Below are positions 1 to 61,280 of a stretch of 61,280 bases of DNA, one piece after another. Location: the NCBI GenBank assembly GCA_964546765.1, contig CAZJKV010000001.1, positions 1 through 61,280 on the forward strand. The letters run 5' to 3'. Position numbers and translations under genes: made by a program. How positions within the stretch are numbered: position 1 is the stretch's first letter; each line of letters starts with the position of its first letter. The DNA is from an uncultured Chromatiales bacterium (GTDB taxonomy: Bacteria; Pseudomonadota; Gammaproteobacteria; SZUA-140). A model generated the notes under the pieces. It was given only the letters and a program-made list of their open reading frames with translations. It was not told the DNA's origin and ran no database searches.

Positions 1-1
1 G

Positions 2-265
2 CCGGACAGCGCCGGCGCCTGGATCGGGCTCGGCAACCACCGTTTCCGGCACGGAGAACACGAGGCCGCCGCGCAGGCGTTCCTGCGCCTGTTGGCGGCC
101 CTGCCCGGCTATCCCCCCGCCCTCAACAATCTCGCCTTCACCCTGGCCCGCATGGGACGGCTCGAAGAGGCTGAGGCCTATGCGGAACAGGCGCTGGCGG
201 CCGATCCGGAAGACGCGCGCTACCGTGAAACCCTGGACGGCATCCGGCGCGAACTCGGCCGGTGA
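2..265 (+). CDS. TPR-repeat protein, C-terminal fragment (5' end outside the window)
   Basis: The frame is open from the window edge to TGA at 263-265. The translation ...YPPALNNLAFTLARMGRLEEAEAYAEQALAADPEDARYRETLDGIRRELGR has TPR-like character. It is absent from the ORF track because it has no start codon. Confidence 0.6.
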   Translation, partial: PDSAGAWIGLGNHRFRHGEHEAAAQAFLRLLAALPGYPPALNNLAFTLARMGRLEEAEAYAEQALAADPEDARYRETLDGIRRELGR

Positions 266-344
266 GTGCTTGAAATAAGACCCGTAACGGGCTAAATTGG
301 TCTGGTCTTTAGACAGGATCTAACTTTAGGCGGAGGGTAGCATC

Positions 345-764
345 ATGGCACTCAAGGGCAGCAAGACCGAAGACAACCTGAAGGCTGCATTCTCAGGCGA
401 ATCCCAGGCCAACCGGCGATACCTCTATTTCGCGGCCAAGGCCGACGTCGAGGGCTATAACGACGTGTCCGCGGTGTTTCGTTCCACTGCAGAGGGCGAG
501 ACCGGCCATGCGCACGGGCACCTCGAATACCTCGAGGCCGTCGGCGATCCCGCGACCGGTCTCCCGATCGGCGACACCACGAAGAACCTGAAGGCCGCGA
601 TCGCCGGCGAGACCCACGAGTACACCGATATGTATCCCGGAATGGCGAAGACAGCCCGCGACGAAGGCTTCGACGAGATCGCGGACTGGTTCGAGACCCT
701 CGCGAAGGCGGAACGCTCGCACGCGAACCGGTTCCAGAAAGCGCTCGATACCCTCGGCAAATAA
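345..764 (+). CDS. Rubrerythrin-family diiron (ferritin-like) protein without a rubredoxin domain
   Basis: 139 aa. It begins [23 protein letters not shown] and carries paired E...ExxH-type motifs ([31 protein letters not shown]) typical of rubrerythrin/erythrin. A GGAGGG RBS lies upstream. Confidence 0.85.
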
Positions 765-831
765 GGCCTCGCCTGCCCCCGGTCCAGCGAGCGGGGTCAG
801 GCGTCGGCATCCATCCGCACAGGGAGTCGCA

Positions 832-2181
832 ATGTCAGACGGCGTGCGTGAACAACCGCGCGAGGGCAGCCTCGAAGCGCCTACGCGTCACCCGCTCGAC
901 TGGCAGGCCCCGGACTTTTACAGCGAACCCGCGCTCTTCGCCGAACTCGAGCGTGTTTTCGACATCTGTCACGGCTGCCGCCGCTGCTTCAGTCTCTGCA
1001 ATGCCTTCCCGACCCTGTTCGACGCGATCGACGCGTCGGACACGATGGAACTCGACGGCGTCGACCGGCAGGCGTTCTGGAACGTGGTCGATCATTGCTA
1101 CCTGTGCGATATGTGCTACATGACCAAGTGCCCCTATGTGCCGCCGCACGAGTGGAATATCGATTTCCCGCACCTGATGTTGCGGGCCAAGGCAGTGAAG
1201 TTCAGGAAGAGGGGATACCGGTTCAGGGACAAGCTGCTGAGTTCGACCGATCTCGTCGGCAACCTTGCCGGCATCCCGGTGATCGCGCAGGTGGTTAATG
1301 CAGCGAGCCGCAATCGCGGCGCCCGCAAATTGCTCGACAAGACGCTCGGCGTTCATCCGGACGCACATCTGCCTGAATATCACAGCGATACGCTGCGCAA
1401 GCGGGCCGCGCGGCGCGCGTCAGCGCCGGCAGAGGCGGTCGCGAGCAATGATACGCGCGGCCGGGTCGCGCTGTTCGCGACCTGCTACGGAAACCGCAAC
1501 GAACCCGGACTCGGCGAGGACCTGATCCGGATCCTCGAGCATAACGGGGTTCCGGTGACGCTGCTCAATGACGAGCGTTGCTGCGGCATGCCGAAGCTGG
1601 AGATCGGTGATCTCGACGCGGTCCGGCGCGCGCGCGACTTCAACATCCCGCGTCTCGCGCGCATCGTCGACGAGGGGTGGGACATCGTCGCGCCGGTGCC
1701 GTCCTGTGTTCTGATGCTGAAGCATGAATATCCGCTGCTGTTTCCCGACGACGAGGATGTGAAAAGGGTCGCGCGCGCGACCCGCGATCCATTCGAATAT
1801 CTGATGCTCCGTCACAGGTCCGGCCTGCTCCGCACCGATTTCAGTCAGCAGCTCGGCAGCATCGTCTATCACATGCCCTGTCACTTGCGGGTGCAGAACA
1901 TCGGCTACAAGACGCGCGACATACTGCATCTGGTGCCGGGTACCAAGGTCGAGGTCGTCGAGCGCTGCTCGGGTCACGACGGCACCTATGGCGTCAAGCG
2001 CGAGACATTCGATGCCGCGACCAGGATCGGGCGGCCGGTCGTCAAGCGTGTCCTGGACGCCGATCCCGATCACTATGCGAGCGATTGTCCGATCGCGGGG
2101 CACCACATCGGAAACGGATTGAAGGACGGAGCGCCGATGCATCCGCTGACCCTTCTTCGTATCGCCTACGGGATCACGTGA
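832..2181 (+). CDS. (Fe-S)-binding oxidoreductase with CCG domains (HdrD/GlpC-like, heterodisulfide-reductase related)
   Basis: 449 aa. It has two ferredoxin-type Cys clusters (CHGCRRCFSLCNAFP, CYLCDMCYMTKCPY) and C-terminal CCG-type motifs (CCGMPK). Confidence 0.8.
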   Translation: MSDGVREQPREGSLEAPTRHPLDWQAPDFYSEPALFAELERVFDICHGCRRCFSLCNAFPTLFDAIDASDTMELDGVDRQAFWNVVDHCYLCDMCYMTKCPYVPPHEWNIDFPHLMLRAKAVKFRKRGYRFRDKLLSSTDLVGNLAGIPVIAQVVNAASRNRGARKLLDKTLGVHPDAHLPEYHSDTLRKRAARRASAPAEAVASNDTRGRVALFATCYGNRNEPGLGEDLIRILEHNGVPVTLLNDERCCGMPKLEIGDLDAVRRARDFNIPRLARIVDEGWDIVAPVPSCVLMLKHEYPLLFPDDEDVKRVARATRDPFEYLMLRHRSGLLRTDFSQQLGSIVYHMPCHLRVQNIGYKTRDILHLVPGTKVEVVERCSGHDGTYGVKRETFDAATRIGRPVVKRVLDADPDHYASDCPIAGHHIGNGLKDGAPMHPLTLLRIAYGIT

Positions 2182-2185
2182 GGCG

Positions 2186-2800
2186 ATGAAACCCGAGGGG
2201 ACCAATGGCGGTGTGCGCAGGCGACTGTCGCGTGATGATCTGTATTCGCTCGAGGCCTATGCGAGGATACGGCCGGAGTTTCGTGCGCGGGTCATCGCGC
2301 ACAAGAAGTATCGCCGCGTACAGGTCGGTCCGCACGCGGCGCTCTATTTCGAGGACGACCTGACGATCCAGTACCAGGTTCAGGAGATGCTGCGCACAGA
2401 GCGGATCTTCGAGGCCGATGGCATCGATGAGGAACTCGAGGTCTACAATCCCCTGATCCCCGACGGTACCAACCTCAAGGCGACGTTCATGCTCGAATAT
2501 GCGGATCCGGCACAGCGTCACGAGGCGCTGGTGCGGCTGGTCAATATCGAGGATCGTGTGTGGCTGCAGGTCGCCGGTGCCGCGCCGGTATATGCGATCG
2601 CCGACGAGGATCTCGAACGCGAGACCGCGGAGAAGACCTCGGCAGTGCATTTCCTGCGTTTCGAGCTCGATGCCGGCATGATCGCGGCGCTGAAGGACGG
2701 CGCTGCGCTCGAGATAGGCATCGATCACGACGCCTGTCGTTACCGCACCGGGGCGTTACCGGACGACATCCGCCGGGCGCTCGTCGCAGACCTGGACTAG
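2186..2800 (+). CDS. DUF3501-family protein
   Basis: 204 aa, starting 4 nt after the Fe-S protein stop. Sequence character and the neighbourhood (rubrerythrin plus CCG Fe-S protein) fit the DUF3501 family as I recall it. No HMM was run. Confidence 0.65.
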   Translation: MKPEGTNGGVRRRLSRDDLYSLEAYARIRPEFRARVIAHKKYRRVQVGPHAALYFEDDLTIQYQVQEMLRTERIFEADGIDEELEVYNPLIPDGTNLKATFMLEYADPAQRHEALVRLVNIEDRVWLQVAGAAPVYAIADEDLERETAEKTSAVHFLRFELDAGMIAALKDGAALEIGIDHDACRYRTGALPDDIRRALVADLD

Positions 2801-3396
2801 TAACTCCGTAACTGCCCGACCACGACTCCCTGGATCGTCACGCGCTCAGCGCTGTAGATCAGCGGCGGGATCGCGCTGTTCGCGGCGATCAACATTATGT
2901 TGCCGTCGCTGCGGCGCTTCAGGCGTTTCAAGGTGGTCTCCTGACTGTCTATCAGCGCAACGACGATGTCGTCGTCACGGGCCGCCATCCCCTGGCGGAT
3001 GATTACAGGGTCGCCGTCTAGGATGCCGGCCTCGATGATCGAGTCGCCGCGGACCTGCAGCGCGTATCTATCGGGACCGAGCAGGAAGGCGGCGAGATCG
3101 AGGGAGTCCTGTCCGGGGATCGCCTCGATCGGCCGGCCGGCCGCGATGCGGCCGAGCAGCGGCAGGGTGTAGGCCGAGGAGGCGACGCCTTCCGCAAGCC
3201 GGATGCCGCGCTTGCGCCCCGGCTGCAGCGTGACCGCGCCGGCTTCCACGAGCGCGTGGACATGTCGATGGACCACCCCACGCGAACGTATACCGATTCC
3301 GAGCGCGATCTCGGCCAGGCTCGGCGCGTGTCCGTGTTGCAGGCAATGGCGGCGTATGAAATTGAGGGTTTTCTGTTGTGCGCGGGTCAGCATCAC
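2797..3396 (-). CDS. lexA: LexA repressor (winged-helix DNA-binding domain plus S24 autopeptidase)
   Basis: 199 aa. N-terminus MLTRAQQKTLNFIRRHCLQHGHAPSLAEIA..., and a C-terminal S24-like region (VRGDSIIEAGILDGDPVIIRQ ... VVALIDSQETTLKRL). The start is GTG at 3396 or ATG at 3393. Confidence 0.9.
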   Translation of the reverse strand: MMLTRAQQKTLNFIRRHCLQHGHAPSLAEIALGIGIRSRGVVHRHVHALVEAGAVTLQPGRKRGIRLAEGVASSAYTLPLLGRIAAGRPIEAIPGQDSLDLAAFLLGPDRYALQVRGDSIIEAGILDGDPVIIRQGMAARDDDIVVALIDSQETTLKRLKRRSDGNIMLIAANSAIPPLIYSAERVTIQGVVVGQLRSY

Positions 3397-3398
3397 CT

Positions 3399-3413
3399 GT
3401 TCCCGTTATGTTC
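3399..3413 (-). promoter_or_regulatory. Candidate LexA operator, a GAAC-N7-GAAC direct repeat (GTTCccgttatGTTC on the + strand)
   Basis: The exact motif GTTC-N7-GTTC lies at 3399-3413. That is 3-6 nt upstream of the lexA start and just downstream of the predicted -10 element. Confidence 0.4.
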
Positions 3414-3423
3414 TCACCTAGAG

Positions 3424-3452
3424 ATGATAGGCGACATCAGGAGAACAATCAA
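3424..3452 (-). promoter_or_regulatory. Candidate sigma70 promoter of lexA (TTGATT-17 nt-TATCAT on the - strand)
   Basis: On the + strand, aatcaa lies at 3447-3452 and atgata at 3424-3429, with a 17-nt spacer. Both sit in the 75-nt gap between the glrR stop and the lexA start. Confidence 0.4.
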
Positions 3453-3471
3453 GGATCAGACCCTTTTGATC

Positions 3472-4845
3472 TCAGGACGTGGTGGCCTTGCTGTTGCGGA
3501 ACGTGACCGGGTCGAGGTGATAGCGGTGGAGGAGCTTGTAGAGTTCAGTGCGGTTGCGCTGTGCGAGCCGGGCGGCCTGGGTGATGTTGCCGTTGGTCAT
3601 CTTCAGCAGGCGCGTCAGGTATTCGCGCTCGAAGTTGTTGCGTGCCGAGGACAGCGAGGGCAGCGCCCCGCTCTTGTGGCGCAGCGCACGTTGCACCAGG
3701 CTCGCCGGAATCACCGGTGTCGTCGACAGGGTTGCCGAATATTCGACGACGTTCTGGAGCTGGCGCACATTGCCGGGCCACGGCGCGGTGACCAGGCGTT
3801 CCATCGCCTCGGCGGAAAACGACTTCGCCTCGGTCGCGCCGTTTCCGGCGAGGTCCCTGAGAAAGTGCGCTACCAGCAGCGGGATGTCTTCCGGTCGCTC
3901 GCGTAACGGCGGGATGTCGAGACGCACCACGTTCAGCCGGTAGTAGAGGTCCTCGCGAAATTTGCCCGACTTGACGAGTTCGTCGAGATCACTGTGGCTG
4001 GCGGAGATGATGCGCACGTCGACTGGTTCGTTGTACGTCGCGCCGACCGGCCGGACCTCCTTTTCCTCGAGCACGCGCAGCAGCTTGGATTGCAGCGCCG
4101 GCGGCATGTCACCGATTTCATCCAGAAACAGCGTGCCGCCGTTCGCGGCCTGAAACAGCCCGGCGTGATCCTTGTGCGCGTTCGTGAACGACCCGCGGAC
4201 ATGGCCGAACAGCTCCGATTCGAGCAGCAGTTCCGGGATCGCGCTGCAGTTGACTGCGAGGAAGGGGCGATCGCGGCGCGTTCCGGCCTTATGGATCGCG
4301 CGCGCGAGCAACTCCTTGCCGGTGCCGCTCTCGCCGTGGATCAGCACGCCGGCGCTGCTTTCGGCAAAGCGCCGGGTCTGTTTCAGCAACTCTTCCATCG
4401 CGGCATTACGGGTAATGATATCGCTGCGCCATTCGTCGCGCCGCGCGAGGGCATCGGGATCGCCCGCCGGGATGCCGCTGAGTCGCAGCGCCTTGTCTAC
4501 ATGGTCCAGCAGCGTCTTGCTGTCGAAAGGCTTGGTCAGGAAAGTGAATACGCCGCGTTTGGTCGCATCGACAGCCTCGGGGATCGTGCCGTGAGCGGTC
4601 AATATGATCACGGGCAGCGTCGAGAAGCGCTCATGGATGATGTCGAACAGCGCCATGCCGTCCATGCCGCCCATGCGCAGGTCGGTGACGACGACCTGGG
4701 GCGCCTCGTTGTTGAGCTGGGCCAGCGCATTTTCCGCGCTGTCCGCGGTCGTGACTGACCACCCGGCCGAAGAGAGCCGGATAGCGAGCAGTCTGAGCAG
4801 ATCGGCGTCGTCGTCGACGACCAGTATACGGGGGCGTTGTGTCAT
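3472..4845 (-). CDS. glrR: Sigma54-dependent response regulator (REC, AAA+ sigma54-interaction and Fis-type HTH domains), GlrR/QseF-like
   Basis: 457 aa. REC domain (ILVVDDD...TDLRMGGMDG), Walker A GESGTGKE, a GAFTGA-variant loop (GSFTNA) and ESELFGH. The symbol rests on the HK-lipoprotein-RR gene order. Confidence 0.75.
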   Translation of the reverse strand: MTQRPRILVVDDDADLLRLLAIRLSSAGWSVTTADSAENALAQLNNEAPQVVVTDLRMGGMDGMALFDIIHERFSTLPVIILTAHGTIPEAVDATKRGVFTFLTKPFDSKTLLDHVDKALRLSGIPAGDPDALARRDEWRSDIITRNAAMEELLKQTRRFAESSAGVLIHGESGTGKELLARAIHKAGTRRDRPFLAVNCSAIPELLLESELFGHVRGSFTNAHKDHAGLFQAANGGTLFLDEIGDMPPALQSKLLRVLEEKEVRPVGATYNEPVDVRIISASHSDLDELVKSGKFREDLYYRLNVVRLDIPPLRERPEDIPLLVAHFLRDLAGNGATEAKSFSAEAMERLVTAPWPGNVRQLQNVVEYSATLSTTPVIPASLVQRALRHKSGALPSLSSARNNFEREYLTRLLKMTNGNITQAARLAQRNRTELYKLLHRYHLDPVTFRNSKATTS

Positions 4846-5465
4846 GGGAGTGTCCTGATGATCTCTGTACTGTCTCGTTCGCGCAGTTGCTGTTCGATCG
4901 CCTTCAGTTCGTCGAGCTTGTGCTGCAATTCCTCGTTTTGAGACGTCAATTGTGCCATCAATCGTTCCCTTTCTTCCAGCAGATGCAGCACGATACCGGC
5001 GAACGGCAGGAGATTGCCCTCGTTGCTGCCCTTGTCCTGCTGCGTGAGCCAGTCGTCGAGCTCGTCGCGCAGCGCGTCGTAGGCGCCGGGCCGCTCTGGC
5101 GCTGTCAGGGCTGCGAGCAGGGCGAGGTGGATCAGGTTCGGGCCGGTCGGATCTGCCTGACGGTTCGCTTCCACCCGGGTATATTCCAGGTCCTGCGCCT
5201 CAGGGGACAGCGCGAGATAATGCTCCGCCTGACGCAACAGGATGCCCTGAATGTCGGGTATCGGCGACGGCTCGCCGTTCACGGAGAGGTCGCCGTCGAC
5301 CGTGTCCCTGCCCGCCGGAGGCGAAGGTGCGACCGGACCTTCGGCAGGATGCCCTTCGATATCCGTTGGCTCCTTTGCCGACCACCAGCGAAAATCGACA
5401 GTGCTGCACGCGCCAAGCGCGAACGCGAGGGCGATGGCGATCAGGATTTCAGCCGTATGACGCAT
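4842..5465 (-). CDS. QseG-like lipoprotein between kinase and regulator
   Basis: I trimmed the 293-aa track ORF to the Met at 5465, giving MRHTAEILIAIALAFALGAC (signal peptide plus lipobox LGAC). It has an ATGA overlap with the glrR start and a 17-nt overlap with the glrK end. Its position matches E. coli qseG (yfhG). Confidence 0.6.
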   Translation of the reverse strand: MRHTAEILIAIALAFALGACSTVDFRWWSAKEPTDIEGHPAEGPVAPSPPAGRDTVDGDLSVNGEPSPIPDIQGILLRQAEHYLALSPEAQDLEYTRVEANRQADPTGPNLIHLALLAALTAPERPGAYDALRDELDDWLTQQDKGSNEGNLLPFAGIVLHLLEERERLMAQLTSQNEELQHKLDELKAIEQQLRERDSTEIIRTLP

Positions 5466-6897
5466 CTGCAGGTGTCTTGCCGGGCAGGGTGAGCCGAAAG
5501 TGCGCGCCGGGACTGTCGTCGACGACCTCGATCGTGCCGTGGTGGAGATTGACGAATTCCCGGGTGATCGACAAACCGAGTCCGCTGCCCTTGACCGGGC
5601 CAGTCGATTGCGCTCGTCCCTGGTAGAAGGCATCGAAGACCCTGTCCCGCTCGTCGGAGTCGATACCGGGCCCCTGATCACGGACATCCACGACTGCGCA
5701 GTCGTCGCGTCGCGCCAGCGCAATGTCGATCACGCCCTTGACGGGGGAATACTTTACGGCATTGGAGATCAAATTGTCCACAATACTGCAGAGCTTTTCC
5801 CGGTCGCCGTCGATGACGACCGGATCGAGCTTGAGCCGTAATTCGATAGACTTCGTCTTCGCCGCAAGCTTGTAACCGGTCGCGATGGTCCGTATCAGCT
5901 GGTCGAGCGCAATCGGTTCCGCGTTGATACGCAGGGCGGTCCGGTCGAGCGTGCTGAAATTCAGCAGATCCTCTATCAGTTTTTGCAGGCGCAGGCTGTT
6001 TTGCTTCAGCATGTGCGCAATTTCCATCTGTTCGGCATTCAGCGTGCCGACCAGTTGCTCATTGAGCAGGTCGCTGCCTTCACGGATCGTCGTCAGCGGG
6101 GTCTTCAACTCGTGTGACATGTGCCTCAGGAACATGAGCTTCTGGTTTTCAAGCAGCTGGATCCGGCGACGCATCCACTCGAGGCGGCTACCGAGTTCGC
6201 GCAGGTCGTTCGGGCCGCCGACCGTGATCTCCTCGTCGAAACGCCCGTCGCCAAGCCGGCGTATCGCCTGATGCAGCTGGCGCATCGGCTTGATGACCAG
6301 GACGATGAACAGCGCGGTCAGGATCGTCACCACCGGTATCAGACCCATCGTCTGCCAGAACAGCAGTTGCTGTGCGCGACCGGCCAGGCGCTGCATTTCA
6401 GCGACGCTTTCGGAGATGGACTGGCTGCTCTCGCCGAGGATCGCGCGCGCCGAGGAATTGATCGACGGGAAGGATTCGACCGCCGCGGCGACCGCGACCG
6501 ATTCGGGTTCGTCGTCGCTCAGGCGTTCGTAAATCATTTGCTCGCGCGTGGCGAGATTCTCGAGCATCTCCTGTTGCGCCGGGACGCGGGTCAGGCGCCG
6601 CAGTTCGGCGGCGATCTGCTGGAACTGCAGATGACGCTCGCGATAGGCCTCGAGCAACGCCGGGTCGTTCAGCACCTGGAACTGCCGCGCGCTGCGCTCC
6701 ATCGCGATGATATGCTCGACCAGCATGCGGCTCGACTGGGTAGCGGTTACTGCCTCAAACACGCTGCGCTGGCCGTGGCGGGTCAGCTGGTCGACGTAGA
6801 CTGCCGCGGTGATCAGCGCCAGGATCAGCGGCACGGTGACGACGACAAAGCTGATCAGGATCAGTTGCAGGATCGATCTGGTGCGAAAGAAGTTCAC
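5449..6897 (-). CDS. glrK: Sensor histidine kinase (2 TM, HAMP, HisKA, HATPase_c), GlrK/QseE-like
   Basis: 482 aa. H-box FLRHMSHELKTPLT, N/G boxes (NLISNAVKYSP, DQGPGI, GSGLGLSI) and two hydrophobic segments. GTG start. Confidence 0.75.
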   Translation of the reverse strand: MNFFRTRSILQLILISFVVVTVPLILALITAAVYVDQLTRHGQRSVFEAVTATQSSRMLVEHIIAMERSARQFQVLNDPALLEAYRERHLQFQQIAAELRRLTRVPAQQEMLENLATREQMIYERLSDDEPESVAVAAAVESFPSINSSARAILGESSQSISESVAEMQRLAGRAQQLLFWQTMGLIPVVTILTALFIVLVIKPMRQLHQAIRRLGDGRFDEEITVGGPNDLRELGSRLEWMRRRIQLLENQKLMFLRHMSHELKTPLTTIREGSDLLNEQLVGTLNAEQMEIAHMLKQNSLRLQKLIEDLLNFSTLDRTALRINAEPIALDQLIRTIATGYKLAAKTKSIELRLKLDPVVIDGDREKLCSIVDNLISNAVKYSPVKGVIDIALARRDDCAVVDVRDQGPGIDSDERDRVFDAFYQGRAQSTGPVKGSGLGLSITREFVNLHHGTIEVVDDSPGAHFRLTLPGKTPADASYG

Positions 6898-6926
6898 GCC
6901 CGGGGGGTCAGTTCCCCATTATTACC

Positions 6927-7196
6927 TTATCGCCTGCGTCCGCCGCCGCGGCGGCGATCGCCTTCGTCGAAGCGTACCCGCAGAAACTTGCCGCCGTAGG
7001 ATTTGCCGTCGAGCCCCGCGATCGCCGCGCGCGCCTCATGCCCCTCCATCTCGACGAAGCCGAAACCGCGGCACTGGCGGCTGAACACGTCGGTTGCAAG
7101 CTGGACCGAGCGGACGGTGCCGTATTCCGAGAACAGTCTGCCGACCGCTTCTTCCGAGGCATCGTTGGGCAGGTTGCTGACGAACATTTTCTTCAC
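6927..7196 (-). CDS. RRM-type RNA-binding protein with an RGG-rich tail
   Basis: 89 aa. RNP-2-like MFVSNL, RNP-1-like CRGFGFVEM and a C-terminal DRRRGGGRRR. The start is GTG at 7196 or ATG at 7187. Confidence 0.85.
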   Translation of the reverse strand: MKKMFVSNLPNDASEEAVGRLFSEYGTVRSVQLATDVFSRQCRGFGFVEMEGHEARAAIAGLDGKSYGGKFLRVRFDEGDRRRGGGRRR

Positions 7197-7307
7197 TGTA
7201 TGTTTCTCCGGGGTGTTGGGGACATGTCGCGCCGTCCCCGCGCGGGGCGGTAGTACGGCGCCCCGCGGCGGATAGCCACGGGGCGCCTTGTCAGGTGTGA
7301 TTCTGGA

Positions 7308-7514
7308 TCAGGACTGGACGTTGACCTGGGTCGCCTGCGGGCCTTTCGCACCGACCTCGACTTCGTAGGAAACGCTCTGGCCTTCCTGCAGGGTCTTGAA
7401 GCCGCCGCTCTGGATCGCGGAGTAGTGGACGAAAACGTCCGCGCCGCCGTCCGCCGGGGAGATGAAGCCGTAACCCTTGGATTCATTGAACCACTTGACA
7501 GTACCTGTATTCAT
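7308..7514 (-). CDS. Cold-shock protein, CspA family
   Basis: 68 aa: [34 protein letters not shown], with canonical RNP1/RNP2 motifs of the cold-shock domain. Confidence 0.95.
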
Positions 7515-7719
7515 CTAGATCACCTCTGTATAGCTGTGACTTTGGGACTTCAATCGCATGCTGGCTCGGGAAGCTACAGAAGATACTGCGCGGGAACTTC
7601 TGATTGGATCTGGAGACGTGCGATTGAATCTACCTTGCCGATGCAGCGGACCCATGTCTATTCGTGGCCGTTGGTCGGTCGTGTTCGCCCGCCGCCGCGG
7701 GCCGGGCAAACCCATGGAA

Positions 7720-7748
7720 ACTATACGGCCAAGGTCCCGGCATTGCAA
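7720..7748 (-). promoter_or_regulatory. Candidate sigma70 promoter for the csp gene (TTGCAA-17 nt-TATAGT), implying a 5' UTR of about 200 nt
   Basis: On the + strand, ttgcaa lies at 7743-7748 and actata at 7720-7725, with an exactly 17-nt spacer. The site lies just past the stop of the upstream ATPase gene. Confidence 0.5.
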
Positions 7749-7768
7749 GGATTGCAGCGGGCGGCCGT

Positions 7769-9328
7769 TCAGGACAACCGTTCGTCGTCGGGGGCGGGTA
7801 CGAATGCGTGTGGATAGAGCACCAGATGCCGGCGAGGTTCGCTGCCGATGCTTTCAGCCATCATCCTGTGGCGGCTCGCGACCCGGTGCTGGAGGCGGCG
7901 CAGCGACGCGGGTCGCGGCGTGAGTTCGACGACGACGCCTTCATGCATTGCGCGGCGGATGCCTTCCTCGGTCTCGCGCACCGCCATCTCGGCCTCGTTC
8001 TCGTCGACGCCAGGCATCACGTTGAACAGATTCCGCAGCAGGTGGCGGATCTGCGCGGTTGAATTCTTCTTGACTGCGTAAATCGGGGCGCCGGTCGCGC
8101 GCACGACCCGTTGCAGACGCCCGTCGTTGCTACGCGAGCGCAACGCAACGATCAGGTTGGCGCGTTCGGGGCGGTTGACGACCTGGGCCTTGATCTGCAG
8201 ATCGCGGATAACGCGTTCTACCATGTCGCGGGCGAGGGCATGGGGGTAGATCCTGACCGTCTGCTTCAGGTCGCCGGCAAGCAACGGCTGGGATGCGTCA
8301 TCGAACGCCGGTGTTGATTCAGGGTGCGACGCCGGCGGCGTGATCTCGGGTCGCTCGCCATCCGGGGTGCGGCGCACCGCGCCCGGCGGCAGCCCGCGCA
8401 GCAGGTTGTCCACCGCGAGTGCGGTGTCGGCATGGACGATGACCTCGTCATGATCGACGATCTCGACGACGGCATCGAAGGTCGGCGGCGACTTGCGTTC
8501 GGAGATCGTCTTCTGCGTCCCGCGAAATCGTGCCTCCTCGTCGCCGAGCGTGACGGTCTGAACACCGCCGATCAGGTCCGCAAGGGTCGGATTTCGCACC
8601 AGGTTGTCGAGCGTATTGCCGTGCGCGGTGCCGATCAGCTGCACGCCGCGCTCCGCAATCGTACGCGCGGCGAGCGCCTCGGCGCTGGTGCCAATCTCGT
8701 CAATGATGATGACTTCGGGCATATGATTCTCGACCGCCTCGATCATGACCGCATGCTGCGCCTCGGGATACGCGACCTGCATGCGCCGGGATGAGCCGAT
8801 TGCCCGGTGCGGGATATCGCCGTCGCCGGCGATCTCGTTCGAAGTGTCGATGACGATGACGCGCTTCTGGAAGTCGTCGGCGAGCACGCGCGCGATCTCG
8901 CGCAGCTTGGTCGTCTTGCCGACGCCGGGTCGGCCGAGCAGTAGCACGCTGCGACCGCTGTCGATCAGGTCGCGTATCAGATCGATGGTACCGAATACGG
9001 TGCGTCCGACGCGCAGTGTCAGGCCGACAATGTCGCCGCGCCGGTTACGGATCGCCGAGATTCGGTGAAGCGTGCCCTCGATGCCGGCGCGATTATCGCT
9101 GCCGAATTCACCGACCGCGCCGGTGACGTGCGCGAGGTCTTCCCTGATGACGCCCTGTACGGAAAGGTTGACGGCGCGGCCGGGCAGGCGTGCCTGCGGG
9201 GGACGACCGAGGTCAAGCACGATCTCGAGCAGTTGTTCGCCGGGAAAGTCGCTGATGCGCCGCTGCAGATCCGGCGGCAGGGTGTGGATCAGGAGCTGGA
9301 GGTCGTCGGTATGCGGGTGTACGGTCAT
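7769..9328 (-). CDS. AAA-type ATPase with a C-terminal R3H nucleic-acid-binding domain (Ycf45/SpoIIIAA-like)
   Basis: 519 aa. Walker A GRPGVGKTT and Walker B VIIIDEIG. The C-terminus (LTPRPASLRRLQHRVASRHRMMAESIGSEPRRHLVLYP) is R3H-like. Confidence 0.8.
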   Translation of the reverse strand: MTVHPHTDDLQLLIHTLPPDLQRRISDFPGEQLLEIVLDLGRPPQARLPGRAVNLSVQGVIREDLAHVTGAVGEFGSDNRAGIEGTLHRISAIRNRRGDIVGLTLRVGRTVFGTIDLIRDLIDSGRSVLLLGRPGVGKTTKLREIARVLADDFQKRVIVIDTSNEIAGDGDIPHRAIGSSRRMQVAYPEAQHAVMIEAVENHMPEVIIIDEIGTSAEALAARTIAERGVQLIGTAHGNTLDNLVRNPTLADLIGGVQTVTLGDEEARFRGTQKTISERKSPPTFDAVVEIVDHDEVIVHADTALAVDNLLRGLPPGAVRRTPDGERPEITPPASHPESTPAFDDASQPLLAGDLKQTVRIYPHALARDMVERVIRDLQIKAQVVNRPERANLIVALRSRSNDGRLQRVVRATGAPIYAVKKNSTAQIRHLLRNLFNVMPGVDENEAEMAVRETEEGIRRAMHEGVVVELTPRPASLRRLQHRVASRHRMMAESIGSEPRRHLVLYPHAFVPAPDDERLS

Positions 9329-9409
9329 TTCGTACGTTGAGTTGGTGCGCCTGCATCGGATAGTCGGATTATACCATCGTCCGGTCCGTTCCCGGAGGGG
9401 TCTCGTCCC

Positions 9410-9799
9410 TCAAGGAAACTGGATCTTGCCGCCGCCGGGTGTGCCACCCATGCCGCCGTCCATCCCTCCCTGCGGGAGCACGATCGACGAGGCCGCGTCG
9501 CGGCGCATCTCCTTCAGTTCCTCGATCGTCTCATGGGCCGCCTGCTGTGCCGCGGCGCCGAAGTGCGCCGCCGCTTCCTCCAGCGATCCGGCCGGTATCT
9601 CGAAGTGCAGCGGCAAGGCGCCGAGCGGAGTCAGCATCTGTGTCTGGCCGACATAGAGCGTCTCGCGCGCGTTATCGTCCGAGCCGTCAGGCCGGATCGG
9701 GATCAGCCTGCGCACGGTGCCGATACGACGGTCGGTGAAGGTCTCTTCACGGTAGAGCTCCGTCGCGTCCATCGAGAAATCGGTGCCCTGTGTATCCAT
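9410..9799 (-). CDS. Hypothetical protein (acidic N-terminus, Gly/Met-rich C-terminus)
   Basis: Track ORF trimmed to the Met at 9799 (MDTQGTDFSMDATELYREETF...). I recognise no domain. Codon usage resembles its neighbours. Confidence 0.5.
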   Translation of the reverse strand: MDTQGTDFSMDATELYREETFTDRRIGTVRRLIPIRPDGSDDNARETLYVGQTQMLTPLGALPLHFEIPAGSLEEAAAHFGAAAQQAAHETIEELKEMRRDAASSIVLPQGGMDGGMGGTPGGGKIQFP

Positions 9800-9941
9800 G
9801 TCGCTCACGTCTTTGTCCTCCTGGTAACAGCCTGTGCCTTTAAAGAGTAGCAGATATCGCACCGGGAGGGGAAAGGCCGTTACCGGGGCCGCCGCCTGGT
9901 GTAACATGAGTCACGGATCAACTGGTCAGCAGGAGGGAGGC

Positions 9942-10400
9942 ATGATCGAAAAGATCATTTCCGGCGGACAAACCGGCGTCGACCGGGCCGCGCTGGATGC
10001 GGCAATCGCGAACGGGATCGCCTGTGGCGGCTGGTGTCCGTCGGGCCGTCACGCCGACGATGGCCCGATCCCGGATCGCTACCCGCTCCAGGAAACCGCG
10101 GACATGGACCACACCGTGCGGACCGAGCACAACGTGCGCGATTCCGACGGGACGCTGGTGATGTACCGCGGCAAGCTGCAGGGCGGGACGGCCTACGCGG
10201 CGCTGATGGCCGGACACCTGAAGCGCCCGGTCATGGCGCTCAATCTCGACGAATCGAACGACCCGGCGGCCGTTACGGCCTGGATTGCGGAAAACCGGAT
10301 CCGGGTCCTGCACATCGGCGGCCAGCGCGAATTGAGCAGCCCCGGGATCTATGCTGCAGCACGTGCACTTATCGAGGCCATCCTCGCGGCGGCCCGCTGA
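9942..10400 (+). CDS. SLOG-superfamily protein (putative molybdenum-carrier / YpsA-like)
   Basis: Trimmed to the ATG at 9942, which follows the aggagggagg RBS. MIEKIISGGQTGVDRAALDAAIANGIACGGWCP matches the GGQTGxDR signature of this family. Confidence 0.75.
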   Translation: MIEKIISGGQTGVDRAALDAAIANGIACGGWCPSGRHADDGPIPDRYPLQETADMDHTVRTEHNVRDSDGTLVMYRGKLQGGTAYAALMAGHLKRPVMALNLDESNDPAAVTAWIAENRIRVLHIGGQRELSSPGIYAAARALIEAILAAAR

Positions 10401-10406
10401 CCTGCA

Positions 10407-10679
10407 ATGGCCGATTCGTCAACGATCGATCCCGTCGCTGACTGGCTCGCGCGGACGCCTGTGCTGTCCCGGTTTTGTACGCAAAACGGCTGGGTCGACG
10501 GTGATTCCCTGCGTTATGAGGTCAGGCAGAGGGGCCCTGGCCGGATGCGTATCAATGTCCATTTCATCGAAATCGTCATGGAGGGCGCCGGCTGCGTCGC
10601 CGCGCGCGTCGAGTGTTACGGGCAGCTCGATCTCGAGCTGGACGCCAAGGGCAGGGTCATCGACGCGAACCCTGTATGA
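10407..10679 (+). CDS. Hypothetical 90-aa protein, 6 nt downstream of the SLOG gene
   Basis: ORF only. The tight spacing suggests co-transcription with 9942..10400. Confidence 0.45.
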   Translation: MADSSTIDPVADWLARTPVLSRFCTQNGWVDGDSLRYEVRQRGPGRMRINVHFIEIVMEGAGCVAARVECYGQLDLELDAKGRVIDANPV

Positions 10680-10697
10680 GTTGGTCCTGCTGTTGCA

Positions 10698-11798
10698 TTA
10701 CACGTAAGGGGCGATCTGCGCGGCGATCGCGTCGCGCTTGTGTTCGATGTCATCAACCAGACTGAACTGGGTCTGTGCGCGGCGCAGGTTCTGTTCCGGG
10801 TAATCGGTCCTGAAATAGCGGTTGCCGTTCAGATGGTCGGCGAGAAAACGCGCGCCGAGCTCGAACGGTATCAGACGGATCGCAGCGACGAGGTGACCGG
10901 CTTCCATTCCGGCGACGGCGGCGCCGGCCTCCTTGAAATATCCGCCGAGCGTCGCATCGCAGGTCTCGAGGTCAAAGTGGACAGGCGCCCCGCTTTCCGG
11001 CGACTCCCCCGAACGGTTACAGCAGGAACGCAGGCAATCCGCGATGTCATGGTGCGGGATGCCGGGTTTGAAGGTGTCGAGATCGATCAGGGCCACCGCG
11101 TGCCCGCTCGTTTCGTCGAACAGGAAGTTGTCGAGCTTGGGATCGCCATGGACCGCCTGGCGCCGGATACGTCCGGCCGCGAGCGCGGCCTCGATCTCGC
11201 CGGCCCCGGCGCGGCGGGCGTCGACGAAGTCCAGACATTCACGAACGCCCGCTTGCGCGAGCAGCGCAGGATCCCCCTGCTCGAGTGCCTGCGCGAGGCG
11301 TTCCAGGTGGCGCGGCGTGTTGTGGAAATCGGGCCGGGTATCGTGCAGGTGCGCGATGTCCATGTCCTCGACCAGTGCGTGAAAGCGTCCCAGCGCGCGC
11401 CCGGCTTCGCGTGCCTGAGCGGTGTCGCGCGGCTTGTGAAAGCCCAGCGTGTGCTCGAAATAGCTCATTGCGCGCCAGGCGTCGCCCTGCGCGTCGATCA
11501 GGAAGGCGGCGCCATCCCGGGTCCGGTAGAGCCGAGGGAAGCGCAGGTCCCATGCGCGCGCACCTTCGGCCGCCTGACGTGCGCATACATGCGCTAGCAG
11601 CCGTTCGATATTGTCGCTGATCTCGCCGGGACGGGGAAACGCGGCGCGGTTCAGGCGCTGCAGAATCACGCGGGGCGTTACCGTGTTGTCAGTCGTGACC
11701 AGCCATGTATCGTTGATCAGGCCGCTGCCGTGGCGGCGCAGGTCGACGATCCCGCCATCGAGCGCGAATGCGGCGGCGATGTCGCGCGGCGATGTCAT
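10698..11798 (-). CDS. Phosphotransferase of the APH / choline-kinase-like family
   Basis: Trimmed to the Met at 11798. Catalytic loop HGDPKLDNFLFD and downstream IDLDT, as in Brenner-type kinase motifs. Confidence 0.7.
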   Translation of the reverse strand: MTSPRDIAAAFALDGGIVDLRRHGSGLINDTWLVTTDNTVTPRVILQRLNRAAFPRPGEISDNIERLLAHVCARQAAEGARAWDLRFPRLYRTRDGAAFLIDAQGDAWRAMSYFEHTLGFHKPRDTAQAREAGRALGRFHALVEDMDIAHLHDTRPDFHNTPRHLERLAQALEQGDPALLAQAGVRECLDFVDARRAGAGEIEAALAAGRIRRQAVHGDPKLDNFLFDETSGHAVALIDLDTFKPGIPHHDIADCLRSCCNRSGESPESGAPVHFDLETCDATLGGYFKEAGAAVAGMEAGHLVAAIRLIPFELGARFLADHLNGNRYFRTDYPEQNLRRAQTQFSLVDDIEHKRDAIAAQIAPYV

Positions 11799-12082
11799 CC
11801 TCGCAGTGCCTCGACCGAATAGCGCAACTCCCTGCGGTCGTCCTCGTCGCCCCAGGTGACGCGATCCTTGCCGGTCAGTCGGGGCCAGCGGGATGCGCCG
11901 GCCATCTCGGGTTTCCACAGCATCGGCTGTATCCAGCCGTATTCATCGCGCGTGAAGCCTGCCGGGATCTTGCGCTCGATCAGCGCCTTGATCACCGCCT
12001 GTTGCGGCGACTCCGCTTTCACGACGGCATTGCGCTCGAGTTCCGGGCGTTCGTAAAACGCGGTCACCTGGTAGGTCGGCAT
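11795..12082 (-). CDS. Hypothetical 95-aa protein translationally coupled to the kinase
   Basis: Its TGA overlaps the kinase ATG (ATGA at 11795-11798). No domain recognised. Confidence 0.45.
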   Translation of the reverse strand: MPTYQVTAFYERPELERNAVVKAESPQQAVIKALIERKIPAGFTRDEYGWIQPMLWKPEMAGASRWPRLTGKDRVTWGDEDDRRELRYSVEALRG

Positions 12083-12236
12083 CGTCCTGTCATCCCTTCT
12101 CCGCAGCGTCGTCGCGGATCGGCATGATTGTAAAGCGAATATATCTGCTTGCGAAGGACCATCGCGGGCGCGGCGGCGCTCGCGCGGGTTTTCATGTTAC
12201 CATCGCGGGCATGCGCTATTTCCGGCGAACGAGCGG

Positions 12237-12617
12237 ATGCCTGTCCTCCGCCTGCACCATGTAAGCGTTGTCGTCGCCGACTCGGCGCGGGCGCTCGCGT
12301 TTTATCGCGACTTGCTGGGCCTGCCCGAGGCTTCCCGGCCTGACCTCGGCTATCCTGGCGCCTGGCTGGCGGTCGGCTCGCAGCAGATTCACCTGCTCGA
12401 ATTGCCGAATCCCGATCCGGTCGCGGCGCGTCCGCACCACGTCGGTCACGATCGCCATACGGCCTTTCAGGTCGACGACGTGGACGCGCTGGCCGCGCGA
12501 CTCGAGCGATCCGGCGTGGCATTCACGCGCAGCCGCAGCGGACGACGCGCACTGTTCTGCCGGGATCCGGATGGTAACGGCATCGAGATGATAGAAAGTG
12601 AAGGAGTGGCTCAGTGA
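12237..12617 (+). CDS. VOC-family (glyoxalase/bleomycin-resistance/dioxygenase fold) protein
   Basis: 126 aa. LHHVSVVVADSARALAFYRDLLGL ... HTAFQVDD ... DPDGNGIEM. Confidence 0.85.
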   Translation: MPVLRLHHVSVVVADSARALAFYRDLLGLPEASRPDLGYPGAWLAVGSQQIHLLELPNPDPVAARPHHVGHDRHTAFQVDDVDALAARLERSGVAFTRSRSGRRALFCRDPDGNGIEMIESEGVAQ

Positions 12618-13432
12618 CCGAAAGAAAGACCCGCATCACCCTCGAGCCCTGGCGCAACGAGGCCTTCCTCAAGAGCAGCAGCGCGCGTGCGTTGCGGATC
12701 CTTTCCGAGTACATAGAACCGAAAAGCCGATTCGATCATCATTCTGTCGAGGACACCATCGTGTTTCTCGGTTCGGCACGCCTGAAATCGCGGGAAGATG
12801 CCGAGGCTGCGCTCATGGCCGCCGAGTCGGGCGAGGGCGATGTCCGGATCGCGCGCCGCGATCTTGCGATGTCGCAATACTACGAGGCCTCGCGAGAGAT
12901 CGCGCGGCGCCTGACCGAGTGGTCCAAGGAACTCGGCGACGAGCAGCGCCGCTTTGTCGTCTGTACCGGCGGCGGTCCCGGCATCATGGAGGCGGCGAAT
13001 CGCGGCGCGTCGGAGGCCAAGGGGATGAATGTCGGACTGACGATTTCGATCCCGGTCGAGGAGTTCGACAATACCTATGTAACGCGCGAGTTGTCCTTCC
13101 ACTTCCATTATTTCTTCATGCGAAAGTTCTGGTTCATGTACCTCGCAAAAGCGGTGCTGGTGTTCCCGGGCGGCTTCGGCACGCTCGATGAACTGTTCGA
13201 GGTCCTGACCCTGCTGCAGACCCGAAAGATGCGCAAACACCTCCCTGTCGTGATGTTCGGCACGAAATTCTGGCGCGATGTCGTCAACTTCGATGCGCTG
13301 ATCGAGGCCGGCACAATCAGCCCGGGCGATATCGATCTGATGCACTTCACGGACTCGATCGACGATGCCTGCGAATATATCATTCGCCATTTGAAGGAAT
13401 ACGCGCTCGAAGAGCGCGGCGCGCGCTTGTGA
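12614..13432 (+). CDS. LOG-family (TIGR00730-type) Rossmann-fold nucleotide hydrolase with an N-terminal extension
   Basis: 272 aa. GGGPGIMEAANRGA and PGGFGTLDELFEVLTLLQTRK motifs. Its GTG start overlaps the VOC stop (GTGA). Confidence 0.85.
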   Translation: MTERKTRITLEPWRNEAFLKSSSARALRILSEYIEPKSRFDHHSVEDTIVFLGSARLKSREDAEAALMAAESGEGDVRIARRDLAMSQYYEASREIARRLTEWSKELGDEQRRFVVCTGGGPGIMEAANRGASEAKGMNVGLTISIPVEEFDNTYVTRELSFHFHYFFMRKFWFMYLAKAVLVFPGGFGTLDELFEVLTLLQTRKMRKHLPVVMFGTKFWRDVVNFDALIEAGTISPGDIDLMHFTDSIDDACEYIIRHLKEYALEERGARL

Positions 13433-14508
13433 AGACCTATTCCTGCACTTGCGGGAACACCCTGTATTTCGAGAACAGCATCTGCCTGAATTGCGGGCGT
13501 ACTGCTGGTTTCGCGCCGGATGCAATGCGCATGATAGGGCTGGATCAGGCGAGCGAGGGCCTGTGGCGCGACCCGCAGACCGGCGGGCTCTATCGTAAAT
13601 GTGTGAATTATCTGACCCGTGATGTCTGCAACTGGGTGGTGCCGACCGGTGACGAGGAGCATTTCTGCCGATCCTGCCGCCTGAACCTCGTCATACCCAA
13701 TCTCGACATGCCGCAGAACCTCGTGCTGTGGTATCGTGTCGAATCCGCGAAACGCCGCCTGCTTTATACGCTGTTCAGGTTGCGCTTACCGGCGACCAGC
13801 CGTACCCGGGATCCAGTGCGTGGCCTGGGTTTCGAGTTTCTCGCCGACGCCGAGGATACGGACGAATTTTCCAACGCCATCCTGCCCCAGGCCAGTATCA
13901 TCACCGGCCATCGTGCCGGCATCATCACCATCAACATCCGCGAGGCCGAGGACAGCGCGCGAGAGGAGATGCGGGTTAGGATGAACGAGCGCTATCGCAC
14001 CCTGCTCGGACATTTCAGGCACGAGTCGGGTCATTACTACTGGGATCTGCTGGTCGCGCACAGCGGCATGCTGGAAGGTTTCAGGGGACTGTTCGGCGAC
14101 GAGCGCCAGGACTATGCGCAGGCGCTTGACCGCTATTACCGCGACGGGCCGCCGATAGGCTGGGAAGAATCCTGGATCAGCGCCTACGCGAGCGCGCACC
14201 CGTGGGAGGACTGGGCGGAAACCTGGGCCCATTACCTGCACATGGTCGACACGCTCGAGACCGCTCACGATTACGGGTTCAGCATCGAGGGGCGCCGCCT
14301 CGTAGCGCCGCATCCCGTCGGCCAGGCCGCCTCAGGCTACAATCCACCGGCCTCGTTCGATGTGCTGGTGGAGGACTGGGGGGCGCTGACCGTCGCGCTC
14401 AACGCGCTGAACCGGAGCATGGGTCTGCCCGATGCCTATCCGTTCGCCATGACCGGCAGGGCACTGGAGAAGATTGGCTTTGCTCACTCGGTCATCAACG
14501 GGAGCTGA
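13429..14508 (+). CDS. Zinc-ribbon plus HExxH putative zinc metallopeptidase
   Basis: 359 aa. N-terminal CTCGNTLYFENSICLNCG zinc ribbon and the HESGH motif (FRHESGHYYWD). Its GTG start overlaps the LOG stop (GTGA). Confidence 0.75.
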   Translation: MKTYSCTCGNTLYFENSICLNCGRTAGFAPDAMRMIGLDQASEGLWRDPQTGGLYRKCVNYLTRDVCNWVVPTGDEEHFCRSCRLNLVIPNLDMPQNLVLWYRVESAKRRLLYTLFRLRLPATSRTRDPVRGLGFEFLADAEDTDEFSNAILPQASIITGHRAGIITINIREAEDSAREEMRVRMNERYRTLLGHFRHESGHYYWDLLVAHSGMLEGFRGLFGDERQDYAQALDRYYRDGPPIGWEESWISAYASAHPWEDWAETWAHYLHMVDTLETAHDYGFSIEGRRLVAPHPVGQAASGYNPPASFDVLVEDWGALTVALNALNRSMGLPDAYPFAMTGRALEKIGFAHSVINGS

Positions 14509-14528
14509 TCAGGAAACGGGCTCCCTTC

Positions 14529-15260
14529 TTATTCCCATTCGAAACGGGGAAGGTTGTGAAAGGCACTTTGCAGGCCTTCATTCCAGCGTGTCTGCAGGGT
14601 GTTGTAGAGCGGGGCATTCAGGTCGAGCCTGAGGCGACGTGGTTCTGCAAGGCTGCCTGTTTCGTAGATTGCGACTTCGAACGGCGGGCCGACCGAGATG
14701 TTGCTGCGCATCGTCGAGTCGAGCGACACCAGTGCGCAGCGTGCGGCATCCTCGAGGCTGGTATCGGCGCTGATCACGCGGTCAAGAATCGGTTTGCCGT
14801 ACTTGTTCTCGCCGATCTGCAGATACGGCGTTTCCGGCGAAGCGCTGATATAATTGCCCTGCGGGTAGACCAGATAGATCTCGGGCTGACTTCCGGCGAT
14901 CTGGCCGCCGACGATGAAACTCGCGTCGGTCTGGATATTCGCACTCTTCATGATGTCGGCGTGCTGCTGTTGTTCGGCCTGATTGATCAGTCCGACATAG
15001 TGGGCGACCTCGAACATGTGGTCCGACCGGCGCAGGTTGCCTGCTGCTTCCTCGTCTTCAAGATCACGCTGGACCTTGTTAAGCACCGCCTGGGTCGTCG
15101 CGAGGTTGCCGGCGGTCAGAATGGTGATATAGCGTTCACCCGGCCAGCTAAAGACATGCATCTTGCTGTAGGTCGTCACATAATCCATGCCGGCGTTGGT
15201 CCGCGAATCGGAGGCGAAGACCAGGCCCTTGCGTATCTTGATCGCGAGGCAGTATGTCAT
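14529..15260 (-). CDS. Anbu-type proteasome-like Ntn hydrolase (ancestral beta subunit)
   Basis: 243 aa. N-terminus MTYCLAIKIRKGLVFASDSRTNAG, with Thr directly after Met and proteasome beta-subunit-like sequence. Confidence 0.85.
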   Translation of the reverse strand: MTYCLAIKIRKGLVFASDSRTNAGMDYVTTYSKMHVFSWPGERYITILTAGNLATTQAVLNKVQRDLEDEEAAGNLRRSDHMFEVAHYVGLINQAEQQQHADIMKSANIQTDASFIVGGQIAGSQPEIYLVYPQGNYISASPETPYLQIGENKYGKPILDRVISADTSLEDAARCALVSLDSTMRSNISVGPPFEVAIYETGSLAEPRRLRLDLNAPLYNTLQTRWNEGLQSAFHNLPRFEWE

Positions 15261-15297
15261 TGTGTTCCCATGTTCAGGGATGTGATAAAAACATAAT

Positions 15298-16749
15298 ATG
15301 GCAATTCGCTGGGGGAGTTACAAGGTCAAGGGGATCCATGACGAACTGATGCGCGCGACCGGTCGTCCGCGGCCGGCAGCCAGGGCCCTGTGCCAATACC
15401 TGCGCGGCCTGAAGGACGAAGAGCTCCAGCAAAGCAGGGCCGCCGCCGAGCTCGCGATCCACATCATGGGGATCACCTTTACCGTCTATTCCGAGGAGGA
15501 GGGTTCGATCGACCGGGCCTGGCCCTTCGACATCATCCCCCGGATCATTCCGCGTGATGAATGGGAGCGCATTGAGCGGGGCTTGTGCCAGCGCGTGCAT
15601 GCGCTGAACCTGTTCATCGACGATCTCTATCATGGGCAGCGCATTATCCGGGACAAAATCGTGCCGGCCGCGCTGATCAACGAGTCGAAGAATTTCCGCA
15701 AGCAGTGCGTCGGCGTCGATCCGCCGCTCGGCATCTGGGCCCATGTCTGCGGCTCCGATCTCGTGCGCGACCGCGACGGGACGGTCTACGTCCTCGAGGA
15801 CAATCTGCGCGTGCCCTCGGGCGTGTCTTACATGCTCGAAAACCGGGCAGTCATGAAACGAGTGTTTCCGGAACTGTTCCAGAGCTACAGTATTCTCCCG
15901 GTCGACGACTATCCGTCGCAGCTCTATGACATGCTGAGTTCCCTGTCGCCGCGCGACATTGCCCAGCCCGAAATCGTCGTGCTGACGCCCGGCGTCTATA
16001 ATTCCGCCTATTTCGAGCACTCCTATCTCGCGCAGCAAATGGGCGCGGAGCTCGTAGAGGGGCGGGATCTGCTGGTGGGAGACGACGATCATGTCTACAT
16101 GCGTACCGTCGAGGGCCTGGCGCGCGTCGACGTGATCTATCGCCGCGTCGACGACCTCTTTCTCGATCCCGAGGTATTCAACCCGGATTCGCTGCTAGGC
16201 GTCCCGGGATTGATGCGCGCATGGAAGGCCGGCAAGGTCGCGCTCGCGAACGCGCCCGGCGCCGGTGTTGCCGACGACAAGGTCGTCTACGCCTACGTGC
16301 CCGAGATCATCAAGTACTATCTGGACGAGGATCCGCTGCTGCCGAACGTCCCTACCTACAAGTGCATTGACAAGAATGAGCGCGATCATGTGATCGCGAA
16401 TATCGAACGCATGGTCGTCAAGCCGGCGAACGAGTCCGGCGGGTACGGTATGCTGGTCGGTCCAGAGTCGAGTACGGATGAGCGGGAGCGATTCAAGCGC
16501 CTGATCCGTCGCGATCCGCGCAATTACGTCGCCCAGCCTTACCTGACCCTGTCGACGACGCCGACGCTGGTCGGTAATCGTGCCGAACCGCGGCATGTCG
16601 ATCTGCGGCCGTTCATCCTGTCAGGACGGGAGATCAGCGTGACGACCGGCGGCCTGACCCGGGTCGCCCTTCGCAAGGGTTCCAGCGTCGTGAATTCATC
16701 ACAGGGCGGAGGCAGCAAGGATACCTGGATCGTCGACATGGAGGTGTAA
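15298..16749 (+). CDS. Circularly permuted type-2 ATP-grasp protein
   Basis: 483 aa. The sequence is typical of the DUF404/DUF407 CP-ATP-grasp family (VLEDNLRVPSGVSYMLENR, NAPGAGVADDKVVY, VVKPANESGGYGM). Confidence 0.9.
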   Translation: MAIRWGSYKVKGIHDELMRATGRPRPAARALCQYLRGLKDEELQQSRAAAELAIHIMGITFTVYSEEEGSIDRAWPFDIIPRIIPRDEWERIERGLCQRVHALNLFIDDLYHGQRIIRDKIVPAALINESKNFRKQCVGVDPPLGIWAHVCGSDLVRDRDGTVYVLEDNLRVPSGVSYMLENRAVMKRVFPELFQSYSILPVDDYPSQLYDMLSSLSPRDIAQPEIVVLTPGVYNSAYFEHSYLAQQMGAELVEGRDLLVGDDDHVYMRTVEGLARVDVIYRRVDDLFLDPEVFNPDSLLGVPGLMRAWKAGKVALANAPGAGVADDKVVYAYVPEIIKYYLDEDPLLPNVPTYKCIDKNERDHVIANIERMVVKPANESGGYGMLVGPESSTDERERFKRLIRRDPRNYVAQPYLTLSTTPTLVGNRAEPRHVDLRPFILSGREISVTTGGLTRVALRKGSSVVNSSQGGGSKDTWIVDMEV

Positions 16750-16755
16750 CGGAAT

Positions 16756-17676
16756 ATGCTGTCGCGGGTCGCGAACAACCTGTACTGGATGGCGCGCTAT
16801 ATCGAGCGAGCCGAGAATACAGCGCGCCTGATAAACGTTAATACGCATTTGTTGCTCGACTTGCCGCGCCGGGTTCGACTCGGGTGGGCGCCTATCGTAC
16901 AGATCACCGGTGACGAGGCGGAATTCCATGCCCACTTCCAGGAGGCCGACGAGCGCAGTGTAATCCGCTACATGGTCGCGAGTCCGCATAATCCGAACTC
17001 GCTGCTCGGCGCGCTGGCGTCCGCGCGTGAAAACGCGCGCACCTGCCGCGACTTCATCCCGCGCGATGCCTGGGAGCAGATCAACGGACTTTATCTGTGG
17101 ATCAGGATTGAAAACCAGCGCGCTTTCGCCCACCGCACGCGTTTCAACTTCCTGAGCGATGTGATCCTCGGCGCCCAGACCGTAACCGGCCTGCTTGCCG
17201 GCACCATGGCCCATGACGAGGGTTACGACTTTTTGCGCATCGGCCGCAACCTGGAGCGTGCCGACATGACGTCGCGCCTCATCGATGTGCGCTCCGCCTC
17301 GCTACTGCCTGACCTGGAAGGGGAGTCGACGCCGTTCGAGAACATCCAGTGGATGAGCGTTCTGAAGTCACTGTCGGCCTATCAGATGTACCGTCGTGTC
17401 ATGCGTACCCGCGTAGGGCGTCCCGATGTATTGCGCTTTCTTTTCCGCGAGCGCAGTTTTCCGCGCTCGTTTTATCACGCCGTCTGCGAAGCCGAGATCA
17501 GCCTGATGCACCTGCCGCGCAACGAACGCCCGTTGCAGGCCCTGTTGACCCTCAAGCGCAAGGTTACCCGCGCGCGACCCGACACGATGAGCCAGGATGA
17601 ACTGCATCGGTTTATCGACGAATTGCAAATCGGGCTGAAGGACGTCGGCGACCATATCGGCGCGACCTATTTCTAG
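16756..17676 (+). CDS. Alpha-E domain protein (DUF403)
   Basis: 306 aa. MLSRVANNLYWMARYIERAENTARL is the hallmark alpha-E N-terminus. It starts 6 nt after the ATP-grasp stop. Confidence 0.85.
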   Translation: MLSRVANNLYWMARYIERAENTARLINVNTHLLLDLPRRVRLGWAPIVQITGDEAEFHAHFQEADERSVIRYMVASPHNPNSLLGALASARENARTCRDFIPRDAWEQINGLYLWIRIENQRAFAHRTRFNFLSDVILGAQTVTGLLAGTMAHDEGYDFLRIGRNLERADMTSRLIDVRSASLLPDLEGESTPFENIQWMSVLKSLSAYQMYRRVMRTRVGRPDVLRFLFRERSFPRSFYHAVCEAEISLMHLPRNERPLQALLTLKRKVTRARPDTMSQDELHRFIDELQIGLKDVGDHIGATYF

Positions 17677-17691
17677 CTTTTCAAGTGAGGG

Positions 17692-18294
17692 TCAGACCCT
17701 TTTTAACGGATTCGGGACTACACTCTCCTCGAAGCGCCAATCTCCGGGGGCCAGACCGGCGAGTGTGATTCCGCCGATCGCTGCGCGGATCAGCCGCAGG
17801 GTAGGGCATCCGACCGCCGCGGTCATGCGTCTGACCTGGCGATTGCGGCCTTCGCGGATCGAGAGCAGCAGCCAGGCGGTTGGAATGCTTGCGCGGTGGC
17901 GGATCGGCGGGATGCGCGGCCACAAGTCTGCAGGCTCCGCGATGCGCTCCGCGCGCGCCGGCATCGTCATGCCGTCGTTGAGCTCGACGCCGCTCGCCAG
18001 CGACCGCAGCGCGTCCTCGCCGGGGACGCCCTCAACCTGCACCCAGTAGGTCTTCCACAACTCGAAGCGCGGGTCCGCGATTCGCTGCTGCACGCGCCCG
18101 TCATCGGTCAGCAGCAGCAGCCCTTCGCTGTCGCGGTCGAGCCGTCCGGCCGGATAGAATCCGGGCGCATCGATATAATCAGCGAGCGTCGGTCTGCCGG
18201 AAACGCGGTCGGTGAACTGGCACAGCACGTCGAACGGCTTGTTGAATGCGATCAGGTGTGCCTGGTGTCTTGTCTCTGCCTTAGTCTGTCTCAT
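17692..18294 (-). CDS. rluE: 23S rRNA pseudouridine synthase E
   Basis: Trimmed to the Met at 18294. FNKPFDVLCQFTD, AGRLDRDSEGLLLLT, WKTYWVQVEG and EGRNRQVRRMTAAVGCPTLRLIR align closely with my memory of E. coli RluE. Confidence 0.85.
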   Translation of the reverse strand: MRQTKAETRHQAHLIAFNKPFDVLCQFTDRVSGRPTLADYIDAPGFYPAGRLDRDSEGLLLLTDDGRVQQRIADPRFELWKTYWVQVEGVPGEDALRSLASGVELNDGMTMPARAERIAEPADLWPRIPPIRHRASIPTAWLLLSIREGRNRQVRRMTAAVGCPTLRLIRAAIGGITLAGLAPGDWRFEESVVPNPLKRV

Positions 18295-18349
18295 GTTCCC
18301 GTGATAATATCCTCGCTTCGGCTGCCCCGCCATCCGGGGCTCCGTCACC

Positions 18350-18434
18350 GCGCAGGTGGCGAAACAGGTAGACGCGCTGGTTTTAGGTGCCAGTGGGGCA
18401 ACCCGTGAGAGTTCGAGTCTCTCCCTGCGCACCA
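18350..18434 (+). tRNA. tRNA-Leu (anticodon UAG), class II with a long variable arm, CCA encoded
   Basis: Hand-folded. Acceptor stem GCGCAGG/CCTGCGC, D arm GCG..CGC, anticodon stem CTGGT/GCCAG with loop TTTAGGT, variable arm TGGGGCAACCCGT, T arm GAGAG-TTCGAGT-CTCTC, then ACCA. Confidence 0.9.
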
Positions 18435-18446
18435 ACAAACGGATCG

Positions 18447-20342
18447 ATGACTGAAACACAAGGCATACTGCTCGCGATCCTGGTTCTGACGATCGTCGGG
18501 TTCATGTGGGGACGCTGGCGGCACGACATGGTAGCGCTCGGCGCCCTGATAGCCTGCGTGCTGGCCGGTCTGGTACCGGCGCCGGCGGCATTCGCCGGCT
18601 TCGGGCATCCGGCGGTCATCACGGTCGCATGCGTACTGATACTGAGCTTCATGCTGCAGAATTCCGGCGCGGTCGACGCGCTGGCTCGTCGCGTACTGCC
18701 GGGCGATGCCGGTCCGGGCATGACGATCGCAGCGGTCACCGGTCTCGCCGCGGTGCTGTCGGCCTTCATGAACAATGTCGGCGCGCTCGCGCTCCTGATG
18801 CCGGTCGCGATGCAGATCGCGATCAAGCAAGGCGTACCGCCGGGCCGTGTGCTGATGCCGCTTGCCTTCGGGTCGATCCTCGGCGGCATAACGACGCTGA
18901 TCGGGACGCCGCCCAACCTGATCGTCTCTGGTTTCCGAGCCGAGACCGGCGCCGGCACTTTCGCGATGTTCGACTTTACACCGGTGGGCGTCGTAGTTGC
19001 GACAGTCGGCGTACTGTTCATCGTCGTCATCGGCTGGCGCCTGGTTCCTACGCGCACGCGGGCCGGCAGCGAGGGTTTCGAAACCAGCGCCTACCTCACC
19101 GAGGCCCGGGTTCCCGAGGAATCAAAGGCCGCCGGCATGTCGCTGCGCGAGATCGAAAAGGCGCTCGACGAGGCCGATGCCCAGGTGATTGGCCTCGTTC
19201 GTAACGATGTGCGCGTCCCGGCCCCGAATACTCTGCGCAAGATCCGCGCCGGCGATATCCTGGTTATCGAGGCTGAGCCCGAGGCGCTCGCGACGGCACT
19301 GTCCGGACTCGGTCTCAAGCTCGAGGAAGATCGTCGCGAGGAGCTCAAGGAGGACAAGAAGGACGAGGGCAAGGAAAACGACGAGGATGACGGCGACAGG
19401 GACAAGGCCGGCAAGGACGTCAAGGACGTCAAGGACGGAAAAGACAAGGCGGACGACGACAAAGACAGTAAGGCCTTGCGGTCGGATGAGGTCGGTCTGC
19501 TGGAGCTCGTAGTCCTGCCGATCTCCGGACTCGTCGGACGATCGGCGAAGGACATCAATCTTCGTGCCCGTTACGGCATCAACCTGCTCGCCATTTCCCG
19601 TCGGGGCCAGCGCTCGCTGGCGAGGTTGCGGTCGATGGCAATACGCCCGGGCGATGTCCTGCTGATGCAGGGCGCATCCGAGTTGCTGTCAGAATTCTCG
19701 AGTCAGATGGGGTGCGTGCCGCTCGCCGAACGCTCGCTGCGTCTGCCCGACAGGCGAACCATGCTCATCGCGACCTCGATCATGGCTGTCGCGGTCGGCG
19801 GCGCTGCGTTCGGACTGGTCCCGGCTGCGGTCAGTTTCGCGGCCGGTGTGCTCGCGGCGATGGCGCTCCGGGTGATTCCATGGCGCAAGGTCTATAGTTC
19901 GATCGACTGGCCGGTCATTATCCTGCTTGCTGCACTGATCCCGGTTGCCGGCGCAATGGCAACCACCGGCGCGGCCGACCTGATCGCGCGCCTGATGCTC
20001 GACAACATCGCCCAGGGCAATGCGGTCATCGCGCTAGTGGTGATCCTCGTGGTGACGATGACCCTGTCCGATTTCATGAACAACGCCGCGACCGCCGCGG
20101 TAATGTGCCCGATTGCGATCGGCGCCGCCGTTCAGCTTGGCGTCAGCGCCGACCCGATGCTGATGGCGGTCGCGATCGGCGCGTCCTGCGCGTTCCTGAC
20201 CCCGATTGGGCACCAGAACAATACCCTGATCCTCGGTCCCGGCGGCTTTCGTTTCGGTGATTACTGGCGGCTCGGCCTGCCGCTCGAAATCCTCGTCATC
20301 GCAACAAGCGTTCCCATGATCCTCCTGGTATGGCCGTTATAA
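18447..20342 (+). CDS. SLC13/DASS-family permease with two central TrkA-C (RCK_C) domains
   Basis: Trimmed to the ATG at 18447, because the longer ORF would overlap the tRNA. Many TM segments flank two RCK_C-like units (..VIGLVRNDVRVPAPNTLRKIRAGDILVIEA.. and ..LLAISRRGQRSLARLRSMAIRPGDVLLMQG..). Confidence 0.85.
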   Translation: MTETQGILLAILVLTIVGFMWGRWRHDMVALGALIACVLAGLVPAPAAFAGFGHPAVITVACVLILSFMLQNSGAVDALARRVLPGDAGPGMTIAAVTGLAAVLSAFMNNVGALALLMPVAMQIAIKQGVPPGRVLMPLAFGSILGGITTLIGTPPNLIVSGFRAETGAGTFAMFDFTPVGVVVATVGVLFIVVIGWRLVPTRTRAGSEGFETSAYLTEARVPEESKAAGMSLREIEKALDEADAQVIGLVRNDVRVPAPNTLRKIRAGDILVIEAEPEALATALSGLGLKLEEDRREELKEDKKDEGKENDEDDGDRDKAGKDVKDVKDGKDKADDDKDSKALRSDEVGLLELVVLPISGLVGRSAKDINLRARYGINLLAISRRGQRSLARLRSMAIRPGDVLLMQGASELLSEFSSQMGCVPLAERSLRLPDRRTMLIATSIMAVAVGGAAFGLVPAAVSFAAGVLAAMALRVIPWRKVYSSIDWPVIILLAALIPVAGAMATTGAADLIARLMLDNIAQGNAVIALVVILVVTMTLSDFMNNAATAAVMCPIAIGAAVQLGVSADPMLMAVAIGASCAFLTPIGHQNNTLILGPGGFRFGDYWRLGLPLEILVIATSVPMILLVWPL

Positions 20343-20540
20343 ATCCGGGACATACGCCGAATCAGTCGAAAACAGGAACCAGGACAGCGCGGGTGCACCA
20401 TATGCGGCACGCCGACGGACTCGATCAGGTCCTTGATCGAAGCAGCCCCACTTTATTGACCGGGTGTGGCTTGTGCAGGTTTGACAGACTCATGATAATC
20501 AAGTGGACGGGATTCATAAAGTGAATAGCAGGGACTGACG

Positions 20541-20924
20541 ATGGCCACTTCGGATAATGACAGACTGGATAGAATCGTCGGCGAGTCACGGCGGGCTCGG
20601 GATCAGCGGGAGCAGGGCTACCGGGAACGGGCACTGAAGATGTATCCGCCAATCTGCGCTCGCTGCGGCCGCGAGTTCGATCGCCTGAATCTGCGCGAAC
20701 TGACCGTGCATCACCGGGACCATAACCACGACAACAATCCCCCGGATGGCAGCAACTGGGAATTGCTGTGCCTGTATTGCCACGACAACGAGCATCAACG
20801 GCAACTGGAGGCGCAGCGCGGCAATACTTCGACAGCCGGCGGCAAGGGCACCGCAGCCACGTTCAATCCGTTCGCCGATCTCAAGGACAGGATGAATAGA
20901 AATGAAGACGGGGATGACCGATAA
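20541..20924 (+). CDS. yajD: YajD-family HNH nuclease
   Basis: 127 aa. CARCGREF...LTVHHRDHNHDNNPPDGSNWELLCLYCHDNEH is the YajD-type HNH/zinc-finger core. Confidence 0.85.
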   Translation: MATSDNDRLDRIVGESRRARDQREQGYRERALKMYPPICARCGREFDRLNLRELTVHHRDHNHDNNPPDGSNWELLCLYCHDNEHQRQLEAQRGNTSTAGGKGTAATFNPFADLKDRMNRNEDGDDR

Positions 20925-20939
20925 ACTGACCTTCCCCTT

Positions 20940-21611
20940 TTACTCCTTCAGCCTGATATGAAGCTGGCCATCCTCGACGCGCATATAATCGACACCGTCG
21001 GCAAAGCTTTTCCAGAAACCCGGATCGCCGCCGAATTCCCGAACGAGATCGACGTTTTTCACGTTGCCCAGCCATGCGTTCGGAAGCGCTACGCCCATCA
21101 GGCTGATGCCCTTCAGTACGACGACTGGCCTGCCGTCCCGGAAGGCCAGTTCGACGCCGGCATTCACCCTCAGGGTGTTGCCGCCGAGCACCGGAAAGTC
21201 CTCTTCGAGCGGGATCAGGAGCCTTGCACTGACGAGGTCGTCGGACAGGTCGATCGCGAGCCTCCGTGCGAGGTCAGTATTGTTTGCGAGCAGCGCATTG
21301 AGCTCCCGTTCGCTGAGACTGACGTCTCGAGACGCACCGGCCTCGCTGTAGGGTTCGGGTTCGAGCGGCTGCGTATCATCGCTGCCTGCCCTGGTGTCGA
21401 TGCCGATGGTCCTGAGCTTGCCGCGTAGCGCCGCTGCTTCATCCGGTTTCAGTTGTACCGGGCTGAATTCCTTCTGGAACAGGGTCTGGCCGAGGGCCCA
21501 GTAGGTGACTCCGGCGGTCACTAGGATCGTAACGATGACGATCAGCACGAGCTGGGGCCAGCGCAATCCTGCGCGCGTCGAGTTTCTGGTCGTTTGCCTG
21601 ACGTGGTTCAT
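20940..21611 (-). CDS. Hypothetical membrane-anchored protein
   Basis: 223 aa with a single N-terminal TM helix (WPQLVLIVIVTILVTAGVTYWAL). No recognised domain. Confidence 0.5.
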   Translation of the reverse strand: MNHVRQTTRNSTRAGLRWPQLVLIVIVTILVTAGVTYWALGQTLFQKEFSPVQLKPDEAAALRGKLRTIGIDTRAGSDDTQPLEPEPYSEAGASRDVSLSERELNALLANNTDLARRLAIDLSDDLVSARLLIPLEEDFPVLGGNTLRVNAGVELAFRDGRPVVVLKGISLMGVALPNAWLGNVKNVDLVREFGGDPGFWKSFADGVDYMRVEDGQLHIRLKE

Positions 21612-21620
21612 CGATGTCCC

Positions 21621-22772
21621 TCAATCCTTCCGAACCCTGACCTCGCAGGCAAGCGCGACCGCCCGTTCGAGCTGAGCGCGTGACGTATAGAAGTGGGGCG
21701 AGTAGCGGATGCCGCCGCCGCGCTGCGCGCAATGGATGCCCGCGTCGCGCAACGCGCGGTACAGCGCCACGGGATGTGTCCCGCGTCGGCGGAAGCTGAC
21801 GATCCCGGAGCGCCGTGCCGCAGCGCCTGCCGACAGCAGCTCGAGCTCGTCTGAATCATCAATCAATTCCGCCAGATATGCGCTGTTCCCGAGTACCTCC
21901 CGTTCGACGTTCCCGATGTCGGCCTCGAGCAGCAGGCCGAGACTGGCATTGAGGCCATGGATCCCGAGCATATTGGGGCTGCCGCATTCGAAGCGCCGGG
22001 CGCCGCGTGCGATGGTCCAGTCTCGGCGGTCGTAGTCGCCGACAGCCTCGATCATGTGCCAGCCGTACTGGGTCAGCCGCAACCGGTCGCGCAGGGCGGG
22101 CCGGGTGTAGAACAGCGCGACGCCTTCAGGTCCCATCATCCACTTGTGGCCATCGGCGACGAGCACGTCGGCCTGGATCGTCTCGACGTCTATGCGGAGC
22201 GCGCCGATACTCTGTATGCCATCGACGCAATAAACGATGTCGTGCCGGCGACAGAACGCGCCGATGCGCGCGAGGTCCATGCGCAGACCGCTCGCGTATT
22301 GCACCGAGCTGACAGTCAACAGCCGGGTGCGCTCGTCCGCGAGCGCGAACAAGGCGGCCTCGGGATCAGGCGCGTCGCCGATCGCGGCCTCGCGCAATGC
22401 GACGCCCCGATTCGCGAGCGATTCCCAGACGATGCGGTTGGAAGGGAACTCCTGGTCGGTGGTCACAACACTGTCGCCGGGCGCCCAGGGCATGCCGTAG
22501 GCGACGATGGAGAGGCCCTCCGAGGTGTTTTTCAGCAGCGCGATATCGTCCGCGCCCGCTGCGTTCAGCAGCACGCACGCGCGTTCCTTCAGCAGGGCCT
22601 CGGTTGCGGTCCAGCGATCGTAGTGGATGGGGCCGTATTGCCAGTTCTCCTCAGCGAAGGCCGCGACCGCGGCGGCGGTCCGTTTGGGCCACGGTGACAC
22701 ACCGGCATGATTGAGATAGATGATGTCGTCCCGATGGGGAAACTCCTGATCGATGAGCCTTGCCAGATTCAT
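21621..22772 (-). CDS. Class V aminotransferase-fold PLP enzyme (cysteine desulfurase / epimerase-like)
   Basis: 383 aa. ADGHKWMMGPEG holds the putative PLP lysine. It has the overall class V pattern. Confidence 0.8.
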   Translation of the reverse strand: MNLARLIDQEFPHRDDIIYLNHAGVSPWPKRTAAAVAAFAEENWQYGPIHYDRWTATEALLKERACVLLNAAGADDIALLKNTSEGLSIVAYGMPWAPGDSVVTTDQEFPSNRIVWESLANRGVALREAAIGDAPDPEAALFALADERTRLLTVSSVQYASGLRMDLARIGAFCRRHDIVYCVDGIQSIGALRIDVETIQADVLVADGHKWMMGPEGVALFYTRPALRDRLRLTQYGWHMIEAVGDYDRRDWTIARGARRFECGSPNMLGIHGLNASLGLLLEADIGNVEREVLGNSAYLAELIDDSDELELLSAGAAARRSGIVSFRRRGTHPVALYRALRDAGIHCAQRGGGIRYSPHFYTSRAQLERAVALACEVRVRKD

Positions 22773-23812
22773 CGAGGCGCCCCGGCCCGGTGCTCCAGCA
22801 CCTTGCGCAGCGAGCCGAAACGGCGGCGATATTGGGCAGGGGTCAGCCCCACGCGCCGGCGGAACATGCGTCCGAAGAAGCTGTTGTCCTCGTAACCTAC
22901 CTCATTGGCGACCGCCTCGATCGGCAGTTCGGTGGCCTCGAGCAGATGCTTGGATTCCTCGAGCCGAAGCGTGTGCACGTATTCCAGCGGCGTCATGCCG
23001 GTCGCACGCGAGAAACGCCGCTTGAAAGAACGCTCCGCGAGGCCGCTCAGCCGGGCCATCGCCGACACCGGCGCATCGTGCTCGTAGTTTTGCGCGATCC
23101 ACTGCTGGCAGCGGGCGATGACCGCATCGTCAACCTGACGATTGCAGGTCAGCGATGCGAACGGCTGCTGACCGATATGATGCCAGTCGATCAATTGCAG
23201 GCGCGCCACCCGCATCGCCTCCTCGGCACCGTAGAAACGGGCGATCAGGAACAGCGCGAGGTCATGCCATGAGGTACCGCCGCCGGCCAGGATCAGTCGC
23301 CCGTCGCCTGAGGTCACCAGCGCGCGATTAGGATGGACGCGTATGGCCGGATAGCGTCTCGCCATCGCCTCGCAATAGGCCCAATGGGTAGTCGCATCCT
23401 TATCGTCGAGCAGTCCTGCCTCAGCAAGGACCAGGGCGCCGGTGCAGGCCGCTGCCAGTACCCCCCCGCCGGCGTGATGAGCCCTGAGCCATTTCGTCTC
23501 TTCGGGATAACGGCCGGTCAGGTCTTCTTCGGGGGAAACCATCAGGTCGGGGATGACCACGATCCCGGCCTTTGGGCAGTTTTCGAGCGTCGACTCGGGC
23601 TCGATCCGCAGTCCGCCCGGCGTCAGCAATGGCGCGGCCCCAACCGCGACGATGACCGGACGGAACAGCGACTCTCCCGGCTTCCCGTGGGTCAGCAGGC
23701 CCCAGTCACGCCCCGCCGAGGCCAGTATCTCGTACATACCGTAGACCGTCGACGCGGTGGATTCCGGCACTGCCAGCACCGCAACCACGAGCCGTTCTCT
23801 GGAGACTGTCAT
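22769..23812 (-). CDS. GlxA-family transcriptional regulator (DJ-1/PfpI domain plus AraC-type HTH)
   Basis: 347 aa. The N-terminal DJ-1-like domain has AAACTGALVLAEAGLL. The C-terminal AraC HTH has TPLEYVHTLRLEESKHLL ... VGYEDNSFFGRMFRR. It has a 4-nt overlap with the aminotransferase start. Confidence 0.85.
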   Translation of the reverse strand: MTVSRERLVVAVLAVPESTASTVYGMYEILASAGRDWGLLTHGKPGESLFRPVIVAVGAAPLLTPGGLRIEPESTLENCPKAGIVVIPDLMVSPEEDLTGRYPEETKWLRAHHAGGGVLAAACTGALVLAEAGLLDDKDATTHWAYCEAMARRYPAIRVHPNRALVTSGDGRLILAGGGTSWHDLALFLIARFYGAEEAMRVARLQLIDWHHIGQQPFASLTCNRQVDDAVIARCQQWIAQNYEHDAPVSAMARLSGLAERSFKRRFSRATGMTPLEYVHTLRLEESKHLLEATELPIEAVANEVGYEDNSFFGRMFRRRVGLTPAQYRRRFGSLRKVLEHRAGAPR

Positions 23813-23949
23813 GGCCGATATGTCCGTTTTCTGCCCTGAATGACTTTAACGCAAGGGGTGCGGGGAAGGTAGTCTTCTGGCCATGGGACGGACTCGCACA
23901 GCGGCGAGCCGCCCAGAAGCCAACTACCAGCCGAAAGGAGGACGACACC

Positions 23950-25041
23950 ATGGACCAAGTCGCGCAAACCACCGATTTCGATACCCGGCGGGCGGAGGCC
24001 TTCACCGCCTCGCTGCTGGAAATTCTCAATCATGGCGCGCTCTGCCTGATGATCTCAATCGGCCATCGCACCGGGCTGCTCGACACGATGAGCGACGCAG
24101 CGCCCGTGACTTCGACGGAACTGGCCGCCCGCGCCGGACTCGATGAACGCTATGTGCGCGAATGGCTCGGCGCGATGGTGACCGGCGGCGTCGTGACCTA
24201 CGACCCGGAAACCCTGCGCTACATGATCCCGACCGAGCACACCGCCAGTCTGACCCGTGCCGCGGGCGCCGACAACGTCGCGGTATTCGCGCAATACATC
24301 GGCGTCCTGGGTGGCGTCGAGGACGAGATCGTCGAGTGCTTCCGCAACGGTGGTGGCGTGCCCTATGAAAAATTTCCGCGCTTCCACGAGGTGATGGCCG
24401 AGGACAGTGGCCAGTCGGTGCTGTCATCGCTTGAGTCGCATATCCTGCCGCTGGTGCCCGGGGTGACCGGACGCCTGTCTCGGGGGATCCGCGTGCTCGA
24501 CATCGGCTGCGGGCAAGGCCGCATCCTGCATCGCCTGGCCAGCCTATATCCGGACAGCCGCTTTACCGGCATCGATCTGTCGGAAGCAGCCATCGACTAC
24601 GCGCGTGAGCAGGCGGCAAGGGCAGGTCTCGATAACGTCGAGTTCATCGCGGCGGACCTCAGCGATTTCGATCGCACTGCCGAGCCGGACGGCTACGACC
24701 TGATCACGACCTTCGACGCAATTCATGACCAGGCCCGGCCGCTGAACGTGCTGAAGGGCATCCACCGTGCACTCAGACCCGACGGGACCTATCTGATGCA
24801 GGACATCAGTGGGACCAGTCACGTCCACAAGGACGCGGACCACCCGATCGGCCCGTTCCTCTACACGGTCTCGTGCATGCACTGCATGACTGTTTCGCTG
24901 GCCCAGGGAGGCGAGGGGCTCGGCGCCATGTGGGGCGAGGAAAAGACCCGGGAATACCTTGCGCGTGCCGGTTTCGGGTCGGTGACCAGGCACCGGCTGG
25001 ATCACGACATCCAGAACAACTGGTATGTCGTGAGCAGGTGA
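23950..25041 (+). CDS. Class I SAM-dependent methyltransferase with an N-terminal winged-helix-like domain
   Basis: 363 aa. Motif I VLDIGCGQG lies in the C-terminal half. An AAGGAGG RBS lies upstream. Confidence 0.8.
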   Translation: MDQVAQTTDFDTRRAEAFTASLLEILNHGALCLMISIGHRTGLLDTMSDAAPVTSTELAARAGLDERYVREWLGAMVTGGVVTYDPETLRYMIPTEHTASLTRAAGADNVAVFAQYIGVLGGVEDEIVECFRNGGGVPYEKFPRFHEVMAEDSGQSVLSSLESHILPLVPGVTGRLSRGIRVLDIGCGQGRILHRLASLYPDSRFTGIDLSEAAIDYAREQAARAGLDNVEFIAADLSDFDRTAEPDGYDLITTFDAIHDQARPLNVLKGIHRALRPDGTYLMQDISGTSHVHKDADHPIGPFLYTVSCMHCMTVSLAQGGEGLGAMWGEEKTREYLARAGFGSVTRHRLDHDIQNNWYVVSR

Positions 25042-25087
25042 GCTGGCGCCGTCCCTGCCGGATGGCGCCCGGCAAGCCTATGCGCGG

Positions 25088-25459
25088 TCAGTAGCCACTG
25101 CGATGGTCCTTGTCGGGTACGGGCTCGCCCGACAGCAGGGACCAGATCAGGTAGGCGACGTTTTCGGGAACCACGACGGTATGCCGGTTGTTCGAGTCGA
25201 ACAATTGCTCACGCAGCGACTTGCGCACGTCGGCGATGCCGGTCATATCGAAGATCATGTCCACTTTATCACCCTGGCCGATGATTTCGTCCGGGGTCAG
25301 AATCGGGATCCCGGCGGATTCGGCCTTGCGACGACCCGGTGTGTCGTGCATTTCGCTGACGCAGACGATCTCGATCCCCTGCTTCTGACGACCGAGCAAT
25401 TGTTCGAGCACGACGGATCCGATCCGCCCCAAACCGACGACAGCAATCTTGGCGCTCAT
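25088..25459 (-). CDS. Small NAD(P)-binding Rossmann-like protein
   Basis: 123 aa. MSAKIAVVGLGRIGS is a GxGxxG dinucleotide-binding motif. It resembles only the N-terminal domain of dehydrogenases. Confidence 0.5.
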   Translation of the reverse strand: MSAKIAVVGLGRIGSVVLEQLLGRQKQGIEIVCVSEMHDTPGRRKAESAGIPILTPDEIIGQGDKVDMIFDMTGIADVRKSLREQLFDSNNRHTVVVPENVAYLIWSLLSGEPVPDKDHRSGY

Positions 25460-25608
25460 CCTGCCTCTCCCAGTGTGTCAATTCGTGGTCAATATATCGA
25501 CCGCGATCGAGACAGGTTTATCATTGATTGCCAGGCGAGACCCCGCCTGAAACAATGAGCGGCACAGAGGCGAAGGACGCTGCCCCATATCCCCGAGGAA
25601 TTACGACG

Positions 25609-26415
25609 ATGAAGCGGAACAACCAGCCCGACTGGGACCGGATTGCCGAGAAGTTCGATGTCTTTCTGCCGCAGCTCGCCCCGGTGGGCGAGGTCCTGCT
25701 CGAGGCCCTGCAGGTCGCACCAGGAGACAGGGTACTCGATATCGCGTCCGGCACCGGCGAGCCGGCGCTGACGCTTGCGCGCAGACAGGCGCATGCGCAG
25801 ATCACCGGTGTCGACGCGGCCGAGGGTATGGTTCGTGCCGCACAGAAAAAGGTCGCAGCCGAGCGGTTGTCGAATATTTCATTTCGCACCATGGCCGCGG
25901 AACGCCTCGATTTCGGCGACCACAGCTTCGACAAGGCACTGTGCCGTTTCGGTATTATGCTGCTCGATGACCCGCTCGCGGGTTGTCGCGAGATCCATCG
26001 CGTACTGAAACCAGGCGGCACCTTCGCGTTCGCGGTATGGAGTACGCCCGAGACGATGACCACGCTGCACTGGGCCGCGCGGGCGTTTCGCGGCCGCGTG
26101 TCCGATGACCAGCTGCCTCCGATCGAGCATGTGACCCGGCTCGGCCGACCCGGGGCGCTCGAAGCCCTGCTTGGAGAGGCCGGTTTCTCGCGCTTCAGCA
26201 TCACGCCACACAGATTCGATTACCAGTACGTGTCTTTCGATGCCTACTGGGATGCGATGGAGGCCTCGGAGGTCAACAGGCAGCAATTCGACGCGCTGTC
26301 CGAGGGCGAACGCAGCCGCGTGCGTGACGAGATCGCGTGCTTCGCGCATGACTTCCAGACCGATCATGGCCTCGTCATCCCGCATGAGTATCTGCTTGCG
26401 ACCTGTGAACGCTGA
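25609..26415 (+). CDS. Class I SAM-dependent methyltransferase
   Basis: Trimmed to the ATG at 25609, which is preceded by a gagga RBS. Motif I VLDIASGTGEPAL, then LKPGGTFAFAVW. Confidence 0.8.
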   Translation: MKRNNQPDWDRIAEKFDVFLPQLAPVGEVLLEALQVAPGDRVLDIASGTGEPALTLARRQAHAQITGVDAAEGMVRAAQKKVAAERLSNISFRTMAAERLDFGDHSFDKALCRFGIMLLDDPLAGCREIHRVLKPGGTFAFAVWSTPETMTTLHWAARAFRGRVSDDQLPPIEHVTRLGRPGALEALLGEAGFSRFSITPHRFDYQYVSFDAYWDAMEASEVNRQQFDALSEGERSRVRDEIACFAHDFQTDHGLVIPHEYLLATCER

Positions 26416-26421
26416 CAGGGA

Positions 26422-26907
26422 TCACAGGAATCTGACCAACAGGAACAGCCCGACCATTGCGAAGCCCAGCGCGAGTTTGCCCGCGGTCGCGATCAGGAAT
26501 CCGATGAACGCGCCGATGCCTGCGCTGGTCGCGGCCCTGATATGACCGCGCACCGTCAGCTCGCCGACGACGGCGCCGATAAACGGACCGAGCAGTATGC
26601 CGGGTATCCCGAAGAAAATCCCGATAACAGTGCCGATCGCTGCGCCGACGGCCGCGCGTGGCGAGGCGCCGAAGCGGCGCGCGCCGAGGGCCGAGGCGAG
26701 GAGCTCAATCGCGTAGGACAGCACGGCCATGACGCCGAGCGCAGCCAGCGTCCATGTTCCGACATGAACGAACCCTTCGCTCCATGCGGCGATAAGCAGG
26801 CCGGCAAAGACCAGTGCGATGCCGGGCAGTACCGGGACTACGAGCCCGGCCAGGCCGACGAGGACAAGGATCGCGGCCAGTATCCAGAGCAGTACGGTGA
26901 GGGTCAT
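26422..26907 (-). CDS. DUF456-family membrane protein
   Basis: 161 aa, four hydrophobic Gly/Ala-rich TM segments, typical of DUF456. Confidence 0.7.
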   Translation of the reverse strand: MTLTVLLWILAAILVLVGLAGLVVPVLPGIALVFAGLLIAAWSEGFVHVGTWTLAALGVMAVLSYAIELLASALGARRFGASPRAAVGAAIGTVIGIFFGIPGILLGPFIGAVVGELTVRGHIRAATSAGIGAFIGFLIATAGKLALGFAMVGLFLLVRFL

Positions 26908-26940
26908 GCAGTACGGGTCAGTCGCACGCCCGGAGACGGA

Positions 26941-27912
26941 TTATCTCGTCCGGTTCGCTTGCTGCGGGGTGAATACCTCGTTCACGCTGCTGAAGGTCAG
27001 GCCGGCGCCCGGGCCGCCGGCGATGGTATAGATTCTGCTGCCGATCGAGACGACACCCATGCCATGGCGGGCGGTGGGCATCGGAGCCAGGGCCTCCCAG
27101 CGGTTCGAGGCGGGATCGTAGCGTTCGACGTTGTCGAAGGTCCGTCGTTGCGCGCCGAAGGTCTCACCGCCGAACACATAGATACTGCCGTCATGCGCCG
27201 TCACGCCGACGCCGCTGCGGCCGGTCGGTAGGTCCGCCGCGCGCTGCCAGGCATCGGAGGCCGGGTCATAGACCTCGTTTGATGTCATCTCGAAATCGTT
27301 GCCGGCGCGGCCGGCGACGACATACAGTCTGCCGTCGACGGCGGCGGCGCCGAGGTGATCGCGGCCAGTGGGCATATCGCGACGGCGTTCCCAGGTGTCG
27401 TTCGCCGGATCATAGACCTCGAGTGTTGCGACCGAGGTATCGCGGTCGGTCTTACCGCCGACGACATGGATCCTGCCGTCGATGACAACCGCCACGACCG
27501 AACCGCGCGATGTCGGCATCGGCGCGCCGCGTCGCCACTCGCCGCGCGCCAGATCATAGACATGCAGGTCATCGGTCGGGTTGAACATGTGATCGCGGTA
27601 ACCGCCGATGATGTAGAGCTTGCCGTCGTGATAGGCGAAGCCTGCATGGTGTACGCCTGCGGGGATGTCGCCGAGTTTCTCCCACCGGTCAGCGCCCGGA
27701 GAATATGCGTACATCGCGCGCGGCATCGTCGGCTGCATGCGCCCCTGACCAAACCCGCCAATCAGATAGACGCGCTCGCCGTCGGTCGCGGCCGTGACCT
27801 CGGTACGCGCCTCCGGCAACGGCGCCCGCACCTGCCACTCACCCCCCGCGGCCATGCCCACCACTGGCATGCCCACCACCAGCATCAGCAGCATTCGGAT
27901 CATTCGGGTCAT
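26941..27912 (-). CDS. Secreted Kelch-repeat beta-propeller protein
   Basis: Repeated ..DG.IYV.GG.. / W....PMP..R units across the ORF. I prefer the start at the Met at 27912 (MTRMIRMLLMLVVGMPVVGMAAG signal peptide) over the track start at 28005. Confidence 0.75.
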   Translation of the reverse strand: MTRMIRMLLMLVVGMPVVGMAAGGEWQVRAPLPEARTEVTAATDGERVYLIGGFGQGRMQPTMPRAMYAYSPGADRWEKLGDIPAGVHHAGFAYHDGKLYIIGGYRDHMFNPTDDLHVYDLARGEWRRGAPMPTSRGSVVAVVIDGRIHVVGGKTDRDTSVATLEVYDPANDTWERRRDMPTGRDHLGAAAVDGRLYVVAGRAGNDFEMTSNEVYDPASDAWQRAADLPTGRSGVGVTAHDGSIYVFGGETFGAQRRTFDNVERYDPASNRWEALAPMPTARHGMGVVSIGSRIYTIAGGPGAGLTFSSVNEVFTPQQANRTR

Positions 27913-27993
27913 TCGGGGTCGGACCACCATAAGGCTATGATCGCAAAAATAATCGGGCGAATATACGCCCGTTTTTTCACCTTGGAAGGGGAT

Positions 27994-28085
27994 TTTCAGG
28001 GTCAAAATGGGCGGTTTAAGAGCGAGGGCCAGGTGTGTTGATAACCTTAGGACAGTAATTTCAGGGCCAAAATGGGGCGTTTAAG
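27994..28085. repeat. Two copies of a 27-nt direct repeat (24/27 identical) with a 65-nt period
   Basis: tttcagggTcaaaatgggCGgtttaag at 27994-28020 and tttcagggCcaaaatgggGCgtttaag at 28059-28085, in the AT-richer gap between the Kelch and DUF924 genes. Confidence 0.8.
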
Positions 28086-28133
28086 CCTGAAATGAGGCGA
28101 TAAACCAGCTTATTAGCCAATAGATACAGAATG

Positions 28134-28700
28134 TTACGGTGGTCCGACCCCGGACTGCCCGGACTGGGTGGGTTCGAGGTATTCGAGTTCTTCCGGGGTG
28201 CTTGCGCGGCCGAGGATTGCGTTGCGGTGGGGGAAGCGGCCGAAGCGGCGGACGGTGTCGCGATGTTGCAGGGCGTAGGACGCGTTGTCGAGGTTTGCGG
28301 TCGTGAACAGGCGTACCGACTCTTCCTGGATCTCGAGTCGTTCGCTGTGCATGAACGGCATGTATAAAAACGCCATTTCCCAATCCATGAGATGCCGGTC
28401 AAAACCGCGGACGATCGCCGACCGCGCGATCCGCAGCGCATGGTCATCGTTCGCGTAGCTCTCGGGCTTCCCCCGGAACAGATGACGCGAGAACTGGTCG
28501 AGCAGGATCACCAGTGCCAGCGCTGCGCGAGGATTTCCCGCCCAGTCATCGAGTTCGCCGGCGGCGGCGCGGCGATGCAACGCGCCGAAGCGTCGAGCGA
28601 TGTCACGGTCGACATCGTCGGACGGCTTGAACCAGTGTTCCCGCACCGGCGCGGCAAACCAGTATTCGAGCACGTCTTCATAGGAAGGCTCTGCATACAT
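28134..28700 (-). CDS. DUF924-family protein
   Basis: Trimmed to the Met at 28700 (MYAEPSYEDVLEYWF...). WF...D..I...F and FSRHLFRG motifs are typical of DUF924. Confidence 0.75.
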   Translation of the reverse strand: MYAEPSYEDVLEYWFAAPVREHWFKPSDDVDRDIARRFGALHRRAAAGELDDWAGNPRAALALVILLDQFSRHLFRGKPESYANDDHALRIARSAIVRGFDRHLMDWEMAFLYMPFMHSERLEIQEESVRLFTTANLDNASYALQHRDTVRRFGRFPHRNAILGRASTPEELEYLEPTQSGQSGVGPP

Positions 28701-28792
28701 AAGCCGATTATAGGGTATCAGGCAGTACCGGGTAAGGACCTGCCTGCCAGGCAGCAACAGCGCCCACCTGCCGGAGTTGCTATGATTCCGGC

Positions 28793-29458
28793 ATGTGCGG
28801 ACGACTCAACATCACCGTGAGCGGCGCGGCGCTGGTCGAGGTGTTCGGGATCGCGCGAGATGCGGATTTGCTCTCCGGATTTCCACCACGTTTCAATGTC
28901 GCACCGAGCCAGATCATCCCCGCCGTGCGCGATCAGAACGGCGACCGCGCGGCGTGCCTGCTGCGCTGGGGCCTGATCCCGTCCTGGGCGAAGGACCGCG
29001 ACCTGTCCTACAAGATGATCAACGCGCGCGCCGAGACGGTCGCCGACAAGCCCGCGTATCGCAACGCCTTTCGCCATCGGCGCTGCCTGATCCCGGTGAC
29101 CGGTTTCTACGAATGGCGGCAGGCCGACGGCAAGCAGCCTTACAATATCACCGCCGCCGATGGCCGGCCATTTGCGCTCGCGGGACTGTGGGAACATTGG
29201 GAGGGGGATGATGAGGTCGTCGAGTCCTGTACGATAATCGTGACTACGGCCAACGATCAGATGCGCCCGGTTCATGATCGCATGCCGGTGATCCTCGATC
29301 CCTCCGATTATGGCCGCTGGCTGGATCCCGGGGTGTCGGACAGGGAGAGGCTGTTGCCGCTGCTGGCGCCTTATCGGAACCCCCTGCAGATCTACCCGGT
29401 ATCGAAGCGGGTCAATAATCCCCGCAATGACGATGCCGCCTGCCTCACCGGTGTCTGA
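28793..29458 (+). CDS. yedK: SOS-response-associated peptidase (SRAP/YedK-type abasic-site sensor)
   Basis: 221 aa. N-terminal MCGR (catalytic Cys2), WGLIPSWAKD, NARAET, FYEW and the PVIL motif. Confidence 0.9.
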   Translation: MCGRLNITVSGAALVEVFGIARDADLLSGFPPRFNVAPSQIIPAVRDQNGDRAACLLRWGLIPSWAKDRDLSYKMINARAETVADKPAYRNAFRHRRCLIPVTGFYEWRQADGKQPYNITAADGRPFALAGLWEHWEGDDEVVESCTIIVTTANDQMRPVHDRMPVILDPSDYGRWLDPGVSDRERLLPLLAPYRNPLQIYPVSKRVNNPRNDDAACLTGV

Positions 29459-29467
29459 CGAACCGGA

Positions 29468-31288
29468 TCAGGTATTTTTATTGCGCATCAATAGGGCAAC
29501 CCCGATCGCCGCCGACAGCAGTGATGCACTGAACACCGCAATCTTTGCGGCGGCGAAGTCGTCTGCAACCGGAAAGGCCTGGCCGGCAATGAACAGGGAC
29601 ATCGTGAATCCGATGCCGGCCAGCGCGCCGGCGCCTGCGAGCTGGCGCCACGAATACGCGGCGGGCTTGTCGGCGAAACCGAGGCGCACCGCCAGCCATG
29701 AAAACAACACGAATCCAAGCGGCTTGCCGACGACGAGGCCCGCGATGATCGCGAGCATCAGCAGTTCATGGCCGCTGAACACGTCGGCCGAGACGACCAC
29801 GCCGGCATTCGCGAGCGCGAAGATCGGTAATACCAGAAGGCTCGAGCGCGGCGTCGCGTTGCGCAGCATGCGATCGGCCGGGGATTCTATGCGGTTATAG
29901 ATTGCATCGAGCGCGCGCAGCGTCACGACCGAGGGTCCGTGGCGCAGATGCTCCCTGCCGTGTTTCGCCTCGGTCGTGAGGATGGAGTCGGCCTGGATAG
30001 CGAGTGTCCGGTAATTCGGCGGCGGTCGTGTCGGGATGAAAGCCGCAAGGATCACGCCGGCGAGTGTCGCATGCAGCCCGCCGCTGTGGATGCAGATCCA
30101 CAGTATCGTGCCGAGGAGGATATACGGCGATGCGCGATACACGCCGGAATGGTTCAGCAACGCGAGCGCAGCGATGATTGCAATTGCGTAGACCAGCCAT
30201 GCGAGCTGCAGATCGCCTGAATAAAATATCGCAACGACGACGATTGCAGCGATGTCGTCGACGATCGCAGCCGCGGTCAGGAAAATACGTAACTCGATCG
30301 GCACGCGCCGCCCCAACATCGCGATCAGCGCGATCGCGAATGCGGTGTCGGTCGCCATCGGCACTCCCCAGCCGTTCGTCCATGGCCCCGTCGGGATGAT
30401 CAGGAGATAGAGCAGCGCCGGCACGATCATGCCGCCAAGCGCAGCCGCGATCGGGAACGCTGCGGAACGCCTTGTCGCGAGATGGCCGACCGTGAATTCC
30501 CGCTTTATTTCGAGGCCGACGACGAGAAAGAAGACTGTCAGCAGTGCGTCGTTGACCCAATGCGACAGCGACATGCGGAAATCGAGATCGCCGAGGATGA
30601 AGCCGAACTCGACATGCCAGAACGCCTCGAAACCGGGGCCCGACGGAGAATTCGCGAGCGCGATTGCGAGTGCCGTTGCAATCATCAGCAGCACCCCGGT
30701 CGATGGCGCCCAGCTTGCGAACGTCAGCGCGGCGGAATGTACGCGATGTCCGAGTGATCCGAGCAGCGCGTCGGACAGCGAGGTCTCGTCCCATGGCCCG
30801 TCATATCGGCGACCGTTGATGAAGAAGGTAGGGGTATAGCGCACGCCGCTCGCCCGGGCACTGTCGATATCGCTGTCGACCCGCGCCCGTGCCATCTCGA
30901 GGCGCTGCGCGGCGTCCTCGGCATCGCAGCGCGCAAGTCCGAGTTCGTCCGCGACGGCGCGCAGGTCGTCCTCGGTAAGCGTCTCGGAACGCGTCATCAG
31001 CGCGATGTGCGCGTCCCAGAACTGCTCATGCGATTCCGCGGTTTCCGCAAGGTCGGACGCGCGCCGCGCTATGCCGCTGCCCGTGATCGGCCGGTGCCTG
31101 AACACATAGCGTAACCGCTCGCCGAGACGGCTGCGCACCTCTGCGATTTGCTCGTTTGCCGTGCGGCAATGTGGGCAATCGTAGCTGCCGTATTCAACCA
31201 GCGTGATCGCTGCGCCGGGCGAACCCAGGATGTGGTCACGCCCCGGATCGACCGGGCGATCGAGTCGATTGCCGGAATCAGCGTCCAA
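29468..31288 (-). CDS. nhaA: Na+/H+ antiporter NhaA fused to an N-terminal DsbA-like thioredoxin-fold domain
   Basis: 606 aa. The first ~190 aa carry CPHC in a DsbA-like context ([13 protein letters not shown] ... [11 protein letters not shown]). The remainder has the NhaA signature ([28 protein letters not shown]). Confidence 0.85.
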
Positions 31289-31347
31289 AGACCGGTCCGG
31301 ACAGGTCCGTGGTCACATCCCGAAAGGATACGACACCGTGGCGCATG

Positions 31348-34300
31348 TCAGGCGTGTTCAGCATCAGGCGCACGGCGCATTCGGTCGGCGAGCTTGCGCA
31401 GGGCGACGTAGAAGACCGGGGTCAGGAACAGGCCGAACAGCGTGACGCCAAGCATGCCGCAGAACACCGCGATGCCGAGGGCATGGCGGACCTCTGCGCC
31501 GGCTCCGCTCGCCAGCACCAGCGGGACGACCGCGGCGGTGAACGCGATCGAGGTCATGATGATCGGGCGCAGACGCAGACGGCAGGCCTCGAGCGCGGCA
31601 TCGATGACCCCCATGCCCTCGAGTTCCTTCTCGCGCGCGAACTCGACGATCAGGATCGCGTTCTTGCACGCGAGTCCCATCAGCAGTACGAGTCCGACCT
31701 GGACAAAGATATTATTGTCGCCGTCAGTCAGCCAGACGCCGAGCAGCGCCGCGAGCAGGCACATCGGCACGATCAGGATGATCGCGAGCGGCAGTATCCA
31801 CGACTCGTACAGCGCGGCGAGGACCAGGAACACCAGCAGCACCGCGAGCGGGAACACGATCAGCGCGGCATTACCCTGCGTCGCCTGCTGATAGCTGAGG
31901 TCGGTCCACTCGAAGCCCATGCCGGCCGGGAGCACGTTCGGTGCGATGACCTCGACGACGCCCATCGCCTGGTTCGACGACAGCAGGCGCGGGTCGGCCT
32001 CGCCGAACAGGTCGGCGGCCGGGTGACCGTTGTAGCGTATCACCGGATCCGGACCGAAGCCGTGATCGATGCGGACCATACCGCCGATCGGCACCATCTC
32101 GCCGTCGAAATTACGGGTACGCAGTCGACCGATATCGTCGATTTCGCTGCGGAATTCCGCATCCGCCTGGGCAATGACCTGGTAGGTCTTGCCGAAACGG
32201 TTGAAATCGTTGATATAGGCCGATCCAAGATAGACCTGCAGGGTCTCGTACAGCTCGGTCAGCGGGACGCCCTGGGCCTTGGCCTTGACGCGATCGACCT
32301 CGGCGTCGAGCTGCGGGACGTTCGACTGATAGGACGTGAACGGGAAGCCCATGCCGGGCACCTGTGCCAGTGCGCCGGACATGCCCATGACCGCGTTCTG
32401 CAGCTCGTTGTAGCCGAGCCCGGTGCGGTCCTGAACGTACAGCGAGTAGCCCGAGCCGGTGCCGATGCCGAGTATAGCCGGCGGCATGATCGCGAACGCA
32501 AAGGCCTCCTGTACGCCGGCGAATTTCATGTTCAGTTTGGCGGTGATCTCGGCCGCGCTACGGTGACGTTCACTGAAGTCGTCGAGACCGAAGAATACGG
32601 TACCGGTATTCGGCGTATTCGTGAACTGCATCGCGTTCAGGCCGGGGAACGCGACTGCGTTGGCGACACCCTCGGTCGACATCGCGATATCGCTGATCTT
32701 GCGTACCACCGCTTCGGTGCGGTCGAGCGACGCTCCGGCAGGCAATTGCACCCCGCCGATCAGGTACAGCTTGTCCTGGGTCGGGATAAAGCCCCCGGGC
32801 ACTGAATAGAAAATTGCGCCGGTAGCGGCGAGCAACAGCACATAGATCCCGAATACGATCCCGCGGTGATGCAGGCTGCGGCCGATGCCGCCCTGGTAGG
32901 CGTCTGCGCTGCGCTTGAAAAAGCGGTTGAACGGCTGGAACAGCCAGCGGCCGAACAGGAAATCGATGGCGCGGGTCGGCGCGTCTCTGGGCGCGCCGTG
33001 GGGCTTCAGCAGCACGGCTGCGAGGGCCGGTGACAGCGTCAGCGAATTGAATGCCGAGATCACGGTCGCAACCGCGATCGCGACCGCGAACTGCTTGTAG
33101 AACTGGCCGCTGACGCCCTCGAGGAAGGCCATCGGTACGAACACCGCGCACAGCACCAGCGCAATCGCGATGATCGGCCCGCTGACCTCTCGCATTGCCT
33201 GGTGCGCGGCGGCGAGCGGCTTCAGCCCGTTCGCGATGTTCCGCTCGACGTTCTCGACGACGACGATCGCGTCATCGACGACGATGCCGACCGCGAGCAC
33301 GAGGCCGAACAGCGTCAACGTGTTGATAGAAAATCCGAGCAGGTGCAGGACCGCGAATGCGCCGATGATCGACACCGGGACCGCGAGCAGCGGAATGATG
33401 GATGCGCGCCAGGTCTGCAGGAACAGTATCACGACCAGCACGACCAGCAGCACCGCCTCGAACAGCGTCATGATGACCGCGCGTATCGAGCCACGCACGA
33501 ATACGGTCGGGTCGTAGACGACCTTGTATTCGACACCCTCGGGGAAATGCTGCGACAGCTCGGCGGTCTTCGCGCGGACGCCGTCGGACAACGCGATCGC
33601 GTTCGATCCCGGCGCCTGGAAAATCGCGATCGCGACCGCCTGGTCGTTGTTCAGCAGCGAGCGCAGCGCGTATTCGGAGGCGCCGAGCTCGATGCGCGCG
33701 ACGTCCGACAGGCGGGTCATGCGCCCGTCCTCGCCGGTCTTGACTATGATCGCGCCGAATTCCTCCTCCGTGACGAGGCGCCCCTGGGCATTGATCGCGA
33801 GCAGGAAATCAGAGGTCTCGGCGGTCGGCGGCGCACCGAGCTGGCCTGCCGAAACCTGCACATTCTGCTCGCGCACCGCGCGCACGATATCGCCGGCAGT
33901 GAGATTTCGCGCCGCGGCCTTGTCCGGATCAATCCAGATGCGCATCGCATAATCGCCGGCGCCGAACACAAAGGCCTGCCCGACGCCGGTTACGCGCGAC
34001 AGTTCATCCTTGAGGCGAAGCGTCGCATAGTTGCGCAGGTAGATCGCGTCGTAGCGCCCGTCCGGCGACAGCAGGTGAACGACCATCGTCAGATTCGGCG
34101 ACATCTTTTCTGTGGTGACGCCCTGCAGGCGTACTGCCTCTGGCATGCGTGGCAGGGCCTGGTTGACGCGATTCTGCACCTGAACCTGGGCGAGGTCCGG
34201 GTCGGTGCCGGAGTCGAAGGTCACCGTGATCGCGAGCACGCCGTCGCTGCCCGAAACCGACTTCATGTACATCATGTTCTCGACGCCTGTGATCGCCTCC

Positions 34301-34503
34301 TCCAGCGGCGCAGCGACGGTCTCGGCGAGCACAGTCGGGTTGGCGCCGGGATAGACCGCGCGAACCTGCACCGTCGTCGGCACGACGTCCGGGTATTCGG
34401 TGATCGGCAGGTTCTGGATCGCGATGACGCCGGAGACGAAGATCACGATCGACAGTACCGCTGCAAAAATCGGGCGGTCAATGAAGAATCTGGAGAAGTC
34501 CAC
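31348..34503 (-). CDS. RND efflux permease (HAE1, AcrB/MexB-like)
   Basis: 1051 aa. MDFSRFFIDRPIFAAVLSIVIF... and a 12-TM RND architecture with two large periplasmic loops. Confidence 0.95.
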   Translation of the reverse strand: MDFSRFFIDRPIFAAVLSIVIFVSGVIAIQNLPITEYPDVVPTTVQVRAVYPGANPTVLAETVAAPLEEAITGVENMMYMKSVSGSDGVLAITVTFDSGTDPDLAQVQVQNRVNQALPRMPEAVRLQGVTTEKMSPNLTMVVHLLSPDGRYDAIYLRNYATLRLKDELSRVTGVGQAFVFGAGDYAMRIWIDPDKAAARNLTAGDIVRAVREQNVQVSAGQLGAPPTAETSDFLLAINAQGRLVTEEEFGAIIVKTGEDGRMTRLSDVARIELGASEYALRSLLNNDQAVAIAIFQAPGSNAIALSDGVRAKTAELSQHFPEGVEYKVVYDPTVFVRGSIRAVIMTLFEAVLLVVLVVILFLQTWRASIIPLLAVPVSIIGAFAVLHLLGFSINTLTLFGLVLAVGIVVDDAIVVVENVERNIANGLKPLAAAHQAMREVSGPIIAIALVLCAVFVPMAFLEGVSGQFYKQFAVAIAVATVISAFNSLTLSPALAAVLLKPHGAPRDAPTRAIDFLFGRWLFQPFNRFFKRSADAYQGGIGRSLHHRGIVFGIYVLLLAATGAIFYSVPGGFIPTQDKLYLIGGVQLPAGASLDRTEAVVRKISDIAMSTEGVANAVAFPGLNAMQFTNTPNTGTVFFGLDDFSERHRSAAEITAKLNMKFAGVQEAFAFAIMPPAILGIGTGSGYSLYVQDRTGLGYNELQNAVMGMSGALAQVPGMGFPFTSYQSNVPQLDAEVDRVKAKAQGVPLTELYETLQVYLGSAYINDFNRFGKTYQVIAQADAEFRSEIDDIGRLRTRNFDGEMVPIGGMVRIDHGFGPDPVIRYNGHPAADLFGEADPRLLSSNQAMGVVEVIAPNVLPAGMGFEWTDLSYQQATQGNAALIVFPLAVLLVFLVLAALYESWILPLAIILIVPMCLLAALLGVWLTDGDNNIFVQVGLVLLMGLACKNAILIVEFAREKELEGMGVIDAALEACRLRLRPIIMTSIAFTAAVVPLVLASGAGAEVRHALGIAVFCGMLGVTLFGLFLTPVFYVALRKLADRMRRAPDAEHA

Positions 34504-34516
34504 GGGCGATTCCCGA

Positions 34517-35707
34517 TCAGTGCATCATGCCGCCGGGAGGCCCGGGCGAAGGCGGGGGATCGCCCATCCCGATCTCGTGTGCCTGCACCGGCATGCCCGG
34601 GAAGAAAACCTTCTGCACACCATGGACGATGATCCGGTCGCCGGGCACGAGTCCGCTCTCAACGACGCGCAGGCCGTCGATCATGCGGCCGGGCCGGATG
34701 TCGCGCCGCATCGCGAGGCCGTCTTCGCCGACCACGTAGACGAACTTTCGATCCTGGTCGGTCAGCACCGCCTTGTCGTCTATCAGCATCGCCTCGAACG
34801 GATTGCCCGCGAGCAACTGCACACGTGCGAAAAGGCCTGGCGTAAGGATCCGCTCCGGGTTCGGCACCAGCGCGCGGGCGCGAATCGTACCGGTCGCCGG
34901 ATCGACGCGATTGTCGACGAAATCCAGTTCGCCTTCGTGCGGATAGCCGCTCTCTCCCGAGAGTTCGACGCGCACCGGGTAGCGCGCCTCGCGGCCGCCG
35001 CTGCGCTCGCCGCCGCGGTCCATCGCCTTGTAGCGCAAATAGGTCTGTTCGTCGCCTTCGAAATAGACATGTACCGGGTCGAGAGAGACGATCGTCGTCA
35101 GCAGGGTTGCGTTAGGTTCGGCAGAGACGAGGTTGCCCGCGGTCACCAGCGCGCGTCCGGCGCGGCCCGAGATCGGTGCGCGCACCTTCGTGAACTCGAG
35201 GTTGAGCGCCGCGACATCGACGGCGGCCTGGGCGGCGCGCACATTGGCCTCGGCCTGCGCGTGGGCAGCGCGGCGCTGGTCGAATTCCCCGACCGATATC
35301 GCCTTGGTCTCGACGAGCTTGCGCGCGCGCTCGAGTTCGGTTTGTGCGAGCAGATCCTGGACGCGTGCGCGCTCGAATTCGGCCACGGCAAGATCGTGCG
35401 CCGCGCGATAGGTACGGTCATCGATGACGAACAGTACATCGCCTTTGGCGATCTCGCGCCCTTCGACATAGTTGACGCGGTCGATATGGCCGCTGACGCG
35501 CGGGCGCAGTTCGACGGACTCGATTGCCTCGACGCGGCCGGTGAACTCATCCCACTGACTGACCTGCCGGACCGCAACGGCCGCGACGCTTACCTCGGAC
35601 GGGGGCGGCATCGCCTGTTCGTTCGCGGCCTCGCCGCTGCATCCGGTGAGCGCGACGCCGATGGCGGCGCCGATGATCATGATTATATGCCTGGGATTCA
35701 CTACCAT
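34517..35707 (-). CDS. RND efflux periplasmic adaptor (membrane fusion protein, AcrA-like)
   Basis: 396 aa. Lipoprotein-like N-terminus (..GVALTGCSG), then coiled-coil, lipoyl and beta-barrel segments typical of MFPs. It ends 13 nt upstream of the permease. Confidence 0.9.
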   Translation of the reverse strand: MVVNPRHIIMIIGAAIGVALTGCSGEAANEQAMPPPSEVSVAAVAVRQVSQWDEFTGRVEAIESVELRPRVSGHIDRVNYVEGREIAKGDVLFVIDDRTYRAAHDLAVAEFERARVQDLLAQTELERARKLVETKAISVGEFDQRRAAHAQAEANVRAAQAAVDVAALNLEFTKVRAPISGRAGRALVTAGNLVSAEPNATLLTTIVSLDPVHVYFEGDEQTYLRYKAMDRGGERSGGREARYPVRVELSGESGYPHEGELDFVDNRVDPATGTIRARALVPNPERILTPGLFARVQLLAGNPFEAMLIDDKAVLTDQDRKFVYVVGEDGLAMRRDIRPGRMIDGLRVVESGLVPGDRIIVHGVQKVFFPGMPVQAHEIGMGDPPPSPGPPGGMMH

Positions 35708-35878
35708 GCCTCGTTAATAACGATCGGTGGGCCGGTCGGACGGGATTTGACTCCGTCCCCGGATCCCGGGGTGGGCGGTCCGAAAATGATAGGGCCAGAA
35801 CCCATGTGCGTCCAGTATCGACAGGGAACGGTGGGTCAGTCTCGTGGTCCTGCGGCGGCAATGCCCCCGGGATGCGGA

Positions 35879-37360
35879 TCACACGAATTCAGGGATGGGG
35901 CGACCTTCGATATTGCGGAGCGGCACATCCAGCAAGGCGCCGATGGTCGCGGGGATATCGACCAGGCCAGGCGTGGACCGGAGTTCGCCCTGGCTGTTGC
36001 CTGCCTGTCTCACGACGAGCATCGCGTTCGATGTGTGATCGCCGGTGCGACCCCAGGAATGCACGCCATCGATACGCCCGATCCGGGGGGATTCGATGGA
36101 GTCGAACGGCGACTCGCGATTCCAGACCACGAACAGGTCCGGCATGGTGCCCACCTGATCCCCCTGGATAACCTTCGCAACCCGTACCACCCGGCTGACC
36201 ACCGGGATCCCCGTGACCGGATCGATCATTTCGCCGAAGGCCTCGGCGAGTTCCTCGCACACCGCATCCAGGTCCCGCGGGTCGACCCGACCGAACGGTT
36301 CGCGCCCCTTGAGATTGATCCTGATCGCGCCGCTGTTTTCGTTATGCGGTATGGCGAAGAAACGACTGCGGCTCATCCTGAACATATCCAGGTATCGGTC
36401 CGCGATCCTGCTGCCCCTGACGAGCAGCGCCGGGGCCCGTGATGACCTCAGTTTTTTCGCGAAGTGGGACGGGTCGGCGTGACCCCTTCCCTCCAGTCGC
36501 GCGAGAATCCAGTGCATCACGTTGTTTGCCGTGTAATTGGGGCCCATGCCAAGTCCGCTGAAGACCATGACCGTTGTCGACTCGTCGACGTTTGCGACCA
36601 GCCGGCCGATGGCGGCATCGATCGCCGTATACACGGTCTTCAACGGGTCTCCATGCCGGGCCCGCCACTCGGGATCGTGCTTACAGTGCCCTGTATCGTG
36701 CATGTGCCAGGCCACGTGCCCGATATCGTGCGGTTCGGTGAAGCAGGTGGCGACGAAATCATGGCCGCCCCGCGCAAGCACCTCGGTGACGAGTCCCGAC
36801 TTCTGGCGAATCCGGTCGAGCAGGCGGTCGAGCAGCCACTTCTGGCTGTCGCTGTCCTTGCCGATCTTGTCGCTGTCGCCTTCGATCGGATCGTCGCCGA
36901 ATCGCTCGAGGACCTCGGCAGCAAAGCTCGCCGGGAAACCGCGGGGCGGACCATAGCGGTCGTGAATAAACCAGTCCACGAGGCACAGACCGTTCAGGTG
37001 TTTGGTGGTCGGCGTGTAGGGGATGTCGAGGATCGCCACCTTGCGCCCGGCGTCGCTGAGCTGGTTCCAGAACGGCGGGTACCTGAGATGCCTGTCAATG
37101 TCGAAGAGCATCGGGCGATAGCTGCGGGGGTAGAGCTGTCGCCTGAAGTAGCGGCCGTGGCGAGCGGGATTGACGCCGGTGACCAGGGTCGGCCACGTCG
37201 CGCCGTCGCCGAATCCCGGCAGCGTCTCGACTGCGCCGGAAATCCCGTCTCTGCAGAGCCTCGCGAGTTCCGGCAGGGAACCGTCATCGATCCAGCGACG
37301 GATCAGGGCTGGCTCTCCGCCATCGATACCGATGAACAAAACCGGCTGTATCGCTGCCAT
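35879..37360 (-). CDS. Alkaline-phosphatase-superfamily protein (type I phosphodiesterase / nucleotide pyrophosphatase-like)
   Basis: 493 aa. N-terminal FIGIDGGEP ... GFGDGATWPTLVTGVNPARHG resembles the metal/nucleophile region of NPP-type enzymes. Confidence 0.65.
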   Translation of the reverse strand: MAAIQPVLFIGIDGGEPALIRRWIDDGSLPELARLCRDGISGAVETLPGFGDGATWPTLVTGVNPARHGRYFRRQLYPRSYRPMLFDIDRHLRYPPFWNQLSDAGRKVAILDIPYTPTTKHLNGLCLVDWFIHDRYGPPRGFPASFAAEVLERFGDDPIEGDSDKIGKDSDSQKWLLDRLLDRIRQKSGLVTEVLARGGHDFVATCFTEPHDIGHVAWHMHDTGHCKHDPEWRARHGDPLKTVYTAIDAAIGRLVANVDESTTVMVFSGLGMGPNYTANNVMHWILARLEGRGHADPSHFAKKLRSSRAPALLVRGSRIADRYLDMFRMSRSRFFAIPHNENSGAIRINLKGREPFGRVDPRDLDAVCEELAEAFGEMIDPVTGIPVVSRVVRVAKVIQGDQVGTMPDLFVVWNRESPFDSIESPRIGRIDGVHSWGRTGDHTSNAMLVVRQAGNSQGELRSTPGLVDIPATIGALLDVPLRNIEGRPIPEFV

Positions 37361-37753
37361 ATTGTGACTTTATTATTATCCCCGAGACTGTAGGGGATGA
37401 TAGTCCAGTGATATAACACGGTCAACGAGTTCGACGTGAGGCCGTTCCGACGGTCCTCCATCGTCGCCAGCGCGCAGCGGTTCATTCGTGCCGGTGGCGG
37501 GAGAAGAATCCGGATCGGGCCGGTGCGGTTTTGCGAGTACACTGTGCGAGCAGCATGGCCCAGAATATTCCGTTAACATTGCCGCTATATATTGGGTTAA
37601 CCTTGATCGGGCGCGATCCTGTGAAGCCGGAAGCGGTTGCCGACCGGGCTGCGGAGGCAGCGGTCGCATGAGCGAGACTGGGCGATTGACATGAGAATAA
37701 ACGAACGATCGTGGCCGGTGCGCGGCCAGGGTCGCAACTGACGGAATACGAGA

Positions 37754-38728
37754 GTGCCCCGCGAACGGGAAGTATCCGCCGCCCAGCTGGATGCAGCGGG
37801 CGAGCAACAAGGTACCGCCATCCTGATCCTCAGTCACGTCCTCGACAAGGGCGTGGAAAAGATGTTTCGCGAGGTCTGGGAGGATTGCCGGGATCAATTT
37901 TCCGTTCGCTTCCTGTGCGACAACACTCGCGGCGTATTTGAACGTTACCGGTCAGATCCCCGCTACGTCCTGTTCACCACGAGCCAGCTGGAGGGGCTGG
38001 GGTATCCGGGCAAGCTATCACTCAATTACCAGGCGACGCCCGAGGCACGCACCAGGTATCACAAGGAACGCAATTTTCTCATGGGTAATGCCGAACTGCC
38101 CGTATTGCTGTACTACAGGGACAATCCCCGGTTTCGTTTCTACTGGGTAGTCGAATATGACGTGCGATATTCGGGATCCTGGCGTCAGTTCTTCCTGCAT
38201 TTCTCATCGAGCCGGGCCGACCTCCTCGCGACCTCGCTGGTTCGATTCCAGGAGGCCCCGGACTGGCCCCGCTGGGGCAGCATGAATTTCGCGGGCATGA
38301 ATATCGAGCAGCGCGATTATATCCGGGGATTTTTCCCGATATACCGGATATCAGTCGCCGCGCTGAACCGGATAGATGCCGGCTACCGGGCGGGCGTCGG
38401 CGGACATCATGAATGCCTGATGCCGACGATGCTCCACCATGCCGGGTTGTCTCTCGAGGATATCGGCGGAGACGGCGGCTTTGTCAGTCACGAAAACATC
38501 AACAGGTTCTACCGCAATAATCGTGTCAGCGACTCGCTGGCGCCGGGCACGTTCGTATTTCGCCCGGCCATCTACCTACCCGGCGATCAGCCGGATACAT
38601 TGTGGCATCCCGTCAAATTCCGTCCCGCATGGCGTAATCTTGCGTCAATACTGAAACGCCGCTTGTTCGGTCCTGCGCATGGCATCAGGAAGTCGATTCG
38701 CAAGGACGGGGAGGAGCTGGGACATTGA
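37754..38728 (+). CDS. Hypothetical protein, first gene of a three-gene glycan-type operon
   Basis: 324 aa, GTG start. No confident family call. The segment FYWVVEYDVRYSGSW reminds me of some uncharacterised transferase-like DUFs. Confidence 0.45.
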   Translation: MPREREVSAAQLDAAGEQQGTAILILSHVLDKGVEKMFREVWEDCRDQFSVRFLCDNTRGVFERYRSDPRYVLFTTSQLEGLGYPGKLSLNYQATPEARTRYHKERNFLMGNAELPVLLYYRDNPRFRFYWVVEYDVRYSGSWRQFFLHFSSSRADLLATSLVRFQEAPDWPRWGSMNFAGMNIEQRDYIRGFFPIYRISVAALNRIDAGYRAGVGGHHECLMPTMLHHAGLSLEDIGGDGGFVSHENINRFYRNNRVSDSLAPGTFVFRPAIYLPGDQPDTLWHPVKFRPAWRNLASILKRRLFGPAHGIRKSIRKDGEELGH

Positions 38729-39867
38729 AGGTCGCCTACGTGACGATATATGACTCGACAGACGTTCAGTCGTGGTCCGGCTCCGGATATCACATTCGAC
38801 GCGCGCTCGAGGATGCCGGTCTGGAGATTCTCGGCATCGGCGACCTTGAAACCGTGACTTCCTTGCAGTCACGGTTGAAGCGGCTGGTATATTCGAAATT
38901 ATTGCGCAAGCGATACCTCGAGAGTCGAGCGCCGGAGCTTCTGAAGGGCTATGCTGAACAGGTTGAACGTCAGCTTGCATACCGCGATGCGGATATCGTA
39001 TTCAGCCCGGGTACGGTTCCGATCGCGTATCTGCGGACGGATAAACCCATCGTATTCTGGACCGATGCGACGTTTGCCGGCATGGTCGATTTCTATCCGG
39101 GATTCTCCAGACTCAGCAGTGAATCCGTAAAAAACGGTAACGAGATTGAGCAGTCGGCGCTTTCGAGGTGCGAGCTTGCGATATTCAGCTCCGATTGGGC
39201 CGCGGATACGGCCAGGCAACACTATCATGTCGATCCCGCGAAGGTGCATGTCGTGCCGTTCGGCGCCAATATCGACTGCTCGCGAAATCCTGACGATATA
39301 GAGAAGATCATCGCTGGCAAGGATCGTGATACCTGCAGGCTGCTCTTCCTGGGCGTCGATTGGCACAGAAAGGGCGGGGATCGAGCCGTAGCGGTCGCCG
39401 ACGAACTGCACCGGCGGGGGGCACCGATAGAGCTGCATATCGCCGGCTGCGCTGCTCCCGACGGTCTGCCCGGGTACGTGGTTCAGCACGGCTTTATCTC
39501 GAAGGAGACCCCGGAAGGCAGGGCGTATCTGGACAGATTGATGCTCGAATCGCATTTCCTGATCCTCCCGACCAGGGCTGATTGCTGTCCGGTTGTGTTT
39601 GCCGAGGCATGCTCATTCGGCCTGCCCTCCCTGACCACACGGGTCGGCGGAGTGCCTACGGCTATCAGGGACGGGGTGAACGGGCGTACGTTCCCGCCGG
39701 ACGAAGGGATCGAAGTCTGGTGTGATTACATCCAGTCGATGATGGCATCGGAACAGGAATATCGTGAGCTGGGGCGTGCCGCGTTCAGGGAATACTCGAC
39801 CAGGATGAACTGGGCCACCGCCGGTGCGAGGGTCAGGGATCTCTTGCAGCAGATTCCATCCCGCTGA
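38725..39867 (+). CDS. GT4-type (GT-B fold) glycosyltransferase
   Basis: 380 aa. The C-terminal half has the typical ..LLFLGVDWHRKGGD.. and E..FGLP..E motif region (FAEACSFGLPSLTTRVGGVPTAIRDGVNG). Its TTG start overlaps the upstream stop (TTGA). Confidence 0.8.
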   Translation: MKVAYVTIYDSTDVQSWSGSGYHIRRALEDAGLEILGIGDLETVTSLQSRLKRLVYSKLLRKRYLESRAPELLKGYAEQVERQLAYRDADIVFSPGTVPIAYLRTDKPIVFWTDATFAGMVDFYPGFSRLSSESVKNGNEIEQSALSRCELAIFSSDWAADTARQHYHVDPAKVHVVPFGANIDCSRNPDDIEKIIAGKDRDTCRLLFLGVDWHRKGGDRAVAVADELHRRGAPIELHIAGCAAPDGLPGYVVQHGFISKETPEGRAYLDRLMLESHFLILPTRADCCPVVFAEACSFGLPSLTTRVGGVPTAIRDGVNGRTFPPDEGIEVWCDYIQSMMASEQEYRELGRAAFREYSTRMNWATAGARVRDLLQQIPSR

Positions 39868-40688
39868 TGGGCCGATCGATCGAGCCGGTGTTTTTCAGCG
39901 CCATGAGTGTTGCCGTGGCTTGCGCCGTGATGCTGCTGGTACTGCTCGTTCCCGGCATTGCTGCCACGGAGGCTCGGGGATCCGCTAATTTGTCCGTGGA
40001 GCAGGCGCGCTCGATCGGGGAGAAGGTCTGGCACAACGAGGGCCTCGGCAAGGTCGAAAACCTGACCGTCTGGAACCAGGGCGAGGACTTCCCGTCATTC
40101 GGTATCGGCCACTTCATCTGGTACCCGACCGGTGTCGATAATCCGTTCCAGGAAAGTTTTCCGCAACTGCTGACCCATCTCAAGCAGACCGTCGCCTTGC
40201 CCGCCTGGCTTGAAAGGGCCGACAGCGCGCCGTGGCGCAGCCGGGAGGATTTCCATGCCCGCATCGACAGTCGCGAAATGAACGAGCTCAGACAGCTGCT
40301 GCAGGATACGATTCCCCAGCAGGTCGAGTTTATTGTGCTGCGTATGGAATCGGCGCTGCCGAAGATGCTTGAGACGCTGCCGGATCCTGCGCAGCGTGCA
40401 CGGGTCGAGCGTCAGTATCGTCGCGTCTCAGCGGCGCGCACCGGATCGTATGCGCTGATCGATTACGTCAATTTCAAGGGTGAGGGGACGTCACCGGAAG
40501 AGCGATACCGGGGCGAAGGCTGGGGCTTGCTACAGGTCCTCGATCACATGCGCGACGACGGCGACGCTATGCAGGAATTCGTGCGTGCCGCCGACTTTGT
40601 CCTGACCCGTCGCGTAGCTAACGCCGATCGCGACGAATCCCGCTGGCTTCCCGGCTGGCGCAATCGCTTGCGGACATATCTGGACTAG
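39867..40688 (+). CDS. Hypothetical secreted protein
   Basis: 273 aa with an N-terminal signal-like segment (AVACAVMLLVLLVPGIAATEA). Its ATG overlaps the upstream TGA by 1 nt. No domain recognised. Confidence 0.5.
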   Translation: MGRSIEPVFFSAMSVAVACAVMLLVLLVPGIAATEARGSANLSVEQARSIGEKVWHNEGLGKVENLTVWNQGEDFPSFGIGHFIWYPTGVDNPFQESFPQLLTHLKQTVALPAWLERADSAPWRSREDFHARIDSREMNELRQLLQDTIPQQVEFIVLRMESALPKMLETLPDPAQRARVERQYRRVSAARTGSYALIDYVNFKGEGTSPEERYRGEGWGLLQVLDHMRDDGDAMQEFVRAADFVLTRRVANADRDESRWLPGWRNRLRTYLD

Positions 40689-40736
40689 GCGCGATCTGGC
40701 CGCCATCTCCGGGGTCGGCCTGCTAGAATCCCGATC

Positions 40737-42377
40737 ATGACCTGGTCCCTGATCATTACCTTCTTCGGCGGTGTCGGCCTGTTCCTGCTCGGAATGAAGC
40801 TGATGACCGATGGCCTCAAGGTCGCTGCAGGCAACCAATTACGCGATATCCTCTCGCGCGGGACAGCGACGACAGGGCGCGGGATACTGTCCGGGATCGT
40901 CATTACCGCGATGGTGCAGTCCTCGACCGCGGTGATCGTCGCCACCATCGGCTTCGTCAATGCGGGCCTGATGACACTGTTCCAGTCGGTCGGCGTGATC
41001 ATCGGCAGCAATGTCGGCACCACGGCTACCAGCTGGCTGGTTGCGCTGATCGGCTTCAACGTCAATATCCAGGCCCTCGCGATGCCGGCGATCGCAGTCG
41101 GCATGGCGCTGCGCGTCAGCGGCGGCCGCTCGCGGCGCGGCGCGATCGGTGAGGCGCTGACAGGCTTCGGCATCTTCTTCCTCGGCATCGATTTTTTGCG
41201 CACAGCCTTCGGCGATGTCGGCGATTTTTTCGATCTCGAGCGCTTCGCCGGCGGCGGTATCGGGAGCCTGCTGCTGTTCATCGCGATCGGCATCGTCATG
41301 ACGGTGTTGATGAACTCCTCGAGCGCTGCGCTTGCGGTGATACTGACTGCCGCCGGTACCGGTGTGATCCCGATGAGCGCCGCCGCCGCGATGGTGATCG
41401 GCGCGAACATCGGCACGACATCGACAGCACTTTTTTCGGTCATAGGCGCGACGTCGAATGCAAAGCGGGCGGCGATGGCGATGATGTTCTTTGCGCTGCT
41501 GACCGGCGCAGTCGCATTCATGGCGCTGCCGCTGTTGCTCGGACTGGGCAAGGGCATTGCAGGCCTGTTCGGACTCGATCCCCAGCCGGCGATAGTGCTC
41601 GCGATATTTCATACCGCGACCAAGCTGCTCGGTACCGCAATGGTTTGGCCCCTGACGCCATGGCTGGTGACGCGACTGGAGAGGCTGTTCGTGACCGCGG
41701 AGGAGGACAAGGGCCGTCCGCGCCACCTCGATCGCAATGTCGCCGGTACTCCGGCGCTCGCGCTGGAGGCGCTGGGCATGGAGCTGGCCCGGATCGGCGC
41801 GATCGCGCGCAGCGCCGCATCGGCCGCGATCAGCGCCGGTCATACCCTCGGGCCCTCGCTGGAGCAGGACAAGGCGGCGGTCGAGCGGCTGATATTCGCG
41901 GTCGGCGAGTTCACGAGCGAGGCGAACCGCAAATCAGAACTCCCCGAGGGCATCGCGCACGCCTTCGCGAGCGGGGTTCGAATCACCCAGTACTATGACG
42001 ACATGCTGGAACGCGCGCTCGCAATCGACCGCGGCGGCAGGGAGGAGATACAGGACGAGGAACTCGCTGCGATCGTCAACAATTTCCGCCGGCGGGCGAT
42101 CGGCCTGATCGGTATGACCGATGCATCGACCGGGGACTTCGACCCGGCGCGCCTGCGCGAGGCACAGTCACAGACCGAGTCCGCCTACCAGGAGGCCAAA
42201 CAACGCCTGATCCACGCCGGCGCCGCAGGGCGAATACCGGTCCGCCACATGGTTTCCAGGCTCGATGAAATCTCGAATATCCGCCGTATCCTTGACCAGG
42301 CCGTCAAGGCGGCCATTTATACCCATGACTACGACCACGAGCTGGGCCGCAGTCCCGGTGCGGATCTGGTAAAATAG
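40737..42377 (+). CDS. Na/Pi cotransporter family protein with a C-terminal PhoU-like region (YjbB/NptA-like)
   Basis: 546 aa. FFGGVGLFLLGMKLMTDGLK and duplicated QSSTA/NSSSA motifs are characteristic of Na/Pi cotransporter II-related proteins. Confidence 0.85.
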   Translation: MTWSLIITFFGGVGLFLLGMKLMTDGLKVAAGNQLRDILSRGTATTGRGILSGIVITAMVQSSTAVIVATIGFVNAGLMTLFQSVGVIIGSNVGTTATSWLVALIGFNVNIQALAMPAIAVGMALRVSGGRSRRGAIGEALTGFGIFFLGIDFLRTAFGDVGDFFDLERFAGGGIGSLLLFIAIGIVMTVLMNSSSAALAVILTAAGTGVIPMSAAAAMVIGANIGTTSTALFSVIGATSNAKRAAMAMMFFALLTGAVAFMALPLLLGLGKGIAGLFGLDPQPAIVLAIFHTATKLLGTAMVWPLTPWLVTRLERLFVTAEEDKGRPRHLDRNVAGTPALALEALGMELARIGAIARSAASAAISAGHTLGPSLEQDKAAVERLIFAVGEFTSEANRKSELPEGIAHAFASGVRITQYYDDMLERALAIDRGGREEIQDEELAAIVNNFRRRAIGLIGMTDASTGDFDPARLREAQSQTESAYQEAKQRLIHAGAAGRIPVRHMVSRLDEISNIRRILDQAVKAAIYTHDYDHELGRSPGADLVK

Positions 42378-42383
42378 CCGGGA

Positions 42384-42710
42384 ATGGCTGAGGAGGAAGA
42401 CATCGTGTCTGACGAACAGGCGGAAGCGACATTTGACGAGGCGGCGTGGCGCGCCGTCGATCTCGGGAATCATCTGGCCCAGGTGGATGAAGAGGCCGAT
42501 GTCTGGGATATCGCGGACGGCCTGCTCGCCGGCGTGATCCAGTACTGGCTGTATTCACGCGAACCCTGCGATAACCCGCGATGCGAAGACTGTGCCGAGT
42601 ACAGTACCGCCGAACAGCGGCTGGCGGCGCTGAAGCGCCTGGTGCGTCAGTATGCCGAGGAGAGCGAGTACTATCACTCGCAAAACGATACCAACGTCGG
42701 ACGGGCCTGA
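42384..42710 (+). CDS. Hypothetical acidic 108-aa protein (possibly DUF3144-like)
   Basis: ORF only, starting 6 nt after the transporter stop. The family guess comes from memory of general composition and is weak. Confidence 0.45.
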   Translation: MAEEEDIVSDEQAEATFDEAAWRAVDLGNHLAQVDEEADVWDIADGLLAGVIQYWLYSREPCDNPRCEDCAEYSTAEQRLAALKRLVRQYAEESEYYHSQNDTNVGRA

Positions 42711-42718
42711 GCCGGCCG

Positions 42719-43126
42719 TCACTCGTCGTTGTCGTCGGTGCCCCAGTCGTCGTCGGTGACCGCCTCGATTTCAGCGCCGATCGCGGAGACGTCCTCTTCG
42801 CTGTCGGCATAGACTTTTTCGTTGACCGCCTTCTGGCGCCGTCCCGACGTGTGCGAGACCGTGACCGGTTCGGAGCGCAACTTGAAACCCCGTCTCGCCT
42901 TGGCAAACGCACCTTTCAGCTCCTGCATGACTTCGGACTCGTCGTCGCGCAGTTCACGCAGCTTGGGCGCCACAATCCCGCGATTGTAGGTCAGGATCCC
43001 GTTGCGCTTGAGGTTGAACAGATACATCGTTTCCGGATTGCCGGTGTCCAGCCGCTTGTCCTCGACGACCGGACTGCTCTTGTCACCTGCCTCCAGATAT
43101 CCGCACCAGATGAAATTCTTGGCCAT
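42719..43126 (-). CDS. Hypothetical 135-aa protein with a very acidic C-terminus
   Basis: ORF only (MAKNFIWCGYLEAGDKSS... ...DDDWGTDDNDE). Confidence 0.45.
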   Translation of the reverse strand: MAKNFIWCGYLEAGDKSSPVVEDKRLDTGNPETMYLFNLKRNGILTYNRGIVAPKLRELRDDESEVMQELKGAFAKARRGFKLRSEPVTVSHTSGRRQKAVNEKVYADSEEDVSAIGAEIEAVTDDDWGTDDNDE

Positions 43127-43363
43127 GGCTTTTCATGCTCTAGCAATGGGACGGTCGACCACTACATGTGGCCGCAAATATATTTCGGTATCCGGCAGAA
43201 AAGCAAGCGTTTCCGGTGTCCCCGGACGGCCCCTCGGGCGGCGTGAGCGACTGCCGCCCGGGGCAGGATATCGACTCGTCAACAGGCTGTTGGACAACGA
43301 CGGAGGCAGTGTGGTTCTGATTGCAATATCCCCCGGCTCCAGGCCGGGCGCACGGGCCGGACG

Positions 43364-43825
43364 ATGAGACCGGAAACCCCGCTGGTCGCGGTCGATATCG
43401 TCATCGAGCATGGCGCCGGCGACCGGATCGTCCTGATCGAACGCCGCAACCCGCCCCATGGCTGGGCGCTGCCGGGCGGATTCGTCGACGTCGGGGAGAC
43501 GGTCGAGAAGGCCGCCGTGCGCGAGGCCCTGGAAGAGACCGGGCTCGCGGTGAAGCTGCAGTGCCTGCTCGGGTGCTATTCCGATCCGGCCCGCGACCCG
43601 CGTGGACACACCGTCAGCCTGGTCTATGTCGCCGCGAGTCAGGGTGAACCGCAGGCCCGCGATGATGCCGCGGCGGTTCGGGTCGTCGATCCCGCAGCCC
43701 CGGGCGTCGCGCTGGTGTTCGATCATGCGCGCATACTCGACGACTATCGCCGTTATCGCGAGTCCGGACGATCTCCGGGCTGGATCGTGTCACCGGGGGT
43801 GTCCGGAGGGCGCAAATTTTGCTAA
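43364..43825 (+). CDS. NUDIX hydrolase
   Basis: 153 aa with a Nudix box, GGFVDVGETVEKAAVREALEETGL. Confidence 0.85.
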   Translation: MRPETPLVAVDIVIEHGAGDRIVLIERRNPPHGWALPGGFVDVGETVEKAAVREALEETGLAVKLQCLLGCYSDPARDPRGHTVSLVYVAASQGEPQARDDAAAVRVVDPAAPGVALVFDHARILDDYRRYRESGRSPGWIVSPGVSGGRKFC

Positions 43826-43877
43826 TAATTACAATCATGAAATCCGTCAAGCGGGTGAATCAGGGGTTCTTGCGGTG

Positions 43878-44510
43878 ATGGATACGAGACACATGTGCGG
43901 GCATCCGGACTGGCGCCGGTGGGGATTGCCGGTGCTGTTTGCCATGCTGCTCGGAGCGACTGTCCAATCCGGCGCCGGGCCCGGACAGGTTGCCGCATAT
44001 GGGGCAACGAACGCCGACACGAACGGCACGCCCTGGATCCTGATCGACAGCCACCAGCGCACCCTGACGGTGATGGAGGACCGGGAGCGGCCGTTGCAGG
44101 TCTTCAGGAACGTGGCCTTCGGCCGGGGCGGGGTCGCGCCGTTACGGCTGTCCGGCGACGGCAAGACGCCGACCGGGGAATTTTATGTCGCATGGATCAA
44201 TCCGGACAGCCGTTACCATCTGTTCTTCGGCCTCGACTACCCGACCCCAGCGCATGCCGAAGAGGGGTATCGCCGAAATCTCATCGACGTCGATACCTAC
44301 GTGAGGATACGCGAGGCCCATCACAGGCGCCGGTTGCCGCCGCAGGATACCGCACTCGGCGGCGATATTGGCATACACGGAGTCGGCGATCACGACCCGG
44401 ACATCCACCGGCTATTCAACTGGACGATGGGTTGTGTCGCGCTGACCGATCAGCAGATCGAGGAACTCGCCCCGTGGGTGACCCTTGGCATGAAGGTGGT
44501 GATTCGCTGA
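43878..44510 (+). CDS. L,D-transpeptidase (YkuD-domain) family protein
   Basis: Trimmed to the ATG at 43878, because the longer ORF overlaps the NUDIX gene. It has a signal-like N-terminus and the catalytic region IGIHGVGD...NWTMGCVALT (H ... G-C). Confidence 0.8.
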   Translation: MDTRHMCGHPDWRRWGLPVLFAMLLGATVQSGAGPGQVAAYGATNADTNGTPWILIDSHQRTLTVMEDRERPLQVFRNVAFGRGGVAPLRLSGDGKTPTGEFYVAWINPDSRYHLFFGLDYPTPAHAEEGYRRNLIDVDTYVRIREAHHRRRLPPQDTALGGDIGIHGVGDHDPDIHRLFNWTMGCVALTDQQIEELAPWVTLGMKVVIR

Positions 44511-44529
44511 AGGCCGCTTCCCTGCGCTG

Positions 44530-45354
44530 TCAGGCGCTGCGCTTGTGCTCCGAGACCCGCCAGGTTCCGTTCTCGATGGTGACTTCGATGACATCGCCCT
44601 CGTTGTGTGCGGCCTGCGCCTGCTTGAGCTGCTTCGCCGGCCGGGCATGCGCCTGGCGATGTTTCCTCAGGATTTTTTCCCGCGCATTGTCGTAGGCATT
44701 CTGCGTCAAGACCCCGTTATCGAGCAGGCGGCGATGCTCGCACAACTCGACGCCGAGCCGCTGGTAGGGCTTGCGCGGGTCGTGTCTGTGGGCGGACTGC
44801 ACATGCTGGATCAGTGTGCGCAGGAAAGCCGTGAATTCTCCGCGCGACGGCGCGTTGTTGGCCATCTCCAGGAATACCGCGTCGCCGGAGACGCTGTGAA
44901 GGCGGACGAGATTGCGTGAGCGCAGGGAGAACAAGCCGAGCGCGACAAGGGTCGCGCAACCGAGCACGACGGTGACAGGAAGCCAGGGTTGCTGCAGCCA
45001 GGGCGTCGTGGTGAAAATGCTCAGCACAATCATGAAAGATACCGAGATGGCGAGGCCGCCGGCGATGTAAAGTGAGCGCCAGTCGGTGACCGAGAGCAGG
45101 TGCGGCGTCGGATCAAGGAATCCGAGATCGACCCAGTATCGCTTCGCCTTCTTCCACGGCCGTTTCTGGTGAATCGACAGGAATCGGCCGTCGAAGATCG
45201 TGTAATGGGCGGATTGCAACCGCAGGTGGCTGACCTGGAACAGTTCGATCAGTCTGGAAGGCTGCGGGCGCGGGTCGCCGGCCTCGGAGGCCATGCGAAT
45301 CTCGTCGTCAGGACGGGATGCGTGATTGCCGGTATCCGGATCTGTGGGCTTCAT
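44530..45354 (-). CDS. Hypothetical membrane protein (2 TM) with a SHOCT-like C-terminal segment
   Basis: 274 aa. Two adjacent TM helices lie mid-protein. LLDNGVLTQNAYDNAREKIL resembles a SHOCT motif. Confidence 0.5.
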   Translation of the reverse strand: MKPTDPDTGNHASRPDDEIRMASEAGDPRPQPSRLIELFQVSHLRLQSAHYTIFDGRFLSIHQKRPWKKAKRYWVDLGFLDPTPHLLSVTDWRSLYIAGGLAISVSFMIVLSIFTTTPWLQQPWLPVTVVLGCATLVALGLFSLRSRNLVRLHSVSGDAVFLEMANNAPSRGEFTAFLRTLIQHVQSAHRHDPRKPYQRLGVELCEHRRLLDNGVLTQNAYDNAREKILRKHRQAHARPAKQLKQAQAAHNEGDVIEVTIENGTWRVSEHKRSA

Positions 45355-45468
45355 CTGTGCTGCCTCCGCTGCAGTCGGGTGATAGGGGATATTATCGACA
45401 CGGGTACGCCTGATTCCGTGACCGAATGGACAATTCCGGGACAGGACGCGCGGGGTTCGCGGAAGGTC

Positions 45469-46194
45469 TTACGGCGCGGCGGATCCGTTTGCCTGCCGGA
45501 GGGTCTCGCGCAGGGTCCCGGCCAGCAGGGAGTAGAGGGCTGTCACGTCGTCGCGGCGGCGGTTCAGCAATCCCTGGTTGAGTTCGAGTTCGATGCCGGC
45601 ATACTGGTCCGGGCGGAAGCGGGTGCGCAGGTAACGGGTCAGACCGTCGCTGACGCCGCGGTAGGGGAAATTCCGTCGCACGAGGAAGGCACTGTCGCGC
45701 GCAAGCGCCCGCTGCCAGGAGCGGCAAAGCCGGAGTTCGAGACGGCGCGCCGGATCGTAGAGCAGGGCGATGTCGGCATTGCGGACGACGCCGTCCAGCA
45801 CTGGCGTGAAACTGTGGAACGCGACATGCAACACACGATTTCCGCAGCCGATGAGTTCGGCAATGCGTGCTTCGACGCGATCGCGATGCGGCAGGTAATG
45901 TCGTCTGAGGATCTTCTGTTTCGCGTCCCGGGGCAACGCGCGCGTGATATCTGAAAAGAGCCGGGGATGGTGCGGCGAGCGATTGAGATCGACCAGCAGG
46001 CGCGTGGTCACGGCGTACAGCAATGGCGCAGCCAGCCTTCGTGCGAGCGCGCGGGCGCAGTCAAGCGCGCCGAGGTCGTAGCCGCTGTGTCCGTTCAGAC
46101 GCGACTGATGGCCGCGAAACAGCGCGCGCCACTCGGTCGGGACTTGATTGCCGCCGTGTTCGCAGCTCAGCAGCAGCGTGAGCGGTGCAGGCAT
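45469..46194 (-). CDS. N-formylglutamate amidohydrolase (FGase) family hydrolase
   Basis: 241 aa. LLLSCEHGGNQVP ..VDLNR.. and HSF motifs are typical of the FGase family. Confidence 0.8.
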   Translation of the reverse strand: MPAPLTLLLSCEHGGNQVPTEWRALFRGHQSRLNGHSGYDLGALDCARALARRLAAPLLYAVTTRLLVDLNRSPHHPRLFSDITRALPRDAKQKILRRHYLPHRDRVEARIAELIGCGNRVLHVAFHSFTPVLDGVVRNADIALLYDPARRLELRLCRSWQRALARDSAFLVRRNFPYRGVSDGLTRYLRTRFRPDQYAGIELELNQGLLNRRRDDVTALYSLLAGTLRETLRQANGSAAP

Positions 46195-46209
46195 TCTTGC
46201 GTCCGGGGG

Positions 46210-47466
46210 TCAGCCTTCGAACGACGTGCCGGCGGCCAGGCAGTCGCACAGCTGCCCGTAGACCTGCATCATGGCGTCGCGCGACGGCGTGGGATCGAGC
46301 GCAGCGGTGATGCGCCGTGCCAGCACGCCGCGCCGGACATAGAGATCGAGGATACGCCGCCTGGCCGCGTCGCCTCCGGCGACGTCCAGGCTCTCGAACA
46401 GGTGTTGCCACAGGTCGCGCGCACGGCACGGGCCGCGCTCCGGAAAGCCGAACACGGCCGGATAGCCCCGCTCCGTGATAATCGTCTCGTCGGCGTCCCG
46501 CTCGCAGTCGAGGAAGACCGCGTGCAAGGCCCGCGTGTCCCAGTCCTTCAGGCGTGCGATGCCGCACCAGGCCTCCTCGCAGAGCGCGCGAACGACCTCG
46601 ACGATCGCTGTCGCGAACGCGAGGTCTGCAGCCGGGCACTCCTGGGTGTCGAGGACGCGGATCTCGATCGCGTTACGGTCGAAGCGCGCGATGGCGCCAC
46701 GCGCATTGACCCATTCATGACGCAGTACGCCCTCGGGGTCATGCGGCGCGAGGTCGTCATAGATGCGCTGCAGCACTTCCCGTTCATAATCCCGGCGTGT
46801 GTAGACCGGTTCCGGGATCACCTGACCGCTCACCGAGGGGATGCGCCGGGAGTTGCCGCGGTAGACCGCAAGCCGGTTGTCGAGCGTGCCGGTCAGCCTG
46901 CCGTCCATGACCGGTGAGCTTGCCGAGAGTGCCGGCAGCAGCGGCAGTACGAAGCGTATCGCCGCGTGCAGGCGCGCGAATTCCGCATCGTCGGCAAACG
47001 GCAGGTTGATATGCATGCTCTGCAGGTTGGACCAGCCATGGCCCCGGCAATCGAAGATACTGTTGAAGGCCTCATAGACCGGATTGTATTCGTGGGGCCA
47101 CAGTCGGGTTTCGGTATGCGGGTCCATCCATGGGTGCATAGCGGTCGGCATCAGCCGCCCACCCTCCTCCTCGAGCAAGGTGTTAATGCGCGCGACATCA
47201 CGCTGGAAACAGTCATCGAGGCCGTCGAGAGATTTTGCAGGGCCGTTGGTCTTGAGCTCGATGACGTGCAGCGCAAGTTCATTCGACCAGGCGAGCGCGC
47301 CGGTCTCGATTTCGTTGACATAATCACCTGCCACCGATTTCAGTATGCGATCAGTCACCGGCAGAACCGACAATGATTCGCGTCCGACGATCATGTATTC
47401 AATCTCGATGCCGCAGACCTCGAACAGATGCCACACCGGGGCATCTTCAGCGCGGTCGTCTGTCAC
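46210..47466 (-). CDS. GCS2-family carboxylate-amine ligase (glutamate-cysteine ligase family 2-like)
   Basis: 418 aa. EVCGIEIEYMIV ... HVIELKTNGP ... SMHINLPF resemble YbdK/GCS2 motifs. It has a 20-nt overlap with the upstream gene end. Confidence 0.75.
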   Translation of the reverse strand: MTDDRAEDAPVWHLFEVCGIEIEYMIVGRESLSVLPVTDRILKSVAGDYVNEIETGALAWSNELALHVIELKTNGPAKSLDGLDDCFQRDVARINTLLEEEGGRLMPTAMHPWMDPHTETRLWPHEYNPVYEAFNSIFDCRGHGWSNLQSMHINLPFADDAEFARLHAAIRFVLPLLPALSASSPVMDGRLTGTLDNRLAVYRGNSRRIPSVSGQVIPEPVYTRRDYEREVLQRIYDDLAPHDPEGVLRHEWVNARGAIARFDRNAIEIRVLDTQECPAADLAFATAIVEVVRALCEEAWCGIARLKDWDTRALHAVFLDCERDADETIITERGYPAVFGFPERGPCRARDLWQHLFESLDVAGGDAARRRILDLYVRRGVLARRITAALDPTPSRDAMMQVYGQLCDCLAAGTSFEG

Positions 47467-48928
47467 CCTTGCGCTCCTCGATGCGGCTCAGGAATCCTTC
47501 CATGATTGTCGCGTACAGCGCATTCTTCAGTACGCCGTCCTCCGTTCCGGAGTCGATGTTCGGATTGTCGTTGATCTCGATCACGTAGGCCTTGTTATCG
47601 AGTTCCTTGACATCGACGCCGTACAGGCCGTCTCCGATAAGATTGGCAGCCCTGACCGCGGTCGTGACGACATGGGGCGGCGCCTCGCCGATCGCCACAG
47701 CCTCCGCGCGACCTTCGCGGGCCTTGCCGCTTTGATCGCGCTGGACGATCTGCCAGTGCCTGCCGACCATGTAATACTTGCAGGCATAGAGCGGCGTGCG
47801 GTTGAAGACGCCGATACGCCAGTCGAAGGCGGTCGGCATGAAGGCCTGAGCGATGATCAGGTCGGATTTCTCAAGCAGCCGCGACGCGGCTGTGATGAAT
47901 TGCGCCCGGTCTGCGACCTTGACGACGCCCTGGGAGAAGGCGCTGTCCGGCTGCTTCAGGATACAGGGCAGGGTAATCTTCGCGGACTGCGCCTGCATGT
48001 TGCCGCGCGTGATGATCGTGGTCTGCGGCGTCGGGATGCGATGACGAGCGAGCAGTTCGGCCAGGTAGACCTTGTTGGTGCATTTCAGTATCGAATCGGG
48101 GTCGTCGATGACGACCAGTCCCTCGATCTTGGCTCTGCGCGCGAACCGGTAGGTGTGATGATTGACGCCGGTAGTTTCCCGTATGAATAGTGCGTCGAAC
48201 TCGGCGATCCGGCCATAGTCGTTCTTGCCGATCATCTCGACATAGAAATCGAGTTGCTGCGCCGCACGGACGAACTTTCGCAGCGCCTTGACATCGGACG
48301 GTGGCTGGTCTTCGGCAGGATTATGCAGAATCGCAAGATCGTAGCGTTCGGTCTGACGCGACTGACGCGGTGAACGCTTGCCGGTGAAGTATTCGTTTGC
48401 CGCCTCGATGACGAATGATTTGTGATCGTCCGGGATATCATTGGTTGCGATCGGTCCGATGCTCTGAAACTGCCAGCTGCGATTGTGGATGAAGCGGGCG
48501 CGCAGCAGCGGGGCCGGAAACAGGTTGAACAGGCTCAGGCTCAGCCGGTCGTGGCGTTTGGCCAGATTTCTGCCGAAGTATATGCTGAGCACGAATTCCT
48601 CCGACTTGATCGGAGCCAGACTTTTCTGGATCAGTTCAAAGAGGTCATCGGACACGAATCTCGTGATGGTCTGCGACTTCATGTCCTGTATCGTGTTGAC
48701 GCTCGGCAGAGGCTTGTGTCCGCGCGCTTCAGCCAGCAGCGAGACGTAGTAACCATAGCTCTGGTAACGGTACGACCGCGACAGGTTGAATACCTTGGTT
48801 CCGCGCATGTCGCTGAAGCGTGGATCGGAGAGGTAGGACCTGGCGGCGACGACCTCCGCGCCGTGTGTCTGGAGCGGCCAGTCCTCCGGATTATTGACGA
48901 CGATCAGGATCGACATGGCGCCTGGCAA
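47447..48928 (-). CDS. RimK-type ATP-grasp ligase with an N-terminal RLAN-like domain
   Basis: 493 aa. The N-terminal ~200 aa (ILIVVNNPEDWPL..YRYQSYGYYVSLLAEARGH) are followed by a RimK-like ATP-grasp (ILKQPDSAFSQGV, GVDVKELDNKAYVIEINDNPNI). Confidence 0.85.
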   Translation of the reverse strand: MPGAMSILIVVNNPEDWPLQTHGAEVVAARSYLSDPRFSDMRGTKVFNLSRSYRYQSYGYYVSLLAEARGHKPLPSVNTIQDMKSQTITRFVSDDLFELIQKSLAPIKSEEFVLSIYFGRNLAKRHDRLSLSLFNLFPAPLLRARFIHNRSWQFQSIGPIATNDIPDDHKSFVIEAANEYFTGKRSPRQSRQTERYDLAILHNPAEDQPPSDVKALRKFVRAAQQLDFYVEMIGKNDYGRIAEFDALFIRETTGVNHHTYRFARRAKIEGLVVIDDPDSILKCTNKVYLAELLARHRIPTPQTTIITRGNMQAQSAKITLPCILKQPDSAFSQGVVKVADRAQFITAASRLLEKSDLIIAQAFMPTAFDWRIGVFNRTPLYACKYYMVGRHWQIVQRDQSGKAREGRAEAVAIGEAPPHVVTTAVRAANLIGDGLYGVDVKELDNKAYVIEINDNPNIDSGTEDGVLKNALYATIMEGFLSRIEERKGDRRPR

Positions 48929-49637
48929 CCGGTTTTTTTGCGGGTTCTATGATCAGGAGATTCGCGTCATGCGTCAGTATCCCGAGGAAGATCGAGCCCA
49001 GTACCCGGTCGATACTGGTTTCGTAATGCCTGCCCTTTGCCATCGGATTGGGGTCCAGTGGATCGATGACCAGTACCGCACGTGACTGGGGTTCGTAGCC
49101 GCCCAGGATCACGAAATGTCCGCTCGGTTTGCCGCGGATGTCGTCATAGACTGAGTCAGGTCCGAACTCGCGCGGGGTGTGATACAGGTAGGTCGCGCTG
49201 AGTCCAGTCAGTATCGGCGTCCCGCGCTTGAGATAATGGCGGATCAGCCCGGCCGTGAGCTCCTCGTACTCCAGTTCGCCGCCGAGTTCGAGAAAATTGA
49301 TATATCCGCGGGTAGCGAGCGTGACCGAGGTCTTCTTCCGAAATTTCATCTGGCGCTTCAGGCGCTCCCTGAGGTTGGTAACACCGGCTTCGAACCAGGA
49401 CGGATCGAACATCTGCAGGTTATAGGTATAGATCCTCGCGCGGTAGCCGCGTCGCAGTGCATGGCAGGCCAGGAATACGGCGAGCGTACCGCCATGATCC
49501 AGTCTCTGGATCTCCTCGATGATCTGTTCCAGCGGCAATTCGTCGTTGTAGTAGCGGTACATCGCATGGAGACAGGTCGGGCCGCAGGTCGCTTCGTCCG
49601 GCTGCGGGAGAATGTCGATGGCCATCCGGTTTTCCAT
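48891..49637 (-). CDS. Papain-fold (C39-like) cysteine peptidase homologue
   Basis: 248 aa. N-terminal QPDEATCGPTCLHAMYRYY has a Cys in a C39-like context, followed by GHFVILGGY (a His motif). The family call is by motif only. Confidence 0.6.
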   Translation of the reverse strand: MENRMAIDILPQPDEATCGPTCLHAMYRYYNDELPLEQIIEEIQRLDHGGTLAVFLACHALRRGYRARIYTYNLQMFDPSWFEAGVTNLRERLKRQMKFRKKTSVTLATRGYINFLELGGELEYEELTAGLIRHYLKRGTPILTGLSATYLYHTPREFGPDSVYDDIRGKPSGHFVILGGYEPQSRAVLVIDPLDPNPMAKGRHYETSIDRVLGSIFLGILTHDANLLIIEPAKKPVARRHVDPDRRQ

Positions 49638-49682
49638 TATGCGCTCAACGCCTTTCCTGCCCCAGATTTTGTCGGGTGCACT

Positions 49683-50873
49683 TTATATCAGTTTTTGCAG
49701 CTTGCCGAGATTTATTCTCAGCAGCTGCCGCTGCCGGGTCCAGGGGTCATCCCATGCGAGCCGCGCGCGCATCAGTCCGCGGCACAGGCGCAAAAGGCCT
49801 GTGACGTCGTCCAGGCTGACGAACTCGGGCGCCGGCCCGCCGGGGGCGCGGCAATCGGGGCCGCCCTCAAAGCCCTGGTTGTGATAGTTGCCGAGCGGCA
49901 CCGACACCCCGATCGCCGGTACGCCCCATGCGGTCATCGCGGTGGCCTCGCAGGAGCCGGCGTCCATGATGCGGCGCTGATGGGCGCCGGGCAGCACCCG
50001 CGCCGCGAGGTCGGTGAGCACCTTGAGCGCGCCGGGATCGAATACCGTGCGCCGGTCACCCAGACGCACCACCGGACCTTTGCCGATCAGCGCGCCGGGC
50101 AGCGTACGTGAGGCCTCGAGGCTGACGGCGACGACCGGGCGCCGGCGCTGCTGCAGCCACCCGGTTTCGAGGTGGGCGACCGCGCCGACGAAGCCGACTT
50201 CCTCGGCGCGGGTCAACAGGCCGATGAAGGGTCGGTCAACGGAGGTAGCGGAATGCCATAACCGGCGCGCCGTTTCGAGTATCGCGAACACCCCGACGAG
50301 ATCGTCGGCAGCCGGGCAGAATATCCGCTCGCGATGACACCAGGCCGGGGCGCGAAATTCAAAGCCGCCGAACAGCGCACGCGCGGCGGGACGCCTGCGT
50401 CCCTCGAACGAGCGCGCCGGCAACCGGAGCTCCGCGGACTCCATGGCCCATCCGGCTTCATTGACGCGGACCTTCATAAGTTTACCGCTGCCGACGACGC
50501 CACTGTCATCGACGAGGCGCATTCGCGCGCCGGCGAGATGCCGAACGGGCGATCCGCCGTACCAACGTATCTTCAGGCGGCCGTTGTCCAGCCACCGCTC
50601 GCCGTGATAGCCGGGATGATCCATGTGGGCGATGAACAGACGCAGCGGGTCCCGGGAGCGCCGGCGAAGCAGTCGCAGATACTCGGATTCCGATGCGGCG
50701 CCGACAACAATGTTGCCGGCAGGGTCGGCGAAGTGTGGTATGCGGTCATGCGCAAGTCGAGCGCAAACCCAGCGTATCACATGGCGCTCGCGAAACGGCG
50801 CCGTCGGCAGGGACAGCAGTTCGAGCAGAGCGGCGGGTCGAGTCGCGTTCAGCGAATTATCTGCCAAGTCCAA
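49683..50873 (-). CDS. M42/M28-like metallopeptidase homologue
   Basis: 396 aa. Candidate metal ligands lie in the order seen in M42 enzymes: FIAHMDHPGY, PAADDLVG, TRAEEVGFVGA. Divergent, and no HMM was run. Confidence 0.55.
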   Translation of the reverse strand: MDLADNSLNATRPAALLELLSLPTAPFRERHVIRWVCARLAHDRIPHFADPAGNIVVGAASESEYLRLLRRRSRDPLRLFIAHMDHPGYHGERWLDNGRLKIRWYGGSPVRHLAGARMRLVDDSGVVGSGKLMKVRVNEAGWAMESAELRLPARSFEGRRRPAARALFGGFEFRAPAWCHRERIFCPAADDLVGVFAILETARRLWHSATSVDRPFIGLLTRAEEVGFVGAVAHLETGWLQQRRRPVVAVSLEASRTLPGALIGKGPVVRLGDRRTVFDPGALKVLTDLAARVLPGAHQRRIMDAGSCEATAMTAWGVPAIGVSVPLGNYHNQGFEGGPDCRAPGGPAPEFVSLDDVTGLLRLCRGLMRARLAWDDPWTRQRQLLRINLGKLQKLI

Positions 50874-51039
50874 GGCTGGATCGAAACATGAAGTAATAAA
50901 AGTACAGCGCTACGGCAATCACGATAGTTGCTGTAAGCAATATCACGCCAATGCGTCCACCGCCACGCATTCTGTCACCCGGATGTGGCGTGCGCGATGC
51001 TTGCCGCACAGTTGTTATTCCAGTGTTCCGCGTATCCAT
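50857..51039 (-). CDS. Possible small membrane protein (60 aa, or 37 aa from an internal Met)
   Basis: It has one clear TM segment (IGVILLTATIVIAVALYFYYFMF) and overlaps the next gene start by 17 nt. It lies in an AT-richer divergent control region and has atypical codon usage, so it may be spurious. Confidence 0.25.
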   Translation of the reverse strand: MDTRNTGITTVRQASRTPHPGDRMRGGGRIGVILLTATIVIAVALYFYYFMFRSSLGLGR

Positions 51040-51120
51040 CGAGACGTCCTGGAGACTGTATATAGCGTTTTTACAGGGTTTTTTCCCGACCTCGCGGCAT
51101 TATAGTATAATAATCCGCTT

Positions 51121-52887
51121 ATGTGCGGATTATGCGGAGAGATCCGCTTCGATCACAAGGATCCGTCGCTGGAAGCGATCGGGCGCATGAGCGATTCACT
51201 CGGACCCAGGGGTCCGGACGGCTCGGGGGTATTTCGTGCCGGTCCGCTCGCCGTCGGTCACCGCCGACTGAGGATCATCGACCTCAGCGAACACGCGCAA
51301 CAGCCGATGGTCGACAGCCACCTCGGCCTCGGCATTGTCTACAACGGCGCGATCTACAATTATCCGGAACTGAGACGCGATCTCGTCGCGCTCGGTCACC
51401 GGTTCTTTTCAAACGGCGACACCGAAGTCATCCTCAAGGCCTGGGTGGAGTGGGGCGCCGACAGTGTCAAGCGCTTCCACGGCATGTTTGCATTCGCGCT
51501 TTGGGAACGCGACAGCGGGCGGCTGGTACTCGCGCGCGACCGGCTCGGCATCAAGCCGCTCTATCTCGCCGAACTGGACGGCGGCCTGCGCTTCTCGTCG
51601 AGCCTGCCGTCGCTGCTCGCGGCGGGTGGCGTGGACACCGACATCGACCCGGTAGCCCTGCACCATTATATGACCTTCCATTCGGTCGTTCCTGCGCCGC
51701 ACACGCTGCTGAAGGGCGTGCGCAAACTGCCGCCGGCGACCCTGACGGTCATCGAGCCCGACGGTCGCCGCAGCGAACGCGTCTATTGGCACCTCGACTA
51801 CGATCGGGACGACGGTGAGCGCAGTTTCGAGGATTGGCGCGACGGCCTCGGGATTGCGCTGAAACGCGCAGTCAAACGGCGCCTCGTTGCCGATGTTCCG
51901 GTCGGCGTGCTGCTGTCGGGCGGTCTCGATTCGAGTCTGATTGTCGGCCTGCTGTCCGAGGAAGGACAGCACGGTATCAATACCTTCTCTGTGGGATTCG
52001 AGCACTTAGAGGATGAAGAGGGCGACGAGTTTCGTTATTCCGATATCATCGCCGGGACCTACGAGACCGATCACCACAGGATTTTCGTCGATACCGGCGA
52101 GCTGCTCGAGCATCTGGAACCGTGCATAGCAGCGATGTCCGAGCCGATGGTCAGCCATGACGTCATCGGGTTTTACCTGCTGTCGCGCAAGGTTTCTGAA
52201 CATGTCAAGGTCGTGCAGAGCGGTCAGGGCGCTGACGAGGTGCTCGGCGGCTATCACTGGTATCCGCCGATGCTCGAGAGTCGCGAACCGGTCGGCGACT
52301 ATGCCCGCGTATTCTTCGACCGCGACCACGCCGAATATCGCGAGGCCGTCGACCGGCGTTTTCACGGGGACGATTACAGCCTGCGTCTGGTCAAATCGCA
52401 CTTTGCACAGGCCGGAGCGAGCCGTGCGATCGATCGCGCGCTGCGACTCGATACCACGATCATGCTGGTCGACGACCCGGTGAAAAGACTCGACAATATG
52501 ACCATGGCCTGGGGGCTGGAGGCCCGGGTGCCGTTTCTCGACCACGAGTTGGTCGAGTATGCCGCGCGCATGCCGGCCGAGCACAAGGTTGCGCAGGGCG
52601 GCAAGCATGTTCTCAAGGAGCTCGCCCGCAGACATATCCCCGCCGCGGTGATCGACCGTCCCAAGGGTTATTTTCCGGTGCCGCAGCTCAAGTACATGCA
52701 GGGTCCGTACCTAGATCTCGCTCACGACGTGCTGTCGGATTCGCGCGCACATGCACGCAAACTGTTCCGGCCTGAATATTTGAAGCGCATGCTCGACGAT
52801 CCCGCGGGACGGATCACGCCGTTGCGGGGATCGAAGTTGTGGCAGATCGTGCTACTCGAATACTGGCTGCAGGTGCAGGGGGTATGA
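51121..52887 (+). CDS. asnO: N-acetylglutaminylglutamine amidotransferase (asparagine synthase-like, glutamine-hydrolysing)
   Basis: 588 aa. MCGLCGE Ntn-Cys start and the SGGLDSS PP-loop. It is followed by ngg and an M42 gene, the canonical NAGGN gene order. Confidence 0.9.
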   Translation: MCGLCGEIRFDHKDPSLEAIGRMSDSLGPRGPDGSGVFRAGPLAVGHRRLRIIDLSEHAQQPMVDSHLGLGIVYNGAIYNYPELRRDLVALGHRFFSNGDTEVILKAWVEWGADSVKRFHGMFAFALWERDSGRLVLARDRLGIKPLYLAELDGGLRFSSSLPSLLAAGGVDTDIDPVALHHYMTFHSVVPAPHTLLKGVRKLPPATLTVIEPDGRRSERVYWHLDYDRDDGERSFEDWRDGLGIALKRAVKRRLVADVPVGVLLSGGLDSSLIVGLLSEEGQHGINTFSVGFEHLEDEEGDEFRYSDIIAGTYETDHHRIFVDTGELLEHLEPCIAAMSEPMVSHDVIGFYLLSRKVSEHVKVVQSGQGADEVLGGYHWYPPMLESREPVGDYARVFFDRDHAEYREAVDRRFHGDDYSLRLVKSHFAQAGASRAIDRALRLDTTIMLVDDPVKRLDNMTMAWGLEARVPFLDHELVEYAARMPAEHKVAQGGKHVLKELARRHIPAAVIDRPKGYFPVPQLKYMQGPYLDLAHDVLSDSRAHARKLFRPEYLKRMLDDPAGRITPLRGSKLWQIVLLEYWLQVQGV

Positions 52888-52894
52888 TGCCGCC

Positions 52895-54637
52895 ATGACC
52901 GGGAGCCATCGAATACGCAACCGCCTCGAGCGCGCGCAGTCGCCGTCGCTGCGGCCCTGGGACAGCTCGCAGGGCAGGCACGCGCGTCGCATCAAGGGCT
53001 GTAACGCCGTGGTCGACTGCGGCTGGGGGCGATTGATCTTCGGCCAGACCTTCGACGACGATCGCACGCTCGCCGATGTCATCAAGCAGGAAAGCCCTGG
53101 AAAGCGCGACATCGCGATGTATCTTCGCAACCCCCATGTCGTGATATCGCAATCTCCGCAAAGCGTGTTTCTGGATCCTTCCCATACCTATCGGCTGTGG
53201 CTAGACCGCTACCGCTCGCCGCACCTTCGCCCGAGAGGCTTTATCGTCCGCCTGCTGAACAGTCGTCAAGACGCGCGCGCCGTGAACGAACTATACCGGC
53301 GTCTGCACCTGGTGCCGCCGGGTGAGAAATTCGTATGGCGCCAGCGCACCTCGCGCGTGCTGACCTACCTCGTCGCAGCGGATGCCGCCGGCGGCGTTGT
53401 CGGCGTCGTTTCCGGCGTCGACCATCACGAGGCCTTCGATGACCCCGACAACGGCTCCAGCCTGTGGGCGCTCGCTATCGACCTGCAGGCCGATGTCCCC
53501 GGCATCGGCGAGGCCCTGGTGCGCCAGCTCGCGGAATATTACCTGACGCGCGGCCGCAGTTTCATGGACCTTTCCGTGATGCATGACAACGAGGCCGCCA
53601 TTGCGCTCTACGACAAGCTCGGGTTCGTGCGCGTTCCGGTTTTCTCCCTGAAATGCAAGAACACCTACAACGAGCCTCTCTATACCGAATCGGCTTCCGG
53701 GGACAGGCTCAATGCCTACGCCGAGATCATCGTCAACGAGGCGCGCCGGCGGGGTATCGCGGTTGAGGTGCTCGACGAGGATAACAGCTACTTTGCACTG
53801 ACCTGCGGCGGCCGCACCGTCGTATGCCGCGAGTCCCTCAGCGAGATGACGACAGCGATCGCGATGAGCCGCTGTCAGGACAAGTCGGTGACCCACCGCC
53901 TGCTTACCGCTGCCGGGCTGCGCGTACCGGCGCAGGTGCGAAGCGATCGCGAGGATGACGGCCTGGACTTCCTGTCACGCCACGGTCGAATCGTCGTCAA
54001 GCCCTCATTCGGAGAGCAGGGGGCAGGCATCAGCGTCGACGTGCGCACGCCGGATGGTCTGCGCGAGGCCTGGCGGATCGCTGCAAACTCCGGCGGCGGA
54101 CGGGTACTGCTGGAGGAGTACGTGGAGGGTATGGACCTGCGCATAGTGGTCATCAATTCCGAAGTCGTTGCCGCAGCGTTGCGTCATCCGGCAAGAGTGA
54201 CAGGCACGGGACGGCACAAGATCCGGTCGCTGATAGAAAAGCAGAGCCGGCGCCGCTCGGTCGCGACCAAGGGGGAGAGCCGGATCCCGCTGGACGGCGA
54301 GACCCTGCGCTGCGTCAGGGATGCCGGTCATGAACTCGACGATGTCCTGTCGCGCGGCGAGGAACTGCTCGTGCGGAAGACCGCGAACCTGCATACCGGG
54401 GGCACCCTCGAGGATGTCACCGACCGTCTTGCACCGGTTCTGGGAGAGGTTGCCGTTCATGCAGCGCGGACCCTGGACATCCCGGTCGTCGGACTCGATC
54501 TGCTCGTGCCGTCGGTCGAGGGCGGGGAGTATGTCATCGTCGAGGCAAACGAGCGGCCTGGACTCGCCAATCATGAACCCCAGCCGACCGCCGGGCGTTT
54601 CATCGACCTGCTGTTTCCGCACACGGCCACGGTCTGA
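52895..54637 (+). CDS. ngg: N-acetylglutaminylglutamine synthetase (GNAT plus ATP-grasp bifunctional)
   Basis: 580 aa. An N-terminal GNAT-like region (..IALYDKLGFVRV..) is followed by an ATP-grasp (VVKPSFGEQGAGISV, VIVEANERPGL). Confidence 0.9.
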   Translation: MTGSHRIRNRLERAQSPSLRPWDSSQGRHARRIKGCNAVVDCGWGRLIFGQTFDDDRTLADVIKQESPGKRDIAMYLRNPHVVISQSPQSVFLDPSHTYRLWLDRYRSPHLRPRGFIVRLLNSRQDARAVNELYRRLHLVPPGEKFVWRQRTSRVLTYLVAADAAGGVVGVVSGVDHHEAFDDPDNGSSLWALAIDLQADVPGIGEALVRQLAEYYLTRGRSFMDLSVMHDNEAAIALYDKLGFVRVPVFSLKCKNTYNEPLYTESASGDRLNAYAEIIVNEARRRGIAVEVLDEDNSYFALTCGGRTVVCRESLSEMTTAIAMSRCQDKSVTHRLLTAAGLRVPAQVRSDREDDGLDFLSRHGRIVVKPSFGEQGAGISVDVRTPDGLREAWRIAANSGGGRVLLEEYVEGMDLRIVVINSEVVAAALRHPARVTGTGRHKIRSLIEKQSRRRSVATKGESRIPLDGETLRCVRDAGHELDDVLSRGEELLVRKTANLHTGGTLEDVTDRLAPVLGEVAVHAARTLDIPVVGLDLLVPSVEGGEYVIVEANERPGLANHEPQPTAGRFIDLLFPHTATV

Positions 54638-54651
54638 TAAGCTCAGTCATC

Positions 54652-55761
54652 ATGAAATCGTTGCCCGTCGACCACGCCTATGTGCTCGATCTGCTGAAAT
54701 CCCTGCTGACGACTCCGAGCCCGACCGGATATACCGACCGCGTCGTACATCTGGCCTGCGAGCAGCTCGAGCAACTCGGTATCGACTACGAGATCACCCG
54801 CCGCGGAGCGATACGCGCGACACTGAAGGGCGCGGTGTCGAGCCCCGACCGGGCGATCGTCGCCCATCTCGACACACTCGGCGCCATGGTCAAGGAACTG
54901 AAGCCGGACGGGCGCCTGCGTGTCGTCCCTATCGGTCACTGGAACGCGCGATTCGCCGAAGGTGCGCGTGTGACGATCTTCAGCGATTTCCGTTCCTATC
55001 GCGGCACGATCCTGCCACTAAAGGCCTCCGGCCATACCTTCGGACCCGAGATCGACAAACAGCCCTGCAACTGGGACAACCTGGAAGTGCGCATCGACGA
55101 GGTCGCGTTCAGTCTCAAGGATCTGATGCGCCTCGGCATACATGTCGGCGATATCATCGCGATCGATCCCGATCCCGAGTTCGCCGAGAACGGCTTCATC
55201 AATTCACGCCACCTGGACGACAAGGCAGGGGTTGCGATCCTGTTCGGCGTTGCAAAGGCGATCGTCGATGCCGGGATCGTTTTACCGGTCGACTGCCACC
55301 TGTTGTTCACGATCTCGGAGGAGGTCGGATCCGGGGCCTCGCACATCCTGCACCAGGATGTCGCCGAGATGGTCACCGTCGACAATGGCACGACGGCTGC
55401 GGGCCAGAACTCGAGCGAGTTCGGCGCAACGATCGCGATGGCCGACATGACCGGACCCTTCGACTACCATCTGACCCGTCGCATGCTTCAATTGTGCCAG
55501 GAGTTCGGCATAGAACATCAGCGTGACATATTCAGGTATTATCGGTCCGACAGCGCCGCCGCGGTCGAGGCGGGGAACGATCTGCGCGTTGCGCTGGTCG
55601 CCTTCGGCGTCGATGCCTCGCACGGCTACGAGCGTGTCCACTGGAACGCGCTGCAATCGCTGATTCAGTTGCTGACCGTCTATGTGCAGAGTCATCCGCT
55701 CTATGGCCGCGACCGGAACGCCCTCGGACCGCGTGCCGGCTTTCCGATTCAGCCGAGTTGA
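54652..55761 (+). CDS. M42-family peptidase of the NAGGN osmoprotectant system
   Basis: 369 aa. VAHLDTLG, NSRHLDDKAGV, ISEEVGSGA and GVDASHGYER are M42 metal-site motifs. It is the third gene after asnO-ngg. Confidence 0.85.
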   Translation: MKSLPVDHAYVLDLLKSLLTTPSPTGYTDRVVHLACEQLEQLGIDYEITRRGAIRATLKGAVSSPDRAIVAHLDTLGAMVKELKPDGRLRVVPIGHWNARFAEGARVTIFSDFRSYRGTILPLKASGHTFGPEIDKQPCNWDNLEVRIDEVAFSLKDLMRLGIHVGDIIAIDPDPEFAENGFINSRHLDDKAGVAILFGVAKAIVDAGIVLPVDCHLLFTISEEVGSGASHILHQDVAEMVTVDNGTTAAGQNSSEFGATIAMADMTGPFDYHLTRRMLQLCQEFGIEHQRDIFRYYRSDSAAAVEAGNDLRVALVAFGVDASHGYERVHWNALQSLIQLLTVYVQSHPLYGRDRNALGPRAGFPIQPS

Positions 55762-55824
55762 TCCCCGTACGATAACGTATAATACCGGCGGGCAGCCGGG
55801 GAGGCGCAGGAAGGGGTGCCATAG

Positions 55825-57195
55825 ATGTCTGAGCTACAATATGACGTAGTCGTGATCGGCAGCGGTCCGGGGGGCGAGGGCGCTGCGATGAAGGCCTCGA
55901 AGGAGGGTCGGCGCGTCGCCGTCGTCGAGGAATTCGGCGAAGTCGGCGGCAATTGCACCCACCGCGGCACGATCCCGAGCAAGACGCTGCGCCAGAATGT
56001 CCAGCTGGTACTCGAGAGCGGCGCCCGAAACGGGCAGCGCTATCCGGACTTGCTGAAGACCGCGCGCGGGGTAATCAATAAGCAGGTCAGGATGCGTACT
56101 GACTTTTACGCTCGCAACGTCGTCGAGGTCATTCACGGGCGTGCCACGTTCGCCGACGACCATACAGTCGAGGTTGCGAAGGAGGGCGGCGCCCGGGACC
56201 TGCTCAAGGCCGATGCCTTCGTCATCGCGACCGGATCCCGGCCCTACTGGCCGACGGATGTCGATTTCAGCCACCCCAGGATACTGGACAGCGACACAGT
56301 ACTCGAGCTAGACGAGAGTCCGCGCTCGATCTCGATCTACGGCGCCGGCGTCGTCGGCTGCGAGTACGCGTCGATCTTCCGCAGCCTCGGTATCAAGGTC
56401 AACTTGATCAATACCCGCAGTCAGTTATTGTCGTTTCTCGATGACGAGATCATCGATGCGCTGAGCTATCACCTGCGCGAGCAGGGTGTGCTGATTCGCC
56501 ACAACGAGGAATACGAGAAAGTCGAGGCCGACGACGATGGCGTGACCGTCCATCTCAAGTCGCAGAAGCAGATCCGGACCGATTACCTGCTGTGGGCGCA
56601 GGGACGCACCGGCAACTCGGATCGCATGGGTCTCGAGCACATCGGCGTCGCGCTCAACGAGCGAGGATCTGTCATCGTCAACGATCGCTACCAGTCCAGC
56701 CGCGAGCACATCTACGCCGTCGGAGACATCACCGGCTATCCCAATCTTGCAAGCGCGGCCTATGACCAGGGCCGTTTCGCCGCAACCCACCTCATCCACG
56801 GCGTCTGCGAGACTGGCCTCGTCGAGCATATCCCGACCGGCATCTACACGATCCCCGAGATCAGTTCGATCGGCGAGACCGAGCGCGCCCTGACCGCCGC
56901 GAAGGTCCCCTACGAGGTCGGTCATTCGCTGTTCCGGCATCTCGCACGCGCCCAGATCACGAGCAAGACTACCGGCATGCTGAAAATCCTGTTCCATCGC
57001 GAGTCGCTGAAAATACTCGGGATTCACTGCTTCGGAGCGCAGGCCGCGGAGATCATCCACATCGGGCAGGCGATCATGGCCCAGGAGGGGGACGCCAACT
57101 CGCTGATGTATTTCATCAATACCACGTTCAACTACCCGACGATGGCCGAGGCCTACCGCGTCGCGGCGCTGAACGGCCTGAATCGCGTCCAGTGA
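55825..57195 (+). CDS. sthA: Soluble (Si-specific) pyridine nucleotide transhydrogenase
   Basis: 456 aa. [17 protein letters not shown] and [13 protein letters not shown] lack the redox disulfide (CTHRG in place of CxxxxC), as in SthA/UdhA. A second GxGxxG is [12 protein letters not shown]. Confidence 0.9.
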
Positions 57196-57302
57196 GCGGT
57201 GAACAAGCTACCGGCGTGAACCCGGCAGCGGGGTGCGTTACAATGGCCCATCGGCATTCCGCTCCGGTAACGGTAACAACCTCAATAAAGTGAAGTAACA
57301 AG

Positions 57303-57509
57303 ATGAAAGAACTCACACGCATGATTGCCTATACCGTTGGTGCCGTCTCGGTCATCTTCATCATGATCTGGCTGACGCGGCAGGAAGGGTTGTCGGGCAG
57401 TTTCATGGTATTCGTCGCCGCGATGCTGATCATCGTCATCCCGATCACGATTGGCGTCGTGCTGGCCCGCCGTGAACGACAGCAGCGGGAGCGCAAATCC
57501 GGATCCTGA
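57303..57509 (+). CDS. Small 2-TM membrane protein
   Basis: 68 aa with two hydrophobic helices and a basic tail. It ends 2 nt before the next start. Confidence 0.5.
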   Translation: MKELTRMIAYTVGAVSVIFIMIWLTRQEGLSGSFMVFVAAMLIIVIPITIGVVLARRERQQRERKSGS

Positions 57510-57511
57510 CC

Positions 57512-58414
57512 ATGTCATTGCGAGCCCCCGCGACATGCGCGATCGCCGCGCTGCTGCTCGCATGGCTGTTTCTTCCGTTCCAGGCCGCGGCCGGCGATCA
57601 GCGGCTGTTCTGGCAGGCCGAATCCGGTAACGGCACCGTCTACCTGCTCGGCTCCCTGCATTTCGGCGACCCCTCGATGTACCCCCTGCCGGAGGCGATC
57701 GGCGACGCCCTGGCGAGCGCCGACGTGCTGGTCGTCGAAGTGAATATCACCGCCCATGCACCCGAGGCGATCGCCGAGACGATCGGCCGGCGCGGGCTCT
57801 ATCACGATAACCGGCGTCTCGATCACCTCGTGAACAGGGATACCTGGCGCGCCCTCACCGACGCCGCGGCGGAAATCGGCCTGCCAACGGCGCTGCTCGA
57901 ACGCCAGAAGCCGTGGTTCGCATCGATGACGCTGACGACGCTGGCGCTCGCGCAGCGCGGATTCCGCAGCGATCTGGGTGTCGACCTGCATGTCCTGCGT
58001 CTGGCCGCCGATGCCGGCCTGCCGGTCATCGAGCTCGAATCGGTCGAGCGGCAACTCGAACTGCTCGACGGCCTGTCCGAGCGCGGCCAGGTCCAGCTGC
58101 TCGAGCAGACGATCGGACAACTCGCGGACACCGACCGCTATTTCCGCGTCCTGCTCGACGCCTGGCTGGCGGGAGACGCCGACGGGCTCGCCGCGATACT
58201 CGTAGAGGACTTGCATGCGCCGCACGGGGACGACGAGATCTATCAGGTCCTGCTCGCCGAACGAAACCGCTCGATGCAACGCGATATCGTCGCGCTGCTC
58301 GACGAACACGACGTCGTCTTCGTCGTCGTCGGCGCCGGTCACATGGTCGGCGATGACGGTATCGTCGCGGGTTTGAGGGCAGAGGGATACCAGATCTATC
58401 AGCCGGGGCGGTGA
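57512..58414 (+). CDS. TraB/GumN-family protein (secreted)
   Basis: 300 aa. A signal peptide, then TVYLLGSLHFGD (GSxH motif) and VVVGAGHMVGDDGI. Confidence 0.85.
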   Translation: MSLRAPATCAIAALLLAWLFLPFQAAAGDQRLFWQAESGNGTVYLLGSLHFGDPSMYPLPEAIGDALASADVLVVEVNITAHAPEAIAETIGRRGLYHDNRRLDHLVNRDTWRALTDAAAEIGLPTALLERQKPWFASMTLTTLALAQRGFRSDLGVDLHVLRLAADAGLPVIELESVERQLELLDGLSERGQVQLLEQTIGQLADTDRYFRVLLDAWLAGDADGLAAILVEDLHAPHGDDEIYQVLLAERNRSMQRDIVALLDEHDVVFVVVGAGHMVGDDGIVAGLRAEGYQIYQPGR

Positions 58415-58523
58415 GGAAGGGATGTCCTTGTCCCTGACCGTCGGCCGCAGGGATGCGGCCGTCGAGCGTACAGGGACGTATTTACAGCGTGTCAGGGACA
58501 AGGACATCCCTTCCTCACCGCCC
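58406..58523. repeat. 118-nt palindromic element: perfect 33-bp inverted repeat around a structured 52-nt loop
   Basis: 58406-58438 (gggcggtgaggaagggatgtccttgtccctgac) is the exact reverse complement of 58491-58523. The loop holds an 8-bp hairpin, cggccgca-ggga-tgcggccg. The left arm includes the TraB/GumN stop codon. Confidence 0.9.
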
Positions 58524-58615
58524 TCTCCGCCGCGGGTTTGGCGGCCCGTTCTTGTTCTCGGGTATAATGGGCGATCGATCTCGTTACCTCGCAGGGCATT
58601 CCGGAAGGGTGAGCA

Positions 58616-59875
58616 ATGACACAATCCTCTGAAAATATCGGGCAATTCTCTCTGGGCTTCTACGTCGGCGACCGCAAGACCGGCGCAGTCGCGATCGTCG
58701 ACAAGCGCAACGGCGAGGTCATCATCGAACCGATCGGCGTCGCCGCCGATACCGGGCTCGAGCAGGCGCTCAAGCCGATCTTCATCGGCCTCAGCGAGCG
58801 GCGCGACGTCATCCTGCTCGACCCTGCCACCAAGGCGATCCGGATCGAGCCCACATTTCCCGCCGACGCGTTCCCGGCCCATATCTATGATGATCCGACT
58901 TCGGAGCGCAGTTGGTTCATGAACGACGGCGACAAGCAGTCCGGCAACGATCGCCTGAACTGCGGCGATGCCGGCTCGTCGGTCACGGTCGTCGAAAACA
59001 TCGACAGCTCGAAGGTGAGATTCCTGCAGACGATCTGCGTCGGCCGCGGTCATCACCAGGCCGCCTTCAGTTACCCGTCGGACGACGCCCCCGACGTCCC
59101 GCGGCGCGCCTGGATCAGCAACCTCAAGGACGGCACGCTGTCGGTCATCGGCAATGATCCTGCCGAGGCCGACAAGTACCTCAGGCTCATCGCGACGATC
59201 AACCTGTGCGAGCCCGAGCGCGAAGAGGGTATGAGCGAAGCGGGTATCCCGAACAACGCCTTTCCGCACGGCCTCGTGTATTCACCGCTGACAGGCAGGC
59301 TCTACAACCTCAACAACGGCTACGGCAATATCGCGATCATCGATCCGCGCAGCAACGAAATCGAAAGGCGCATCCCGTTCAAGGGCCACAGCAACCTGTT
59401 CATCGCGCCGGGCGGCCGCTACATCGTCGGCCGGGGCGCCGACCGCAAGTCCGATCCTGACCATGTCATAGCGAAACTCAGCGTACTCGACGTCACCGAC
59501 CTCAGCATCACCGATCGGATGGATCTGCCGGACATCTACATCAGCAAGTACTATTTCAACTCCGACGGCACCAAGCTCTATCTGACGACCTCGAGTTCCG
59601 GCAGTCCCGAGCAGCAGAAGAACATCAAGCAGGACGCACTGGTCGTCATCGATCTGTCGGCCCTGCCGAAGCTGAAGCTCGCGAAGGAACTAAGGCTCGG
59701 CGCCTCCTCGGGATCGCTGGCATTCATCAAGTCGGCGGCCGGCAAGGACCTGGTGTTCTCGTCAAACTCGGAAGACGGCAGCCTCGCCGTCATAGACGGC
59801 ATCAGAGACGAGATCGTCGACGTCATACCCGTGATGGACGGGCAGGGACATTCGAGGGTGTGGAGCCTGGCTTGA
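58616..59875 (+). CDS. Beta-propeller repeat protein (YVTN/YncE-like)
   Basis: 419 aa. Recurrent ..G.L.VID.. units (GAVAIVDKRNGEV, GTLSVIGNDP, GNIAIIDPRSNEI, LSVLDVTD, ALVVIDLS, GSLAVIDGIRDEI). Confidence 0.6.
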   Translation: MTQSSENIGQFSLGFYVGDRKTGAVAIVDKRNGEVIIEPIGVAADTGLEQALKPIFIGLSERRDVILLDPATKAIRIEPTFPADAFPAHIYDDPTSERSWFMNDGDKQSGNDRLNCGDAGSSVTVVENIDSSKVRFLQTICVGRGHHQAAFSYPSDDAPDVPRRAWISNLKDGTLSVIGNDPAEADKYLRLIATINLCEPEREEGMSEAGIPNNAFPHGLVYSPLTGRLYNLNNGYGNIAIIDPRSNEIERRIPFKGHSNLFIAPGGRYIVGRGADRKSDPDHVIAKLSVLDVTDLSITDRMDLPDIYISKYYFNSDGTKLYLTTSSSGSPEQQKNIKQDALVVIDLSALPKLKLAKELRLGASSGSLAFIKSAAGKDLVFSSNSEDGSLAVIDGIRDEIVDVIPVMDGQGHSRVWSLA

Positions 59876-59879
59876 GCAT

Positions 59880-60740
59880 GTGTCGATGCAGCCGGAACCG
59901 CTAGATCCCAGATGGGGCAAGCCCGATCGCACCCATGATCCCTTCGCCCTTGCCAATTTCAGGCCGCGTTCGACCGACATCCTGATCACGACCGCGCCCA
60001 AGGCCGGCACGACCTGGATGCAGCAGATCCTGCACCAGCTCCGGAGCGGCGGCGATGACGATTTCGAATCGATTTTCGATGTCGTTCCATGGATAGAATA
60101 TCCTGATCCGGATCGCAGCTGGCAGGTACGCATCGAGGAATTCGAGCGTCTGCCCGATCCCCGGATCTTCAAGACCCACTGTACCCGGGAGCAGACCCCC
60201 GGGCTCGACATCGTCCGCATCGTGCTGACCTCACGCGATCCGCGCGACTGCTGTGTCAGCATGTATCACCACCAGATGAATCTCAGCGACGCCGCGCGCG
60301 CGGCATTCGGCCTGTCGCCGCCGGCTTCCTTCGACGAATTCTTCGAGCGCTGGATGACTTTCGGCGCATGGTATCGCAATGTCGCGAGCTGGTGGCCGCA
60401 CCGCGACGCGCCGAATCTCCTGTGGCTGCGCTACGAAGACCTCGTCTCCGATCTGGAGCAGGGCGTCGACCGCCTGCTCGCCTTCCTTGGCTGGGATCTC
60501 GACACTAATGCGCGGGTGCGGGTGCTCGAATACTGTTCGTTCGACTGGATGAAACGGCATTCCGACCGCTTTACGACCCGGCTGCCCTCGGGAGAATCGG
60601 CATTCAGGCCGAAGTCCTTCATCCGCAAGGGAGCGGTCGGTGATCACGCCGGCCGTTTGAGCGCGGCGCAGGCGCAATCGATCATCGATCGGGCGAGGCG
60701 GGAGCTTCCTCCTGATTGTATTGCCTTTCTCGGGCTTTGA
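59880..60740 (+). CDS. PAPS-dependent sulfotransferase-domain protein
   Basis: 286 aa. 5'-PSB motif TAPKAGTTWMQQIL and 3'-PB-like TSRDPRDCCVS, with RKGAVGDH near the C-terminus. The start is GTG at 59880 or ATG at 59886. Confidence 0.85.
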   Translation: MSMQPEPLDPRWGKPDRTHDPFALANFRPRSTDILITTAPKAGTTWMQQILHQLRSGGDDDFESIFDVVPWIEYPDPDRSWQVRIEEFERLPDPRIFKTHCTREQTPGLDIVRIVLTSRDPRDCCVSMYHHQMNLSDAARAAFGLSPPASFDEFFERWMTFGAWYRNVASWWPHRDAPNLLWLRYEDLVSDLEQGVDRLLAFLGWDLDTNARVRVLEYCSFDWMKRHSDRFTTRLPSGESAFRPKSFIRKGAVGDHAGRLSAAQAQSIIDRARRELPPDCIAFLGL

Positions 60741-61209
60741 TCGCGTCGACCTCGCCGCGCAGCAGCCGCCTGCCGAGCGCGGCGACCCGGTTCCGGTAGG
60801 CGGCTACGGTACTGTCGTGTTCCCCGCCGCCAGGTGCGGCAATCAGCTCTTCCTGTTCTTCGGGCGTGATCTCGTCCAGTGTCATGAGATAGACCTTCAG
60901 GGCCTTGCGCGGGTTTTCGATGATCTTGTGACGGAAGTGATTCGCGATGAAGAACAGGATGAAGGCCATGTACGGCATGAACAGCGCGACGACCGCGAGG
61001 AAGGTCGGGCTGGTTTCGGGATCGCGCACCGCGGGGACGATGACGGTCAACTGAAACGTGATCAGCAGGATGATCGCGACAAAGGCGGCGATCAAGAAGG
61101 GGATGAGTTTTTTCTGAATCGCGTCCCGTTCCTTTTCGACCCGGTCGCGCTCGGCCGCGATTTCGTCCCTGGCGGGTGGCGCGCCGCTGATATCGAATTT
61201 GAAGGCCAT
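60682..61209 (-). CDS. Hypothetical membrane protein (2 TM)
   Basis: 175 aa with two TM helices (LIPFLIAAFVAIILLITFQLTVIV and FLAVVALFMPYMAFILFFIA). Its 3' end overlaps the sulfotransferase 3' end. Confidence 0.5.
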   Translation of the reverse strand: MAFKFDISGAPPARDEIAAERDRVEKERDAIQKKLIPFLIAAFVAIILLITFQLTVIVPAVRDPETSPTFLAVVALFMPYMAFILFFIANHFRHKIIENPRKALKVYLMTLDEITPEEQEELIAAPGGGEHDSTVAAYRNRVAALGRRLLRGEVDAIKARERQYNQEEAPASPDR

Positions 61210-61225
61210 CTTCCCCGGTACAGAT

Positions 61226-61280
61226 TGGTGGAGCCGAGGAGGATCGAACTCCCGACCTTCGCATTGCGAACGCGACGCTC
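61226..61280 (-). tRNA. tRNA-Ala (anticodon CGC), 3' portion only; the 5' end lies beyond the window
   Basis: The reverse complement reads ...TCGCG-TTCGCAA-TGCGA-AGGTC-GGGAG-TTCGATC-CTCCT-CGGCTCC-ACCA. It has anticodon loop TTCGCAA, a canonical T arm, and U70 placed to form the Ala identity pair G3:U70. Confidence 0.8.

Follow-up and report, generated by a model that had tools for sequence, protein, structure and literature searches.

A widespread gene cassette pairing RLAN-RimK and GCS2 amide ligases with hydrolases, and its possible role in making and trimming a small glutamate-type peptide

Comparative genomics by Iyer, Abhiman, Burroughs and Aravind in 2009 reportedly predicted an amidoligase neighbourhood of RLAN-RimK and GCS2 genes, which is said to be the basis of the Pfam family RLAN (PF14401); C39-like and FGase partners were reportedly covered as well. 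According to a later paper of that group (PMC4431377), the 2009 survey had shown ATP-grasp ligase genes in operons with genes for COOH-NH2 ligases or GNAT enzymes. The gene module analysed here has the RLAN plus RimK-type ATP-grasp architecture of that neighbourhood and, like it, is tied to a COOH-NH2 (GCS2) ligase or GNAT; as far as the neighbourhood has been described, no essential difference is apparent and the module is a further instance. New here are the split into core and accessory genes, the substitute hydrolases and a GNAT-DUF3335 fusion. Literature searches found no paper characterising the module, its product or its role, in agreement with the view of an earlier note on this DNA.

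Parts of the module resemble several characterised systems. In the rim operon of Pseudomonas, the ATP-grasp alpha-L-glutamate ligase RimK is encoded beside the dedicated product-trimming peptidase RimB; in the module, too, an ATP-grasp ligase gene lies beside a peptidase gene. The ligase of the module has the ATP-grasp fold and equivalents of R64, R189 and N262 in common with E. coli RimK and RimK-RimB, but carries an additional RLAN domain of 180 aa and scores far under the RimK family cut-off; moreover, the partner peptidase is papain-fold and not retropepsin-like, a second ligase, GCS2, is present and no link to S6 is evident. The glutathione pathway likewise combines a GCS-superfamily ligase (gamma-glutamylcysteine ligase) with an ATP-grasp ligase (glutathione synthetase), there for the assembly of a peptide in two steps. 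With regard to glutathione turnover, in which phytochelatin-synthase-like and gamma-glutamyl hydrolases act, the modelled papain-fold enzyme is structurally similar to the phytochelatin-synthase-like Alr0975, which cleaves glutathione, and an EgtC-like GATase_4 Ntn amidohydrolase occurs in some module loci. However, both module ligases fail the GshA, GshB and EgtA models, and the module occurs sporadically, also among Gammaproteobacteria, in which glutathione normally arises by the classical route. The NAGGN synthetase Ngg (GNAT plus ATP-grasp) and the mammalian NAAG synthetases RIMKLA/B combine an N-acylating enzyme with a RimK-type ligase to give an N-acyl dipeptide, and GNAT-RLAN-RimK fusions and GNAT neighbours exist in the RLAN-RimK family; in contrast, the module described here has GCS2 in place of GNAT, no part of Ngg is related to RLAN, and the true Ngg has a gene of its own in the adjacent operon. 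Glutathionylspermidine synthetase/amidase (GspSA) links an ATP-grasp amide ligase genetically with a cysteine amidase of the papain superfamily hydrolysing the same bond, which results in a regulated cycle of synthesis and hydrolysis. There, a single fusion protein has both activities, and the families concerned (CHAP, Gsp synthetase) are not those of the module; the likeness lies in the pairing, and no sequence kinship is claimed. Pupylation pairs the GCS2/glutamine-synthetase-like ligase PafA with the bond-reversing Dop (deamidase/depupylase), and the module likewise pairs a GCS2-type ligase with a hydrolase, but genes for a Pup-like tag, the proteasome and Mpa were not found near the module and its hydrolase is not a ligase homologue.

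The window, i.e. the whole 61,280-nt stretch of DNA analysed, carries five co-directional ORFs on the minus strand between 45469 and 50873. In the order of transcription these encode an M42-like metallopeptidase (49683-50873), the C39-like papain-fold cysteine peptidase that opens the conserved module (48891-49637, 248 aa), the RLAN-RimK ATP-grasp amide ligase used as module anchor (47447-48916, 489 aa from ATG), a GCS2-family carboxylate-amine ligase (46210-47466, 418 aa) and an FGase-family (N-formylglutamate amidohydrolase-like) hydrolase (45469-46194, 241 aa), the fourth and facultative module gene. They are real genes and not chance ORFs, with homologue counts of 8000 of 8000 scored for RimK, 7593 for the C39-like and 2381 for the M42-like protein. 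The spacings of the ORFs as listed are a 45-nt gap, a 38-nt overlap, a 20-nt overlap and a 15-nt gap. The listed RLAN-RimK ORF extends to a TTG at 48928; its true start is most likely the ATG at 48916, since the database homologues all have 489 aa, and the C39/RimK overlap would then be 26 nt. With this single correction the genes, coordinates and spacings of the earlier note were reproduced, and its reading of tight coupling is borne out by the spacings; the four module genes are translationally coupled. The 20-nt overlap lies between the GCS2 gene and the RimK stop, and GCS2 has GAGGAG as its ribosome-binding site. The start of the M42-like gene (about 390 aa) is uncertain, either the TTG at 50873 or that at 50867; the NCBI gene call (P0242, 313 aa) would remove the first metal-ligand motif.

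Searches for RLAN-RimK in species-representative genomes gave at least 598 confirmed matches, from which 80 loci in at least 12 phyla were kept. The C39-like gene is present in 71 of these, GCS2 in 70 and FGase in 43, in a common order and strand and with median spacings of -4, 14 and 7 nt. The conserved unit is thus a tightly coupled set of C39-like, RLAN-RimK and GCS2 genes, usually with FGase. The linkage had been claimed for five genes; it holds for these four across at least 12 phyla and fails for the M42-like gene, which is linked in one gammaproteobacterial clade. No additional recurrent partner was found among clustered flanking ORFs of at least 90 aa in the 80 loci or by Pfam scans of 108 flanking genes, and clustering of ORFs of 25-110 aa in the same loci gave no consistently linked small gene. 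In L021, L036 and L037 the module has MFS transporter genes as immediate or near neighbours, and a further two are located on its upstream side. The copy in the window is one of thousands of this gene neighbourhood, and the best explanation for its occurrence is a cassette of three to four genes spread through many phyla by horizontal transfer.

All five family assignments proposed earlier were above the Pfam gathering scores. The C39-like protein (Peptidase_C39_2, PF13529, 40 bits; C39, PF03412, 27 bits) is a stand-alone cytoplasmic enzyme into which about 100 aa of helices are inserted; its residues Q12, C18, H174 and D192 and a second cysteine, C22, are invariant in 30 homologues. Foldseek matched its AF2 model (pLDDT 83) best to C39 peptidase domains of the double-glycine type (6mpz, 3k8u) and after these to Alr0975. 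In 71 of 80 loci its gene immediately precedes RLAN-RimK, and both proteins keep about 60% identity across phyla. RLAN-RimK matches RLAN (PF14401) with 160.7 bits and RimK (PF08443) with 29.2 bits, and scores 55.9 bits against the rimK_fam model (cut-off 143.4). Its ATP/Mg residues K321, D435, E447 and N449 are invariant, and the ATP-grasp part of the AF2 model resembles RimK, LysX, ArgX and Ddl. R64, R189 and N262 of RimK-PA (PMC10092738) have kept equivalents in R246, R367 and N449. The RLAN domain is extremely conserved with a near-invariant surface, and no detectable relatives of it were found. A GNAT gene adjoins RLAN-RimK in L071, L073 and L074, GNAT is fused to RLAN-RimK in P0510 and P0454, and in Azospirillum a fusion of GNAT and DUF3335 (C39-like) is coupled to RLAN-RimK, which suggests that GNAT and GCS2 are alternative N-acylating partners of RLAN-RimK.

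The GCS2 protein (PF04107, 107.5 bits) scores 54.3 bits against YbdK (TIGR02050, cut-off 176.4) and far under the cut-offs of the GshA and EgtA models. As the ligases are well under the curated RimK, YbdK, GshA and EgtA cut-offs, they fall outside the families with a demonstrated product, as had been supposed. In the GCS2 protein the GxExE motif (G19, E21, E23) and E63, H67 and E70 are invariant; solved relatives gave only weak matches to plant glutamate-cysteine ligase. GCS2 follows RimK in 70 of 80 loci, and FGase follows GCS2 in 40 of the 58 loci with room for it. The FGase protein (PF05013, 74.7 bits) had no match in NCBIfam; its closest structure is Atu2144 (2odf, 8e-25), whose function is unassigned, and conservation extends over the CEH motif and further residues. 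All four module enzymes keep their catalytic residues. In loci lacking FGase the position is sometimes held by a second FGase subfamily (L064, L070), GATase_4 (L003, L009, L010) or AstE/AspA (L047 and one further locus). These replacements are other N-acyl-Glu/Asp or gamma-glutamyl amidohydrolases and, like the MFS transporters, hint at a small molecule, although substitute hydrolases and transporters each occur in few loci.

With somewhat less than even confidence, and going by family-level precedents, the module is read here as a self-contained cassette for the synthesis and trimming of a small peptide of the N-acyl/gamma-glutamyl-aminoacyl-glutamate type. The glutamate-amide theme noted earlier is common to all enzyme families present. 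Characterised GCS2-superfamily members activate the gamma-carboxylate of glutamate; the GCS2 enzyme would do the same and use it to acylate an amine or an amino acid at its amino group, giving a gamma-glutamyl (N-acyl) compound. RLAN-RimK, like RimK, MptN, CofF and LysX, would make a second amide involving glutamate, and the outcome would be a short N-acyl/gamma-Glu-X-Glu(n)-type peptide, following a two-step logic as for glutathione (GCS plus ATP-grasp ligase), NAAG or NAGGN. The N-acyl group would be supplied by the second enzyme, GCS2 or the GNAT that replaces it in other genomes. Each ligase would be paired with a hydrolase able to undo or trim its bond, the papain-fold enzyme with RLAN-RimK, as in RimB-RimK or CHAP amidase-glutathionylspermidine synthetase, and the FGase-type N-acyl-glutamate amidohydrolase with GCS2, so that product pool size or chain length would be set by synthesis and hydrolysis jointly. 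A precedent for a ligase-peptidase pair is RimB, which trims the poly-Glu product of RimK (PMC10092738). As counterpoints to the small-molecule reading, small-molecule tailoring enzymes seldom reach the cross-phylum identity seen for RLAN-RimK and the C39-like protein, which would also suit recognition of a conserved protein substrate encoded elsewhere; the extremely conserved RLAN domain may serve in substrate docking, regulation or catalysis; and the nearest ATP-grasp relatives, RimK, LysX and ArgX, all act on protein C-termini.

Reversible protein modification is the alternative that takes up these observations; it is a serious rival, though considered rather unlikely. RLAN-RimK would add glutamates to a conserved protein with its gene at another site, either at the C-terminus or on a side chain, RLAN would dock the target, GCS2 would form a PafA-like isopeptide, and the C39-like and FGase enzymes would process or erase the modification like RimB and Dop. 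The nearest relatives of the ATP-grasp part in structure and sequence modify S6 (RimK) and LysW (LysX/ArgX), the GCS2/glutamine-synthetase-like ligase superfamily includes PafA and Dop, C39 peptidases cut peptides or proteins after Gly-Gly, RimK-RimB is a precedent for the pair, and the very high conservation across phyla with the near-invariant RLAN surface would fit a protein partner. However, no linked tag, carrier or target gene was found in the 80 loci, ORFs of 25-110 aa included, and rpsF, whose absence from the vicinity had been noted before, was not found within the window with an approximate query sequence. The named members of the FGase, AstE/AspA and GATase_4 families act on small N-acyl amino acids, and the MFS transporters linked in some loci also argue against a protein target; the poly-Glu-binding residues S7, R8 and S14 at the N-terminus of RimK fall outside the profile-aligned region and hence give no comparison. 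Maturation of a RiPP or bacteriocin, with the C39-like enzyme cutting off a double-glycine leader and the ATP-grasp ligase cross-linking the core in the manner of graspetides, is very improbable: the top fold matches of the C39-like model are leader-peptide-cleaving domains and the graspetide ligase PsnB is among the Foldseek matches of the ATP-grasp part, but the ligase groups with RimK and LysX and not with graspetide ligases, clustering of the 25-110 aa ORFs gave no conserved precursor, an ABC exporter is neither fused nor adjacent, and the conservation across phyla is far above that usual for RiPP clusters.

A further alternative, in which the five genes and the neighbouring NAGGN genes form a single osmoadaptation unit that recycles, trims or elaborates NAGGN-type Gln/Glu dipeptides with the M42-like enzyme as integral third hydrolase, is improbable as well. 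Divergently from the module, on the plus strand (51121-55761), asnO (51121-52887), ngg (52895-54637) and an M42 gene (54652-55761) form the complete canonical trio for the osmoprotectant NAGGN (TIGR03104 967, TIGR03103 827 and TIGR03106 565 bits, all over cut-offs). Glu/Gln amide bonds are common to both systems, L083 has the same arrangement, and the 45-nt gap between the M42-like and C39-like genes contains no predicted terminator or promoter; the M42-like gene may be co-transcribed with the module in the window. However, NAGGN genes beside the module are confined to the window and the relatives that are 87% identical to it, of which L081 keeps the NAGGN M42 gene alone; they are not nearby in L084, L085, L089, L090 and L091, and tblastn did not detect them in any of the 80 distant loci. 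Co-regulation with asnO-ngg, as suggested earlier, is thus without comparative support, and the trio is context outside the module. The M42-like protein (Peptidase_M42, PF05343, 56.3 bits; metal ligands H83/H86, D190/191, E224-E225, E253 and H331 intact) is only remotely related to the NAGGN enzyme, with 25.3 bits against the NAGGN M42 model (cut-off 397.75) and 25 bits in BLASTP against the true NAGGN M42 of the window. Its gene adjoins the module only in one gammaproteobacterial clade (L081-L085, L089, L090), is separated from it by an opposite-strand cold-shock (CSD) gene in L089 and L090, and has orthologues at 57-62% identity among unrelated neighbours in L086-L088. The M42-like peptidase is therefore an upstream neighbour retained by synteny in this clade, outside the conserved module, which accordingly has two hydrolases and not the three counted before.

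Like the M42-like peptidase and the NAGGN operon, a 274-aa protein encoded downstream (44530-45354, minus strand, 114-nt gap) is a local neighbour that takes no part in the proposed mechanism. It had no match in Pfam, NCBIfam or PADLOC; its gene is a clade-specific companion, absent from L091 and the 80 distant loci, and comes after FGase in all clade relatives that the analysis covered. On the upstream side of the M42-like gene, a 60-aa ORF with one predicted transmembrane helix (50857-51039, minus strand) was not seen beyond the closest relatives; L081 and L083 have it among their called genes, and its C-terminal half is conserved whereas the N-terminal half is divergent with indels.

The C39-like peptidase, RLAN-RimK ligase, GCS2 ligase and FGase amidohydrolase genes constitute a module that recurs across bacterial phyla, and the copy in the window is an ordinary instance of this widespread uncharacterised system. 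For the analysis of its conservation, 16 diverse RLAN-RimK homologues were aligned and used for a scan of one genome per species, which gave at least 598 confirmed matches in species-representative genomes. The neighbours of the best 80 loci of these matches were scored by tblastn and by all-against-all clustering of ORFs. The 80 loci span Gamma- and Betaproteobacteria, Desulfobacterota, Myxococcota, Planctomycetota, Nitrospirota, Bacteroidota/Balneolales, Fibrobacterota, Acidobacteriota, Verrucomicrobiota, Sumerlaeota, Omnitrophota, Nitrospinota and Spirochaetota. Cultured carriers among these loci are Thiobacillus thioparus DSM 505 (L020), Blastopirellula marina DSM 3645 (L022) and Pontibacter (L062, L072). 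In 71 of the 80 loci RLAN-RimK is directly preceded by the C39-like gene and in 70 it is directly followed by GCS2, after which the same FGase family comes in 43 (40 of the 58 loci whose downstream side leaves room for it). Gene order and strand were identical, with median spacings of −4, 14 and 7 nt, and the window carries the same four families in this order and on one strand, with overlaps and gaps of at most a few tens of bases (−26 or −38, −20 and +15 nt). The linkage that the earlier note had proposed for five genes thus extends across genomes for these four and not for the fifth, an M42-like peptidase gene, which tblastn detected in none of the 80 distant loci.

All other recurrent ORF clusters obtained around the 80 loci by all-against-all clustering were antisense shadows of module genes. 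Clustering of 2610 small ORFs around 84 loci revealed no conserved ORF of 25-110 aa beyond the closest relatives, and hence no candidate for a precursor, carrier or tag peptide linked to the module; among 108 flanking genes, the nearest one on either side, Pfam revealed no recurrent partner. Since neither large nor small ORFs nor Pfam partners recur, the module is self-contained and comprises three to four genes.

In the window, five ORFs of one direction are placed on the minus strand between 45469 and 50873 exactly as described before, and the family assigned to each was upheld by Pfam scores above the gathering score: FGase (45469-46194; PF05013, 74.7 bits, cut-off 28.9), GCS2 (46210-47466; PF04107, 107.5 bits, cut-off 21), RLAN-RimK (47447-48916; PF14401 RLAN, 160.7 bits, cut-off 25, and PF08443 RimK, 29.2 bits, cut-off 21), C39-like (48891-49637; Peptidase_C39_2, 40 bits, and C39, 27 bits) and M42-like (49683-50873; Peptidase_M42, 56.3 bits). 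The gaps and overlaps between them also agreed, save for that of the C39-like and RLAN-RimK genes: the database homologues of RLAN-RimK are all about 489 aa long, so that translation most likely begins with the ATG at 48916 and the overlap measures 26 nt instead of 38 nt. In consensus scans of the five-gene cluster, predicted internal promoters and terminators did not exceed the chance level, no riboswitch, leader RNA or other known RNA element was found upstream of it, and the PADLOC models of anti-phage defence gave 0 matches for six proteins of the locus. In the window's gammaproteobacterial clade the FGase gene is always followed by the gene of a 274-aa protein (44530-45354, minus strand in the window; no Pfam, NCBIfam or PADLOC match), which is clade-specific and absent elsewhere; by eye, two hydrophobic helices and a charged tail at the C-terminus can be made out in the protein. 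Also clade-specific is a 60-aa ORF between asnO and the M42-like gene (50857-51039, minus strand), with a single transmembrane helix. In the related loci L081 and L083 its C-terminal half is kept and its N-terminal half is divergent with indels, a pattern that fits a genuine small membrane protein. Elsewhere in the window, a cspA thermoregulator RNA element (RF01766, 92 bits) was found at 7255-7617 on the minus strand, a tRNA-Leu at 18350-18434 and a partial tRNA at the contig end (61229-61280).

The M42-like gene is found with the module in the clade of the window only (loci L081/L082, L083, L084 and L085). In L089 and L090, two other loci of this clade, a cold-shock-domain gene on the opposite strand (7789-7995 and 8512-8718, respectively) lies between the M42-like and C39-like genes, and the M42-like gene therefore cannot share the module transcript there. 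In L084 and L085 the same gap holds a gene for an acidic protein of 99-103 aa with a likely signal peptide. The further relative L091 (RimK identity about 66%) possesses the four module genes and lacks the M42-like gene, and M42-like orthologues at 57-62% identity are found amid unrelated genes in L086, L087 and L088. Judged by the contexts of its orthologues, the M42-like gene does not belong to the core, and its former designation as an integral third hydrolase was abandoned in view of the module-free orthologues, the split in L089 and L090 and the absence from the distant loci. Its position reflects a clade synteny in the order sthA, M42-like gene, module, 274-aa protein, YkuD and NUDIX, and the 45-nt gap in the window genome may permit read-through from it. 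The encoded protein is probably an active peptidase, as its metal ligands are intact. Its start is ambiguous, the TTG codons at 50873 and 50867 both being compatible with the family alignment; in the public annotation of the contig the protein was called at 313 aa (P0242), whereby the metal-ligand motif AHMDH is lost, and the gene was probably mis-called because it has no ATG or GTG start. Against TIGR03106, the model of the M42 peptidases of the NAGGN pathway, it scored 25.3 bits, below the cut-off of 397.75. The BLASTP score of 25 bits between this protein and the NAGGN M42 peptidase of the window means that the two are not recent paralogues, and such an origin was ruled out.

The divergent operon on the plus strand (51121-55761) is a complete canonical NAGGN osmoprotectant trio consisting of asnO (51121-52887; TIGR03104, 967 bits), ngg (52895-54637; TIGR03103, 827 bits) and the NAGGN M42 peptidase gene (54652-55761; TIGR03106, 564.7 bits), after which sthA follows (55825-57195). 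The same arrangement of module and NAGGN genes was found in L083 (87% identity), and in L081/L082 asnO and ngg are missing and the NAGGN M42 gene is retained, which would be explained by a recent deletion in these loci or by an insertion in the window. No NAGGN genes were found near the module in L084, L085, L089, L090 and L091, nor asnO or ngg by tblastn in the 80 distant loci. Because the adjacency is confined to the closest relatives, a functional link was rejected: the earlier suggestion that the module is tied to asnO-ngg lacks comparative support, the linkage occurring only in the window and L083 and partially in L081.

The RLAN-RimK protein comprises an N-terminal RLAN domain and a complete RimK-type ATP-grasp domain, both recognised by the Pfam family criteria, and its ATP/Mg residues K321, D435, E447 and N449 are invariant. 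The AF2 model of the C-terminal 300 aa is an ATP-grasp fold with RimK, LysX/ArgX and Ddl as nearest structures. The score for the RimK family model TIGR00768 was 55.9 bits, below the curated cut-off of 143.4, and the S6-ligase equivalog NF007764 was not among the matches. Bona fide RimK, the S6 glutamate ligase, is a single module of about 300 aa acting on the Glu-rich C-terminus of S6. The window protein has 489 aa with the RLAN domain in addition; rpsF was not found in the window by a sequence search. In P. aeruginosa RimK, the residues R64, R189 and N262 touch the poly-glutamate chain (PMC10092738). Their equivalents in a profile alignment are the invariant R246, R367 and N449, and the N-terminal RimK contacts S7, R8 and S14 fall outside the region aligned by the profile. 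Conservation of the RLAN domain (residues 1-182) is extreme, at 75% mean column identity, and a full-library search gave only 795 clusters at 50% identity; relatives of the domain were found neither in the PDB by profile search, nor in Pfam beyond RLAN itself, nor in Ngg, and in a fold search with the whole protein the matches were dominated by the ATP-grasp part.

In the GCS2 protein the metal motif GxExE is kept, and G19, E21, E23, E63, H67 and E70 are invariant. The Pfam GCS2 family is common to this protein and the product-demonstrated YbdK, cyanobacterial/plant GshA and EgtA, but the protein lies outside these subfamilies, with 54.3 bits for YbdK (TIGR02050, cut-off 176.4), 32.4 bits for GshA (TIGR02048, cut-off 249) and 18.3 bits for EgtA (TIGR03444, cut-off 370.8). 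It is remote from every solved structure, a profile search giving only weak matches to plant GCL structures. In keeping with the earlier note, both ligases thus stay below the cut-offs of the families with a demonstrated product (RimK, YbdK, GshA and EgtA). The FGase protein retains the CEH motif and other residues, has no NCBIfam match, and its nearest solved protein is the uncharacterised Atu2144. It has the Pfam FGase domain in common with HutG, but is neither an orthologue of HutG nor placed in a hut context, no hut gene being present among the neighbouring genes examined.

In an alignment of C39-like homologues, Q12, C18, H174 and D192 are invariant and correspond to the papain-like Gln/Cys/His/Asp set. 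The AF2 model (pLDDT 83) shows the fold of papain, into which some 100 aa of helical structure are inserted, and Foldseek matched it first to double-glycine C39 peptidase domains (6mpz, 3k8u, PCAT1) and next to the glutathione-cleaving phytochelatin-synthase-like Alr0975. Catalytic set and fold are common to the bacteriocin-processing C39 peptidases; these, however, come with an ABC exporter, as a fusion or as a neighbouring gene, and with a double-glycine precursor peptide, whereas the window protein is a stand-alone protein of 248 aa, and clustering and Pfam scans of the module flanks gave no ABC transporter or conserved small ORF. A second cysteine, C22, four residues past the catalytic C18 in the motif TCGPTC, is also invariant; as pure speculation, it might act as a redox switch on the nucleophile by analogy with glutathionylspermidine amidase.

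The partners of RLAN-RimK vary between loci. In several FGase-free loci the adjoining gene encodes another amidohydrolase: the place of the usual FGase is taken by a divergent one in two loci (L064, L070), a GATase_4 class-II Ntn amidohydrolase gene lies downstream of the module in L003 and upstream in L009 and L010, and AstE/AspA is found near it in L047 and one more locus. Named members of the FGase, GATase_4 and AstE/AspA families act on N-acyl-Glu/Asp or gamma-glutamyl amides. MFS transporter genes abut the module or lie near it in three loci (L021, L036, L037), and two more lie upstream. A GNAT acetyltransferase gene is translationally coupled to RLAN-RimK in L071, L073 and L074, and fusions of GNAT and RLAN-RimK occur in the proteins P0510 and P0454. 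In Azospirillum brasilense (4763-7470 of locus L092), a 408-aa GNAT-DUF3335 fusion is translationally coupled to RLAN-RimK, and the DUF3335 part shows homology to the C39-like protein of the window that extends to the catalytic motifs (hhalign E 9.5e-5). This locus is on the megaplasmid NZ_CP059450.1, in whose record the fusion is unannotated, and represents a third architecture, in a cultivable model organism. The variant partner sets identify the papain-fold enzyme as a frequent partner of RLAN-RimK, and the second acylating enzyme would seem to be either GCS2 or GNAT.

Established for the module are its gene content, order, coupling, catalytic competence in terms of kept residues, and self-containment. 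The best explanation, put forward tentatively with a probability somewhat short of even, is that GCS2 and RLAN-RimK make a short glutamate-containing peptide which the paired hydrolases trim or recycle. Following the precedents of the families, GCS2 would join a gamma-glutamyl (N-acyl) group to an amino acid or amine, and RLAN-RimK would add a second amide involving glutamate to give the short peptide. Glutathione is made by a GCS and an ATP-grasp ligase, NAAG and NAGGN by N-acylation and a RimK-type ligase, and the amidase domain of glutathionylspermidine synthetase/amidase undoes the product of its synthetase. From the gene order hydrolase, ligase, ligase, hydrolase it follows that the product could be trimmed or recycled, and RimB likewise trims the product of RimK (PMC10092738). 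A more novel version of this reading, rather unlikely, would have as product a gamma-glutamyl tripeptide not described so far, which a dozen phyla would make as a cytoplasmic metabolite similar to glutathione or NAAG.

The main rival of this peptide synthesis, reversible glutamylation of a protein encoded elsewhere, is rather unlikely in our estimation: the ligase has its nearest relatives among enzymes that act on protein C-termini and the cross-phylum conservation is unusually high, but a target or tag gene is not linked to the module and the accessory enzymes are of the small-molecule type. Its most novel form, similarly unlikely, is a bacterial writer-and-eraser system for a conserved protein, in which RLAN would dock, RLAN-RimK and GCS2 would write the modification and the C39-like protein and FGase would erase it; it would parallel the tubulin TTLL/CCP enzymes or pupylation. 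Pup-like tagging involves a small tag gene and proteasome or unfoldase genes by the ligase, none of which were found beside the module. A five-gene unit linked to NAGGN is improbable, given the clade-limited M42-like gene and the merely local NAGGN adjacency; the earlier interpretation is upheld in part, the unit having four genes instead of five and the NAGGN link being without evidence. RiPP maturation, to which the C39-like fold might point, is highly improbable without a conserved precursor ORF and an ABC exporter in the flanks. In the module, two mechanistically different ATP-dependent amide ligases are locked to two amide hydrolases. Identities remain at about 50-60% between Planctomycetota and Gammaproteobacteria, and the species-representative genomes that carry the module number at least about 600. 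It thus makes up a considerable part of bacterial biochemistry, and the definition of the true core (four genes, with the M42-like and NAGGN genes excluded and GNAT as an apparent alternative to GCS2) should simplify experiments on the product.

Literature searches found no published characterisation of the module. According to a later publication of the Aravind group (PMC4431377), the group's 2009 amidoligase survey had already described operonic linkage of ATP-grasp ligases with a COOH-NH2 ligase or GNAT. The Klebsiella amidoligase CfmP is a TupA-like enzyme and unrelated to the module. Experimental contacts were found only for relatives of the GNAT type or solo type, and the relatives in model organisms, namely PA1345, FTT0178c and the megaplasmid copy of Azospirillum brasilense, are annotated as hypothetical. 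In F. tularensis, FTT0178c ('rimK', 490 aa), which we take from its length only to be of the RLAN type, adjoins the acetyltransferase gene FTT0177c; its deletion left virulence unattenuated, and in type B strains neither of the two genes is intact (PMC2675058, PMC2682660). PA1345 of P. aeruginosa is listed, together with a candidate CpxR box, as an ATP-binding protein of hypothetical status (PMC12802237). The P. aeruginosa locus L093 encodes a solo RLAN-RimK homologue of 529 aa (5905-7494), inferred from gene order to be PA1345, with pagP, glutamate/aspartate ABC transporter genes and ggt as neighbours. The record of this locus (NZ_CP133752.1) bears the label 'plasmid', yet its DNA looks chromosomal.
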